Assembly: GCA_964400105.1 (NCBI GenBank)
Contig: CAYNTG010000004.1
Coordinates: forward strand, 1 to 56,435
DNA length: 56,435 nucleotides
Source: an uncultured bacterium
GTDB lineage: Bacteria; UBP14; UBA6098
Reading direction: 5' to 3'
Below are positions 1-56,435 of this stretch, in pieces; within the stretch, counting starts at the first letter, position 1, and each line of letters starts with the position of its first letter. A program made the translations under genes and the position numbers. The notes under the pieces were generated by a model. The model saw nothing but the letters and a program-made list of their open reading frames with translations, searched no databases and was not told the DNA's origin.

Positions 1-86
1 TTGTGAGGATAATATAACTCATATGAAACCCTTTTGCAAAACAAAAATCAGCAATTTCTAATGAACAATTAAAAATGTGAGACAAC

Positions 87-524
87 ATGAGGATTGACTC
101 AAATACCGTCTCCGGCGATTATTCCTTTGCCTTCGGACGGTCGGTTTCCGTAAGTTCTGATTATATAGCCGCGTTTTTCAGTTCTTCGTATAAGGGCAAA
201 CTCGGCATAAACGAACCCGACCCGCACTCCACGCTCCATTACGACGGCTCTGAGGCGTCGGCAATAACAGATAGCGATATGAGCTTGGACGATAACGATC
301 ACACTTTGTTCGTTGACGGCGGCGCAGCCGTTACATTACCGGACGCGGATGATTGCCCGGGGCGGATATATTACATAAGGAACACGGATACCTCAAATAG
401 TAGCACCATTACGCCTGATGATTGTGATATCGAAAGGTCAGGAAGCTATACTCTCCCTGCCAATGAAGGTATTATTATCCAAAATGACGGCACAAACTGG
501 TGGATAATAGCCGAGTATGATTGA
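87..524 (+). CDS. hypothetical protein (Gly/Ser/Asp-rich, no signal peptide)
   Basis: 145-aa ORF. It overlaps the next gene by 8 nt, so co-transcription is likely. No assignable catalytic motif. A partial copy of the intergenic repeat (about 33-58) lies just upstream. Confidence 0.4.
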   Translation: MRIDSNTVSGDYSFAFGRSVSVSSDYIAAFFSSSYKGKLGINEPDPHSTLHYDGSEASAITDSDMSLDDNDHTLFVDGGAAVTLPDADDCPGRIYYIRNTDTSNSSTITPDDCDIERSGSYTLPANEGIIIQNDGTNWWIIAEYD

Positions 525-1923
525 TAGGATGGGAACGAGAACCCAAATAAGTTCGTTGGTTACAATATTCGGAATTATCTCATTCGCGATGATTATGCGT
601 GGCCAAGATGTACTTGAGGAAGACATATTTTCCCAAACGCATTGGTTCGATGTAACCCATATGGAGGATACTTTGAGGAACCATGGTTGCACAATCCATT
701 TCACAACCGGACAGGAAGGACGGTCCAGCCTGATGGAAATGGATATATTCTGGATTATGCAACTGAAAGATTCTATTCCGCCATATTTAGGTTTTCCCTA
801 TACGCAAGAAGAAGTCGAATCAATTGTTCATTTCTCACAACAGGGCGGGACAATACTATTTTTCCCAGCGAACTGGATGCAACCTGTTGAAGCAGTTGAT
901 AACGGACTGTTATACGATAGTAGGTGGAAAACTACTGTATATGTTGAAAACAGTAACCCTCTACCCGATGAGGGGAGAGATATTTATGATATATTCGTTT
1001 TCTCACCAATAACGGATTTCGTAGATTCGATGAGAAACGAAAACACGATCAAGCCTATTACCTGCGGAAATCATGCTTATCCATTTGTTTTCTTGGAAAA
1101 TGAATATTTTCTGCCCATAGCCGCTATTAGCTACCCGTTTCTACATCAAGGGAATTATGAATCGAAGATTCTTATAGCAGTAGGTTCGCATATGTGGGAA
1201 ACCTGGTGGCATGATCCGATTATCTGGGACAATATGAAATTCGTATCGAACATTCTCTGCACCGCTGCGGGTTGTGAGGGCTACGAGCTTCCCCCCTGTG
1301 CTGTGCCGGAGCCGTTCGAGATAGGGGTGGATTCGGTGCCGGAGTGCGCAAATCCGGGGGATACGATAACCCTCACCGGTCGCAACCTCTGGCAGGGGAG
1401 CAACGAGAATATCGGCGGCGACATAGAAATCTATTTCTACGGCCCGCAGGATACCGTCGTTATTCCCTTCGAGTATTCCGACCATCGCCCGGATCCGCAT
1501 TCGCTCTACGGCACGTGGCTCAAGTTCGTCTGCCCGGCTTTGCCGGAGGGCGAATACGACGTCGAACTCGGCCATAAAGCGATTACGTTCTACGCTGGGA
1601 AAATCACAATCCCCTGCGATTCACCAGTTTCTCTTTGCCGCCGCTCCCCCAACCCCTTCACCCCGAACGGCGACGGGATAAACGACGAGGCGGAGTTCTC
1701 ATTCCCCGGTCTCGGCGAGGTCGAGGGTGTAATAAAGATTTTCACGCTCGGCAATCTCAAAGTCCGCGAAATCGAAATCCCCGCAGGATGGAGCGCAAAG
1801 GAAACCGCAATATGGGACGGCACGGACAACGCAGGAGAACCGCTGTCGCAAGGAATTTACATTTATACAATCCGTTCCGAAGGAAGAATCAAATGCAAAG
1901 GAACGGTAACTTTAGCAAGATGA
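517..1923 (+). CDS. secreted protein with T9SS type-B (gliding-motility/CHU_C-like) C-terminal sorting domain
   Basis: 468-aa ORF with an N-terminal hydrophobic segment (ISSLVTIFGIISFAMIM). The C-terminus reads SPNPFTPNGDGINDEAEFSF...IWDGTDNAGEPLSQGIYIYTI, which matches the NxFTPNGDGxND signature of the type-B CTD. Confidence 0.75.
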   Translation: MIDRMGTRTQISSLVTIFGIISFAMIMRGQDVLEEDIFSQTHWFDVTHMEDTLRNHGCTIHFTTGQEGRSSLMEMDIFWIMQLKDSIPPYLGFPYTQEEVESIVHFSQQGGTILFFPANWMQPVEAVDNGLLYDSRWKTTVYVENSNPLPDEGRDIYDIFVFSPITDFVDSMRNENTIKPITCGNHAYPFVFLENEYFLPIAAISYPFLHQGNYESKILIAVGSHMWETWWHDPIIWDNMKFVSNILCTAAGCEGYELPPCAVPEPFEIGVDSVPECANPGDTITLTGRNLWQGSNENIGGDIEIYFYGPQDTVVIPFEYSDHRPDPHSLYGTWLKFVCPALPEGEYDVELGHKAITFYAGKITIPCDSPVSLCRRSPNPFTPNGDGINDEAEFSFPGLGEVEGVIKIFTLGNLKVREIEIPAGWSAKETAIWDGTDNAGEPLSQGIYIYTIRSEGRIKCKGTVTLAR

Positions 1924-1946
1924 AAGGAAATATTTAGTAACTCTTA

Positions 1947-2076
1947 TAGATTGCTGAAAAACGAGTGTGAACCTTTACAAAATGATAAAATGATAAAACA
2001 TGCCATTGCCCTGCGGGTCTGAGGACATCGCAATGACAGGCTAATTTCTTGTTTTCTGTCAAAAATCAGCAATCTC
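1947..2076. repeat. MITE-like intergenic repeat, copy A (short form)
   Basis: Termini are tAGATTGCTGA...TCAGCAATCTC (inverted). Long stretches match 47244-47440 nearly base for base (ttgctgaaaaacga.tgtgaa..., gataaaatgataaaacatg, caggctaatttcttgttttctgtcaaaaatcagcaatctc). It lacks about 67 bp of the central part of copy B. Confidence 0.7.
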
Positions 2077-2145
2077 CATCTATATGTTTAGAACAGAGGG
2101 TGGGGAACATGTCCCTTTACCCGACAAAATGAGATTAGATTAACC

Positions 2146-2174
2146 TTGACATATGGTTGTAAGACGCTTAGTTT
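2146..2174 (+). promoter_or_regulatory. candidate sigma70-type promoter of the 1219-aa cargo gene
   Basis: TTGACA (2146-2151), 17-nt spacer, TAGTTT (2169-2174). AGGAGG RBS at 2220-2225 before the ATG at 2231. Confidence 0.35.
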
Positions 2175-2230
2175 AAATGAATAATTAAAGTATTATAAAC
2201 ACTTAAAGTAGAACTTGAACAGGAGGAACT

Positions 2231-5200
2231 ATGCGGTTTAAACTATTCGCCGCTTTAATGATTTTAATGGTGGTTTCCGCCTTTGCACAAGAGTGGGTAA
2301 TCCCTATCGATGTTTATGAACACCCCGATTCCGCTAGAGAGATTGTCGCGCAGACGAGCATCTATGGATCGGATCTCTACGATTCAACCGTTGTGGTCGG
2401 CATAGATTCTTTCTTGATCGACAAAGCCGCACCACCAGCGCCCCCTTCCGGTCTTAGCGCGTTTTTCCCGCTCGACGATCCCTCGTATTCGTTCATCGGA
2501 AAGCTTATGTTCGATGGCCGCAGCGCTTTTGACGATACAATCCTGTGGACGATCCAGTGGGCCGGTGTTACCGCTCTGGATTCCGTCACCGTCGAATGGG
2601 ATCCCTTGGATGTCCCCTCCGGTGGGGTTCTTCTGATCGACACATGCTTTATCGGCTCGGATGTCGCATGGGCTACGGCTCATGACATGTCGTCCGTGTC
2701 GAGCGTTACCGGCAACGGCGTTTTGAACTGGGTTCAGATTCGCTACACCCGCGTAGTTCCCGATGTCGATTCGATGCCGCCTTATTTCACAAATTGGCAT
2801 CCCGCCGACGGCGCGATCGACGTGCCCGAAACCACGACCACCCTTTCGGTCGATATCATGGACGTGATGTCGCCTGTCGATGAATCGAGTATCAGGATGA
2901 ACGTGGCTGGCTTAGATGTCCCGGCCATGTTCCTCAGTATCGCGGATATCGCCGGTGGCAAGAGAGCTTCTGTCAACACAGGCGGTGCGATCGCCATTCC
3001 CCCCGGCTCGACCATCGTATGTATCGCCTGCGCCGGAGATACGGCCAGAAACTACGATTGCGACACTATTAGCTTCACGACCCACGATACTCTAACGACG
3101 ATATATTGCGTCGAGGGCACGGTCGGCGTCGGCGGATACACCGACCTTTCCGGCTCGATCGCCATCGTTGGCGCATATCACGATTCGACCGACGCTTCCG
3201 GCTATTACGAGGTCTGTGCGCCGGAGGGTTCCTATATGCTATATGTTCTCACGATGGACGGCCGCACCGATTCCGTCGAAATCGACCTCAATTCCAACAT
3301 GACGCACAACTTCAGCTTCCCGCAGATAATCGGCGATATCTCCGGCACCGTTCTTCTGGACGGCGAGACCGACCATTCGGGCACGATCGTTACGGAGTCG
3401 GAGTCCGGCGCATCGACTACTACCGCCGTTACGGGAGCATACACGCTCACCGATGTCGATTTCGGAACGGTCTATGTTTCGGCGGCGCACGCCGGTTTCG
3501 AGTCGAAGACGGATACATTCGACCTGACATCGGACACGTCCGGCGTGGACTTCCTGCTGTTCCCATTGACCTCTTATTACAACGTTTCGGGAACGCTTAC
3601 CCTCGAGGGTGAAACAGTCCATTCGGGCATCGCGGTCGATCTTTCGGACGGCCTCACCTTCGATGAGAGCACCATTACCAACGCCGCCGGATACTTCGAT
3701 TTCGACTCGGTTCCCGCAGGCGGCTATACACTCGGAGCAAACTACATCGGCTTCGAGGATTTCGACACCAGCCTCACTGTTGTTGCGGATGTTGTCGTTA
3801 TCGGAATGCTCGAGGAGGAGTCTTCGGTCATGTTCAACCCACCGACGAACGTTCAATCGACGACGCGGCCATGCTGGCCCGGCGCGTTTAATGTCGTAAC
3901 ATGGGACGCTCCGATGATGGCCGACACCGTGAAGCTTGCGCATTGCAGCGCCCGGGGATATGGCGATACCCGCTGGGGCGGATTCTCCACCTATTACGGT
4001 TATGGCTGGATCGGCGGCGGTTATTCGATGCCCTTCGTCGCACCCGAGGACGATATGACGCTCTCGAAGGTTCGGATCGCGCTGCATCCCTCCTCTTACG
4101 GCATAACCACGATGATCGGCGTTTGGTCGGAAGATCCCGATTCCGGCGGTCCTGGAACAATGATTACACACTTCACCGGCGCGCTTAACGACACCGTCGA
4201 TGGATGGGCGTATATCGATGTCCCGGACGTTACGGTCGGCACCGATCCCTTCTTCGTCGGTTGGATCGATCAGATGGACAGCCCGAGTATTGCGTATGTT
4301 ATGATGGATTATACCTCTCCCGATACGCTCGCATGGGTGCATAATGCATACGATAGCATGTGGAACTGGGAAGGCAACAACGTCGATATGGCGGACGGCG
4401 ATTTCGCCATCGAGTGCTATGTCTCCGGCGGTTCAAGCAGGGCCGAAAGCTTCATGAGGCCATCCTATAAAGAGACACTTCAGAGGACGAAGATTCCTAA
4501 CGTCGAAGCCGCTAAAGCGGCACACGAATACGGCTTCCGTCCGATGAGCCTTGAAGGGCCACATGTCGATCTGGCTTCGGCCACGGCTCCTTCGCCGAGA
4601 ATGAGGCCCGCAGAAATGCCGACGAGCTATCTACTTTATAGAGATACCGCGCCGTTCACGGATACCTCGGTCGCCGATTTCGTTATCGAACTCGACGACA
4701 CGATGCCATATTATCTCGACGCAACTTCGATCGACGATGTTATCTACTATTACGGTATGATCGCCGTTTATCCGGGCGGAATGAGCGACCTTTCCGAACT
4801 CGCAAAGGGCTACAATCGCAACCCGCCGGCGGCAACGAACGTTCTTCTCATCGACTGGTGCGGCGGATGGCAAATGGACAGTCTCCATCGGGAATGGGAT
4901 TCCTCTGATACGCTCGTTACGCTTCTCTCCGATGTCGGATTCACCGGCGATTCGCTCTATGTAACCCGCGAGCAGGAAAGGCTTTATGGTTATATCCTCG
5001 CCGACTCGGTCTCGCCTCTATACGATCTGATTATCGTAACATGGTCGCCGTTCAGCGCCAGCGGCTGGCTCGGCCCGAGGCCGCGCGGCCCGGAGTGGCG
5101 CAAGCTCGACGATTATCTTCGCAAGGGCGGCAACCTCTTCATCGAGGGCGCCGACGCGATGGAGATCCTCTCCGGCGATGGATACGCGATGAACCGTTAC

Positions 5201-5890
5201 GACTCGCTTTACTTGCAGTTCGGCGTGAACTTCCGGGACGGCGGAATCGCCAGCCTCGATACGGGCAATGTCCGCCAGCTTACCAGTACACCATCTCTGT
5301 TCAGCGGAGCCGATACGGTCGATTATTCGCTTTCGACTATCGCCGACTACGGTCTCGACGAGTTCGAGCACCAGATGGGCACCGGAGCCGTTACGGTTCT
5401 CTGGTCGCAGCTTATCGGCCCGATGCCGCATGAATCGAACGGTCGTGGAGTTTGGTTCAACAACGGCCTTCGAAAGACCTATGTCCAAAGCCCTTATTTC
5501 GGCGCGATAATAAATATCCCCACTGTGGGCAGCAAAGAGATCATGTTCGCCGAGATGCTCGACGGCTTCGGCGTTAATCCGGTCGTTCAAGAGACCAAGA
5601 CATCGCTTCCCGGCGAGATGACGCTATTTGCGAACATCCCGAACCCGTTCAACGCGAAGACGGAGATCGTCTTCGATATCGAGCGCCCGTGCGAGGTCGA
5701 TCTCTCCATCTATAACATGATGGGCCAGAAGGTCTCGACGCTGGTTTCCGGGATGTCCAAACCAGGCATCCGGAGTGTCGTTTGGGACGGCGCGGACTTC
5801 TCCGGCCACGAGGTCGAATCGGGCGTCTATTTCTACCGACTCGAAACCGATGCCGGAAGCATCACAAAGAGAATGGTTCTACTCAAGTAG
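2231..5890 (+). CDS. large secreted multidomain T9SS cargo protein (unassigned N-terminal module, Ig-like, 3x CarboxypepD_reg-like, FN3-like, pre-CTD module, type-A CTD)
   Basis: 1219 aa with signal peptide MRFKLFAALMILMVVSAFAQE. Repeated G-T-V/L..G......G..V segments (e.g. ISGTVLLDGETDHSGTIV, VSGTLTLEGETVHSGIAV). C-terminus NIPNPFNAKTEIVFDI...LSIYNMMGQKV...WDG...SGVYFYRL...MVLLK is the Por_Secre_tail/type-A CTD pattern. Confidence 0.85.
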   Translation: MRFKLFAALMILMVVSAFAQEWVIPIDVYEHPDSAREIVAQTSIYGSDLYDSTVVVGIDSFLIDKAAPPAPPSGLSAFFPLDDPSYSFIGKLMFDGRSAFDDTILWTIQWAGVTALDSVTVEWDPLDVPSGGVLLIDTCFIGSDVAWATAHDMSSVSSVTGNGVLNWVQIRYTRVVPDVDSMPPYFTNWHPADGAIDVPETTTTLSVDIMDVMSPVDESSIRMNVAGLDVPAMFLSIADIAGGKRASVNTGGAIAIPPGSTIVCIACAGDTARNYDCDTISFTTHDTLTTIYCVEGTVGVGGYTDLSGSIAIVGAYHDSTDASGYYEVCAPEGSYMLYVLTMDGRTDSVEIDLNSNMTHNFSFPQIIGDISGTVLLDGETDHSGTIVTESESGASTTTAVTGAYTLTDVDFGTVYVSAAHAGFESKTDTFDLTSDTSGVDFLLFPLTSYYNVSGTLTLEGETVHSGIAVDLSDGLTFDESTITNAAGYFDFDSVPAGGYTLGANYIGFEDFDTSLTVVADVVVIGMLEEESSVMFNPPTNVQSTTRPCWPGAFNVVTWDAPMMADTVKLAHCSARGYGDTRWGGFSTYYGYGWIGGGYSMPFVAPEDDMTLSKVRIALHPSSYGITTMIGVWSEDPDSGGPGTMITHFTGALNDTVDGWAYIDVPDVTVGTDPFFVGWIDQMDSPSIAYVMMDYTSPDTLAWVHNAYDSMWNWEGNNVDMADGDFAIECYVSGGSSRAESFMRPSYKETLQRTKIPNVEAAKAAHEYGFRPMSLEGPHVDLASATAPSPRMRPAEMPTSYLLYRDTAPFTDTSVADFVIELDDTMPYYLDATSIDDVIYYYGMIAVYPGGMSDLSELAKGYNRNPPAATNVLLIDWCGGWQMDSLHREWDSSDTLVTLLSDVGFTGDSLYVTREQERLYGYILADSVSPLYDLIIVTWSPFSASGWLGPRPRGPEWRKLDDYLRKGGNLFIEGADAMEILSGDGYAMNRYDSLYLQFGVNFRDGGIASLDTGNVRQLTSTPSLFSGADTVDYSLSTIADYGLDEFEHQMGTGAVTVLWSQLIGPMPHESNGRGVWFNNGLRKTYVQSPYFGAIINIPTVGSKEIMFAEMLDGFGVNPVVQETKTSLPGEMTLFANIPNPFNAKTEIVFDIERPCEVDLSIYNMMGQKVSTLVSGMSKPGIRSVVWDGADFSGHEVESGVYFYRLETDAGSITKRMVLLK

Positions 5891-5899
5891 AGCATTTCC

Positions 5900-5934
5900 G
5901 GGGAACCTCTCGTTCGAGGGGTTCCCCAATTTTG
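5900..5934 (+). terminator. rho-independent terminator
   Basis: GGGGAACCTCTC-gttc-GAGGGGTTCCCC, a 12-bp stem with one G.U, followed by AATTTTG. It starts 10 nt after the stop codon. Confidence 0.7.
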
Positions 5935-6092
5935 AGATCGCTAAAAAACAGAGGGGGGTTTTAGCGAATAATTTTTAGAAAAGTCATTGCAATGTCCTCA
6001 GACCTGTAGAACAGAGCGATGCAATCTCGAACTTTTACAGTCGAATTTGGCGATCCATATTTTTTGATTATTTTATCATTTTGGTTTAAGGT
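5934..6092. repeat. MITE-like intergenic repeat, copy C (inverted orientation, degenerate, truncated at its right end)
   Basis: gagatcgctaaaaaac resembles the reverse complement of the right terminus. gtcattgcaatgtcctcagacc is the reverse complement of ggtctgaggacatcgcaatgac in copy A. gattattttatcattttggtttaaggtt matches the reverse complement of the gataaaatgataaaa part. Confidence 0.55.
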
Positions 6093-6117
6093 TTTAACCC
6101 TTAAAAAAGGGGGCAAA

Positions 6118-9100
6118 ATGGAACTTTCATTTAAGTCGATTGCTATCGCGATACTCGCCATCGGTTTGGTATGTTTCGCCGAGCCGTGGACGGCAGACCT
6201 CACTTTAACCGACGGAAGCTACACGCTCGATCTGACCTTCGGTCGCCTCGACGGCGCACTCGATCTTCTCGACGGCGAGGACGATGTTTTGGCTATTCCT
6301 CCGCCGACCGGCTCCTACGCCTATTTCGAGCTTGACGACCCGGCTAATCCTTATATAACGATGCTCTATGGGGATATTCGGCCCGACGACGGCGACAGCG
6401 CTCTCTGGGTCGCGCACCTCATATCGGCGGCGGCTTCGCTCGATGCAAGCTGGATTCCGGCGCTTCTTCCGCCGGGTGATTTCCATATCGGCGCGCACTA
6501 TCCGCTCGAGGATGTCACCGAATGGGTGAACATGAAAGAGGTCGCGACACTCGATTATTCCATAGGAATGGTCCTGGACATCGTTCACGACCCCGACGGC
6601 TACTATCCCGAAGATTCGCCGGTCTTCTCGAACTGGTATCCATACGACGGCGCAACCGCTATTCCTGTCACGGGCACTATTCGGTTCGATGTTACGGACG
6701 AGGGAAGCGGAATCGATCCTGCGAGCATCGAGATGACAGTCGATGGCGCGGATGTTTCGGCAGAGATCGAGCTTTCGCCCATCGAGGGCGGATATCGCGT
6801 CACATACGATCCACCATCGCCGCTTCACGGCGAGTCGTGGATTTCCGTCATCGTTTCGGCTGCGGATAACGCCTATGTTCCCAATGTAAGCTCGGATGTC
6901 ATCGCTTTCCGGACTGGCTATTCGATAGAGCCGGTGCTCTGGGAAATCCCTTTGACCGCATATAACATCGACGGGACGGACACGGGCTTCAGCGATATTT
7001 CTCTCGGCGCGGACCCGGATGCCGAAGCGACATTCGATATGGGTTACGACATCCTTTTCCCGATGGCTCCGCCGACTGTATTTTATGCCTTCTTCCCTCT
7101 CGACGACCCGGATTATCCGTTCTATACAATGCTTTCCAGAGATATTCGTTCGTCCGATTTGTTCTTCGACGAATGGCCGCTTCGATTCGGTAATACGGAC
7201 GATATTATCGGCGTGAAATGGGACACGGACGACATCCCATCCGACAAGGACGCCTTTATCGCGGTTACGTTCATATCGGTCTATCCAGAAGAAGGCGACT
7301 GGTGGGACATGACGGTCATCGACCATATCGATTTCGGTCCGGGGCGACAGGCCTGGATCAAGGTGCTGAGTCCCTCAGGGGACACGCTCTCGCCGCAGGT
7401 CGTGTTCACCGATCCCGCCGATGGCGAGACCGGGGTGGCGGTCTCCACGGAGATATGGGCGGGTATCGTCGATGCCGGCGGCGGAGTCGATCCGACGTCG
7501 ATCACGATGCTGGTCGATGGCGTCGATGCTTCGCCATATCTGATAATTTCACATTCATCCGAAACGACATTCGTCAGATATATACCCTCCGCAGACTTCG
7601 ATCCGCTTCACACGGCCGAGGTTACTATCGGCGTGGACGATCTCGCCGATCCGCCGAACCATGCGGATTATACATGGCATTTCGTCACCGGGTATTTCCT
7701 CACGCCCGCATGGATGGGTTCTTTGTTCGTTTGGACAGACGAGCCGGAGGAACCGCTCAGGCATTTCTCGCTTTTCTTCGGCGCGGATTCGATGGCAACG
7801 GATTCGTTCGACTATGGTCTCGATCAGCAGCAGCCGCCAGCGCCGCCCGGAGATACGCCATATGGATTTTTCCAGATCGAGGACGATATGTGGGGCCGGC
7901 TCAGCAGGGATATTCGATCTTCTGAAGACGACGATATTATGTGGGTCGCTATGATGATGCGCATCCCGGTGGACGATGAGATCGACAGCTGGATCGACTG
8001 GGATTCGGATTGCCTGCCGGAGGACGGAAGCTTCCATTGTGCATGGTGGATCACCGGCGATACGGTCTGGGAGAACATGCGCACCACCGATCGCGTTGAT
8101 ATATCGACTCCCGGCATCTTCCTGATCCATTTCACGCGCGGCGTTCCACCGACCTATTGCGTCGCGGGAACCGTGCAAACCGGCGAAGGCGACCCTATCG
8201 AGGGCGCATCCGTTTGGATTTCCGAAGAGCTTAACGCTATCTCGGACAGCATCGGATTTTATGAGATTTGCGGAGTTACTATCGGAGAATGGACGATTAT
8301 CACCTCGCTCGAAGACTATTCGACCGATTCGACCAACATATATTTCGACGCCGACCAGATGTATAACCCCGTTCTTTATCCGGTTATCGTTCCAAGCGCC
8401 ACGGTTCACGGGATGATCTCCTGTAGCGATGGCGGCGACCCCGAAGGCGCGATGGTTATCCTCGACGGCGACACGACTTATGCCGACTCGACCGGTTATT
8501 ACGCCTTCGAAGAAGTTCCCGACGGCATATACACGATGTTCGTGTCTCTCGAATATTATGTTACACAGGAGCGCGAGATTTCCGTGGACGCACCCGATAT
8601 CACCGAGGATTTCGTGCTGGACAGGCAGGTCGGACGCATCGTCGGAACGATCACGCTCTCCGATGATCCGCCGAATCTTTCCGGCACTGCGATTGAATTG
8701 ATCGGCACGTCGATACCGGCGGTCTATACAAATTCCGACGGCGAGTATCTTATCTCCGACGTTCCATTTGGCGAATACGATGTCAGGATTAGCCGAACCA
8801 GCTATGCTACTTTGGACACGACCTTCTCGCTATTGGTCGCCGAGGACACGCTCGATGCCGAGCTTCAGTCAGAGTTCGTGCTCAATCCTCCGCGCAACCT
8901 TGCGGGACGCACGCCATACGACAAACGTGTTATCCTCGAATGGGACGAGCCGGAAGCGAGCACCGCGCATCTCGAGGGATATAACGCTTACCGTCAGGTC
9001 GTTTTCTCGGACGACACGCTTCTCGCTTATATTCCCGATCCATACACGGAGTTCGTCGAGTGGGATCGCATAAACTTTATGCCCTATACATATCTCGTAA

Positions 9101-10194
9101 CCGCTGTTTATTCTGAGGGCGAGAGCGAGCCGATCAGCACGACCACCTGGCTCAACCCGGACTCATCGACCGCCGACATCCTTATCTGGGATTACGATAA
9201 CGGCGCGTTGCTCGCCAATCAGGGCGATATGGACGAGGCGGAGTTCCTTCGCCAACGGATATCGGTTTATGACCTCGAGGTCGCGGTGACCTCGCAGGAC
9301 CAGAACCTTCCCGATGTGGATTTCTTTGCATATCGCGCGATCATTCTCCTCACCGGAATCGACGACGATACCGATGCGGTGCCGAATAATCCGAGTATAA
9401 ACAGGCTCACGCGATATATCGTTGCCGGTGGAAGGGTCTATAGCGAGGGCGCGGATTTCGGTTACGATTTTGGCCGCGAGGCCAGCCCGACAGCGCGCAA
9501 AAACCTATTTAGACTATTCGGCGCGACCTACGCTGCAGACGGATATACCAGAACGAGCGGAAATGTCCAATCGCTATTAGGCGAAAATACATCCTTCTTC
9601 AGGGAGGGTGTCGTGAATATCGGCTACGACTTCCAGGGAGCGGCCGATCAGCGCATCGACGAATGGGACACGACCGAGATCGCCGAGGGAACCACATGGG
9701 CGATGTTCTCACAAGACGATCCGGCGCCGCTTTTAAGCCCGCTTCGGATGGTCTATCGGGAGATGTATGCTTGGAAGACGGTTCTGTCGAGCGTCTATAT
9801 CGGCGCGATGAACGACATAGCGCCGCCATCGACGCGCCAGTATGTCATCGCCGCAATCCTCAACTTCCTGTTGGGAACGGACTACCGCCTCATCGAGGAG
9901 TCGAAGTATAGGCTCCCGGAGAACCTCGCGATTGCAGCATCGCCGAACCCATTCAACGCGGCCTCTAAACTTTCACTAGAGATCGACGAGCCTGGTCGCG
10001 TCGTGCTGACGATTTTCGACATCACCGGCAGGCCGGTAACGACTCTCTCGGACGGATATGTCGCGGCGGGATTCTACTCCGCAACATGGGATGGAACCTC
10101 CATCTCCGGGACCAAGCTCCCGAGCGGGATTTATTTCGCAATTCTAAAGCACGGCGACCGGGTCGTGCGGACGAATATGACGCTGATTAAATAG
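6118..10194 (+). CDS. large secreted multidomain T9SS cargo protein, paralogue of 2231-5890 (3x unassigned module, Ig-like, CarboxypepD_reg-like, FN3, pre-CTD module, type-A CTD)
   Basis: The ORF track starts at 6019, but that N-terminus lies inside the repeat. ATG 6118 follows AAGGGGG and gives signal peptide MELSFKSIAIAILAIGLVCFA. FN3-like NPPRNLAG...VILEWDEP...YNAYRQ...YTYLVTAVYSEGESEP. CTD ASPNPFNAASKLSLEI...LTIFDITGRPV...WDG...SGIYFAIL...MTLIK. Confidence 0.85.
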   Translation: MELSFKSIAIAILAIGLVCFAEPWTADLTLTDGSYTLDLTFGRLDGALDLLDGEDDVLAIPPPTGSYAYFELDDPANPYITMLYGDIRPDDGDSALWVAHLISAAASLDASWIPALLPPGDFHIGAHYPLEDVTEWVNMKEVATLDYSIGMVLDIVHDPDGYYPEDSPVFSNWYPYDGATAIPVTGTIRFDVTDEGSGIDPASIEMTVDGADVSAEIELSPIEGGYRVTYDPPSPLHGESWISVIVSAADNAYVPNVSSDVIAFRTGYSIEPVLWEIPLTAYNIDGTDTGFSDISLGADPDAEATFDMGYDILFPMAPPTVFYAFFPLDDPDYPFYTMLSRDIRSSDLFFDEWPLRFGNTDDIIGVKWDTDDIPSDKDAFIAVTFISVYPEEGDWWDMTVIDHIDFGPGRQAWIKVLSPSGDTLSPQVVFTDPADGETGVAVSTEIWAGIVDAGGGVDPTSITMLVDGVDASPYLIISHSSETTFVRYIPSADFDPLHTAEVTIGVDDLADPPNHADYTWHFVTGYFLTPAWMGSLFVWTDEPEEPLRHFSLFFGADSMATDSFDYGLDQQQPPAPPGDTPYGFFQIEDDMWGRLSRDIRSSEDDDIMWVAMMMRIPVDDEIDSWIDWDSDCLPEDGSFHCAWWITGDTVWENMRTTDRVDISTPGIFLIHFTRGVPPTYCVAGTVQTGEGDPIEGASVWISEELNAISDSIGFYEICGVTIGEWTIITSLEDYSTDSTNIYFDADQMYNPVLYPVIVPSATVHGMISCSDGGDPEGAMVILDGDTTYADSTGYYAFEEVPDGIYTMFVSLEYYVTQEREISVDAPDITEDFVLDRQVGRIVGTITLSDDPPNLSGTAIELIGTSIPAVYTNSDGEYLISDVPFGEYDVRISRTSYATLDTTFSLLVAEDTLDAELQSEFVLNPPRNLAGRTPYDKRVILEWDEPEASTAHLEGYNAYRQVVFSDDTLLAYIPDPYTEFVEWDRINFMPYTYLVTAVYSEGESEPISTTTWLNPDSSTADILIWDYDNGALLANQGDMDEAEFLRQRISVYDLEVAVTSQDQNLPDVDFFAYRAIILLTGIDDDTDAVPNNPSINRLTRYIVAGGRVYSEGADFGYDFGREASPTARKNLFRLFGATYAADGYTRTSGNVQSLLGENTSFFREGVVNIGYDFQGAADQRIDEWDTTEIAEGTTWAMFSQDDPAPLLSPLRMVYREMYAWKTVLSSVYIGAMNDIAPPSTRQYVIAAILNFLLGTDYRLIEESKYRLPENLAIAASPNPFNAASKLSLEIDEPGRVVLTIFDITGRPVTTLSDGYVAAGFYSATWDGTSISGTKLPSGIYFAILKHGDRVVRTNMTLIK

Positions 10195-10200
10195 AACCGA

Positions 10201-10593
10201 ATGCGAAGCGGGATTCTATTATTGATTATCGCGATTTCGGTATCGGCGCTCACCGCCGATGCCGAAGTCGCGGTCGAGGACACCATTTCGACATCGTATT
10301 TTATCAACCACGCGGTAATCGACACGGTGGTTTCGCATCCTCATCTTTACTGGGTCGTAATCGGCAACCTTATGAGCGTGGCCGGATTGTATCTATCGAC
10401 CTCCGGCAATGAGCCGGTAGGCGAAACAACATCGATAAGGGCAATCGGTATCGGGGTCTCCGTGAGCGGGTTTATAGCAACGCTCTATGGATACCTTGCA
10501 ACCGAAAGACATCCGGTTTTAACGCTTAACCCGATCCCGGAGGATTCAGATTCCGTCCTTATCAAAAGGGATCTCCTTTTCGATAAGGAATGA
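10201..10593 (+). CDS. small membrane/secreted hypothetical protein
   Basis: 130 aa with signal-like N-terminus MRSGILLLIIAISVSALTADA and two further hydrophobic segments. It starts 6 nt after the preceding gene, so it is probably co-transcribed. Confidence 0.5.
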   Translation: MRSGILLLIIAISVSALTADAEVAVEDTISTSYFINHAVIDTVVSHPHLYWVVIGNLMSVAGLYLSTSGNEPVGETTSIRAIGIGVSVSGFIATLYGYLATERHPVLTLNPIPEDSDSVLIKRDLLFDKE

Positions 10594-10627
10594 ATCGGTG
10601 TAATTCGCGTGGGATATCGAATTCGAG

Positions 10628-10657
10628 GGCGGGTCGAAGAAATCGGCTCGCCTTTTT
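10628..10657 (+). terminator. rho-independent terminator
   Basis: GGCGGGTCG-aagaaat-CGGCTCGCC, 9 bp with two G.U pairs, followed by TTTTT. Confidence 0.55.
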
Positions 10658-10716
10658 AACATTATTTTTATTAATGCTTGACTATCATTCTCGCAAATAT
10701 TAATTAAAGAGCTATC

Positions 10717-11295
10717 TTGGATATCAGATGTGTAATAGGTCTCGGTAATCCGGGCGCGGAATATTCCTCGACGCGGCACAACGTCGGTTTCATGGTCGTG
10801 GACGATCTCGCTATGCGTTTTGGGCGAAGGTTCAAGGCCGGGAAAGGTGCCTTTTTTTTGGCCGAAGCATCGCGAAAATTTCCCGCAGTTCTGGTAAAGC
10901 CGACGACGTTCATGAATCGTTCCGGGATCGCCGTTCGACAGATTCTGCGGGCGAAGGGGATTTCTCACGAAGAAATCCTCGTTGTTTCCGACGACATGGA
11001 GCTTCCTTTCGGGAGGCTCCGGATTCGCAAATTCGGATCGGCCGGCGGCCATAACGGATTGAAGGATATAATTATGCGGCTTGAAAGCGATGACTTCCCC
11101 CGGCTGAGGATCGGCATAGATCGCCCACAGGGAAATCGCGACGGTGCCGACTATGTCCTATCGAAATTCGACCGGGCCGAAGCGAAGGAATTGCCATTTA
11201 TCGTCCGAAGGGCATCCGAGGCGGTCGAGACCACTATTTTTCAGGGGTTAGAGGCCGCGATGAACGAATTTAACCGAATTAAAGAAAACGAATAG
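10717..11295 (+). CDS. pth: peptidyl-tRNA hydrolase
   Basis: 192 aa. N-terminal VIGLGNPGAEYSSTRHNVGF is the Pth signature. TTG start codon at 10717. Confidence 0.9.
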   Translation: MDIRCVIGLGNPGAEYSSTRHNVGFMVVDDLAMRFGRRFKAGKGAFFLAEASRKFPAVLVKPTTFMNRSGIAVRQILRAKGISHEEILVVSDDMELPFGRLRIRKFGSAGGHNGLKDIIMRLESDDFPRLRIGIDRPQGNRDGADYVLSKFDRAEAKELPFIVRRASEAVETTIFQGLEAAMNEFNRIKENE

Positions 11296-11325
11296 AACAG
11301 ATCGCTATTTAAAGGGAATAAAACT

Positions 11326-13356
11326 ATGATTTATGCTCCAATCGTAGGTATTTTTGGTTTGATCTTCGCCGGTATTATCTTTCTTTATGTGAAGAAGCAA
11401 CCAGCCGGAACCGATCTCATGAAGGAGATCGCCGAGTCAATCCATCACGGTGCACTTGTCTTCCTGCGAAGGGAATATTCGGCGCTGATCGTCTTCGTCG
11501 TGGCGGTCTTCGCGCTTCTGACGATCTTTCTTCGCAAAGAGGCGGTGCCAAATCTCGGAATCTTCACCGCTATTTCTTTCCTCGCCGGTGCCGGATGCAG
11601 TATGTTGGCCGGTTTTCTCGGGATGTCTTCCGCAACCATCGCCAACGTTCGCACATCGTGGGCAGCGAAGCAGCATGGCCAGGGGCCGGCGCTTCGGATA
11701 GCCTTCTTCGGCGGCAGCGTAATGGGATTGTCGGTCGCGTCACTCGGCCTTGTCGGGGTCGGAGTCCTCTTTTTGATATTCGCCGACGATCCGATGGCGT
11801 CGTCGATCATCACAGGTTTTGCTATGGGCGCCAGCTCGATAGCGCTGTTCGCGAGGGTCGGTGGTGGGATTTTCACCAAAACCGCCGATATCGGTGCGGA
11901 TCTGGTCGGTAAATTGGAGGAAAATATCCCCGAGGACGACCCGCGAAACCCCGCAACTATCGCGGACAACGTCGGCGATAATGTCGGCGACGTCGCGGGG
12001 ATGGGCGCGGATATATTCGAGAGCTATGTCGGCGCGATAATCGCCACGATCTCGATAGCCGCTACGGCATCGATAGCGATGGCCGCCGGAAATCCGGTCG
12101 CCATGGATATTATCGCGAATCGCACGGCGTATATGGGCTTCCCAATCACGGTCGTGACTATCGGACTTATTGCGAGCATAATCGGCATACTCTTTCTCCG
12201 GGTTCTGGAGAGGATTTCACCCGCCGCTGCGCTTCGATATACCGCTTACCTCTCAAACGTGCTGCTACTGGGCGGCACCGCAATCGCGGTTCATGTTTTA
12301 GGATTACACATCAACGTCTTTTGGTCAATACTTTGCGGAACGACCGTCGGCATTGCAATCGGGCTTATCGCGGAGTATTACACCAGCGGAAAACCGGTCC
12401 TCAAGATCGCTAAATCGAGCGAAACCGGAGCCGCGACTAATATCATAACCGGTGTCGCTTACGGGATGGAATCTACGCTCCTGCCGATAATCGCTATCTG
12501 TATCGCGATTTATGTGAGCTATCATCTTTCCGGGCTTTACGGCATCGGGATCGCCGCTGTCGGGATGCTCGCGACGGTCGGGATCACGATGAGCGTCGAT
12601 GCTTACGGCCCGATTGCCGACAACGCAGGCGGAATTACCGAGATGAGCGGCCTCGGCGATGATGTTCGCAAGATCACCGACAGCCTCGACTCGCTCGGCA
12701 ACACCACTGCGGCGATGGGCAAGGGATTCGCTATCGGAAGCGCGGCGCTCACCGCGCTGGCGTTGTTCTCGGCATATACGCAGGCTACCGGCCTTAAGTC
12801 CATCGACATCACCAAACCACTGGTGGTTATCGGCTTGCTCTTCGGTGGCATGATTCCATTCCTCTTTGCGAGCCTGACGCTTCGGAGCGTCGGGAAGGCG
12901 GCTTTCGAGATGGTGAATGAGGTTCGCCGTCAGTTCCGCGAGATAACCGGGCTTCTCGAGGGCAAGGCCAAGCCCGATGTGAAGCGCTGCATCGATATAT
13001 CGACACGCGCAGCCCTCAAAGAGATGATCCTCCCCGGCCTTATCGCCGTATCCATACCCGTGATAGTAGGATTCCTGCTCGGTGCCGAGGCGCTCGGCGG
13101 GATGCTCGCCGGCACAACGCTTTCCGGTGTAATGCTTGCGCTGTTCATGGCCAATTCCGGCGGCGCGTGGGATAATGCGAAAAAGTTTATCGAGAGCGGC
13201 AAGCTCGGCGGCAAAGGGTCTCCCGCGCACGCCGCAGCCGTTGTCGGAGACACGGTTGGCGACCCATTCAAGGACACATCCGGCCCATCGATGAATATCC
13301 TCATCAAACTGATGAGTGTCGTAAGCCTCGTGCTCGCCCCGCTTTTCATGTCATAG
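11326..13356 (+). CDS. hppA: membrane-integral pyrophosphate-energised ion pump (K+-dependent type by motif)
   Basis: 676 aa and very hydrophobic. M-PPase motifs [25 protein letters not shown] and [26 protein letters not shown] carries Ala rather than Lys at the A/K position, which is associated with K+ dependence. Confidence 0.95.
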
Positions 13357-13513
13357 ATATGGGGAGGGTCTTAGGCCCTCCCGCGACGTAGCGACACCGA
13401 CAGAAACCATTTTTCGCGGCCCCGGCGGCAAAATCGCCCTTGCATTGCGTAAAACCAGAAGATATATTTACATCGTTATTCACCGATATTCAATTTGGGA
13501 AAAAAGGAATAAG

Positions 13514-14737
13514 ATGGGCAAGGTAAAAGATAATACCGAAATCCAGGGATTGACGCATTTTCATGTCCGGGGTTTTAAATCTATATACAATGCTTCTATC
13601 GAACCCGGTTATCTAAATGTGATAATCGGTGCGAACGGTGCGGGAAAATCGAATCTTCTCGAAGCTCTTGGAGTGATGGGGTCAGCCGTTTATGGTTCGA
13701 TAGATCAAGATACTTTGGAACGTCGTGGCGTTAGATTAGGGAAACCCGCTATCTATAAATCCGCGTTTAAAAGCGAAAAGCTCAGGCCATTTATTACATT
13801 AGAAGCTAAATGGAAAGAAAACGAGACGGATGTTTGCTATAGGATCGGTATGGGTAACCCATTGAAGCAACCACAGAAGAGGTGGTATTACAAAACAGAG
13901 AGTTTGGAGATAAACGGTAAACCTAAGGTTACAAGAAGTCCACGGTCGGGAGCTATATTTGGAGAAAAAAAAGAATTAGATCCGTTCAAAGGCCTTGTGG
14001 CGCTTGCACGAGTGGATAAAGATTTTTCAGAACAGGCTTCTGCATTTTTAAATGCTCTGGAGGACTACGTTATTTATATGCCGACAACACCAGTATTGCG
14101 CGGCGTTCAACAGGATGGACTCGGTATATACGGTGGAAATCTACCCGCAGCGGTATTAGAGATTATACGTATGCATCATAATCGCCAGATTGATCTCAAT
14201 ATAGTATTTCCGCTTATTGATTGGATGGAGACTTTCAGCTCCGGTATTGCCCCAGATATAACTAAACCACCTGATAATTCTGTTTCAAAGCGCACAGTTA
14301 CTTTCACCGATAAATACATGAGAAAAGGAAGGAATATTTTAACCTCATACGACGCGAGCGAAGGAGCTTTATTCGTTCTTTTCCTTTTATCCGCTATTTA
14401 TAGCAAAAAAATGCCGAGAATGTTCGCTATCGATAATTTCGATTCCGGAATCAACCCCAGGTTATTGAAGGACATTGTAGGGATTGTCTCTAACATACTT
14501 ATTAAGAAAAACACGGAAGGCAAGCAAGTATTTCTTACGTGTCACAATCCACTCGTATTAGACGGGTTGCCTCTCTACGACGATAGAATCCGTTTATTCG
14601 CATTAGACAGGGATAAAAAGGGCCGAACGACTATTACGCGAATAGAAGTAGACGAATCCCTTTATAAAGATAACGATGTTCCCTTATCTACCCTTTGGAC
14701 AATGGGCGCAATTGGTGGTGTTCCCAAGGGGTTTTAA
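13514..14737 (+). CDS. ABC-type (AAA_15/AAA_21-like, RecF/SMC-like) ATPase, candidate defence-module subunit A
   Basis: The ORF track starts at TTG 13445. ATG 13514 with an AAGGA RBS is preferred (407 aa). Walker A GANGAGKS (K45), signature-like SEG (282-284), Walker-B-like MFAID307-N308, H-loop-like TCH344NP. Visibly AT-richer than its neighbours. Confidence 0.8.
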   Translation: MGKVKDNTEIQGLTHFHVRGFKSIYNASIEPGYLNVIIGANGAGKSNLLEALGVMGSAVYGSIDQDTLERRGVRLGKPAIYKSAFKSEKLRPFITLEAKWKENETDVCYRIGMGNPLKQPQKRWYYKTESLEINGKPKVTRSPRSGAIFGEKKELDPFKGLVALARVDKDFSEQASAFLNALEDYVIYMPTTPVLRGVQQDGLGIYGGNLPAAVLEIIRMHHNRQIDLNIVFPLIDWMETFSSGIAPDITKPPDNSVSKRTVTFTDKYMRKGRNILTSYDASEGALFVLFLLSAIYSKKMPRMFAIDNFDSGINPRLLKDIVGIVSNILIKKNTEGKQVFLTCHNPLVLDGLPLYDDRIRLFALDRDKKGRTTITRIEVDESLYKDNDVPLSTLWTMGAIGGVPKGF

Positions 14738-15432
14738 TGAAGCATGTTAAACTGATAATGGAGGGAACTACCGATTGGGCCTATTTTAAGCCTTTTATCG
14801 AAGCTGTTGTCGGTGAGGAAATAGAATACGATCCCTTAAATCCTAATTTAGATAGAGCCACAGAAAAACATGATCGAGAATCAAAGGGGTGCCTAGGCGT
14901 AAAGAGAATGTGCGAGAAGCTTGGGGGTGGTTTTCTCAGGATTATTGATTATGTTAAGAACCCTCCTTGTGATGCTATAGTTATTCACCTTGACGCAGAT
15001 GTAGCCGGGAGATCAGATTTTCAAAGTATGGGTGTTCGAAATTGCCCCTGTCCACCCGCAATTGACACATGCAATTCAATTAGAGAACTCGTAAAAGAAT
15101 GGATAGGTTACGACGCAAACGACGATCTTTTTAAGAAAATAATTATTGTGATTCCCTCAAAGGCTACCGAAGCGTGGTTAGGAATTATCGATAACGGTCT
15201 TTTTATAAACGAGTGCACTAAAGATCCCGCGGGTGAATTAGTGAAAGCTGGTAAATTGAAAAACGATCGAAATGAGGAAGGCAAAATCATAAAGCACTCA
15301 TGGCAATTTGCGCAGTATGCCAAAAAACATTTCGTTAATAATCCCGGCCAATCGATATCTAAACTCGAGGGCGTCAGCGAGGAAGCAAGTAATTTCATTA
15401 TTTCATTGAGGAGTGTTTTAAGTAGCCGATAA
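14737..15432 (+). CDS. Toprim-signature protein (DUF4276-like by recollection), candidate defence-module subunit B
   Basis: The ORF track starts at 14695. ATG 14737 overlaps the upstream TAA by 1 nt (TAATG). 231 aa. KLIMEGTTD (E9-G-x-x-D13) and IHLDADVAG (D86-x-D88-x-x-G91) match the two Toprim motifs. SKATEAWLG occurs later. Cys cluster NCPCPPAIDTC. Confidence 0.6.
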   Translation: MKHVKLIMEGTTDWAYFKPFIEAVVGEEIEYDPLNPNLDRATEKHDRESKGCLGVKRMCEKLGGGFLRIIDYVKNPPCDAIVIHLDADVAGRSDFQSMGVRNCPCPPAIDTCNSIRELVKEWIGYDANDDLFKKIIIVIPSKATEAWLGIIDNGLFINECTKDPAGELVKAGKLKNDRNEEGKIIKHSWQFAQYAKKHFVNNPGQSISKLEGVSEEASNFIISLRSVLSSR

Positions 15433-15505
15433 CGATAGGATCGCCCGTACGAATCGAATTGAAAATTTGGCCGTAGGGGTCGGGGAAATCGGCTCCGTGG
15501 CCGAC

Positions 15506-15552
15506 GTCGGGCCGGACCGTGCTAAATCGCATGAACCGTGGTCCGGCCCGAC
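15506..15552. other. long GC-rich hairpin in the islet/DUF1015 spacer
   Basis: GTCGGGCCGGACC (15506-15518) pairs perfectly with GGTCCGGCCCGAC (15540-15552), with a 21-nt loop. There is no T tract. It lies in a GC-rich ~170-bp segment that contrasts with the AT-rich genes to the left. Confidence 0.5.
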
Positions 15553-15695
15553 GGCCCGACAAGCCATGCTCATCGGCCGACACCCAATCACCCTGGATAC
15601 CAAACAATAATCGTTCAAAATCCCCTTTACATTTCCACTTTGGTAGATAATTTATTGATTCGATCTCGAATCTTATTAAATCGAAAGGAAATATA

Positions 15696-16940
15696 ATGGT
15701 CGATGTAAGACCCTTTAAGGGATTACGCCCAAAACCGGTAAATGCCGAAAAGGTGGCGAGTCCGCCATACGATGTCTTGTCCAGTGAAGAGGCATGCAGA
15801 CTTGCGACGGAAAACCCGCTGAGCTTCCTTCATGTCGTGAAACCGGAGATAGACCTCCCACAAGGCACGGACCTATATTCGGATAAGGTCTATAATCAGG
15901 GAGCCACCAACCTTCATAGGCTGATTAACGCCGGATATATGTGCCGGGACTCGCAGCCAAGATACTATCTATACAGGCAGATAATGGGAGACCACAAACA
16001 GGTCGGTCTTGTCGCCGTGGCCAGCGTAACCGAATACGACGACGGCATAATAAAAAAGCACGAGCTTACCCGCAAAAAGAAAGAGGACGACCGAACCCGC
16101 CATATCGACACGCAAAACGCGCAGTCCGGGCCGGTATTTCTGACATATAAACACAGCGATCGAATCGATAATGTCATCGAAAAGGCTATTTCTGAAAAGC
16201 CGGTTGTGGATTTTGTTGCCGAAGATGGCGTCTGTCATACATTGTGGATCGTGAACGATATAGAGATCGAAGAGTCGATTCGCGAAGGCTTTAACGGCAT
16301 AGATGCTCTTTACATCGCCGATGGCCACCACCGAAGCGCAAGCGCAAGCCGCGTTCGGAAAAACCGCATGGAAAAGAACCCGGATCACACCGGCGAAGAG
16401 GAATATAATTTCTTCCTATCCGTTATATTCCCGGATAACCAGATGAAGATTCTGGATTATAACCGCATTGCGAAAGACCTCAACGGCCTTTCTGAAGAAC
16501 AATTCATCGAGAAAATCTCCGAAAAGTTCGATGTTGAAAAAGCAGCCACCGAGGCATATAAACCAAAAAAACTCCATGAATTCGGGATGCTTCTCAATGG
16601 CTATTGGTTCCGGCTTCAGACAAAGGAAGGTTCGTTCGATCTGGACGACCCCGTCGCATCGCTCGATGTCGCTATCCTTCAGGATAACCTTCTCGCGCCG
16701 GTGCTCGGTATCGGCGATCCGCGGACAGACGAGCGTATCGATTTCGTCGGCGGAATCCGCGGACTTGGCGAGCTTGAAAAGCGTGTCGATACCGGAGAAT
16801 GGAAGATCGCGTTCGCCCTGTTCCCAACCGGCATCGACCAGCTAATGGCCATCGCCGACGCAGGGAAAACTATGCCGCCCAAAAGCACATGGTTCGAGCC
16901 GAAGCTCCGTAGCGGAATGGTCGTTCATCTGCTGGATTAA
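15696..16940 (+). CDS. DUF1015 family protein
   Basis: 414 aa. N-terminus VRPFKGLRPKPVNAEKVASPPYDVLSSEEA and ...YIADGHHRSASA... match my recollection of the conserved DUF1015 family. Confidence 0.8.
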   Translation: MVDVRPFKGLRPKPVNAEKVASPPYDVLSSEEACRLATENPLSFLHVVKPEIDLPQGTDLYSDKVYNQGATNLHRLINAGYMCRDSQPRYYLYRQIMGDHKQVGLVAVASVTEYDDGIIKKHELTRKKKEDDRTRHIDTQNAQSGPVFLTYKHSDRIDNVIEKAISEKPVVDFVAEDGVCHTLWIVNDIEIEESIREGFNGIDALYIADGHHRSASASRVRKNRMEKNPDHTGEEEYNFFLSVIFPDNQMKILDYNRIAKDLNGLSEEQFIEKISEKFDVEKAATEAYKPKKLHEFGMLLNGYWFRLQTKEGSFDLDDPVASLDVAILQDNLLAPVLGIGDPRTDERIDFVGGIRGLGELEKRVDTGEWKIAFALFPTGIDQLMAIADAGKTMPPKSTWFEPKLRSGMVVHLLD

Positions 16941-16960
16941 ATCCATTATTTATATGGGAA

Positions 16961-16988
16961 AAAGCCCTCGTGTTCGAGGGCTTTTTTT
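16961..16988 (+). terminator. rho-independent terminator
   Basis: AAAGCCCTCG-tgtt-CGAGGGC followed by seven T, 21 nt after the stop codon. Confidence 0.8.
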
Positions 16989-17157
16989 CGCTATACAGTG
17001 CCGGCGTCGGCACCACGAGATAATAATCTCGTGGCACCGGCGAGCCGCAGCGAAGATTTTTACTCCATCGACGATATCGCGATGCGGCTCGCCGTTCCGA
17101 CGTGCCGATAGGCACGTCGGGCCGACGCCACCCGGGCGGAAATTGCGATAGTTTGGG

Positions 17158-17186
17158 TTGACATCCATATCGCCGGAGCATATATT
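17158..17186 (+). promoter_or_regulatory. near-consensus sigma70 promoter of phoH2
   Basis: TTGACA (17158-17163), 17-nt spacer, TATATT (17181-17186). It lies about 60 nt upstream of ATG 17247. Confidence 0.55.
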
Positions 17187-17246
17187 TTGGAGCTAACAAA
17201 CTCCGCCGGTGAACGACACAGGATGATCCCCAAATGGAAGGTTTCG

Positions 17247-18575
17247 ATGCCTCGCAAAAAAAGGCTATTCGTGATCGACACGAACGTCGTTCTACACGAT
17301 CATACAGCAATTTACAACTTTGAGGAGCACGATGTTGTAATTCCCATCGTGGTGCTCGAAGAACTCGATCATTTTAAAAAGGGCAACTCTCTCTTAAATT
17401 TCGAGGCGCGCGAATTCATTCGGAAGCTGGACGAGATCGCGGGCGACAAGCTTTTCACAAAGGGAATTTCCCTCGGAAAGGGTCGCGGCAAGCTATTCGT
17501 CGAGATGAGCAATCCAAATTCCGGCTTGGTCAGCAAAATATTCACCGAAAACAAACCGGATAATCGAATTTTAGCGCTTGCTGCGGAGCTTCAAACGACC
17601 CGCAAAGACCGCGACGTCATCCTCATATCGAAGGATATCAACCTTCGGATGAAGGCGAAGAGCATCGGTATTCAGGCCGAGGACTACGAAACGGGCAAGA
17701 TCGACAATATCGATCAGCTTTACACTGGCAGCGAAATCTTGACCGGCTTCGACAAAGCGATTATCTCGAGATTTTATGAACCGCCTTTCAGCGTGCCGGT
17801 CGATGAGCTTGGTTTGACAAAGGACCCCGTTCCAAATCAATATTTTATCCTGAAAAACGGATCGGCCAGCGTTCTTGCATATTACAACCATTCCGAGGGG
17901 GTCTGCGAACGCATCGATCGAAAAAGCGCCTATGGCATCGAACCGCGCAACGCCGAGCAAACCTTCGCGCTCGATGCTTTAACCAGGTCTGATATTAAGC
18001 TCGTAACCCTCACCGGCAGGGCCGGCACCGGCAAAACGCTTCTTGCTCTCGCGGCGGCGCTCCACCAAAGAAAGCGATACAGCCAGATATTCCTTGCGAG
18101 ACCGGTTGTGCCTTTGGGAAACCGCGATTTGGGCTTTCTTCCGGGCGATGTCGAGGATAAGCTCGCGCCGTATATGCAGCCACTCTACGATAATCTCGCG
18201 GTGATAAGACACCAATTCGAGCCGGAAAGCCTGGATAATCGGCGCATCGACCGGATGATCGATTCGGATAAGCTTACGATCTCCCCGTTGGCATATATTC
18301 GCGGACGCAGCCTCGATAAGATATTCTTCATCGTCGATGAGGCCCAAAACCTCACGCCGCACGAGGTGAAAACGATCATTACGCGCGTCGGAGAGGGAGC
18401 AAAAATCGTATTCAACGGAGACATTTACCAAATAGATACCCCTTATCTCGATACAAGGTCGAACGGATTGACATATCTCGTCGATAGGATGAAAGGCCAG
18501 GAGATATTCGGCCACGTCAATCTCGTTAAAGGCGAACGGAGCAAACTGGCGGATTTGGCAAGTAATTTGCTCTAA
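17247..18575 (+). CDS. phoH2: PhoH2/YlaK-type PIN-domain + PhoH-like ATPase
   Basis: The ORF track starts at 17187, just downstream of the predicted -10 box (17181-17186). ATG 17247 gives MPRKKRLFVIDTNVVLHD (PIN N-terminus). Walker A GRAGTGKT, Walker B FFIVDEAQN, PhoH-like C-terminus. Confidence 0.85.
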   Translation: MPRKKRLFVIDTNVVLHDHTAIYNFEEHDVVIPIVVLEELDHFKKGNSLLNFEAREFIRKLDEIAGDKLFTKGISLGKGRGKLFVEMSNPNSGLVSKIFTENKPDNRILALAAELQTTRKDRDVILISKDINLRMKAKSIGIQAEDYETGKIDNIDQLYTGSEILTGFDKAIISRFYEPPFSVPVDELGLTKDPVPNQYFILKNGSASVLAYYNHSEGVCERIDRKSAYGIEPRNAEQTFALDALTRSDIKLVTLTGRAGTGKTLLALAAALHQRKRYSQIFLARPVVPLGNRDLGFLPGDVEDKLAPYMQPLYDNLAVIRHQFEPESLDNRRIDRMIDSDKLTISPLAYIRGRSLDKIFFIVDEAQNLTPHEVKTIITRVGEGAKIVFNGDIYQIDTPYLDTRSNGLTYLVDRMKGQEIFGHVNLVKGERSKLADLASNLL

Positions 18576-18615
18576 AAACACCGGGCATATTGCCCTCCCC
18601 CCCCTGACAAAAACG

Positions 18616-18645
18616 AAGCCTAATTTGTTTATTAGGCTTTCATTA
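18616..18645 (+). terminator. candidate terminator
   Basis: AAGCCTAAT-ttgttt-ATTAGGCTT, a perfect 9-bp stem, followed by a weak T tract (TTCATT). Confidence 0.45.
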
Positions 18646-18785
18646 CCGAAACATTTTAGCGAAAGACGCATGTGTCTTTTGCTATAAAATATTAGTTATA
18701 TTGGGTTTAAAAAACTTGCAACAGGGTGAAGTTAGATTAAAATATTTAACGCAAAGAACATGAAAACGCTTAACGAACTATAATA

Positions 18786-19268
18786 ATGTCTGTATCGATA
18801 GATAAAGAAGGCGCACTGATATTCCTGCGCTTCGTTGAGAAGCTGATTTTGCTCGTGTCAAAATACGGTGGCGCGGGAAAAACCGTGAATATCATCCGTA
18901 AAAATAACTACTATGCTCATATCCTTAAAAACCCACCGGAGAACCCGATAGCCGGGATTACAACCTATGCAGGAATGATAGAGAAAATCCAACTTCCAAA
19001 GGAACCAACAATCGCAATTATGCTCTCCGGAAAAGGCCCGACGATCGATTCCGATTTTTATAAACAACCGGTCGAGGTTTATTATATTATCGAGGATAAT
19101 GTTAAGGAAGTCTCACAGGACGCCAAGATTGTTATCGAAAACGGAGGCTTTCGATATACCCGGCCGAGGGTCGGAGACCCGATAATCGATCTCTCCGTCA
19201 AAGGGATCGATAAGCTCGCGCAGCTTATATACCTCGATCTCAAGAGGATGATCGAGCGCGGATACTGA
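18786..19268 (+). CDS. hypothetical protein (AT-rich orphan)
   Basis: 160-aa ORF with no recognisable motif, signal peptide or TM segment. It is AT-richer than surrounding genes. A possible TTGCAA-16-TAAAAT promoter lies about 60 nt upstream. Confidence 0.45.
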   Translation: MSVSIDKEGALIFLRFVEKLILLVSKYGGAGKTVNIIRKNNYYAHILKNPPENPIAGITTYAGMIEKIQLPKEPTIAIMLSGKGPTIDSDFYKQPVEVYYIIEDNVKEVSQDAKIVIENGGFRYTRPRVGDPIIDLSVKGIDKLAQLIYLDLKRMIERGY

Positions 19269-19281
19269 TTCAATTAAAATA

Positions 19282-20049
19282 TTAAGCGGAACATGAGGCC
19301 ACGAAGGCCGCAAATATTCTCGCGCTTTCCTCGTCATCCAATGCCTCTGGATGCCACTGAATCGACAGGAGCCATCGCGCATGACAGGAATGTTCCATCG
19401 CCTCGATAACGCCGTCCCCGGCGCGTGCCGACACCTCGAATCCATCCGCCAAAACATCGATTCCCTGATGATGACTCGAATTTACCATGTGATCGCCCGC
19501 TCCGATAACATCCGCAAGCAACGTCCCCGGCACGACATCGATGGAATGATATGTTCGCTTCTTTTCCGGCGTGCGATGGCCCTCCGGAATCGTATCGATG
19601 CCGCATATCGCGAAATCCTGAAAAAGCGTGCCTCCATAATAAGCATTGAGCACCTGATGGCCGCGACAAATCGCGAGAATCGGTCCGTGCGGGCGGATCA
19701 TATCCCAACGCCGAAGAAGCTCTAACTCGAACTCGTCACGTCGCCGCCGAATAATGCAATCCGAGCCGGCAATCTCCTCCTGGCCGAAAAGATCGGGCGC
19801 GAGGTCGCTGCCGCCGGAGAGCAATAATCCATCGATCTGCCGCACTATGGTGTCCAAAAGCGGCCAATGCTCCTTTTCTAAATTCGGGATTATCAACGGA
19901 ATCGCACCGTTTTTCGCTATCGGCTCGTAATATTCGCATTTGAGGTAATCGAAACATGCGTCCGGAAAGGCCGGACGCCCGATCTTTGTGGGTGCCCAGC
20001 TCGCGCCGATGCCGATTATCGGGGGACGTTTCACCTCAAAACCACGCAA
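19282..20049 (-). CDS. class-I glutamine amidotransferase-like, peptidase C26 / gamma-glutamyl-GABA hydrolase family
   Basis: 255 aa. GGSDLAPDLFGQE, nucleophile elbow ILAICRGHQVLN, NSSHHQGID and WHPE are typical of the C26/PuuD-like family. Confidence 0.8.
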   Translation of the reverse strand: MRGFEVKRPPIIGIGASWAPTKIGRPAFPDACFDYLKCEYYEPIAKNGAIPLIIPNLEKEHWPLLDTIVRQIDGLLLSGGSDLAPDLFGQEEIAGSDCIIRRRRDEFELELLRRWDMIRPHGPILAICRGHQVLNAYYGGTLFQDFAICGIDTIPEGHRTPEKKRTYHSIDVVPGTLLADVIGAGDHMVNSSHHQGIDVLADGFEVSARAGDGVIEAMEHSCHARWLLSIQWHPEALDDEESARIFAAFVASCSA

Positions 20050-21397
20050 GCTGAATCGACTGGCCGACCGAGGCCGTCAGCGTCGATGCGGTGGAACCTC
20101 CCACCGCGAGATATTCGAGCGAATAAACCGAGCCGCAATGTTTGGCGAAAACAATATCGCCGCCCTCCGAAACGGCCAACGCTTCGACCGTAGCCGCCTC
20201 CGATGTAAGATCGACGAGTTGGGTTATCGCACCGGAAAGGTCGCTCTTCAATATCTTATCCCCCAATGGATTTTTCGATACGAAATAGACGATGTCGTCC
20301 CCATCGACCGCGATAAACTGGAGATTATCGGCCATAAAAAGCAGCGTCGGATAAGCGCCGGTCTCCGCACTCCAATAATAAACCCGATTGCCGGAAACGA
20401 TGCACGCAACTGCATCTTCGGAATGAAGCCAATCGAAAGAGCTTACATCGTTGTAAATCGTCGAGGGCGTGATATTGTCGCCGTCCCCGACATCGCGGAT
20501 GTATAATTTTGGATTATACGATCCGCTTCCGCTTCGATACGCAACATATTCACCGCTTTGCGAAAACTCAAGTTCGCGACCGCCCTGCGAACTCGAAGCG
20601 AGAACCCTCTCTTCGCCTGTCTGGAGGTTTTTCAGAATGACATCCTCGCCTCGTCCGAAACCGAGGGTGTGTCCGTCCGGCGAAAGGGCTGGATACTTCT
20701 CCTCCGCCGGATCATCCGTGAGCTGCACCTCGATACCGAGCGATGGATTGACGGCGTAAATGTCCCCCGTCGAATATGGATCGTAAAGTATCCACGAGCG
20801 TTTCGGGGTGAATGCCACATGATATGGCGAGCCGCCTGTTAGCGGCGTGTAGCTCGCGCCCGGCGAATCGAAATATAGCGCCTCGATACTCGTTCCGCCC
20901 GGTCGCGATCTCGAAACGAATCCATCGAGCGGCGCAAGCGTATCGATATCGAAACTGAATGTATCCCCAAGCTCGATATAGAAAACCGCGCTTGCATGAA
21001 GCCAATTCCCGCCGAAATCCGCAGCATCCACCTCGACGGTCAACGTCCCGCCATAATCGAACTGCGTCGGCGAGATATATCGAAGGTCGAGGCCGTTGAA
21101 CGAGTTATCGATAAGCGACGGTGCAACCGTCGATCCGTTAATCCTCATCGCAACCGAGTCCGGATCGACCCCCGTCGCAAATTCGCCCGTATCGGCGATG
21201 CTCACCCACAACGTCTCCGATTGTGAAACCCCCACCGCGCCGTCTTCCGGCGTCCATTCGCGGACGAAAGGCGAGACGGTGTCGGTGGAATCGGACGGAT
21301 CGCCGTTATTCGGCTCCGTGCCGTTGTCGCAACCCACAAAAAATACCGCTCCCGCGAAGATCGTCGAGATTATTACAAAAACAATTATCCTTCTCAT
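20036..21397 (-). CDS. lipoprotein with Ig-like domain and TolB-like (PD40) beta-propeller repeats
   Basis: 453 aa with lipobox FFVGC. Ig-like segment W-TPEDGAVGV...GVDPDSVAMRINGSTV. PD40-like YPALSPDGHTLGF and EFSQSGEYVAYRS. It overlaps the downstream C26 gene by 14 nt. Confidence 0.7.
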   Translation of the reverse strand: MRRIIVFVIISTIFAGAVFFVGCDNGTEPNNGDPSDSTDTVSPFVREWTPEDGAVGVSQSETLWVSIADTGEFATGVDPDSVAMRINGSTVAPSLIDNSFNGLDLRYISPTQFDYGGTLTVEVDAADFGGNWLHASAVFYIELGDTFSFDIDTLAPLDGFVSRSRPGGTSIEALYFDSPGASYTPLTGGSPYHVAFTPKRSWILYDPYSTGDIYAVNPSLGIEVQLTDDPAEEKYPALSPDGHTLGFGRGEDVILKNLQTGEERVLASSSQGGRELEFSQSGEYVAYRSGSGSYNPKLYIRDVGDGDNITPSTIYNDVSSFDWLHSEDAVACIVSGNRVYYWSAETGAYPTLLFMADNLQFIAVDGDDIVYFVSKNPLGDKILKSDLSGAITQLVDLTSEAATVEALAVSEGGDIVFAKHCGSVYSLEYLAVGGSTASTLTASVGQSIQLAWF

Positions 21398-21475
21398 ATT
21401 ATCTCCTTGTAACCAAGCCGCAGGGGCGTGCGGTCACGCGCTCCTGCGGAAATATTGACCGCCGAATAAACATGC

Positions 21476-24217
21476 TCATTTCAAATACACGACTCGTTTC
21501 GTAACCTCTGCGCCTCCCCGGTCGGTGAACCTTGCCGTAGGCCCGTCTGGGTCTAACCGCGCACGAACGAGATAGACGCCAGAGCCGAGAGAGGCGTCGG
21601 GCTGCCAGATGATCTGCGTCGGCACGACCTGCGGTAACCCGCAGTTTATAACGGGCAGGTCGGCCACGATCCGTCCGGCGATGTCGAAAATCTGCACGCC
21701 GAACTGCCCGGAGCCCGGAAGGGCGCCGACGCCGGCGACGGAAATCCTCAGCGCGGAATTGAATGGGTTGGGATAGGTCGAGATACTGTTTTCAAGCGGC
21801 AATTTCCGCTCGGAAATAGCCATCTGTTCGACACGAACTTGCCAGCAGAAGGTTGTATCGTTTGGCGAATACCAATCCGGGTTGTCGGATAGTTCCGCAC
21901 AGACGATAATATCGACATCGTCGTCGAGATGCATTCCGAAGGCTCCGCTCTGAAGAACGACCGTATCGCCGCGAGCGGTAAAACCGCTGCCCGGTGATTC
22001 GAGAAGCGACATCGAAAGATCGTAGAACGCGAAATCGATGTGCGCCGGATCGACAACGACACCGGCTGGCGCGTCGCTCGCGACGATCCAAACATCGTCC
22101 GTGCCGACATGAAGCGTGCCGTCATCCGCCGGATAATGATCGCCGGGCAAAGGCGGTTCGAGATCCACGACGAAGCTGAAAACGAGCGGCGATTCGATGT
22201 CCGTGCCAATATCGTCCTCTGCGTGGAGGAGGTTCACGATGACCGTTTGGTCGTGTATATAGCTTGCCACCGGATCGACCGTCAGGATCGAATCGTCGAA
22301 GTCGAGCGCGGCGCTCGGCCACGAAAAAACGACACCGCCGACCGAAATCTCGATGCTCGTTTCGTCCACCCCATCCTCGTCGGCGATGCGAACCCGAACC
22401 TCCGGGTTCGCGCTCGCGACGACATCGCCATCGCGGGGCTGGATGGCCGATGCGTTCGGGCCGCCACCGGGATTAACATAAAAATCCCAGTTCTTCGTCG
22501 AGATATTCGGTTCGCAGACATCGGGCGAATCGCCAACTGTTATAACGACCGTATGTGTGCCTATCGGCGCGGCGGGAATGTCCGGAGTGAGTCGAATCGT
22601 GAAGCCGTCCCAGCTTAAATGCGCGTCGGGATAATCGAACGTATCGCCATCGAAAACGAAGACGAGCGTCGAGATATCGATACCGGTGATCGAATCGGCC
22701 AAATTCGCTGAAATTATCGAGGGGAAGCTGTCGAGAACCTGGCCCTCGCGGGGAATCTCGTTGTCGATAATCGGGGCCGCCAAATCGGCGGTGAAACTCC
22801 ACTCGACCGGCGAATCGATATGGTTGCCGAGACTGTCGGCAATATCGACGAGACCGAGCGAGATGCCCACTCCGCTTAGCCAATCGGAGGTAGGCGTATA
22901 GCGCAACGTGTCGCCGACGAAAACTATCGAAGACGAATATGCGGTAAGCGTATCCGTTCCGTTGTAAAAGATCGTCGAGTATTGATCGACGCCGTCCGGA
23001 TCGACGACGAGAAGCTCGACAGGGTAGCGATTGCAAGCCGTAACCATGAACGGCGACGGCTGAAGAACCATCACCTCCGGGGCGTTCAACACGGTCATCG
23101 CTTCGATACGCGTGGCATAGATATCCGTGGTCGCTCCGCGAGAATCTTCCCAGATCAAGAGATGATGATCGCCGTTACAAACCGATCGAATTTTCTGCTG
23201 CGTGCCGGAAGATATGCATATCGGAATTTCCGCGCCTATCAATGTGCCGCCTACGCTAATCCTTTGGCCGTAAATATCAGAAAGCAGGCCGCGACTGTCC
23301 TGCCATCCAACGAGATAGCCGACCCCATCGAACGAGACGCACGGTTTGACCTGATTACCATCGTAATACGATATGGGAAATGGTATTCCAGCTGGAATAC
23401 CGTCTTCGTCCAGCATGATTCCATAGATGTCCCGGCCGGAGGTCCCGCCATCGCGCTCGAAAACGACCAGAAATCCATCGCCGTGAGCGATAGCCGGGGC
23501 GGATTCCTCGTTCGTAACGGCGGCTATCGGGTATAGCCATGTCGTGTCGGAGCCGGCCATTCCATATGTAACTTTCTGCGCATAAATCCCCTGACCGGAA
23601 CCCGCAGAGTCCTCATAGACGACAACCCATAAACTATCCGCACGTGCCGCAGCAGGGGCTTTCTCGTTACCTTCCGCATCGCCGAGCTGCACCGGAATAG
23701 TCGATGTCATATCATCTTTCGTGATGCTAAAATAGACATCGCTGATTCCGAAAAGCCTTTCTTCCCACAACACCAAAAATCCGTTATTCGAGCCGGAAAC
23801 CCTCACGCTCTGGACACTTCCGTCCATTGTAGCTATCGGGAAATTTCCAAGATAAAGCGTGCCGTCCGGTTGAACAAGGTTGCCGTAAATCTGATATCCC
23901 GATCGGCGATCGGACCAAGCACCGAGGTAATACGACGATCCGAACGATACGTCGGGAATCTTCTGGAATCCGGTGAATGCGCATACCGGCGACTCGAATC
24001 CCGGCAGCGTGCCGCCCGCATCGATAATCCGCCCATAGATGTTTGGGTTGCCCGTTCCCGCACGGGCGTCCTCCCATATCGCGAAGAAGTCGGTGCCGTC
24101 CGTGCCGATCCCCGGCGCAAATTGCTGCCCCGCCGCAGTCGAGATAGTTATCTCTTGACAAAAAACTGGTAATGTTATAGATAAAAACAGCAACACTAAA
24201 CCATGTTTCCCAATCAT
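21476..24217 (-). CDS. large secreted T9SS cargo protein (7 tandem ~50-aa repeats, several Ig-like domains, type-A CTD)
   Basis: 913 aa with signal peptide MIGKHGLVLLFLSITLPVFCQ. Seven W-x-D-x-R...DIYG units. Ig-like P.DG..V...I.I.D..GVD..SI segments. CTD STYPNPFNSALRISV...IFDIAGRIV...GVYLVRARL...VVYLK. Confidence 0.8.
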   Translation of the reverse strand: MIGKHGLVLLFLSITLPVFCQEITISTAAGQQFAPGIGTDGTDFFAIWEDARAGTGNPNIYGRIIDAGGTLPGFESPVCAFTGFQKIPDVSFGSSYYLGAWSDRRSGYQIYGNLVQPDGTLYLGNFPIATMDGSVQSVRVSGSNNGFLVLWEERLFGISDVYFSITKDDMTSTIPVQLGDAEGNEKAPAAARADSLWVVVYEDSAGSGQGIYAQKVTYGMAGSDTTWLYPIAAVTNEESAPAIAHGDGFLVVFERDGGTSGRDIYGIMLDEDGIPAGIPFPISYYDGNQVKPCVSFDGVGYLVGWQDSRGLLSDIYGQRISVGGTLIGAEIPICISSGTQQKIRSVCNGDHHLLIWEDSRGATTDIYATRIEAMTVLNAPEVMVLQPSPFMVTACNRYPVELLVVDPDGVDQYSTIFYNGTDTLTAYSSSIVFVGDTLRYTPTSDWLSGVGISLGLVDIADSLGNHIDSPVEWSFTADLAAPIIDNEIPREGQVLDSFPSIISANLADSITGIDISTLVFVFDGDTFDYPDAHLSWDGFTIRLTPDIPAAPIGTHTVVITVGDSPDVCEPNISTKNWDFYVNPGGGPNASAIQPRDGDVVASANPEVRVRIADEDGVDETSIEISVGGVVFSWPSAALDFDDSILTVDPVASYIHDQTVIVNLLHAEDDIGTDIESPLVFSFVVDLEPPLPGDHYPADDGTLHVGTDDVWIVASDAPAGVVVDPAHIDFAFYDLSMSLLESPGSGFTARGDTVVLQSGAFGMHLDDDVDIIVCAELSDNPDWYSPNDTTFCWQVRVEQMAISERKLPLENSISTYPNPFNSALRISVAGVGALPGSGQFGVQIFDIAGRIVADLPVINCGLPQVVPTQIIWQPDASLGSGVYLVRARLDPDGPTARFTDRGGAEVTKRVVYLK

Positions 24218-24356
24218 AGACCGTCCTTTAACACGTTTTTAATATACGATATTCTTAGATTATATATCCGATAAACCGCTAAATCAAGCCCAAATAGCCC
24301 ACGCTTCAGCAGTTTTGGGCTATCTCAATATCTAATTTTTATTTGGATTTACGGAT

Positions 24357-26528
24357 TTATTTACGCACGATGGAGAGGTCAGCGTATCTGAGGAGAAGCT
24401 GTTTGGTGCCGTATTTAGGGAAAGCGACGGTGAGTATGGAATTATCGCCCCACCCTTTGATCGCGCGGACCTGGCCTCTTCCGAAGAATGGGTGTTCGAC
24501 GATCGTTCCCGGCTGGATGGAGCCTTCTTTTGCTTTGGATTTCCTGCCTTTCATGGACTCGAATATCTCTTTTTCGGCAATGGGTGTTCTCTTGCTCGAG
24601 TCGTCGATGAGCGACTTTGGGATTTCATCCACAAAGCGGCTTTGAACACCGGTGAACTCCTCGCCAAAACGGCGCCGAACCATCGCCCAAAGGAGCTTAA
24701 CATTCTTGCGCGCGCGCGTGACGGCGACATAGAAAAGCCGCCTTTCCTCCTCGAGCTCGGAATTCGATTCCATCGACCTGCCGATTGGGAAAAGCCCCTC
24801 CTCGAGACCGCAGATATAGACCACATCGAACTCCAAACCCTTCGCCGAATGGACGGTCATCAAACTTACCGAACCATCGTCCGGCCGATACTCATCGATA
24901 TTTGTAAGAAGCGAGGCCTCCGAAAGATAGGCATTTATCGATGGGTCTTCGGGGTGGGTATTTGCAAACTCGATTCCGGAATTCATAAGCTCGGAGAGGT
25001 TGTCGAGTCGCGCCCTCGCTTCGATACTGCCGTCGTCCTCGAGCATGGCCAGATATCCGCTTTCCCTAATGACCTGAGCGACCATCTCGCCGACATCGCT
25101 TTCCTTCGCCGCCATTCGAAGCCGCTCTATAAGCTCTATGAATTTACCGAATCCCTTGCGCGAAATGGATGGATAATCCGCGAGATCGCCTGTTAGAAGC
25201 GTCCCGTAAAGGCTCGAATCCCGCTTGTGCGCTTGCTCTATAAGACAACCCATCGAACGCATCCCGATACCGCGGCGCGGCATATTAACCACCCTTTTAA
25301 GCGAAATATCGTCTGACGGGTTATTTATCAGGCGGAAATAGGCTATGATATCCTTGATCTCCGCGCGGTCGAAAAATCGGATTCCGCCGATTATCACATG
25401 GGGAATATTCCTTCGCGTGAGCGCCTCTTCGAGAAGGCGCGAGTGCGCGTTGACCCGATACAGAATCGCTATCTCGCTGCCAGAAATCCCCGAATCGATA
25501 TCCTCCTTTATGGATTCCGCGATAACCTTCGCCTCGGAATACTCGTCTGGAAGCCTCCAAATCTCTATCTTATCGCCACGCTCGCCCTTCGTCCAAAGCG
25601 TCTTCTCGTGCCGTTCAGAATTTTGCGAGACGACGGAGCTGGCAGCCTCGAGTATCGTGCCGGTGCTGCGGTAATTCTGCTCCAGCCGAATTATACTCGT
25701 TCCGGGGTAATCCTCCGGGAATTCGAGAATATTGCGAACCTCCGCGCCGCGCCATCCGTATATCGACTGGTCGTCGTCGCCTACAACGGTAATATTTCCA
25801 TGCTCACTCGAAAGATGCCGCACAAGCTCGTATTGCGCACGGTTCGTATCCTGGAACTCATCGACCAAAACATAATTGAACTTTAGAGCATACTTTTTCC
25901 GAACGCTCTCATTCTCTTCGAGAAGCTGAACCGTGAGCATTATCATGTCGTCGAAATCCACGGCATTATTGGATTTTAATGCGTCTTGATAGGAAACCCA
26001 TAGCTTTGCGAGCGTCTTCTCCTTCGGCAAAGTAGCCGTTATCGAAAAGTCGTCGGCGCTTACAAGCCGGTTCTTGTAGCTCGATATGGCCCTAAGGATC
26101 GAGCGAGCGTCATGTTTTTTTGGGTCGAGTCCCGCGTCGGCAATAATATCCTTCATAAGACGGCGCTGGTCCAGACCGTCGTAGATCGAATAGTTCGGCC
26201 CGAGACCGATCTTCTCCGCCTCGAAACGAAGTATTCGACCGCACATCGAATGGAAAGTCCCGAGCCAAATGCCACCGAGCGAACTGCCGCATATCCTTTC
26301 GCAGCGCTCGCGCATTTCGCCCGCAGCCTTATTCGTGAATGTCACACCGAGGATTCCACGTGGATCGATACCCACCTCGAGAACGAGATAGGCTATCTTG
26401 TATGTTAAAAGGCGGGTTTTTCCGCTACCGGCACCAGCAAGAACGAGCACCGGACCCTCCGTTGCGAGAACCCCTTCGAGCTGTTTGTCGTTCAGGTCCT
26501 CAGAAAATCTGGTTCTCCCTGGCTTCAT
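24357..26528 (-). CDS. pcrA: ATP-dependent DNA helicase, UvrD/PcrA family
   Basis: 723 aa. Walker A AGAGSGKT, motif II VDEFQDTN, VMTVHSAKGLEFD, YVAVTRA, and a C-terminal Tudor-like tail (GTIVEHPFFGRGQV). Confidence 0.9.
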   Translation of the reverse strand: MKPGRTRFSEDLNDKQLEGVLATEGPVLVLAGAGSGKTRLLTYKIAYLVLEVGIDPRGILGVTFTNKAAGEMRERCERICGSSLGGIWLGTFHSMCGRILRFEAEKIGLGPNYSIYDGLDQRRLMKDIIADAGLDPKKHDARSILRAISSYKNRLVSADDFSITATLPKEKTLAKLWVSYQDALKSNNAVDFDDMIMLTVQLLEENESVRKKYALKFNYVLVDEFQDTNRAQYELVRHLSSEHGNITVVGDDDQSIYGWRGAEVRNILEFPEDYPGTSIIRLEQNYRSTGTILEAASSVVSQNSERHEKTLWTKGERGDKIEIWRLPDEYSEAKVIAESIKEDIDSGISGSEIAILYRVNAHSRLLEEALTRRNIPHVIIGGIRFFDRAEIKDIIAYFRLINNPSDDISLKRVVNMPRRGIGMRSMGCLIEQAHKRDSSLYGTLLTGDLADYPSISRKGFGKFIELIERLRMAAKESDVGEMVAQVIRESGYLAMLEDDGSIEARARLDNLSELMNSGIEFANTHPEDPSINAYLSEASLLTNIDEYRPDDGSVSLMTVHSAKGLEFDVVYICGLEEGLFPIGRSMESNSELEEERRLFYVAVTRARKNVKLLWAMVRRRFGEEFTGVQSRFVDEIPKSLIDDSSKRTPIAEKEIFESMKGRKSKAKEGSIQPGTIVEHPFFGRGQVRAIKGWGDNSILTVAFPKYGTKQLLLRYADLSIVRK

Positions 26529-26529
26529 A

Positions 26530-27336
26530 TCATCGCCCCGATATATTAATTACCGCGAGAACTCCACCCTCATCGACCGCCTCCCATCGCCCCGAAGACG
26601 ATATTCTTGGATCCGGGAAGTTCTTCCGAACCTCTTCCTCCGTCATATCCGAGGGTTTCTCGATATTATCGCTCACTCCGAACTGCATGACACGATTTAT
26701 CTCGCTATCCCAGGGATCGGGAGTGATAAAAGCGATGCATCCCTCCGAACACCATGCGAACCCTTGCGGATCGACGAGTGAACCCGTGTGAAAAACCATA
26801 CTCATATTGGATATATCGACCATGAAAAGGTCCATCGATCCCTCGGAACTTGGCGTTACATCGGCATCGACGACGATCGCGACATAACCCTCGCCCGGGC
26901 CGACATCGATCTCCTCCGCATTGTTTTTGATAGATGGATGTGTAAAAAAATCCTTCCTCTCGCCGCTCTTCAGGTCGAAACTATATACTCCATCCGATTC
27001 AGCATAAAGGAGCATATTCCCGCCCGGATAAAACTCGATCCGTTCCATATCCGAAGGAAACTCTCGAACGCCGAATGTCGTGTCGATCTCGCCGTTTTGA
27101 GGGTTCACCACGGCTAGCCAAAGCTCGACCGTCAGTCTCGCGTTTCTTCTTATCCCATCGACCACGAAACCCCTCTCAATTTTTTTTGAATATGCCACGA
27201 GTGTATCCCCGTTCCACGCGGTCGATATTATCCTCGCCTGCTCATAATCGGTAACCTTGCCTCCACCACATCCCGCGAAGATAATCGTAAGTAATATGGA
27301 AAATATAAGATATGATACCAATTTCGTCTTGTGCAA
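26530..27336 (-). CDS. hypothetical lipoprotein
   Basis: 268 aa with lipobox IFAGC after a hydrophobic N-terminus. It is packed between gyrB (18-nt gap) and pcrA (1-nt gap). Confidence 0.6.
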   Translation of the reverse strand: MHKTKLVSYLIFSILLTIIFAGCGGGKVTDYEQARIISTAWNGDTLVAYSKKIERGFVVDGIRRNARLTVELWLAVVNPQNGEIDTTFGVREFPSDMERIEFYPGGNMLLYAESDGVYSFDLKSGERKDFFTHPSIKNNAEEIDVGPGEGYVAIVVDADVTPSSEGSMDLFMVDISNMSMVFHTGSLVDPQGFAWCSEGCIAFITPDPWDSEINRVMQFGVSDNIEKPSDMTEEEVRKNFPDPRISSSGRWEAVDEGGVLAVINISGR

Positions 27337-27354
27337 TTCATCCTCCGAAAGCGG

Positions 27355-29790
<2,436 letters not shown>

Positions 29791-29794
29791 TCAA

Positions 29795-30076
29795 TCATAA
29801 TAGATGAATTCTCGATACCCTTTTTTCTCCAAAAAAATCGTTTATTTTCTCGACTATGTCCTCTTTCATAAGCGATAATTCGTTCCTCCACGCCGAATCA
29901 TCGGCGCGCACGAATAGTATCCTATGCTCTATGGCTATCGCCTTTGCTTGGCTTGCGAGCCTTTCCCCGACTATCTCCGCCCATTTTTCAATAACCTCCG
30001 CTTCCTCGATCCCGCCCATCAATCCTCGACCGCTCAAAATCCGCCTTATGATCGACGATATCGGTTCCGGCTGCAT
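29795..30076 (-). CDS. DUF721-like small protein (the usual recF-gyrB spacer gene)
   Basis: 93 aa. It abuts the recF stop, sits in the conserved position, and has a typical C-terminal ...INDFFGEKRVSRI. Confidence 0.7.
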   Translation of the reverse strand: MQPEPISSIIRRILSGRGLMGGIEEAEVIEKWAEIVGERLASQAKAIAIEHRILFVRADDSAWRNELSLMKEDIVEKINDFFGEKRVSRIHLL

Positions 30077-31189
30077 TTAATGCTCCCTTCTAACTAAACC
30101 AACACCATCGAAAACGAACAGCGCGCCGTCAATTCCTTTTGGAGCGTCTATTTCCCTCGGTGATGTCATAATAACCTGTCCGAATCGCGACGCCACATCC
30201 GTAAATCTCGATGTATTTTCCGGGTCGAGTTCCGCAAAACAGTCATCCAAAAGCAGCGTTACAACGTCCTCAGTCTTTTTGTTAAGAATATCGGATGCCG
30301 CGAATATCACCGATATCGACGCGGCGCGCGCCTGTCCCCAACTCCCAAACCGCGAAAGCCGATCGCCGTTGCGTAAAAACAAAAACTCGTCTCGATGCGG
30401 GCCTATCGCCGTCTCGCCGTTGTCGAGGTCGAGACGCCTTCTCGCCGCAAGTTTTTCCTTATAATTTTCCTCTATCTCTCCTACACCCATATCCCCAACA
30501 CGAATCGTAGGTTTGTATTCTATCGAAAGATCACCTCCATCGCCACCCAAAATCTCATTGTAAATATCGCCGCTTAACCCCCTAATAACATCCAAAAAAC
30601 GAGCACGCCCCTCCATAATAAACGCAGCTTTTGGTGCCAGTGCTTCATCCCATGTCTCAATTAAAAGCTGTCCACCGGCGATCTTGCCGCTACGCTCACC
30701 TTTAAGTGCGGCATTCCTCTCCGAGACAAGCCTTCTATATTGTCCGAGATTAAGCGTATATTCATGGCTCATCTGGCAAAGAACAGAATCTATCATTCGA
30801 CGGCGCACAGACGGCGATCCCTTAACGAGGTCTATCTCCTGCGGACCGATGGTCGTCATTGGAAACACACCCAAAAGCTCGGACATCTTCGGCGCGCGCT
30901 TCCCGCTGATATATACCTCTTTTCGTCCGCCTCTCTTGAGTTTGATAGAAACATCTTGTCTTCTGGAAGTCCCTTTTCCAGCAACGACAGCGAATACCTC
31001 GCCATCGGATATTACATCGGTGCTTCGCTCCGACCACGGCGAACCACCGAGACCCAAATGCAACATAGCCTCGAGAAGACTCGTCTTCCCAACGCCGTTT
31101 GGTCCGATAATTCGGTTGAATTTATCGTCGAGGTCGAGCTCCGCCTTGTTGTAAGCTCTAAAATTTTGAAGACGAAGCTTCGATATCAA
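30077..31189 (-). CDS. recF: DNA replication/repair protein RecF
   Basis: 370 aa. N-terminus LRLQNFRAY, Walker A GPNGVGKTSLLEA, Walker B LLLDDCFAELD. 4-nt overlap with dnaN. Confidence 0.9.
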   Translation of the reverse strand: MISKLRLQNFRAYNKAELDLDDKFNRIIGPNGVGKTSLLEAMLHLGLGGSPWSERSTDVISDGEVFAVVAGKGTSRRQDVSIKLKRGGRKEVYISGKRAPKMSELLGVFPMTTIGPQEIDLVKGSPSVRRRMIDSVLCQMSHEYTLNLGQYRRLVSERNAALKGERSGKIAGGQLLIETWDEALAPKAAFIMEGRARFLDVIRGLSGDIYNEILGGDGGDLSIEYKPTIRVGDMGVGEIEENYKEKLAARRRLDLDNGETAIGPHRDEFLFLRNGDRLSRFGSWGQARAASISVIFAASDILNKKTEDVVTLLLDDCFAELDPENTSRFTDVASRFGQVIMTSPREIDAPKGIDGALFVFDGVGLVRREH

Positions 31190-32319
31190 TCCTCTTCCTC
31201 CGGGAGCCTCAACGGCATGAGAATCGACAGATATTCCTCGCCCTCTTTCTGCGGAAGCGGCACTATAAGTGTCGCGGAGAGCGAATTCTTCAAAAGAAAC
31301 TTCACCTCGTCGGTCTCTAAATGCCTTAGAACCTCGAGAATATAATTGGAATTAAATCCTATGTTTATCGGCTCGCTCGAAAACTCTATGGGAATCTCCT
31401 CATACGCTTCTCCGCCAACGTCGTAATCCGTGCAACTCAATGCCATCTTGTTCCCACCGATAGACATTTTTACCAGATGGGTCAACGGATTCGACAGGAC
31501 AGACGCCCTTTTTATCGCGGAAATAAGCAAAGAGCCGTCGGCTATCATCGCCTTATCGTTATCACGCGGCAGAACATTTTCGTAATCCGGAAATCGCTCG
31601 GTGATAAGTTTTGTCGTAAGCGTTAAGTTGCCGACCTCGAACCGCGCCGTTCCATTTCCTAACTTAACAAAAACATCTCCCTCCGCATCGCCGATCATCT
31701 TTATAAAATGCCCTACGCTTTTTGCAGGAAGTATTATCTCCTTCTCAACATCTCCATCGATCTCGACCTTGACGTCTTTTTTTATCAGCGTCAATCTATG
31801 CCCATCGGTTGCCACCGCTATAAGTTTGCCCTTAGTAATCTTTAAAAACAACCCTGAAAGCGCTATCCTCGCTACATCGGCAGAAATTGCAAACGAGGTT
31901 TTCGTAACTATCCTTTTTATATCCTCCACCGATAAATTAAAATCGACGGTCTCATCTTTCATAATATCCTCTGCAGGATAATCCACCCTTTCCACACCGG
32001 ATACATAAAACCTGCCAGCTCCTTGCGATATCTCCACGCGATTTTTTTCCCTTTTAATATGAACTTCTCCCGGTGCAAACTCCCTCAATAGCTCGAAAAG
32101 CTTCTTTGCCGGCAATGCATACTCGCCATCCTTTATAACCTTAGCCTCGAGCTCTCCAACCATGGAAACATCCATGTCTGTTCCCATGATCGATACCTTA
32201 TCGCCAGATGCCGATATCAAGACATTCATAAGCACCGGATGTGTTGAACGACCGGGAATAACCGATTGAACGTTGCTCAGAACATCATATAGGTTTCCTC
32301 GTTCACAGGTGAATTCCAT
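31186..32319 (-). CDS. dnaN: DNA polymerase III beta sliding clamp
   Basis: 377 aa, located between dnaA and recF. Beta-clamp-like N-terminus MEFTCERGNLYDVLSNVQSVIP.RST.PVL.NVLI. Confidence 0.92.
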   Translation of the reverse strand: MEFTCERGNLYDVLSNVQSVIPGRSTHPVLMNVLISASGDKVSIMGTDMDVSMVGELEAKVIKDGEYALPAKKLFELLREFAPGEVHIKREKNRVEISQGAGRFYVSGVERVDYPAEDIMKDETVDFNLSVEDIKRIVTKTSFAISADVARIALSGLFLKITKGKLIAVATDGHRLTLIKKDVKVEIDGDVEKEIILPAKSVGHFIKMIGDAEGDVFVKLGNGTARFEVGNLTLTTKLITERFPDYENVLPRDNDKAMIADGSLLISAIKRASVLSNPLTHLVKMSIGGNKMALSCTDYDVGGEAYEEIPIEFSSEPINIGFNSNYILEVLRHLETDEVKFLLKNSLSATLIVPLPQKEGEEYLSILMPLRLPEEED

Positions 32320-32689
32320 CCTTACTCCTCATTTAAAGAAATCGATACAAATCTAAGTTAATTTAATGAATATTAGTTAAAAAACAAGGGAAAATGAAAA
32401 TATAGAGGATGGTATTTTTGGCTCTCTCTTTATTAAAAAAAGATAAGTTCTTAAAGAAATAGTAATAGTAATAAGGATGTTAATTGTGTGGAGAACATAA
32501 AAAATTATCTGTAAAACGATAAAGGAAAAGAAGTTAGAAAGAATACAATAATAACATCAAAATGTTAAAAAAGTGTTAAAGATAAAGCGGTTATCCAACT
32601 GAAATATAAAAATGTTGATTTAGCCCGAATAGCACACATTTATACAAACCGAAACGACACAGGTTATAAACTGGCTATAAACATGAAAA
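32320..32689. other. candidate oriC (AT-rich dnaN-dnaA spacer with degenerate DnaA boxes)
   Basis: 370 bp, by eye the most AT-rich tract in the window. TGTGGAGAA (32487-32495) has 1 mismatch to TGTGGATAA. TTATCCAAC (32591-32599) and TTATACAAA (32640-32648) each have 2 mismatches to TTATCCACA. Confidence 0.45.
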
Positions 32690-34039
32690 TTATAGTCGAA
32701 GATCGGAACGAAGATGGGCAATCTTATCCGCGAGGCTAGAGTCCACTCGAATTTTGTTACGGATGCACTTGACTGCATGTATAACCGTCGAATGATCGCG
32801 GCCGCCGAAGTATAATCCTATAGTCTTCAGGGAGTTATCGGTGAACTCTCTTGAAAGATACATTGCAACCTGCCTCGCCATAGCTAGCGGTTGTGTCCTC
32901 CGGCTGTTCTGTAGAGATTTTTCCGGAACGCCGAAAACAGATGCAACCTCTTTGCATATCACAGGGAGACCAACAGGATTCGTCTGGAAGCCGTTGGTAT
33001 AGTGGCTTATAACGTCGCGGGCAACATTAATATCTATGTCGCATCCGGTGATGGAGGCGTAAGCGAGAAGCCTGATGAGCGTCCCTTCGAGCTCGCGGAT
33101 GTTCGAGGTGATGTTCTCGGCGATGAAAACAAGGATGTCCTCGTTCAGCGCGATTCCGTCGAACTCAGATTTCCTTCTGAGGATAGCTATGCGACTCTCG
33201 ATATCCGGTGGGTGAATATCGACTACCAAACCCCACTTAAGCCGGGATAAAAGTCTCTCTTCCAATCCGGTTATCGAAGAAGGAGAGACATCGCTCGTGA
33301 GGACTATTTGTTTTCCTTTTTGGTAAAGCGAATTGAAGATATGAAAAAACTCGCTTTGGATCGACTCCTTGCCGGAAAAGAATTGAACGTCGTCGACTAG
33401 AAGCACGTCGACATTCCTATAGACGCGGTTGAACTCCGCTGTGGTCTTGGATATAAGGCTCCCGATGAACTCGTTTGTGAACCTCTCACTGGTAACGTAG
33501 ATGACCTTCTTCCTCGGATTTTCCTCTTTGATGAAGTGGCCAATAGCCTGAATCAAATGCGTCTTTCCCAAACCGGTGCCGGCGTATATAAATAATGGCG
33601 AATACTTGCTTTTTCCGGGGGCTTCGGCAACGGCGAGAGCCGCCGCATGCGAAAAATGGTTGAAGCTACCTACCACGAAGGAATCGAATGTATATTTTGG
33701 GTTGAGATGCCGATCCTCGGATGCCGTGTCGGAATCGTAACGCTTATATTTCGTTAGCTCTGGGACGTTATATGAATATGTTCCATCCACTTTTGGAATA
33801 GCGAATGTCAGCTTATAGGAGTCACCAAACTTTTTCGAGATGATGTCGAACATCATCTCGAGATGATGTTGTTCGAGCCAATCCGCCGTGAAATGATCGC
33901 GAATCTCGACGACGAGATTATCCCCCTCTGCAGAAATTCCCTTCGTATTTTCAAACCAGGTCGCGAAGCTCTGTCTATTGATCATCGACCTAATTTCTGA
34001 TAAACAACTAACCCAAAGTTCCTCGTTGTTTTCGGACAT
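32690..34039 (-). CDS. dnaA: chromosomal replication initiator DnaA
   Basis: 449 aa. Walker A GTGLGKTHL, Walker B LLVDDVQF, C-terminal DNA-binding region RQVAMYLSRE...GGRDHSTVIHA. Confidence 0.97.
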   Translation of the reverse strand: MSENNEELWVSCLSEIRSMINRQSFATWFENTKGISAEGDNLVVEIRDHFTADWLEQHHLEMMFDIISKKFGDSYKLTFAIPKVDGTYSYNVPELTKYKRYDSDTASEDRHLNPKYTFDSFVVGSFNHFSHAAALAVAEAPGKSKYSPLFIYAGTGLGKTHLIQAIGHFIKEENPRKKVIYVTSERFTNEFIGSLISKTTAEFNRVYRNVDVLLVDDVQFFSGKESIQSEFFHIFNSLYQKGKQIVLTSDVSPSSITGLEERLLSRLKWGLVVDIHPPDIESRIAILRRKSEFDGIALNEDILVFIAENITSNIRELEGTLIRLLAYASITGCDIDINVARDVISHYTNGFQTNPVGLPVICKEVASVFGVPEKSLQNSRRTQPLAMARQVAMYLSREFTDNSLKTIGLYFGGRDHSTVIHAVKCIRNKIRVDSSLADKIAHLRSDLRL

Positions 34040-34433
34040 TTTTATCTATTCCTAAATCTGTTTTCAATTTAATTTTCAAACTGTTCATTAATAAGTGTTG
34101 ACAAACCACAACTTTAACAACACTTTTTTAAATACTCTTGACTTTATCGAAAAACACGACCATTCTAAGGTTTTATCGATGGAACGGGGGCTATACCCCG
34201 CCTATTTTTATTAGAATCCGTGTAACCTATTTCCTGTTATATGATTATATTGCTAAAAATTAGCAAAAAAGAAAATAGAATTCGTGTTCTTTCGGTAACG
34301 CCTCCAAAATATATGGTCGGGCAAGTCGTGTCAAGCTGCAAATTAAGCATTTTAAAATTATTTTATAACCCATTGATTAATAAAAGGATAATATATAACC
34401 GCGACCGAAGAGCGTAAAAACAATGGAGAACAT

Positions 34434-35225
34434 ATGAAAATAATCGACCTGAACGAAGAGAATAAGCCGCTGTTCAATGTGTGCCTCGAAGACTGGTCGG
34501 ACGAGATGAAAGAGGCCGGAAACCACAAGGAGCTGTGGTGCGCGAAGATGTGGGACAAGGGGCTACGCGTAAAGCTCGCGCTCGACGACTGCGGCGAGGT
34601 CGGCGGGATGATCCAGTATATCCCGATAGAGCACTCCGCCGCCGATGGGAAAGACCTGTATTTCATCCTGTGCGTCTGGGTTCACGGCTATAAAAAGGGC
34701 CGGGGCGATTTTCAGAAAAGTGGAATGGGCCAGGCGCTGCTCGCAGCCGCCGAGGACGACGTAAAGTCTCTCGGCGCAAAGGGGATCGCCGCGTGGGGGG
34801 TTCCCATGCCGTTCTGGATGCGGGCATCGTGGTTCAAAAAGCACGGATACGCGAAAGCGGACGGTCAGGGCTTTATGGGGCCGGTTCTCCTTTGGAAATC
34901 TTTCGACGACAACGCAATTCCGCCGAAATGGATCGAGCGAAAGAAGAAACCGGTGCTTACATCGGGCAAAGTCAATGTTACCGTCCTTGTTAACGGCTGG
35001 TGCCCCGCGATGAATCTCATTTACGAGCGCGCGAAACGGGCGGCGGCGCAATTCGGCGAAAAGGTAGAGTTCGTCGGGATCGACACATCGGACAGGGAGA
35101 CATTCCTCGAATGGGGAATTAGCGACGCGCTCTTTATCGACGGGAAGGAGATTCGCACAGGCCCGCCGCCGTCGTTCGAGAAGATATTCAAAAAGATCGA
35201 AAAACTGGTGCGGAAACTGGGATGA
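34434..35225 (+). CDS. GNAT-like acetyltransferase fused to a thioredoxin-fold (Thioredoxin_3-like) domain with degenerate CxxC
   Basis: 263 aa. N-terminal half GRGDFQKSGMGQALLAAAEDDVKSLGAKGI...FFKKHGY fits the GNAT A/B motif pattern. C-terminal ~80 aa VTVLVNGWCPAMNLIYERAKRAA...FIDGKEI resembles small thioredoxin-like proteins but has CPAM. Confidence 0.55.
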   Translation: MKIIDLNEENKPLFNVCLEDWSDEMKEAGNHKELWCAKMWDKGLRVKLALDDCGEVGGMIQYIPIEHSAADGKDLYFILCVWVHGYKKGRGDFQKSGMGQALLAAAEDDVKSLGAKGIAAWGVPMPFWMRASWFKKHGYAKADGQGFMGPVLLWKSFDDNAIPPKWIERKKKPVLTSGKVNVTVLVNGWCPAMNLIYERAKRAAAQFGEKVEFVGIDTSDRETFLEWGISDALFIDGKEIRTGPPPSFEKIFKKIEKLVRKLG

Positions 35226-35593
35226 AGCGAAAATAAAGATTAGCAGGTCGAGCGTCTCGCTCGACTGCACGGCGAGACTATGCGGCTATTAATAGTATGT
35301 TGCCTCATCATTGTTTGGTGGCGGGACGCCGTATCTCTCAGGATAAGACGCACGGTAGAAGATCGCGAATATTTATATTTGCAGCGAGGCGCTCCATCTA
35401 TTATATTAGATTACTCGGCGATACGTCGCGACTGTTAAATATGACTGTCGTTACGAGTGCTTGAATCCGTCTTGGGAGTCCGAAGAACAACGCGGTGATC
35501 TCCTCGATAAACGGAAAGATTGCTTCGTCAGGATTCGCCTTCCCCGCAATGACGGCGAGGAATAAATATAAACCACGCGCAGGAGGATTGAAG

Positions 35594-36973
35594 ATGAGAT
35601 ACGCTCTAATAATTTTCTTTTTCGCCCTAGCGGCGCTCGCCGGGCCGATGGATATCTATGTCGATTGCGAGGCGGAGAACAAGCTCGACCTCGTGTTCGT
35701 CATAGATTCGAGCGGGAGCATGGGATCGATAATTGCGAGTATCAGAGATATTACGGCGAGACTCGACAGCATACTTTCGGAATGCGACGTCCACTGGGGA
35801 ATCGTAACATTCGTCGATTCGGTCAGAGGTGATCACGATTTCGACACGACAACTCCGGGCATAGACCTAACCGACGATTATTATAGTTTTCGGGACGACC
35901 TTCCATGGGGTTTGACTTCAGGCGACACCCCCAATGAGTGTCTCGATGCCCTTTGGGTTACGGCGCATTGCATCAATTGGCGTCCCGATGCACTGCATAT
36001 CGCTTTTCTATTCACTGGTAGCGTTTTTTGCGAAATAGGCGATCACTGCGCCCAATGCCACGGCAATCTCACGAAAGAGGAGTGCCTCGACACGTTGATG
36101 AACCATGATATTATCCTGTATCCTATCGTCCGCTATCCGCTTGCTTGGGCAACTTGCGTTCCGCCGCCGCCATATCACATGGATTTCTGGCGGCTTGTGG
36201 CCGATACAACGGGTGGAAGATTCTGGAATCTTCTAAGCTTCTGGCAGGACAGCCTGCTCTATTGGGCGGATTCGATGAATTCTCTCGTCTCGGAAAGCGT
36301 TTATGTTGCCAATAACCTTTCCTCGACGGTCTCCGCCGAGATCAGATTAGAATCCATTTGCGGCGTCGAGCTTTTCGATACATTGATCGATATCGGCACT
36401 ATCGCCGCCGGAGATTCGGCTTCGGCAGGATTCCGCTTCGCTATCGACGACACCGTCGCAAAACCGGCGTTCCACGTTATCGGAGATTTCAATAGCGGGG
36501 CTTATTCCGAAACGCTTCTGGTAACACTCGATACCTGCGGTTGCCACGAGGCGATAATCGAGCTTGTGCCAGGCTGGAATCTCGTCTCGGTTCCATCGGA
36601 TCAGGTTGTGCCGCTTTCGTATTTCGAGAGCGCGCTCGGCGACGCTTATCTTTATAGCCCCGTTCTCGGAATCTATGGCGACGCAAGCGTTCTTGCTCCG
36701 GGATTCGGCTATTGGATTCTCAGCGGCGAAAACTCGCGCGTGATGTTCGGCGGCGTGCCGATAGATGGCGAGGATATTCCGACATTCACCGGCTGGAATG
36801 CCCTTGGCGGAGGAAGCCTGCCGTTTTTACCGCCGGAGGGTTTGACTGGCGGTTCCGCCCTTTGGCCGATGTTCGAGTATAACGGCATCGATTACGATCC
36901 GGCGGATGTAATCGAGGTCGGCAAAGGCTATTGGCTCCTCGGCACCTCGCCGGGAAACTGGGAAGCACCGTGA
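35594..36973 (+). CDS. secreted von Willebrand factor A (VWA) domain protein
   Basis: The ORF track starts at 35495. ATG 35594 follows AGGAGG (35581-35586) and gives signal peptide MRYALIIFFFALAALAGP. MIDAS motif DLVFVIDSSGSMGS. No T9SS CTD. Confidence 0.7.
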   Translation: MRYALIIFFFALAALAGPMDIYVDCEAENKLDLVFVIDSSGSMGSIIASIRDITARLDSILSECDVHWGIVTFVDSVRGDHDFDTTTPGIDLTDDYYSFRDDLPWGLTSGDTPNECLDALWVTAHCINWRPDALHIAFLFTGSVFCEIGDHCAQCHGNLTKEECLDTLMNHDIILYPIVRYPLAWATCVPPPPYHMDFWRLVADTTGGRFWNLLSFWQDSLLYWADSMNSLVSESVYVANNLSSTVSAEIRLESICGVELFDTLIDIGTIAAGDSASAGFRFAIDDTVAKPAFHVIGDFNSGAYSETLLVTLDTCGCHEAIIELVPGWNLVSVPSDQVVPLSYFESALGDAYLYSPVLGIYGDASVLAPGFGYWILSGENSRVMFGGVPIDGEDIPTFTGWNALGGGSLPFLPPEGLTGGSALWPMFEYNGIDYDPADVIEVGKGYWLLGTSPGNWEAP

Positions 36974-37121
36974 AAATCCCCCGGCAAGACGCCGGAACGA
37001 TTATACAGAAAAAAAGTATGGTTCCTGTGCAAAAAGGAAAGTCGGGAAGGTCATCGAGCGCCTCATCTGTTCGCAAGACCGCCGCGCAGCGGTTGAACAA
37101 TTTCCGCCGGAATTAAAAAAC

Positions 37122-37149
37122 TTGACTTAAAAATCATTTTTCGTAATTT
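37122..37149 (+). promoter_or_regulatory. candidate promoter
   Basis: TTGACT (37122-37127), 16-nt spacer, TAATTT (37144-37149), about 25 nt upstream of ATG 37172. Confidence 0.35.
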
Positions 37150-37171
37150 ATCATATGAAAGAGAGGTTTCA

Positions 37172-38569
37172 ATGGGAAATTTACGCCATATAATAATGGT
37201 AACGGCGATCTTCGCAATCCTTGTGGGATCGGCATTAGCGGTTAATCGAAGCATATATATCTGGGATGCCGCATCTCCGGGAGCGGAGTTCCAACACCCC
37301 GATTCGACATCGACACATTTAGTCCGTCCGCGCGACGGATGGATCGAGGCGCTCGAAACGATTCAAGCGGACGAGGGTCGAGAGGACTATGCGATGGGCG
37401 ATACGATCATATTCTCATACGGGACCTCCTGGCCATCCGATCTTAATCCGTTCAGCGTAGTGATTATCTCGATGGGGTGGAACGACGGCACCGGCCCGGA
37501 CGATATCGATGCCACAAAACAGGCGCAGATAATGACCTTCCTCGATTCAACCGGACGAATTCCAGGAAACCAGAAAGCCGTTATTTTGGAGGGGAACGAT
37601 TTCGCCAACCTTTACTGCGACACTTCGAGTTCGCATTACACATATGCCGGCAGCTTTGCGGATTATGCCGGAGCGCTTCTCCTCGTCGATGACGGCGGCG
37701 CACCGGATGTTTTATTCGGCGAAGACAGCTCTTTCGCCGAAGGGTTGTCATTCCATTATGCCCCAACGCCCGGTGCGACCACGAGTGTCGATGACATCGT
37801 TCTGAACGATGCATTATGGGACAATCATCATCTGCGTTATGTATTCAACGCTTCGCGTAAATGCCCGGCGCGTGGGATTCAGCGGCGCAGCTATTCCCCC
37901 GGCGCGGTTATAACGTTGCCGTTTCAATTGGGAAATATCCCGCATGGCGTCAATACCAAGGAGCAGCTCGTCGCGAGAGCACTTGATTTTTGCGTCATGC
38001 CGCTGCCGGAGATCGTTACGGGCCTTTCGGGAGAGACCCTCTATGTCGATTCGCTGTTTTCGCTGGAATTCCAAAGCTACGACAACCGTTGCGTTGTCAA
38101 GACTGTAATCGATTATTCCACCGATTGCGGTGCGAGCTGGTGTTTTCTTCACGAGGTAACATATCCGGAATTTCATGAAACTCTCGATTTCGATATTCCG
38201 AATCATCCCGGCACTGAGTGTTATTTACGCGCTACGAGCCACGATTCCGTGTTCAATTTCACATCGGACACCTCGGCGCAATTCACGATTTTCGACCCGA
38301 CGGCTGTTGGCGAGCATCCATCCAAACCATATGGCGCTGCGCTCTCGGCTTTCCCGAATCCCTTCAATTCCGAGGTGACATTCAGGGCCACCATCGACGA
38401 ACCGGCGGAGATACAGATTTACAGCATTTATGGTTCGCGCATGGCCGGATTCGATGTCGAGCCGCCGAACGATATTGTCCGATGGGATGCAACCGGCAAA
38501 CCTTCCGGGATTTACCTCGCGCGGATATCCGGCACGACCGAGCGAATAAAGCTGGTTTATCTCCGTTAG
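37172..38569 (+). CDS. secreted T9SS cargo protein (shared pre-CTD-type module + type-A CTD)
   Basis: 465 aa with signal peptide MGNLRHIIMVTAIFAILVGSALA. CTD SAFPNPFNSEVTFRATI...IQIYSIYGSRM...WDATGKPSGIYLARI...LVYLR. Confidence 0.8.
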   Translation: MGNLRHIIMVTAIFAILVGSALAVNRSIYIWDAASPGAEFQHPDSTSTHLVRPRDGWIEALETIQADEGREDYAMGDTIIFSYGTSWPSDLNPFSVVIISMGWNDGTGPDDIDATKQAQIMTFLDSTGRIPGNQKAVILEGNDFANLYCDTSSSHYTYAGSFADYAGALLLVDDGGAPDVLFGEDSSFAEGLSFHYAPTPGATTSVDDIVLNDALWDNHHLRYVFNASRKCPARGIQRRSYSPGAVITLPFQLGNIPHGVNTKEQLVARALDFCVMPLPEIVTGLSGETLYVDSLFSLEFQSYDNRCVVKTVIDYSTDCGASWCFLHEVTYPEFHETLDFDIPNHPGTECYLRATSHDSVFNFTSDTSAQFTIFDPTAVGEHPSKPYGAALSAFPNPFNSEVTFRATIDEPAEIQIYSIYGSRMAGFDVEPPNDIVRWDATGKPSGIYLARISGTTERIKLVYLR

Positions 38570-38591
38570 AAAGGCTTGGCAGGCAGCATTT

Positions 38592-38619
38592 AAAGGCGGG
38601 TTTCGACCCGCCTTTTTTT
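38592..38619. terminator. bidirectional rho-independent terminator between convergent genes
   Basis: AAAGGCGGGT-ttcg-ACCCGCC followed by seven T. The A/T tracts on both sides allow function on either strand. It abuts the gpsA stop codon. Confidence 0.8.
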
Positions 38620-39616
38620 ATTTTGGGAATTCCGTTTTGATCGGGCGAGTCATGAGTTCACTTGCGGCTTCTTCTGGTGAAATTTTCCCATCGATAATCC
38701 TCGCGACTTGCTCCATGATCGGCATCTCGACGCCTTCGCGGGAAGCGAGTTCGAGCGTTGCGGTGGCAGTATAAACCCCTTCGGCGACCCAGGACACATT
38801 CGACAGAATCTCCGACGCCTTATTTCCTTCGGCGATCATTTTTCCGAGTGTATAATTGCGTGATGCCCCGCTGGTGCATGTCAGGACGATATCGCCGAGG
38901 CCGCCGATCCCGAATGTAGTTTTCGGTTCGGCTCCGAGCGATGTCGCAAGGCGGTGAATCTCTGCGAGGCCCCGAACGATAAGCGCGGCTCTGGCATTTT
39001 CGCCGAGACCGATGCCGTCGGAGAATCCCGCCGCGATAGCAAGGACGTTTTTGAGTGCCGCGCTAAGCTCGACGCCGAGCCTATCTTCGCTGCGATATAC
39101 GCGCATGTTTTCCGAAGAGATCGCTCGCTGCACGGTCTCCGCCGACGAGATTTCGCCCGCCGCCACGAGCACTGTCGGTTTTCCTTTCGCGACTTCTGTG
39201 GCGAACGACGGCCCGGAAAGCACGACTGTTTCCGCCTTTTTGACGGATTCCTCGATAATCCTCGATGGCAGGCGACCGGTCGATTGCTCGATCCCTTTCG
39301 AGAGGCTCACGAAAATTGCGCCATCGATAGAATCTACCGGTATTTTCGAAGCGACGGATGCGAGGTGTTGCACCGGCACCGCGAAGAAGATGATATCGGC
39401 GCTATCCACGGCGTAGCGCAGGTCCGTCGTCGGCTCGATCCCGCCGGGGATTTCGATTCCCGGAAGGAATACGCGGTTTTCGCCGCCCCGGATATCGGCG
39501 GCGGTTTCCGGCTCGCGGCACCAGATTTTGACATTTAGCCCGCACCGCGCCAGATGTATGGAAAACGCCGTGCCCCAAGCTCCGGCTCCGATTACGGCGG
39601 TTTTTTCAACGATCAT
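38618..39616 (-). CDS. gpsA: NAD(P)H-dependent glycerol-3-phosphate dehydrogenase
   Basis: 332 aa. Rossmann motif VIGAGAWGTA, plus AALKNVLAIAAG and GLGDIVLTCTSGASRN. Confidence 0.92.
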   Translation of the reverse strand: MIVEKTAVIGAGAWGTAFSIHLARCGLNVKIWCREPETAADIRGGENRVFLPGIEIPGGIEPTTDLRYAVDSADIIFFAVPVQHLASVASKIPVDSIDGAIFVSLSKGIEQSTGRLPSRIIEESVKKAETVVLSGPSFATEVAKGKPTVLVAAGEISSAETVQRAISSENMRVYRSEDRLGVELSAALKNVLAIAAGFSDGIGLGENARAALIVRGLAEIHRLATSLGAEPKTTFGIGGLGDIVLTCTSGASRNYTLGKMIAEGNKASEILSNVSWVAEGVYTATATLELASREGVEMPIMEQVARIIDGKISPEEAASELMTRPIKTEFPK

Positions 39617-40619
39617 TTTTTCCTTTTTCGATAGCCATTCGGCGGATGTCCTCCGTCTTCTCGATCTCGCCGGAAAATTTCTCGCCGACCCAGTGTGGGA
39701 GATCTCTTTCGAGGATCATATCGGCGTGATAAATCACTCTTTCCCAGTTTTTAAGATTTTTGGCCGCGATTGCTGCGTAATGGTGCATCTCCACGAAATT
39801 CGCCGACTGCTTCGTTCCGAGTGTGTCGAGGAGATCGCACAGTCTTTCCGCCGCGACGAAATATTCCTCCAAATCCCCATCCTTCTCGGTGATAGCGATG
39901 TCATACCAGAAGGGAAGTATGCTCGAAGGATACCTTTCCGCCACGACGTCGCGCGCCGTGCGGGCCGAATCGATCATGCCTGCTTCGAGAAAAACATAAA
40001 CCATCGCGTGAAGAGCGGCATCGCGGGAATAGATCGAATTGTCGCGTGCATCCCGAAGGAAATCGAGACCCTCGTCGCGGTTGTCCGGGACCAATGGCAG
40101 ATAGACCAAAAAGCCGATGCTCGAACTCACCCAGAAATAGTAGCCTCCAGCGCCCAATGCAGCATCGGCGCGGGTTTGCGGCTTTGTCATGGAGATTTTT
40201 AAAAAAGCGAGGGCATCGCGCGCTGAGCTATAAGCCGAAAGATAGCTTCCCTCCTGGGCCTCGCCTATTGCCTTGTATCCCAGTGAAGAGCCGATAATCC
40301 AGTCGTTCCAAGGGTCGGTGGAATCTTCGAGGGCGAGCGCGATGGCCGAATCCAGAATCGCATTCATCCTTTCGACCTCGCGGTAGTCCTCGCGGTTGCT
40401 CATATTATCGTGAAGGTTCGACCCTTTCAGGAAAAGTGGCGCCGGATCGTTCGGGTATGCCGTTCTCAGCGAATCTATTATCGAATCGGCTTCGTCGTAG
40501 CGGTTTTCGAAGCGCATTTCGATGGTCTTCTGTATAATCGGTCGAACAGATGCGTCGGACAGGATTCCGCCATAAGCCGCCGCCGTCAAAAGAAATATCG
40601 AGATCAGTGAGCGAGCCAT
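39606..40619 (-). CDS. secreted helical-repeat (TPR-like) hypothetical protein
   Basis: 337 aa with a signal-like N-terminus MARSLISIFLLTAAAYG. The composition looks alpha-helical and repeat-like. It overlaps both neighbours (16 nt and 11 nt). Confidence 0.45.
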   Translation of the reverse strand: MARSLISIFLLTAAAYGGILSDASVRPIIQKTIEMRFENRYDEADSIIDSLRTAYPNDPAPLFLKGSNLHDNMSNREDYREVERMNAILDSAIALALEDSTDPWNDWIIGSSLGYKAIGEAQEGSYLSAYSSARDALAFLKISMTKPQTRADAALGAGGYYFWVSSSIGFLVYLPLVPDNRDEGLDFLRDARDNSIYSRDAALHAMVYVFLEAGMIDSARTARDVVAERYPSSILPFWYDIAITEKDGDLEEYFVAAERLCDLLDTLGTKQSANFVEMHHYAAIAAKNLKNWERVIYHADMILERDLPHWVGEKFSGEIEKTEDIRRMAIEKGKNDR

Positions 40620-42193
40620 AGGTCGATCCTTGTCTTCAAAATGTTATCGATATTGGTATTATATCCTTCAGAGAGGATTTCGTAAGCGGCGCTTTCGCCA
40701 TCACAGAATATTATCAGCGGCAGCTTTTCGGCTTCGAGCTTGGCGAGGTCGGGCGAACCGGTTATCGATAGGGCGAGCGTGCCGTCTGCGTCGATCAGGG
40801 TTCTCCGCTCCGTCTCGAAGCTGGGTTCCACGGTTTGTGAAGATCGAACCCATAAATCCACGAAGCGGATCGAGTCGCCGTAACTGCTTGCGATGTCGTC
40901 GATTGCGGTGCGCGCTCGAATCGACGGTTCGCTTTCCGAATCGAAAAAGAATAGCACGATCGGTTTTCTCCCCTCTAACTGATTGTGGCTGAAAGGATTG
41001 CCGGAAAGGTCGTTAAGCGTGAATATCGGGAATCGTCCGGCCTCGGTGCCCAAAACCTCGATATATTGCGGCGCATCGACGGCGACCTCGACCGATGCCG
41101 TGTCGTCCTCATGGATCTCTACCGACATGGTTTGTACCCATACGCTTCCGGTGCGGTCGCGCATGCCGCATTGGAGGACGTAATCGCCGGTGCCCAACTC
41201 GACCTCGAAATCACCGGATGAATCGGCTTCGGCTCCCACCTCATCGAGCGGCCAGAACGCGCCATTTCCAAAAACGCATACCGAGAAATGCTCCCAACCG
41301 TCCGCGGGTTTTCCGCCACGACTGAAATGGGCGTTCAAATATCCGGTTTTCGTGTAGCTCGAAGTAACAAATTCCATATCGAAGCCGCCGATCACGGTGA
41401 CGATCGTGACGTTGCCGGGGTGCTCGTCCTCCGGATAGCCGAAATCTGCGAATCGATCGGGGGCATCTGGATAAAGCGGCGCCCATTCGCCTGAATTGGC
41501 ATCGAAAATCTCGACCCAGCTCATTCCTCCACCCTCGCCGCGGATCGTGCGGATTATCGCGTTGCGCGACGGGATACCGAGCGATTTGAGTATGGCGGTC
41601 ATCATGGCGGATATTTCCGATCGAGAACCCTTGCGGCGTTTGAATGTCATATCCGGGGATTGCATCCCGCCGAAGAAATCGTTTCCGGCGGTATCGATAT
41701 TTTCCGCAACCCATCGATTCACGATCTTTGCGGCCTCGCGAGGATCGCCGGTTCCGAACGCCCTTTCGGAAAATTCATCGTAGAACAACCTCCGCCAGGA
41801 CGTAACCGATTCGTAGCTAAGCCGATATGCGAGGATATACGGCCAGAACATCTCTTCCGGTATCGGCCATTGGGCCTCGTCCTTTGCGCGGAACGAGTAT
41901 TCGAGATGCTCGGTGAGTATGTCGTTTGTGGCGAGAAGTCGGTCGAGGTGCGGCATCGTATTCACCAGCCAGATCGCATCGAGAAGGCGCTCGCCGTCGT
42001 TCGACGATACAAAATCGGCCAGCTCGCGCCAGTTCCCGAGCGCATCGGAATACGCCTCGAAAAGCGATTCTCGAAGCGAATCCGGCGCGATCTTCGCGGA
42101 CTCCGTCGCCGCTATACTGTCGAAATCCTCCGGCGATGTCTGCGCGAAAATAGAAATGGCTAACACGATCATCGTCAAAACCAAAAAGCGCAT
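40604..42193 (-). CDS. secreted transglutaminase-like fold protein with C-terminal thioredoxin-like fold, both apparently lacking catalytic residues
   Basis: 529 aa with signal peptide MRFLVLTMIVLAISIFAQ. KGSRSEISAMMTAILKSLGIPSRNAI...GGGMSWVEIFD aligns by eye with the TGase-core pattern G.C..FA......LGIP.R....H.WVEV. GRKPIVLFFFDSESEPS aligns with the TlpA-like ..FWASWCPPC. Confidence 0.5.
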   Translation of the reverse strand: MRFLVLTMIVLAISIFAQTSPEDFDSIAATESAKIAPDSLRESLFEAYSDALGNWRELADFVSSNDGERLLDAIWLVNTMPHLDRLLATNDILTEHLEYSFRAKDEAQWPIPEEMFWPYILAYRLSYESVTSWRRLFYDEFSERAFGTGDPREAAKIVNRWVAENIDTAGNDFFGGMQSPDMTFKRRKGSRSEISAMMTAILKSLGIPSRNAIIRTIRGEGGGMSWVEIFDANSGEWAPLYPDAPDRFADFGYPEDEHPGNVTIVTVIGGFDMEFVTSSYTKTGYLNAHFSRGGKPADGWEHFSVCVFGNGAFWPLDEVGAEADSSGDFEVELGTGDYVLQCGMRDRTGSVWVQTMSVEIHEDDTASVEVAVDAPQYIEVLGTEAGRFPIFTLNDLSGNPFSHNQLEGRKPIVLFFFDSESEPSIRARTAIDDIASSYGDSIRFVDLWVRSSQTVEPSFETERRTLIDADGTLALSITGSPDLAKLEAEKLPLIIFCDGESAAYEILSEGYNTNIDNILKTRIDLWLAH

Positions 42194-42315
42194 GGATATT
42201 TCCCTTAACCTTTCGTAGATTTAGATGAATATAATCTTGTGGGCGTCCATTCACAAACAAAAACAAAATATCCCGCCGTTCTTATCAGATTAATTTGCTT
42301 GGTGATAAATTTGGT

Positions 42316-42344
42316 TTGACAAACTGGAATGAGCAAGATATTTT
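42316..42344 (+). promoter_or_regulatory. sigma70-type promoter of lon
   Basis: TTGACA (42316-42321), 17-nt spacer, TATTTT (42339-42344). Confidence 0.5.
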
Positions 42345-42376
42345 ATAAAAATTCAAAAATTCAAAGCTGGTCATAT

Positions 42377-44695
42377 ATGAAAGAAAATCGTCTCCCAATT
42401 ATTCCGCTCCGCGATATAGTCGTTTTCCCCGATGTAATTTTCCCAATTCTCGTGGGAAGATCGAGAAGTTTGGCTGCGGTGCAGGAAGCAATGATCTCCA
42501 ACAGGGAGATTCTGCTCGTTGCGCAAAAGAATGCTGCGGTCCAGGATGTTCGCGCCGACGATCTTTACAGATACGGAACTGCCGCAAAGATACTTCAGCT
42601 ACTGCGCCTTCCTGAAGGATCGATGAAGGTGCTTATCGAGGGGAAGACGAGAGCGAAGATAAAAAGATTTTTTTTCGGAAGGGATTACATGGAGGCGGTT
42701 TTCGAACCGATTATCGAAAGGAACGAACCGCCAAGCCCAAGAAGCGAAGCCCTTATAAGAAAGACGCTCGAGAGATTCACCGTTTACGCGAGAATGGAGA
42801 ATTCGCTCCCGGAGGAGATCGTCGCCGCCATCGAGAGCCATCAAAGCAACCCCGGCACGCTCGCGGATATTATCGCATCGCACATGCCGATAAAGCATGC
42901 CGCAAAGCAGAAGCTCCTCCAGACCGAATCCCCGAACGACAGACTCGGACAGATTCTCGCACTTCTTTCTCGCGAGATCGAGATTTTACGGCTCGAGGAA
43001 TCGATAAATAAAAAGGTGAATAACCGTATATCGGAGAGCCAGAGGGAATATTACCTTCGCGAGCAGATAGAAGCCATTCGTCAGGAACTCGGAAAGAAGG
43101 GCAAAAACCCGGAGATCGAGGAGCTTATTAAAAGGGCCGATTCCATCGCGCTCCCGGAAGCGACGCGAACCATGTTCGACAAGGAAACGGAGAAGCTCGA
43201 GCGCACGAATCCCTCCAGCCCGGAGACCGCCGTTATCCGGGATTACCTCGATTGGATACTCGCTTTGCCGTGGGGCACGATCTCGAAGGATAACACCGAT
43301 ATCGACCGCGCACAAAAGATATTGGAAGAGGATCATTACGGTCTCAAAAAGATAAAGCAAAGGATTACGGAGCATATCGCTGTCATGGCCCTCTCAAAAA
43401 AGATGCGAGGGCCGATACTCTGTTTGGTTGGGCCGCCCGGTGTTGGGAAGACCTCTCTTGGAAGGAGCATTGCGAGGGCGCTCGGTAGGAAATTCGTGCG
43501 TTTTTCGCTCGGCGGGGTTCGTGACGAGGCGGAGATTCGCGGCCACAGAAGAACATATATCGGCGCACTTCCGGGGCAGATCGTCCAGCAGATGAAAAAG
43601 GCCGGAAGCATGAATCCGGTATTTCTCCTCGACGAGATCGATAAGCTCGGCGCGGATTTTCGAGGAGACCCGGCGTCTGCATTGCTCGAGGCACTCGATC
43701 CTGAGCAGAACTCGACATTCGTCGATCACTATCTCGATATCGAATTCGACCTGTCGAAGGTGCTGTTTATCACGACGGCGAACACGACCGCCGAAATACC
43801 TTACGCACTCGCCGATAGGATGGAGATCCTGCGGATACCCGGATACCTTATCGCGGAGAAAACCGCTATCGCCAGAGGTTTTCTGATCCCGAAAATGAGG
43901 ATAGAAACAGGCCTCGATAGCGTCGATATCAGGTTCAGCAACGAGGCTATCGAGAATCTGATCCGCGGATGGACGCGCGAGGCCGGAGTTCGTGAGCTGG
44001 AGCGGAAAATCGGGAAGATTATGCGGGTCATAGCATCGCGGGTCGTTAGAAAGAAAGGGATTCCCAAGAGGGTGGATATATCCGCAAAAAGCCTCGAAAG
44101 ATACCTCGGTGTAGCACAGTTCCGAGGCTCGGATATACCCGGGGAATTGGCGGTTGGAGAGGCGATGGGACTTGCGTGGACGGCATACGGAGGCGAGATT
44201 TTACGCATAGAGACCGCTATCACCGCAGGCAAGGAGGAACTGGTCCTTACCGGCCGGCTCGGCGAGGTCATGCAGGAATCGGCGCGAACCGCTTTGACCT
44301 TCGTGCGAAGTAGATTCGAAAAACTGGGCATCGACAGCAAGTCCATTCCAAAGGGATCGATCCATATCCATGCTCCGGAAGGCGCGGTTCCGAAGGATGG
44401 CCCATCCGCCGGTATAGCCATAGCCTCGGCCATAGCTTCGCTCTTGACCGGGAAACGTTTGCCGAAGAAGATTGCTATGACGGGGGAAATTTCGCTCACT
44501 GGCCGCGTATTGAGGATTGGCGGCCTCGTCGAAAAGCTCGTGGCTGCGAAACGTGCCGAACTTGAAGTGGTGATCATACCGCGAGAAAATGTTCCCGATC
44601 TCCTCGAAATCCCAGAGGATGTCAAAGCCGGTCTGTGTATCAAGCATGTTTCCAGCGCGGACGAGGTTTTCGATATTCTCGGTATCTCCACTTGA
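42377..44695 (+). CDS. lon: ATP-dependent Lon protease
   Basis: The ORF track starts at 42329, which lies inside the predicted promoter. ATG 42377 gives MKENRLPIIPLRDIVVFP. Walker A GPPGVGKTS, Walker B LLDEIDK, catalytic serine motif PKDGPSAGIA. Confidence 0.95.
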   Translation: MKENRLPIIPLRDIVVFPDVIFPILVGRSRSLAAVQEAMISNREILLVAQKNAAVQDVRADDLYRYGTAAKILQLLRLPEGSMKVLIEGKTRAKIKRFFFGRDYMEAVFEPIIERNEPPSPRSEALIRKTLERFTVYARMENSLPEEIVAAIESHQSNPGTLADIIASHMPIKHAAKQKLLQTESPNDRLGQILALLSREIEILRLEESINKKVNNRISESQREYYLREQIEAIRQELGKKGKNPEIEELIKRADSIALPEATRTMFDKETEKLERTNPSSPETAVIRDYLDWILALPWGTISKDNTDIDRAQKILEEDHYGLKKIKQRITEHIAVMALSKKMRGPILCLVGPPGVGKTSLGRSIARALGRKFVRFSLGGVRDEAEIRGHRRTYIGALPGQIVQQMKKAGSMNPVFLLDEIDKLGADFRGDPASALLEALDPEQNSTFVDHYLDIEFDLSKVLFITTANTTAEIPYALADRMEILRIPGYLIAEKTAIARGFLIPKMRIETGLDSVDIRFSNEAIENLIRGWTREAGVRELERKIGKIMRVIASRVVRKKGIPKRVDISAKSLERYLGVAQFRGSDIPGELAVGEAMGLAWTAYGGEILRIETAITAGKEELVLTGRLGEVMQESARTALTFVRSRFEKLGIDSKSIPKGSIHIHAPEGAVPKDGPSAGIAIASAIASLLTGKRLPKKIAMTGEISLTGRVLRIGGLVEKLVAAKRAELEVVIIPRENVPDLLEIPEDVKAGLCIKHVSSADEVFDILGIST

Positions 44696-44795
44696 CGTCG
44701 AACAATTCAAGCATTATATTCCCTATCAATCGCGTCTGCCGCACCGCAATTCATAGCATTTTTCCCGGCTTTGCCGGTTCAATGGAGAATGTCGT

Positions 44796-45521
44796 ATGAA
44801 AGGTTTAGTTTTGGCTGGCGGTCTCGGAACACGATTAAGACCACTCACGAAAATTACCAACAAGCACCTGTTACCAGTGTATGACGCACCGATGATCTAT
44901 TATCCGTTGCGCTCTCTCGTCGATGCTGGTGTCGAGGATATCATGATCGTATGCGGCGGCAACCATGCCGGGGAATTCCTCCGGCTCCTCGGGAATGGAG
45001 AGGAATTCGGCCTGAAGCATCTTAATTATACCTACCAGCAAAACGAGGGAGGTATAGCCGAGGCTCTCGGACTTTGTGAGCATTTCGCCGATGGCGAAAA
45101 GACCGTCGTCTTCCTCGGGGATAATATAGTGGAATTGAGTATTGCCACTGCGGTGAGGGAATTTGCGAAGCAGAAATCCGGCGCGAGGATACTTCTAAAG
45201 GAGGTCGAAGACCCGCGCGATTATGGCGTGGTTCGTTTCGGCGAAGATGGATCGATAGAAAAAATTATCGAAAAACCCACCGATCCGCCGTCAAATTTCG
45301 CCGTTGTCGGCATATATATGTACACGCCGGAGGTCTTCGATATCATAAAGACCCTCGAAAGATCGAATCGTGGCGAGCTTGAAATCACCGACGTGAACAA
45401 CGCATACCTATCGAGAGGCAAACTCGAATACAGCATCCTCGAAGGGTGGTGGGCAGATGCGGGGGCATCCATAGAGGCATATTACGAAACCATCGTGAAG
45501 GTGGCCGAAAAAAACCGATAG
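44796..45521 (+). CDS. sugar-1-phosphate nucleotidyltransferase (short glucose-1-phosphate thymidylyltransferase-like)
   Basis: 241 aa. N-terminus GLVLAGGLGTRLRPLTKITNKHLLPV. Its size and the EGWWADAG C-terminal part fit short RmlA-like enzymes. Confidence 0.8.
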   Translation: MKGLVLAGGLGTRLRPLTKITNKHLLPVYDAPMIYYPLRSLVDAGVEDIMIVCGGNHAGEFLRLLGNGEEFGLKHLNYTYQQNEGGIAEALGLCEHFADGEKTVVFLGDNIVELSIATAVREFAKQKSGARILLKEVEDPRDYGVVRFGEDGSIEKIIEKPTDPPSNFAVVGIYMYTPEVFDIIKTLERSNRGELEITDVNNAYLSRGKLEYSILEGWWADAGASIEAYYETIVKVAEKNR

Positions 45522-45532
45522 TGGAATGTGGA

Positions 45533-45934
45533 TTATTGGTTCTCCGCGAGGTGAGATGTGAGCCTCTCCTTGATTCGGTCGTAGTTGGGCTTGGCCGTGA
45601 AATGGGATATTGTTTTCGAGCGTTTCCCAGGAATCTCCTCGACAAGAAAAAAGCTCCTCGAATTGGCTACCAGCCTCGCCTGAAAACGGAATGTCGCAAC
45701 TTGTTCGTGGTTCTTATATACCCAAAATTCATACAGCCAACCCTCGGCTTTGACGGTTTTTGTGTTCTCGAATGCCAGAACGACAAAATCGCCCGATTTA
45801 TACTCTTCGATCGGCATTTCATTTACCTTTGCGGTTATGAATTTACCATAATATGTCGTCGAACAACCGGCCAATAAAAGAATCAGGGTTATAGTAATTA
45901 GTATCGTGATGCTTTTTCGCATTTTTCTTTCCAT
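45533..45934 (-). CDS. hypothetical lipoprotein
   Basis: 133 aa with lipobox LLAGC after a hydrophobic N-terminus. It is convergent with the previous gene, with an 11-nt gap. Confidence 0.55.
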   Translation of the reverse strand: MERKMRKSITILITITLILLLAGCSTTYYGKFITAKVNEMPIEEYKSGDFVVLAFENTKTVKAEGWLYEFWVYKNHEQVATFRFQARLVANSRSFFLVEEIPGKRSKTISHFTAKPNYDRIKERLTSHLAENQ

Positions 45935-46179
45935 CGAGTTTGATAAAGCTTGCAGTGAAAAAAATAATCCTTATCTTTAGGACAAGAAGCGAACAATAAG
46001 ATCTCTAACAAGTATCTTATGAAGGTTGTCCCCGTTTTGTTGAGTTGACGCGATGACTCCTTTTTGGACGAGCGAAGACAAAAAACTTACGGCGATGTTA
46101 AAATCCTTTAATCTTCCTTTTGGGAGATGTTTATACTTCGCTTCTTCTTGCCGACCGTGAAAACGGTCGGCATCTTTAT

Positions 46180-47217
46180 TTATTTATCCTCTTTCACTTC
46201 CACGGTATCCAAATCGGGCAAAAGCCCCTTCTTAATTCGGATTTCGTTTGCGATTTTTTCGGCGATATCCTTGTTTTCTTTGAGGAAGATGCGCGCTTTT
46301 TCTCTTCCCGCACCGAGCTTGTTATCGCCGAATGAGAACCAGATGCCCTTTTTATCGATGATATTGAGATCGACGCCGAGATCCAAAAGCTCGGATTCGT
46401 GGGATATGCCCTCGCCGAAAACGATGTCGCACTCGACCTTGCGAAATGGCGGGGCGAGTTTATTCTTCACCACCTTGATATAGACCCTGTGGCCGATAAT
46501 ATCTTCCTTGACCTTGATCGAAGCGCCCCTTCGGATATGGATTCTGACGCTCGCGTAAAACTTCAGTGCGACGCCGCCGGAGGTTGTTTCCGGGTTGCCG
46601 AACATCACACCGATCTTAACTCTGGTCTGGTTCACAAAGACGACCGAGGTTTGGGATTTGCTGATAGCCCCGGTGAGCTTTCTCAGCGCTTGGCTCATGA
46701 GCCTCGCCTGCGCGCCGACCTGCCGGTCTCCCATATCCCCCTCGATCTCGGCACGCGGGACGAGCGCGGCCACCGAATCGATCACGACGACATCCATAGC
46801 GCCACTGCGGACGATCGTCTCGCATATTTCGAGCGCCTGTTCGCCGTTGTCCGGCTGTGAGACCCAAAGATTATCGGTATCTACGCCGAGCGCGGCGGCA
46901 TAAATCGGGTCCATAGCGTGTTCGGCATCGATAAATGCCGCGAGACCGCCTTCCTTCTGGGCCTCCGCGATAATCTGGAGCGCGAGGGTGGTTTTGCCGG
47001 ATGATTCGGGACCGAATATCTCGCTGACCCGTCCTCGCGGGATGCCGCCGATACCGAGGGCGCTGTCGAGGCCTATCGAGCCGGTGCTTATCGTCGGTAT
47101 CTTCTGCGGCGAACCGCTGTCTCCGAGGCGCATGATAGCGCCATCCCCGAAGGCCTTATGGATACTCTCGATCGCTAAATCGAGCGCTTTCGCCTTCTTT
47201 TTGTTTATATCCGCCAT
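46180..47217 (-). CDS. recA: recombinase RecA
   Basis: 345 aa. Walker [13 protein letters not shown], plus AFIDAEHA and [18 protein letters not shown] (reverse complement of 47221-47226). Confidence 0.97.
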
Positions 47218-47243
47218 TATTCCTCCAGTTAAAAAATCAATTA

Positions 47244-47440
47244 GAGATTGCTGAAAAACGAATGTGAATCGTTACAAAGTGATAAAATGATAAAACATGT
47301 CATTGCGAGTGAAACGAAGCAATCTCAACGTTTGCGGGAGATTGCCGCGTCGCTCCACTACGGGCCTACGTGCCGTGCGGGTCTAAGGATATCGCAATTA
47401 CAGGCTAATTTCTTGTTTTCTGTCAAAAATCAGCAATCTC
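47244..47440. mobile_element. MITE-like repeat, copy B (full length) inserted in the thpR-recA junction
   Basis: 197 bp. Terminal inverted repeats GAGATTGCTGA (47244-47254) and TCAGCAATCTC (47430-47440). Flanked by AATTA (47239-47243) and AATTA (47441-47445). Internal hairpin-forming segments (gtcattgcgag..cgaagcaatctc..gagattgccgcg). No coding capacity of its own. Confidence 0.7.
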
Positions 47441-47442
47441 AA

Positions 47443-48030
47443 TTATTCAAATTGGTCGGACAGGCTGAATTCAGCCTGTGGTTCGTATATGCTGCCGCCC
47501 GTCGAAAGGGTGCTTTTCATCAGTGTAACCCGGTCGGCGATAAAACTCTCATTCGGAAGCTCGATCTCCTCGATTTTTTCGAGCAATCTTTTCGCGCTCT
47601 TCGACTCGCGGACCCTCGCGATAGTGAGGTGCGGACCGAATCGCCTTTTCTCGCGGGGGAAACCAAGATTCGCCACAGCTCGATCCACGGCGTTCGCCAT
47701 TTCCTCCAATGCCACGGTCTCCCCGCCTATGCCGACCCATATCACGCGCGGATTCCTGCCGCCAAATGTCCCGACATCTTTTAAAGATAGGGATAGCGGA
47801 GCCGCTTTCGCAACTACTTTTTCCAGCGCGGCGGCGAGTTTAGGAACGATCGATTCGGGGATGTCGCCGAGGAATTTGAGCGTGAGGTGAAGGTTGCCCG
47901 GTTTCACCCACGAGCATCGCGCGCCGGTTTTTTTGAGGAGCGATGTTGCTTTGACGTCGATCGTGTCTCTGACATGCTTGGGCAATTCGAGGCAGATGAA
48001 CGCGCGTATTGTTCCAATATCTTTTTTCAC
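47443..48030 (-). CDS. thpR: RNA 2',3'-cyclic phosphodiesterase (2H family, LigT/ThpR)
   Basis: Two H-x-T motifs, HLTLKF and HLTIAR. The preferred start is GTG 48030, which overlaps the cinA TGA (GTGA) and has a GAGGTG SD upstream. An alternative ATG lies at 48060. The 384-aa ORF-track extension runs out of frame across cinA. Confidence 0.8.
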   Translation of the reverse strand: MKKDIGTIRAFICLELPKHVRDTIDVKATSLLKKTGARCSWVKPGNLHLTLKFLGDIPESIVPKLAAALEKVVAKAAPLSLSLKDVGTFGGRNPRVIWVGIGGETVALEEMANAVDRAVANLGFPREKRRFGPHLTIARVRESKSAKRLLEKIEEIELPNESFIADRVTLMKSTLSTGGSIYEPQAEFSLSDQFE

Positions 48031-49307
48031 AGCTTCACCTCGATGCTGCCGTCGGCCCATTCGTGGGATTCGTATCTGCCGGAAAGCTCCAGCCAAAGCA
48101 TAGCGAGCGCGGCCTGAGACGTCCTTTCCCTGTGCTGTTTTCTGCCGCTGGCAAATATATTCCTCCGAATATATGTGCCGTGCGGCGTGTCCATCGCATA
48201 ATATACAAGCCCGACCGGCTTTTCGTCGGTGCCTCCGGAAGGCCCGGCGATGCCGGTAGTGGAAAGGGCGTAGTTCGCGTGAAACCGCTCCGCCGCGCCG
48301 CGAGCCATCTGCGACGCAACCTCCGCCGATACCGCACCGAATCGCTCGATCTTTTCGGAATCGACCGTCAATAGCTCCGCCTTTGCCCGATTCGAGTAGC
48401 TCACCACGCCGCCCTCGAACCATCCGCTCGCTCCGGGGACATCGACCATCCTCGATGCCAGAAGCCCGCCGGTGCAGCTCTCTGCGGTCGCGACCGTTCT
48501 CCCTGCGCTCGAAAGCAGCTCTCCGACCACGACCGGAAGGCTCCCTTCCGTCGTGGAATAGCACCAATGACGGCATATATCCCGGACAGCCGAGCATCTC
48601 CGCTTGAAATTTGCATCGGATTTTTCCCCGCCGATGCGGATTTCGACACCGAAGGTCGATGGATAGAACGAAAGCCTCTCCGAATCGAGTTTTAGGGAAT
48701 CGAAACTACGGGCGATCTTCGCGGCGATAACGCTCTCTGGGATTCCGGTTGTAAAAAGGCTTTTAGCCGCGCTGTCACTCGGTTTGGCGATGCCTCGAAT
48801 TATCGGTTCGAGCTGGTTTTTGAAGATGTCCTTCATCTCGTGCGGGACGCCCGGAAGAAGGCATATCAGTCGATCTGATTCTCGAAATAATATCCCCGGC
48901 GCGATTCCGACGCCGTTTTTTAGGCTGGTCGTCCCAACCGGAACGAGCGCCTCGCGCGGCGGATCTGGCATAACCATCCCTCTCGCGGAATACCTCCGCT
49001 CGATATCCCCCAGAAGGTCCTCGTCGATAACCAATTTTTGCCTAAGATAATAGCTCAGGGCATCGCGCGTAACGTCGTCTATGGTCGGGCCGAGGCCGCC
49101 GGTCACGATGCATCCATCGGCAATTTGTTGAGCACGCTCGATAGCGGAAGATATCGAGACGACATCGTCCGCGACGGTCGAGCGCTCGACCGTTCTATAT
49201 CCGAGCTTCGAAAGCTCCGAGGACAGCCACGCCGAATTCATATCTATCGTCCTGCCGCGCAGAAGCTCGTCGCCGACGGAGATAATTACGAAATCCACGG
49301 CGTCCAT
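48027..49307 (-). CDS. cinA: CinA-type competence/damage-inducible protein (MoCF-binding domain + nicotinamide-nucleotide amidohydrolase PncC domain)
   Basis: The ORF track starts at 49484. ATG 49307 gives MDAVDFVIISVGDELLRGRTIDMNSAWL, a typical CinA N-terminus. C-terminal half ...TAESCTGGLLA...YSN.AK is PncC-like. Confidence 0.85.
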   Translation of the reverse strand: MDAVDFVIISVGDELLRGRTIDMNSAWLSSELSKLGYRTVERSTVADDVVSISSAIERAQQIADGCIVTGGLGPTIDDVTRDALSYYLRQKLVIDEDLLGDIERRYSARGMVMPDPPREALVPVGTTSLKNGVGIAPGILFRESDRLICLLPGVPHEMKDIFKNQLEPIIRGIAKPSDSAAKSLFTTGIPESVIAAKIARSFDSLKLDSERLSFYPSTFGVEIRIGGEKSDANFKRRCSAVRDICRHWCYSTTEGSLPVVVGELLSSAGRTVATAESCTGGLLASRMVDVPGASGWFEGGVVSYSNRAKAELLTVDSEKIERFGAVSAEVASQMARGAAERFHANYALSTTGIAGPSGGTDEKPVGLVYYAMDTPHGTYIRRNIFASGRKQHRERTSQAALAMLWLELSGRYESHEWADGSIEVKL

Positions 49308-49807
49308 TCTGCGATTTTCGGAAAAAGAAGATTCACGATATGGACGAGAAGGAAGGCATAAATCCCGGATACGATATCGTCCATCATGATGCCCCATCCG
49401 CCTGGAAGCCGTTTTTCGGCGGTGTTTGCAGGCGGAAGCTTGAGGATATCGTAAGCCCTGAAGGCCAAAAATGCGATAACCCATAAAACGATGCTCTTCG
49501 GAACGAGCATCACGGAAACCATGCTCCCTGCGACCTCGTCGATAACGACCTTAGAGGGGTCCTTGCCCCAGAACTTTTCAGCCTTCCCGGAAACGAGCAC
49601 ACCGAATAGCGTGATCGCGAGAAAAGCGACCCAGAATCCAAATACCTCCGTCGGGACGAACCACAAGATTACAAACGCAGCGAGGCTTCCCACCGTGCCG
49701 GGGGCGACAGGGGAATATCCGGTTCCGAAGAAGCTCGCAAATAATTTCCAGAAGAACCCGCCGGGCTTTGCCGGCGGTGCGTCCGAGGGCTTTTTGATCT
49801 TTAGCAT
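49286..49807 (-). CDS. pgpA: phosphatidylglycerophosphatase A
   Basis: 173 aa. FFGTGYSPVAPGTVGSLAA, VVIDEVAG, FRAYDILKLPPA, GGWGIMMDDIVSGIYA. Confidence 0.85.
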   Translation of the reverse strand: MLKIKKPSDAPPAKPGGFFWKLFASFFGTGYSPVAPGTVGSLAAFVILWFVPTEVFGFWVAFLAITLFGVLVSGKAEKFWGKDPSKVVIDEVAGSMVSVMLVPKSIVLWVIAFLAFRAYDILKLPPANTAEKRLPGGWGIMMDDIVSGIYAFLLVHIVNLLFPKIAEWTPWIS

Positions 49808-49813
49808 TTCGAT

Positions 49814-50878
49814 CTAACCGAACTGGAGTGCGCGCTCGAATTCTGCCGGGCTGCTGGCATTCGCGAGAGCGTCTTCATAGCTGACAAGATCGGCCTTATA
49901 CAGCTTCATTACCGCTTGATCGAAGGTCTGCATCCCATATTCGCCGGAGCCTTGTGAGATATAATAAGGAATATCCTCGCGCTTTTCGTCGTCGATTATG
50001 CAGGCACGGATCGTCTGGGTCAGGATAAGCACCTCCGGCGCGAGAACTCTACCAGAGTTGTCCTTTTTACGGATAAGCCTTTGCGAGATTATGCACTTAA
50101 GATTGGCCGCCAGCTTCGCCTTGACCTGCGCCTTGTCGGTATCTTCGAAGAAGCTGATCATCGAATTGATCGTTTCCTTTGTGTTGACCGTATGGAAAGA
50201 GGAAAGCACAAGATGGCCGGTTTCGGCGGCGCGTATCGCCGTTTGAACGGCTTCCTGGTCGCGAAGCTCTCCGATGAGGATCACATCCGGGTCCTCACGC
50301 ATTGCGGCGCGCATCGCGTCCTTGAACGAGGCTGAATCCACCCCGACCTCGCGCTGGTTGATAACGCTCTTGATATCTTGGTGGATGAACTCGATCGGGT
50401 CCTCGATAGTGATTATATGTCTGCGTTTATTTTTATTAATGTGATCGATCATCGCGGCTAATGTCGTGGATTTGCCGCTTCCCGTGACGCCCGTAACCAT
50501 GATCAATCCCCTCGGTTCGAGCACCATGTCCTTCGTAATCGGTGGAATGCCAAGATTTTCCATGTTCGGAATCACCAATGGAATATACCTCAGTGCTATC
50601 GAAAAATGCCCTCTCGACTTATAGATATTCACCCGAAAACGGGCACTATCCTCGATCGAATAGGTTGTGTCGATCTCGGTGAACGACGAAAAATGTCTGC
50701 CACGGGATTCATTTAAAAAGGTAAACGCGAGGGCGCTTGTGTCCTGAGGACGAAGAGGGGCCGATTTCGTGACGATAAGTTCGCCGAATATCCTGACCAC
50801 CGGCGGGCTTCCAACCTTGAAGTGGATATCGCTCGCTCCCTTTTTTATTACAGAAAGAAGGAAGTCGTTAAGATTCAT
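49814..50878 (-). CDS. pilT: type IV pilus retraction ATPase PilT family
   Basis: 354 aa. GASDIHF N-terminus, Walker A GVTGSGKSTT, plus ILIGELRD and GHLVLSSFHT. Confidence 0.9.
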   Translation of the reverse strand: MNLNDFLLSVIKKGASDIHFKVGSPPVVRIFGELIVTKSAPLRPQDTSALAFTFLNESRGRHFSSFTEIDTTYSIEDSARFRVNIYKSRGHFSIALRYIPLVIPNMENLGIPPITKDMVLEPRGLIMVTGVTGSGKSTTLAAMIDHINKNKRRHIITIEDPIEFIHQDIKSVINQREVGVDSASFKDAMRAAMREDPDVILIGELRDQEAVQTAIRAAETGHLVLSSFHTVNTKETINSMISFFEDTDKAQVKAKLAANLKCIISQRLIRKKDNSGRVLAPEVLILTQTIRACIIDDEKREDIPYYISQGSGEYGMQTFDQAVMKLYKADLVSYEDALANASSPAEFERALQFG

Positions 50879-50937
50879 TTTACGGCCCTCTTTATAGTTG
50901 CCATAAATACGATAACTGAAATACTACACAATTATAG

Positions 50938-50966
50938 TATATAATATTAAATATACTCCATGTCAA
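50938..50966 (-). promoter_or_regulatory. sigma70-type promoter of pilT (minus strand)
   Basis: On the minus strand: TTGACA (50966-50961), 17-nt spacer, TATATA (50943-50938). It lies about 60 nt upstream of ATG 50878. Confidence 0.5.
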
Positions 50967-50990
50967 ATAGTTATTCTACACTATTTTTTA

Positions 50991-53552
50991 TCATACGGGA
51001 ACATCGGCAAATTTCATCTCGTCCAAAACGCTCAAATCCTTGATTAGCACCTCGCGAGCCTTGGATCCCTGAAAAGGCCCGACAACTCCCGCCTGCTCGA
51101 GCTGATCGATGATGCAACCCGCGCGCGTATATCCAACCCTAAGCTTTCTCTGAAGAAAACTCGTCGATCCCTGCTGATACATCACAATGATCTTCGCCGC
51201 TTCCCAGAATAGATCGTCCTGCTCCGCCTGCATGGATATCGAGCGTTCACGTTCATCTAAATCGAGCATATCGTCCGGATATGGATTCGGATATGTCCTC
51301 AGGTAGTTAACTACTCGCTCCGTTTCCTCCGTCGTGATGAGGCATCCGTGAATCCGCACCGGGTCGGCATATCCGCTCGGAAGATAGAGCATATCACCCC
51401 TTCCGAGAAGCCTTTCGGCGCCGCCCATATCCAATATCGTTCTGCTGTCGATCTTGCTGCGCACCTTGAATGCGATGCGGCTCGGGAAATTCGCCTTGAT
51501 AAGACCGGTGATAACATCGACGCTCGGACGCTGGGTGGCTATTATAAGATGGATACCTACGGCGCGTGCCATCTGGGCGATCCGCGCGATAGGCTCCTCG
51601 ATCTCGCCGGAAACAGTAACCATCAAATCCGCCATCTCATCCACGACAATGACGATATACGGCAGCTTCTCGAGACCCATATCCTTATTCGACTCGATAT
51701 GGCTGTTGTAATCGGCGATGGATCGGACACCGGCGGCGCTGAGCTTCTTATATCTCGCGTCCATCTCCGCCGTTGCCCAATTGAGCGCGACGCTCGCGTG
51801 TTTCGGCTCTACGATGATAGGTGCGGCGAGATGCGGTATTCCCTTGTAAACCGAAAGCTCGAGCCGCTTCGGATCGATCAACACAAGCCGAACGTCCTCC
51901 GGGCTTTTCGAGTATATTAAACTTGTTAATAACGTATTGATGCATACGGATTTACCGCTGCCGGTCGCACCGGCTATCAGAAGGTGCGGCATTCTTGTCA
52001 GGTCGGCGATAGCGGGGGTTCCGTCCACCCTTTTGCCAAGTGCGAGTGGCAGTTTGAATTTCGAGTTCTGGAAATCATTTGTGGCGAGTTCAGATTTAAT
52101 ACGAACGGTCTGGTAATTGGCGTTCGGTACCTCGATTCCTACGACTCCCTTGCCCGGTATCGGCGCAACGATGCGAATATCCTGCGCCTTGAGTGCGAGC
52201 GCGAGATCGTCCGCGAGGTTCGATATGCGGCTCACCTTGATGCCGACTGCCGGTTTGAGTTCGAACCGCGTGATCACCGGACCTGGACATATCGCGCGAA
52301 TCTCGCCATCGACATTGAAACTGCGAAGGGTTTCAATCAATTGTTGTGAAAGCTTGTGCAGCGTTATATCCGATACGCTGTCGGGATTGTGTTCCGGTTC
52401 GATAAGGATGTCGAGTGGTGGAGGTGTGTATTTATATGGGCCTTTCGGTCTCGATGGCGGCGCCGTTTTGGTTTTCGAGGCGCTGACGATCGTATTTTTC
52501 TTAACCCTCTTTGTGGGTGCCGTTTTCGGTGTATCATCGGAGATAAGCGGCTCGGGCAGCGGCGGTTCGTGGCTGATCACCGGCATCGATTCCACGGATT
52601 CCGGATCGAGCGGTGGAATTTTAAGCGGTGGAATTCGATCCTTCTTTGCCACGACCTCGTGGATCAGCTTTTTTGGATAGATGGTCTCTACCGGGCCGGA
52701 TGGCGGTGGCGGCGATGCTTCGACCTTCTTATCGGCCTCTGAATGGCTCGAATCGAATAGGCTCGTCCTCTTTATCGGCGGAGGGATAAACTCCATGAAC
52801 GATGAACTCCCGTGTTCGCTGTGTTTTTGCAGTTCCTCGACCGGTTCCGGGATCGGTTCGTCGGCGTGAATCTTCGGTATCTCGCCGGGGATAATGCTTC
52901 CAGTGATTCCGACGCGGGATCGTTCGGCCACTGCTTTTTTATTATATTTATCGAATATCTCGGCGCGCGAGACCTCTCGGCGCGAAACGCGCCTCTTCTT
53001 TATGCCGGAAAACCACCTTTTTGTGTTTAATGCGCCCCTTCCGGCGGCTCTTATCGAACCGTTTATATCGAGCCGTGTGACCACGGCAACAAAACCGAGG
53101 AAAAGAACTATCGCTGCGACATACGCCCCGAACGATCCGAAAACCGATATCAGAGAATTGGCCAATGTGTTGCCATAATTTCCGACGAGATCGATGGATA
53201 GACCACTTTTCGGAAGACCGAGAAGCCCTGCGAGTATGGCGTGGCAAACGATAATCTTGCCGCCGGCTATGAGTGTTTTTCGAGTCTTCGAGCGGGAAGC
53301 CCTAGCGATCGATAAGCCGATCATCAATATTGCAATCACCACGCCGGAGTATCCGAGTATCGGGTTAAGCCAGTTTGAAACAAGCTCTCCGGCCGGTCCT
53401 CCGGGGTTATTCCGGTCGTTGATTAACCGGCCGGTCGATCCCGGTGCCCCGCCGATTATCGATATACCGAGCCAGATTGCGAATACAAAAAGCATGGCGG
53501 AGGCGATAATGCCACGTGCGCGGTTGTCGATCTGTTGTGTGGATTTTGCCAT
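50991..53552 (-). CDS. ftsK: DNA translocase FtsK
   Basis: 853 aa. Four to five N-terminal TM segments and a Pro-rich linker. Walker A GATGSGKS, Walker B IVVVDEMADL, C-terminal gamma winged-helix STSFLQRKLRVGYTRAGCIIDQLE. Confidence 0.93.
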   Translation of the reverse strand: MAKSTQQIDNRARGIIASAMLFVFAIWLGISIIGGAPGSTGRLINDRNNPGGPAGELVSNWLNPILGYSGVVIAILMIGLSIARASRSKTRKTLIAGGKIIVCHAILAGLLGLPKSGLSIDLVGNYGNTLANSLISVFGSFGAYVAAIVLFLGFVAVVTRLDINGSIRAAGRGALNTKRWFSGIKKRRVSRREVSRAEIFDKYNKKAVAERSRVGITGSIIPGEIPKIHADEPIPEPVEELQKHSEHGSSSFMEFIPPPIKRTSLFDSSHSEADKKVEASPPPPSGPVETIYPKKLIHEVVAKKDRIPPLKIPPLDPESVESMPVISHEPPLPEPLISDDTPKTAPTKRVKKNTIVSASKTKTAPPSRPKGPYKYTPPPLDILIEPEHNPDSVSDITLHKLSQQLIETLRSFNVDGEIRAICPGPVITRFELKPAVGIKVSRISNLADDLALALKAQDIRIVAPIPGKGVVGIEVPNANYQTVRIKSELATNDFQNSKFKLPLALGKRVDGTPAIADLTRMPHLLIAGATGSGKSVCINTLLTSLIYSKSPEDVRLVLIDPKRLELSVYKGIPHLAAPIIVEPKHASVALNWATAEMDARYKKLSAAGVRSIADYNSHIESNKDMGLEKLPYIVIVVDEMADLMVTVSGEIEEPIARIAQMARAVGIHLIIATQRPSVDVITGLIKANFPSRIAFKVRSKIDSRTILDMGGAERLLGRGDMLYLPSGYADPVRIHGCLITTEETERVVNYLRTYPNPYPDDMLDLDERERSISMQAEQDDLFWEAAKIIVMYQQGSTSFLQRKLRVGYTRAGCIIDQLEQAGVVGPFQGSKAREVLIKDLSVLDEMKFADVPV

Positions 53553-53721
53553 TTATATATCTCTCGATGCCGGGACGGGGACTCCCGTCCTTCGGCCTAT
53601 CAGGGGGTCGATACACTATCTGCTTTTCAATATATGAATTTTTTAATACAGTGTCAACAACGAACTTAGATTAAATACTAAAAGTAATGGTTTAAGGAGT
53701 GGGGGTTACTTAATGATGCTT

Positions 53722-53772
53722 CCCGAAGTAGAATTAACCCGGCGAACGGTCGATATCGAACGCCGGGTTAAT
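53722..53772. terminator. perfect 13-bp hairpin, possible terminator downstream of hpt
   Basis: AATTAACCCGGCG (53722-53734) pairs with CGCCGGGTTAATT (53751-53763), with a 16-nt loop. A T-run (AGATTTTTTT) follows on the plus strand only. On the minus (hpt) strand the trailing sequence is not U-rich. Confidence 0.4.
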
Positions 53773-53790
53773 TAGATTTTTTTGGAATAT

Positions 53791-54315
53791 TTATATGGCC
53801 TTTAAATATCCGACATAGGGGAGGCCCCTGTGCATTTCGTTGTAATCTAAGCCGAAGCCCACCACGAATTTATCAGGAATCTTGAATGCATAATAATCCA
53901 CCGGAAGATCGAACGGCCTATCGATATCTTTAAGAAGCAAAGTCGCGATTTTGACAGAAAGCGGGTTACGTTGTTCGAGGAGCTTTTTTAGATTAAACAG
54001 GGTGAGACCGGTATCGACTATATCCTCGACGAGTATCACGTGGCGGCCACCGATCGGGTTGTCGAGGTCTTTTGTGATCTTGATGTCGCCGGACGATTTG
54101 GTTCCTTTATAGCTCGAAGCCCCGACGAAATCGACATTAAACGGCGTGTGGATGTCCCGGACGAGGTCGGCTGCGAAGACAAATCCACCCTTCAGAACGA
54201 CGGCGATTATTGGATTTTCCCCCCAGTAATCTTGATCTATCTGTGCAGCGACCTGCACAATCCGACCCTCGATTTCTTTGCGATCTAAAAGCTTTTCGAT
54301 AACGTAGTTTTCCAT
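53791..54315 (-). CDS. hpt: hypoxanthine(-guanine) phosphoribosyltransferase
   Basis: 174 aa. PRPP-binding motif VILVEDIVDTGLT, plus YWGENPIIAVVLKGGFVF. Confidence 0.9.
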   Translation of the reverse strand: MENYVIEKLLDRKEIEGRIVQVAAQIDQDYWGENPIIAVVLKGGFVFAADLVRDIHTPFNVDFVGASSYKGTKSSGDIKITKDLDNPIGGRHVILVEDIVDTGLTLFNLKKLLEQRNPLSVKIATLLLKDIDRPFDLPVDYYAFKIPDKFVVGFGLDYNEMHRGLPYVGYLKAI

Positions 54316-54339
54316 AGAACTCCTTAAAAAGTCATGTTT

Positions 54340-55650
54340 TCACAATATTATCTTCGATAATTCGCCTTCATATCCGACCCTTATATCGAAAAGTCCCGGA
54401 TCGCGCCCAATTTTCCCGGTAATGGGCGAGAATATCGGTGTTTTCCCTGAGAAAAGCACCGGAACAACGTCGCGTAGTAGGCGCGGGACGCCCTTTCGCG
54501 CAAGGAAGCGCCGAAGTTTGCGCCCGGTATCGATAGTGTCGCCAGGACGCGCCGGACGAAGTGACAAAGCGCCTTCGTCGTAAGGAACTCGCACGCCATT
54601 TCCCTCTTCCGATATGGATATCCGTCCCATTCCGTCGGGCAATTCCCACTCGAATGGTAGTTGTAATGAGAATTCGCATTGGTTAAGCGGCTCCATAAAA
54701 ACGAAAAGTAATTTTCCGTCGATCTCGATATGCAAACCGCCGCCGATCGGGTATCTTCGGCCTTTTCTCGAAATCGTCGCGTTGTGGTAAAGGCGCATCA
54801 CGGTGTCGAAATCGAGATTGGAAAGCGGCACGCCGAATTTCTTTATACATCGTCGCAATATCTCGCCGAAACCCCATGGCGTCTTCGTTGCGCGATTCGA
54901 ATCGAAAACTGAAATACCGTCAAATGTAGCGATCCCGGCCGCGCAGAAAAGGTGCTCTGCGGCGTCTTCGAGAAATTCTGATGAAGCTGCGAATATGTCC
55001 GCCTCGCGACGCAGCCGTTCGACCACGCCGTCGCCGAAAACACGCTTCATCTCCGGCAACAGCATCCAGCGCACGCGGTTACGGCTGAACCTCAGGTCGA
55101 GATTGGATTCGTCCTCGCGCCATTTGCGTCCTTTCGATTTGAGCCATTCTCGAAGCTCGTTTCGCCATAGATCGAGCAAGGGTCGAACGATATTGTCCCT
55201 TTGTTTCGGAATCCCGGAAAGGCCGCGCGGGCCGGAGCCGCGTGCGAGGTTGAAGAGCAGCGTCTCGACGACGTCGCCGGCGTTGTGTGCCGTCATAACG
55301 ATCTCGCCGCGATCGGTGAACTCCGAGAATATAGCATATCGAAGATCGCGTGCGGCCTCCTCGATACCGAGGCCGTGTTCGTCCGCGAATCCCGGCGCAT
55401 CGACTTCTCGAACATCGAGCGGGACACCGATTTCATCGCAAATCTCGCGGACGAATGCCGCGTCGGCCACGCCCTCTTCGCGGATTCCGTGCACGATGTG
55501 AAGCGCGGCGATCTCGAAATCGCGTTCGATGGAGTTTGCAAGATAGAGAAGTGCCACCGAATCGGCGCCGCCGGAAAGCGCGATGCGGACGGTTTTCCCC
55601 GACAAGTCGAAGGACTCGACGGCATTTTTGAATCGTTTGAGAAGGTTCAA
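54340..55650 (-). CDS. tilS: tRNA(Ile)-lysidine synthetase
   Basis: 436 aa. PP-loop ALSGGADSVAL. HNAGDVVETLLFNLARG is typical of TilS. It lies adjacent to hpt, as in many bacteria. Confidence 0.88.
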   Translation of the reverse strand: MNLLKRFKNAVESFDLSGKTVRIALSGGADSVALLYLANSIERDFEIAALHIVHGIREEGVADAAFVREICDEIGVPLDVREVDAPGFADEHGLGIEEAARDLRYAIFSEFTDRGEIVMTAHNAGDVVETLLFNLARGSGPRGLSGIPKQRDNIVRPLLDLWRNELREWLKSKGRKWREDESNLDLRFSRNRVRWMLLPEMKRVFGDGVVERLRREADIFAASSEFLEDAAEHLFCAAGIATFDGISVFDSNRATKTPWGFGEILRRCIKKFGVPLSNLDFDTVMRLYHNATISRKGRRYPIGGGLHIEIDGKLLFVFMEPLNQCEFSLQLPFEWELPDGMGRISISEEGNGVRVPYDEGALSLRPARPGDTIDTGRKLRRFLARKGVPRLLRDVVPVLFSGKTPIFSPITGKIGRDPGLFDIRVGYEGELSKIIL

Positions 55651-55929
55651 TGGATACCTCGTTAATTCAAAAGATAACCAAAGGAGTGCGGGCGGGCAAG
55701 CGATTTTAAATTACCGATTGGAATATAGATTTCAGGATTGCCTTGCGCTTTCTGGCTGTTCAATACGGACTACGTGCCGGACAGGGATTTTGAATACATT
55801 ATTCCGGCACGCACGGATTCCCCGCCACGCTCGCGCTGGCCCTCGAAAGTGAGTTATGAATTATTATTGCGCTAGGAGGGGAAATGTATATATTTAAAAA
55901 GGAAAGAAAAGGTTTAATCTAACTATAAA

Positions 55930-56418
55930 ATGATGCAACTAACAGATAACGAAATAGAGAAGCTTATATCGGAATCAAAAACTTGGCCGGGACGCCATAA
56001 AATCACGTTCAAAAGAGAAGCTGGTCATAAGAGAGCCGGAAAGGAACTCGAAACGCGTTCCGATAATAGATTCAACGTATTTATAAGGCAGAATGCACGC
56101 GATCCTCTGGATTTTTCTGTCGGCCTAGTTTATATGGATCGAACTACTGGCGAGAAAATTCATCTTCTAAGGTGTAACGGCCCTTCGCATCGACATCCTA
56201 ATAAAATCGAAGGGAATGATGTAGATTTTACTTTTCACGTGCATCAAGCGACTGAAAGATATATTATCGCAGGAAAGGAAGCGGAAGGTTGGGCATCCGG
56301 AACCGACGAATATAAGGATTTAGATTCTGCGCTTGCATATTTCGCAAAACGTGCTAATATTCAACCAGTTCCATATATAAAAAAAGCACCGCCGGAAAAA
56401 CCGAGTTTATTCGAATGA
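55930..56418 (+). CDS. hypothetical protein (AT-rich orphan with His-rich motifs)
   Basis: 162-aa ORF at the window edge, AT-rich, with no signal peptide. It contains CNGPSHRHPN and FTFHVHQATERY. No family assignment is possible by eye. Confidence 0.45.
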   Translation: MMQLTDNEIEKLISESKTWPGRHKITFKREAGHKRAGKELETRSDNRFNVFIRQNARDPLDFSVGLVYMDRTTGEKIHLLRCNGPSHRHPNKIEGNDVDFTFHVHQATERYIIAGKEAEGWASGTDEYKDLDSALAYFAKRANIQPVPYIKKAPPEKPSLFE

Positions 56419-56435
56419 CGGAATTCTTGTACGAA

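Follow-up and report, generated by a model that had tools for sequence, protein, structure and literature searches.

A candidate PDC-M31-type cassette of an ABC ATPase and a small Toprim-like protein in an uncultured UBP14 bacterium

Introduction

Which function, if any, can be assigned to a pair of AT-rich genes standing between hppA and a DUF1015 gene in the genome of an uncultured UBP14 bacterium? The first-pass annotation of this DNA (a stretch of 56,435 nucleotides, to which we will refer as the window) proposed a candidate defence module, made of an ABC-type ATPase and a small protein with Toprim signatures. Related combinations have been described under different names. [quoted passage not shown] The class formed by AbiLi/AbiLii and MADS MAD3/MAD4 joins an ABC ATPase to a small protein of the Toprim clan (AAA_21 with DUF4276 or RloB). 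Pairs of AAA and TOPRIM_OLD proteins have been validated in toxicity-neutralisation assays, where they behave as toxin and antitoxin, and the same paper reads them as abortive-infection systems. HEC-01 also comprises an ABC ATPase and a separate TOPRIM protein; in one study a representative of it was not protective, and in a second study another one protected E. coli.

A further candidate is PDC-M31, known from 102 RefSeq instances and several hundred metagenomic clusters. According to the retrieved passages of the preprint by Payne et al. (2024; 10.1101/2024.01.29.577857), it is one of 145 “phage defence candidates”, catalogued as cassette CAS_00126 (FAM_00005>>FAM_00304), and these candidates were chosen because their homologues lie within BREX, DISARM or type I RM systems. 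The same passages keep PDC-M31 apart from the Toprim-containing HEC-01, with which it has the ATPase family FAM_00005 in common, and they give no domain annotation for the family of its second gene. No searchable paper names PDC-M31 in its main text, the name appearing only in the supplementary table of Payne et al. (2024), and our literature search retrieved no paper reporting a test of PDC-M31 or of its mechanism.

Results

Gene organization and composition

The two open reading frames, gene A (13514..14737, 407 aa) and gene B (14737..15432, 231 aa), are encoded by the forward strand, as are all the features described below. The stop codon TAA of gene A and the ATG of gene B share one base at 14737 (GGTTTTAATGAAG), and the coupling junction (14726..14739) consists of a Shine-Dalgarno-like AAGGGG (14726-14731) followed by TAATG; a similar AAGGAA (13504-13509) precedes gene A, both elements being situated 4-5 nt upstream of the respective ATG. 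The coordinates, the one-base overlap and the translational coupling proposed in the first-pass annotation were therefore borne out. Both frames are intact and hold every family-conserved catalytic residue. A scan for sigma-70-type promoters gave two matches, both inside gene B, vs 4.7 expected, and recognised none upstream of gene A.

The pair had also been described as AT-richer than its surroundings, and the windowed-composition check agrees with this. GC content is 0.416 (gene A) and 0.405 (gene B) vs 0.528±0.032 in the other genes of the window, and GC3 is 0.39 and 0.37 vs 0.61±0.05 (z -4.1 and -4.6), the lowest values among the 31 genes of the window, in which the codon usage of both genes is likewise the most atypical. 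By the GC3 z-scores and codon usage, the pair is a compositionally foreign islet in a housekeeping context, as had been suggested.

Gene A encodes an ABC ATPase

The product of gene A is an ABC ATPase of the AAA_15/21 class, here AAA_21, and its fold is that of a Rad50/SMC head. It matches Pfam AAA_21 (PF13304) at 1.6e-23 (84.7 bits vs a gathering threshold of 27) and the PADLOC model PDC-M31A at E 9.8e-125 (414.8 bits), residues 15-405 aligning to positions 4-394 of a model of 395. The AF2 model (pLDDT 90, pTM 0.91) shows no Toprim domain before the chain ends at residue 407, and Foldseek matches it to Rad50, SMC, PtuA and OLD structures (E 1e-12 to 1e-10), the Thermus OLD structure 6P74 among those matched (E 4e-10). 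The motifs previously read from the translation were found at their expected residues, i.e., Walker A G39ANGAGKS46 (with K45), the signature YDASEGAL at 279-286 (S282EG284), Walker B MFAID307 and the H-loop T342-C-H344-N-P, and all are invariant or at least 90% conserved in 59-120 homologues. The assignment of Walker B stands as regards D307, present and conserved, but the residue next to it is Asn308 instead of the catalytic Glu, a replacement shared by 90% or more of 59 relatives; D310 lies two residues past Asn308. Since the catalytic Glu behind Walker B has given way to Asn, protein A probably serves as a switch that binds ATP and hydrolyses it slowly or not at all.

Gene B encodes a Toprim-like partner

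Protein B matches the PADLOC models PDLC04573 and PDLC04571 for PDC-M31B (both at E 1.7e-18) and a third one at 4.3e-5. With both proteins matching models of PDC-M31, the earlier proposal of a candidate defence module is in line with the PADLOC check, and the pair is best read as a PDC-M31-type cassette, already catalogued as a bioinformatic candidate. The pair is less new than the first-pass annotation supposed, given these model matches and the class already described for ABC ATPases with DUF4276, RloB or Toprim partners (MADS3-4, AbiL, HEC-01).

The motifs of protein B are E9-G-T-T-D13, H84-L-D86-A-D88, C103-P-C105-P-P and S141KATEAW147, located where they had been placed. A profile search gave 411 matches for its family, which has at least 259 members, the number over which residue conservation was counted. 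E9 is kept in 241 of the 242 members having a residue there, D86 in 257/257, and position 145 is E or D in 255/257; position 88 is D in 208 members and S in 40. The AF2 model (pLDDT 85.6) predicts four beta-alpha units, with strands at 2-7, 29-33, 80-84 and 135-138, so ordered that E9 follows the first strand, D86-x-D88 the third and E145 the fourth. The acidic residues are conserved in the Toprim pattern, which upholds that part of the earlier reading of two Toprim signatures, but no structure match reaches statistical significance. Foldseek with the B model returned no match at E<=1e-3 in PDB or BFVD; the best folds by TM-score, none of them significant, were an RloB-like protein (TM 0.47/0.51, prob 0.91) and PH0156/2P62 (TMq 0.42). 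A profile search of PDB sequences with the B family found nothing, and hhalign placed the EG-TD motif on VEGKTE 394-402 of P2 Old at a non-significant probability of 0.3%.

The cysteine cluster NCPCPPAIDTC highlighted in the first-pass annotation is indeed present, but its C105 alone is conserved across the family, together with C59, C160 and H84; the family also conserves C105-P-P and E159-C160. The C59/H84/C105/C160 cluster recalls the zinc-binding elements that some Toprim proteins (RecR, DnaG) contain.

Homology of protein B to named families appears when its relatives are considered. The protein itself has no NCBIfam or PHROG match and no Pfam match at E<=1, so that the DUF4276 membership formerly suggested for it was not sustained (gathering threshold 30.2 bits), sub-threshold scores being limited to a few distant relatives. 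A plasmid-borne family member aligns with the full DUF4276 model (E 1.5e-4) and also matches RloB (4.7e-3) and AbiLii (4.3e-4), and another one matches DUF4276 (0.01) and OLD-like_TOPRIM (0.19), all below threshold; the best DUF4276 (PF14103) score in the family is that of L166_B (22.5 bits, E 1.5e-4, model 1-192, vs 30.2 bits). Among 54 aligned relatives, all match PDC-M31B, 32 also match the HEC-01B model PDLC04210 (best E 3.8e-6), and one matches DUF4276 (E 0.089). The sub-branch to which the window protein itself belongs is small and divergent, with 25-27% identity to most of the family; the closest relatives of the protein are 65% and 44% identical to it. A Toprim-like nature of protein B is supported, below threshold, by converging evidence from where its motifs lie, the order of its predicted strands and transitive homology. 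As part of the best explanation, we find it reasonably likely that this small protein belongs to the OLD-type Toprim clan as a divergent member, remotely akin to DUF4276, RloB, AbiLii and HEC-01B, and that it is a putative metal-dependent nuclease. If protein B is recognised as Toprim-like, the uncharacterised candidate PDC-M31 would fold into that clan.

Distribution of the pair

The order A-then-B, with the genes overlapping or abutting, was found in 12/12 other loci examined (contigs of the window's own population being left out of this count), in unrelated hosts and contexts. Of 12 loci with the pair, counting the window, 11 have at the junction an overlap (-8, -4 or -1 nt) or a gap of at most 12 nt, and in the remaining one, L004, this place is taken up by a string of N. 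In 11 loci out of 12, again with the window counted, the pair has a higher AT content than its flanks. Some copies are carried by conjugative or mobilizable plasmids, in one case beside a SAVED-domain gene, and others by three IMG/VR contigs; in small mobilizable plasmids such as pMARC2 of Paracoccus (5.8 kb) and pALWEK1.3 of Acinetobacter it is the main cargo. On the other hand, some 150 loci that encode DUF1015 relatives lack the pair, the one of 84% identity among them. The pairing of A with B is obligate, its composition foreign and its distribution patchy. No clean empty site was found among the sampled relatives, because the adjacency of hppA and the DUF1015 gene is not conserved in any of them.

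Boundaries of the islet

Both GC-rich hairpins reported to border the pair were confirmed by their folding energies. The left one (13362..13382, 9-bp stem, dG -19.7 kcal/mol, z -3.2) lies just past the hppA stop (13356); it is not followed by a T-run and was not flagged by the terminator scan, and it probably terminates hppA and marks where native DNA ends on the left. The right one (15505..15553, 14-nt perfect arms, 21-nt loop, dG -41.9, z -5.1) falls within the islet, past the stop of gene B and before the right repeat described below, and has no Rfam family match; it may be terminator-like or a recombination scar. In contigs of the same population this hairpin carries SNPs, and the coding sequence of A and B recurs with 100% identity in four more contigs, which come from three samples.

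It had been stated that no direct repeats flank the pair. This has to be corrected, as an imperfect 18-nt repeat brackets the islet, with the left copy CAAAATCGCCCTTGCATT at 13429..13446 (85 nt upstream of the gene A ATG) and the right copy CAAAATCCCCTTTACATT at 15616..15633 (80 nt upstream of the DUF1015 ATG). The copies are 15/18 identical, a value equalled in 2/400 shuffles of the two intergenic regions (P about 0.005), and they are the only two in 56 kb. Native DNA starts at the right repeat, because the homology to the DUF1015 upstream region of the nearest relative, locus L084 (whose DUF1015 is 84% identical), begins at window position 15617 (blastn and MAFFT). The repeat is a candidate for either an insertion boundary or a duplicated promoter element. 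As reported before, no integrase adjoins the islet, and neither transposases nor other defence genes were found next to it; plasmid, prophage, methyltransferase or RM genes were likewise not found near the pair.

Discussion

Proposed function

From the above, the 2.2-kb segment at about 13429-15616 is probably a horizontally acquired two-gene cassette of the PDC-M31 type, forming an ATPase-gated, nuclease-type module. Its most likely function, judged by analogy, would be that of an abortive-infection or toxin-antitoxin module. Taking PARIS (AriA/AriB), AbiL and the validated AAA:TOPRIM_OLD toxin-antitoxin pairs as guides, we infer a complex of A with B, a nuclease activity, a trigger, a substrate and a defence phenotype. 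An oligomer of protein A would keep protein B inactive and act as the sensor; a phage-derived trigger, coupled to ATP binding, would release or activate protein B, which might then cut nucleic acid (tRNA or DNA) through a metal site made of E9, D86, D88 and E145, and the growth of the infected cell would stop. More speculatively, and with considerable doubt on our side, PDC-M31 may represent a mechanistically distinct branch of ABC-ATPase/Toprim systems, in which A is an ATP-binding latch (conserved D-N Walker B), B a minimal Toprim nuclease of about 230 aa with a family-specific Cys3-His (possibly zinc) cluster, and the substrate or trigger unlike that of PARIS.

Alternative explanations

The place of the pair as main cargo of pMARC2 and pALWEK1.3 also suits an addiction module stabilising mobile elements, in which B would be the toxin and A its neutralising ATPase, anti-phage activity would be absent or incidental, and the chromosomal copy would be a stranded remnant. 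The toxicity-neutralisation assays of AAA and TOPRIM_OLD pairs and the HEC-01 test lacking phage defence point in the same direction; however, the authors of those assays interpret the pairs as abortive infection, so that addiction is compatible with defence, the other HEC-01 representative did protect, and the surroundings of the pair in the window hold no plasmid or prophage genes. Moreover, PDC-M31 was selected, in the retrieved account of Payne et al. (2024), for its homologues within BREX, DISARM or RM systems. We regard addiction as an unlikely main role. A non-catalytic B, acting as a Toprim-like adaptor as RecR does for RecF, would leave the pair binding or remodelling DNA (in repair or in the exclusion of foreign DNA) and cutting nothing. 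The Rad50/SMC/RecF-type head of A, its missing catalytic Glu, which fits a clamp or switch, and the conserved Cys/His residues of B (C59, H84, C105, C160) are compatible with such a role. Against it, E9, D86, D88 and E145 are near-invariant, a pattern typical of catalytic members, relatives of B score against the effector-type AbiLii, RloB, DUF4276 and OLD-like_TOPRIM, and patchy distribution and foreign composition speak against housekeeping repair, all of which makes an adaptor very improbable.

Finally, the islet could be a recent and neutral acquisition that does nothing for its host at present, a cassette heading to decay. Its strongly atypical composition shows no amelioration, no sigma-70-type promoter was recognised upstream of gene A, and its neighbours are housekeeping genes, with no defence partner among them. 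Decay is nevertheless hard to reconcile with two intact frames retaining all family-conserved catalytic residues, with preserved ribosome-binding sites and coupling, or with coding sequences identical in the four further contigs while the adjacent hairpin region has SNPs, and we give this explanation hardly any credence.

Significance

If the cassette protects against phage, PDC-M31 would add an experimentally untouched branch to OLD, Gabija, PARIS, AbiL, MADS3-4 and HEC-01. The Asn conserved where the Walker B catalytic Glu would be expected could inform how nucleases are gated by sensors, and so could a very small effector with a conserved Cys/His cluster. Besides, several hundred Pfam-less “hypothetical protein” partners could be labelled as Toprim-like PDC-M31 effectors. 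The cassette opens no new category of biology, being a real but fairly ordinary example.

Comparison with known systems

The first-pass annotation recognised in the pair the logic of PARIS. An ATPase with a separate Toprim-like protein is what the analysis recovered, but DUF4435 or AriB signal is missing and the matches of A to AriA models are generic or N-terminal. The likeness lies in adjacent genes for a separate AAA_15/21-class ABC ATPase and a Toprim-type effector, and in 2P62/PH0156, the PDB entry with the highest TM-score to B, being the reported top HHpred match of a lactococcal AriB. Protein B is, unlike AriB (about 35 kDa), a 231-aa protein, and A has Asn for the Walker B catalytic Glu, because of which the analogy may not transfer. 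Complex, trigger and tRNA cleavage have been described for PARIS, whereas the window pair is known here from sequence and models. As to membership, B has neither Pfam DUF4435 nor a PADLOC AriB match, and A reaches 7.5e-25 with a generic 304-position AAA_21 model and 1.7e-9 with another covering the N-terminal P-loop region only, vs 9.8e-125 with PDC-M31A.

With the MADS/AbiL class, the pair has in common the sub-threshold scores of distant B-family members against DUF4276, RloB and AbiLii; it differs in that the window protein matches neither Pfam DUF4276 nor RloB and in the lack of methyltransferase or RM genes nearby. NCBIfam MAD3 scores 43 bits against A, in the N-terminal region only, vs an equivalog cutoff of 420. 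The OLD family (P2 Old, class 1 and 2 OLD, GajA) also combines an ABC ATPase with a Toprim nuclease, but fuses the two domains in one polypeptide, whereas the window pair is split into two separate ORFs, with no Toprim domain in A. By these comparisons the pair belongs to none of PARIS, MADS, OLD or DUF4276. HEC-01 is closer in its two-gene logic, and several HEC-01A models match A over the full length of the models (4.8e-25); window B matches no HEC-01B model, though 32/54 relatives match PDLC04210. PDC-M31 is the system whose HMMs both window proteins match, A preceding B, adjacent and on the same strand, with the window B differing from the bulk of the family by its position in a divergent sub-branch.

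Identity and Composition of the Two-Gene Islet

Both proteins of the islet match a candidate defence system of PADLOC-DB 2.0, PDC-M31 (Payne et al., 2024; 10.1101/2024.01.29.577857), gene A being matched by the PDC-M31A model at 9.8e-125 over its whole length and gene B by PDC-M31B at 1.7e-18. The first-pass annotation, made by a model from the sequence alone, had described a candidate defence module; the description was accurate and the functional guess reasonable. Pairs of this type had also been taken as experimentally uncharacterised; PDC-M31 is indeed an untested candidate, but it had already been catalogued as a family, and the class to which the cassette belongs is well known.

In the six-frame ORF list, gene A appears as a 430-aa TTG-started ORF, whose ATG-started form (13514-14737) encodes 407 aa; an ATG at 14737 opens gene B, which ends at 15432 and encodes 231 aa. 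The two genes meet at GGTTTTAATGAAG, where the last base of A's stop codon doubles as the first of B's start codon, confirming the coupled one-base overlap (TAATG) read previously, and Shine-Dalgarno-like AAGGAA and AAGGGG precede the ATG of A and of B, respectively. Public gene callers give identical 407-aa and 231-aa calls on four further contigs from this population. Windowed GC drops to 0.39-0.43 across the pair, from 0.54-0.60 in hppA; per-gene GC is 0.416 (A) and 0.405 (B), GC3 is 0.390 and 0.366 vs. 0.609±0.053 in 29 other large ORFs of the window (z -4.1 and -4.6), and synonymous codon usage is least typical in A and B among these large ORFs; the pair is thus AT-richer than the flanking hppA and DUF1015 genes, as had been noticed by eye.

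The GC-rich hairpins said to border the pair are both present, one near hppA (13362-13382; 9-bp stem, dG -19.7, z -3.2) and one at 15505-15553 (14-nt perfect arms, dG -41.9, z -5.1). The latter lies within a GC-rich, strongly structured spacer (15433-15616) of the otherwise AT-rich islet, and the intergenic region 15433-15695 that holds it folds at z -3.4; no Rfam family was matched over the whole window, so the spacer is without known RNA identity. The hairpin region 15505-15553 carries SNPs between two contigs of the same population (L080 and L081), while the coding sequence of A and B is 100% identical. A dispersed REP-like element was ruled out for the hairpin arm, whose other copies do not go beyond chance, and two minus-strand ORFs (15398-15607 and 15418-15618) were deemed spurious because public gene callers do not report them there.

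Boundaries of the Islet and Its Host

The islet is flanked by pth, the H+-pyrophosphatase gene hppA, DUF1015, a PIN-PhoH fusion and a C26 peptidase gene. No integrase, transposase or tRNA gene adjoins it among the ORFs and Pfam matches, in keeping with the earlier remark on integrases; the accompanying remark, that flanking direct repeats were lacking, has to be withdrawn. An imperfect 18-nt direct repeat (15/18 identical) brackets the islet, with its left copy at 13429-13446, between the hppA hairpin and A (85 nt before the next ATG), and its right copy at 15616-15633 (80 nt before the next ATG). When the two intergenic regions were shuffled, a 15-of-18 match arose in only 2/400 cases. The 56-kb window holds no copy of the repeat besides this pair, and a general promoter consensus of the genome was rejected on that count. 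The region upstream of DUF1015 in the closest comparable locus (L084, 84% identity) aligns to the window solely from 15617 onward, where the right copy starts. Either the repeat arose on insertion, as a duplicated target site or promoter, or it is one promoter element present twice; under both readings, the foreign segment spans about 13429-15616 (2.19 kb), GC-rich hairpin included.

Exact-protein look-ups of hppA and DUF1015 returned same-population contigs only; identical hppA or DUF1015 proteins occur on contigs from three other samples, all with the islet, its coding sequence 100% identical. Among about 150 loci of DUF1015 relatives (GTDB genomes and JGI metagenomes, 45-84% identity), neither hppA nor an A/B homologue was found nearby, the upstream neighbour at L084 being a divergent membrane protein. 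The hppA-DUF1015 junction, proposed at first pass as a comparison between related genomes, is therefore informative in part: the pair is absent from these relatives, but hppA is not nearby, and no clean empty junction was found among the same-population contigs and the 150 or so DUF1015 loci.

The closest GTDB genome for DUF1015 is a Zixibacteria MAG at 69%, so the host is an under-sampled bacterium. Upstream of the islet (517-10194, +), three consecutive large ORFs encode 468, 1219 and 1391 aa; CHU_C, FlgD_ig and CarboxypepD_reg domains are found in the first two and, similarly, in the same-population counterpart of the third. This T9SS-type cargo architecture, with C-terminal sorting domains, supports a Zixibacteria-like host of the FCB group, and together with the DUF1015 match it makes FCB membership probable. 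Directly downstream of DUF1015, a PIN_4 and PhoH fusion (17187-18575, +) corresponds to a PhoH2-type predicted RNA helicase/RNase. Just after it lies an AT-rich 160-aa ORF (18786-19268, +; local GC 0.38-0.45), called by gene callers on same-population contigs and with no Pfam match on record, which may be another small acquired gene.

Gene A Is an ABC ATPase With a Variant Walker B

Gene A belongs to Pfam AAA_21 (1.6e-23); SMC_N, AAA_23 and AAA_15 also match its N-terminal part, below threshold. The C-terminal tail of A (LSxLWxxGxxGGxP) is conserved as well. Its Walker A (G39-A-N-G-A-G-K45-S46), signature (YDASEGAL, 279-286), Walker B strand ending at D307 and H-loop (T342-x-H344-N-P) are all invariant or at least 90% kept in 59-120 homologues, and had been placed at these residues by the first reading. 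The Walker B is D-N-F-D (residues 307-310; window 14434-14443) instead of D-E. In ABC ATPases, the position after the Walker B aspartate is normally the catalytic glutamate. As Asn308 is kept in at least 90% of 59 aligned relatives, with D310 two residues on, the canonical glutamate is missing across the whole family, which suggests slow or absent ATP hydrolysis in A.

With 59 homologues as input, AlphaFold2 gives a confident model of A (pLDDT 90.0, pTM 0.91), and Foldseek matches it (E 1e-12 to 1e-10, probability 1.0) to Rad50 and SMC heads, retron-associated and Septu PtuA ATPases and the Thermus OLD nuclease; at the sequence level, matches of the family profile to the PDB are limited to the P-loop region. 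Taken together, these matches indicate a compact ABC ATPase of predicted Rad50/SMC-head type, without a close solved relative.

Gene B Is Very Probably a Divergent Toprim Protein

Pfam, NCBIfam and PHROGs gave no match for B, so that the Pfam search proposed earlier identified A but not its partner. Two relatives were retrieved by a word-indexed search of 5.8 billion proteins and 159 when 1.84 billion cluster representatives were scanned in full with HMMER; a profile from B and the partners of A homologues gave 411 matches, 259 of which were aligned to the family HMM. In this alignment E9, G10, D13, H84, D86 and W147 are near-invariant, as are C59, C105-P106-P107 and E159-C160; position 88 is D in 208 members and S in 40, and position 145 is E or D in 255/257. 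The AlphaFold2 model (pLDDT 85.6, pTM 0.85) has four beta-alpha units (strands 2-7, 29-33, 80-84 and 135-138), with E9 directly after strand 1 and D86-x-D88 directly after strand 3, the layout that the Menshen paper gives for Toprim domains. The Toprim signatures recognised at first pass thus stand as near-invariant, suitably placed acidic residues, but a significant structural match does not accompany them: Foldseek against PDB and BFVD gave none at E<=1e-3, and the top E-values were generic Rossmann-like folds. The search is informative only when ranked by TM-score, and direct structural confirmation from the model is weak; the best TM-score/probability matches, neither significant by E, are a "RloB-like protein" in BFVD (TM 0.47/0.51, probability 0.91) and 2P62, the hypothetical protein PH0156, in the PDB (TMq 0.42, probability 0.69). 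RloB has been related to OLD-type Toprim by HHpred in one paper and by structure and profile analysis in another, and PH0156 has been reported as the top HHpred match of lactococcal PARIS AriB (DUF4435).

At the profile level, 54 B relatives against all PDB sequences gave nothing at E<=10, and hhalign against P2 Old was not significant, the EG-TD of B being placed on VEGKTE 394-402, the Toprim Glu motif of Old. The PADLOC HEC-01B model, described as TOPRIM-like with a conserved metal site, is matched by 32/54 B relatives (best E 3.8e-6). A further bridge is the partner protein of Acinetobacter plasmid pALWEK1.3, a B-family member (1.3e-17 by the family HMM, 4e-14 by PDC-M31B) that matches the whole DUF4276 model at 1.5e-4 (22.5 bits, below the threshold of 30.2), RloB at 4.7e-3 and PADLOC AbiLii at 4.3e-4; two other members match DUF4276 at 0.01 and 0.056, one of them also OLD-like_TOPRIM at 0.19. 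From residue pattern, model layout, TM-score matches and these bridges, B very probably belongs to the OLD-type Toprim clan, as a divergent member to which DUF4276, RloB and AbiLii are sisters. By sequence it falls outside these Pfam families themselves, and the earlier reading as a DUF4276-type protein is not sustained.

Residues C59, H84, C105 and C160 (window 14911-14913, 14986-14988, 15049-15051 and 15214-15216) are near-invariant in the main PDC-M31B clade, C105 lying in a C-P-P motif; C59, H84 and C105 are absent from divergent plasmid-borne members. The set could be a zinc site or form disulfides.

The Pair as a Mobile Cassette

In 12/12 other loci examined (seven metagenome or genome loci, three plasmids and two IMG/VR contigs, same-population contigs left out), the gene after the A homologue encodes, on the same strand, a B-family protein of 211-254 aa, so the coupling is obligate; the two genes overlap by 8, 4 or 1 nt or lie no more than 12 nt apart, except in L004. 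This locus holds the pair's closest relative (A 83%, B 64% identical; pair GC 0.41 vs. flank GC 0.575), and a run of N at its junction (1039-1057) explains the N-terminally truncated database protein P0002. The cassette is mobile: its neighbours are unrelated between loci (competence and DUF2089, polysaccharide synthesis, a DUF4258 toxin-antitoxin-like pair, haem synthesis, a TerD/kinase/PP2C/vWA cluster), it is the main cargo of the 5.8-kb Paracoccus plasmid pMARC2, and it is AT-richer than its flanks in 11/12 loci, window included, which marks it as a mobile accessory cassette. The recorded hosts include Acidobacteriota, Thermodesulfobacteriota, Elusimicrobiota, Planctomycetota, Myxococcota, Spirochaetota, Paenibacillus, cyanobacteria and Proteobacteria. 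Plasmid copies were reached only via A, as tblastn of B against plasmids gave no match.

The 167-kb conjugative plasmid pE5_001 of Enterobacter hormaechei (NZ_CP042572.1) carries a PDC-M31-type pair (A 42.5% identical) at 3989-8562, flanked by traI/dsbA and a SAVED-domain gene, traI adjoining and the SAVED gene two genes away; its cultivable host would make this copy convenient for experiments. In a 57%-identical sub-branch, all three contigs (L001-L003) carry two more conserved same-strand ORFs after the pair (L001 8208-8696 and 9145-10116; 162 aa and about 255-323 aa), with no Pfam match, which may be additional components in that lineage and are absent from the window.

Proposed Mechanism and Alternatives

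The best-supported model, by analogy with PARIS, AbiL and AAA:TOPRIM_OLD toxin-antitoxin pairs, is an ATPase-gated Toprim effector. An oligomer of A would sequester B and sense a trigger, ATP binding would switch the A-B complex, and B would then cut nucleic acid at a metal site of E9, D86, D88 and E145, with growth arrest as the end result. Domain identity, obligate coupling, conserved catalytic residues and mobility are observed features of the pair; the complex, the nuclease activity, the trigger, the substrate and the phenotype are inferred.

Plasmid addiction, with the pair acting as a toxin-antitoxin, is a rather unlikely reading and one compatible with defence; AAA and TOPRIM_OLD pairs have been validated as toxin (Toprim) and antitoxin (ATPase), and the pair occurs on plasmids and in chromosomal settings such as that of the window. 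It is improbable that B is a non-catalytic RecR-like adaptor: the putative metal ligands E9, D86, D88 and E145 are near-invariant. Least probable is a non-functional passenger, a reading to be set beside the foreign composition of the islet on the one hand and, on the other, the conserved motifs of both proteins and their preserved coupling.

Relationship to Known Systems

Payne et al. derived the PDCs from genes that lie inside BREX, DISARM and type I RM systems; in the supplementary table, PDC-M31 corresponds to cassette CAS_00126 (FAM_00005>>FAM_00304, 102 instances), and the ATPase family FAM_00005 is common to PDC-M31, HEC-01, PDC-M07 and PDC-M29. PDC-M31 is named in no main text within the searchable literature. 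What is added here is small, namely the assignment of PDC-M31B to the Toprim clan, the D-N form of Walker B, the cluster of conserved Cys/His residues and the flanking repeat.

In the PARIS paper, AbiL and MADS3-4 already stand alongside PARIS, OLD and Gabija among the ABC ATPase and Toprim systems, with DUF4276 and RloB serving as effector annotations. Membership tests rejected PARIS, OLD and MADS for the pair. The PDB entry 2P62 is a match common to B and a lactococcal AriB, and the Thermus OLD nuclease is matched by the model of A; B and P2 Old do not align significantly. HEC-01 (ABC ATPase and TOPRIM) has the FAM_00005 family in common with PDC-M31, and its HEC-01B model is matched by B relatives but not by B itself; it did not protect E. 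coli when first screened, and a cold-seep representative protected against at least one of T4, T5 and T7.
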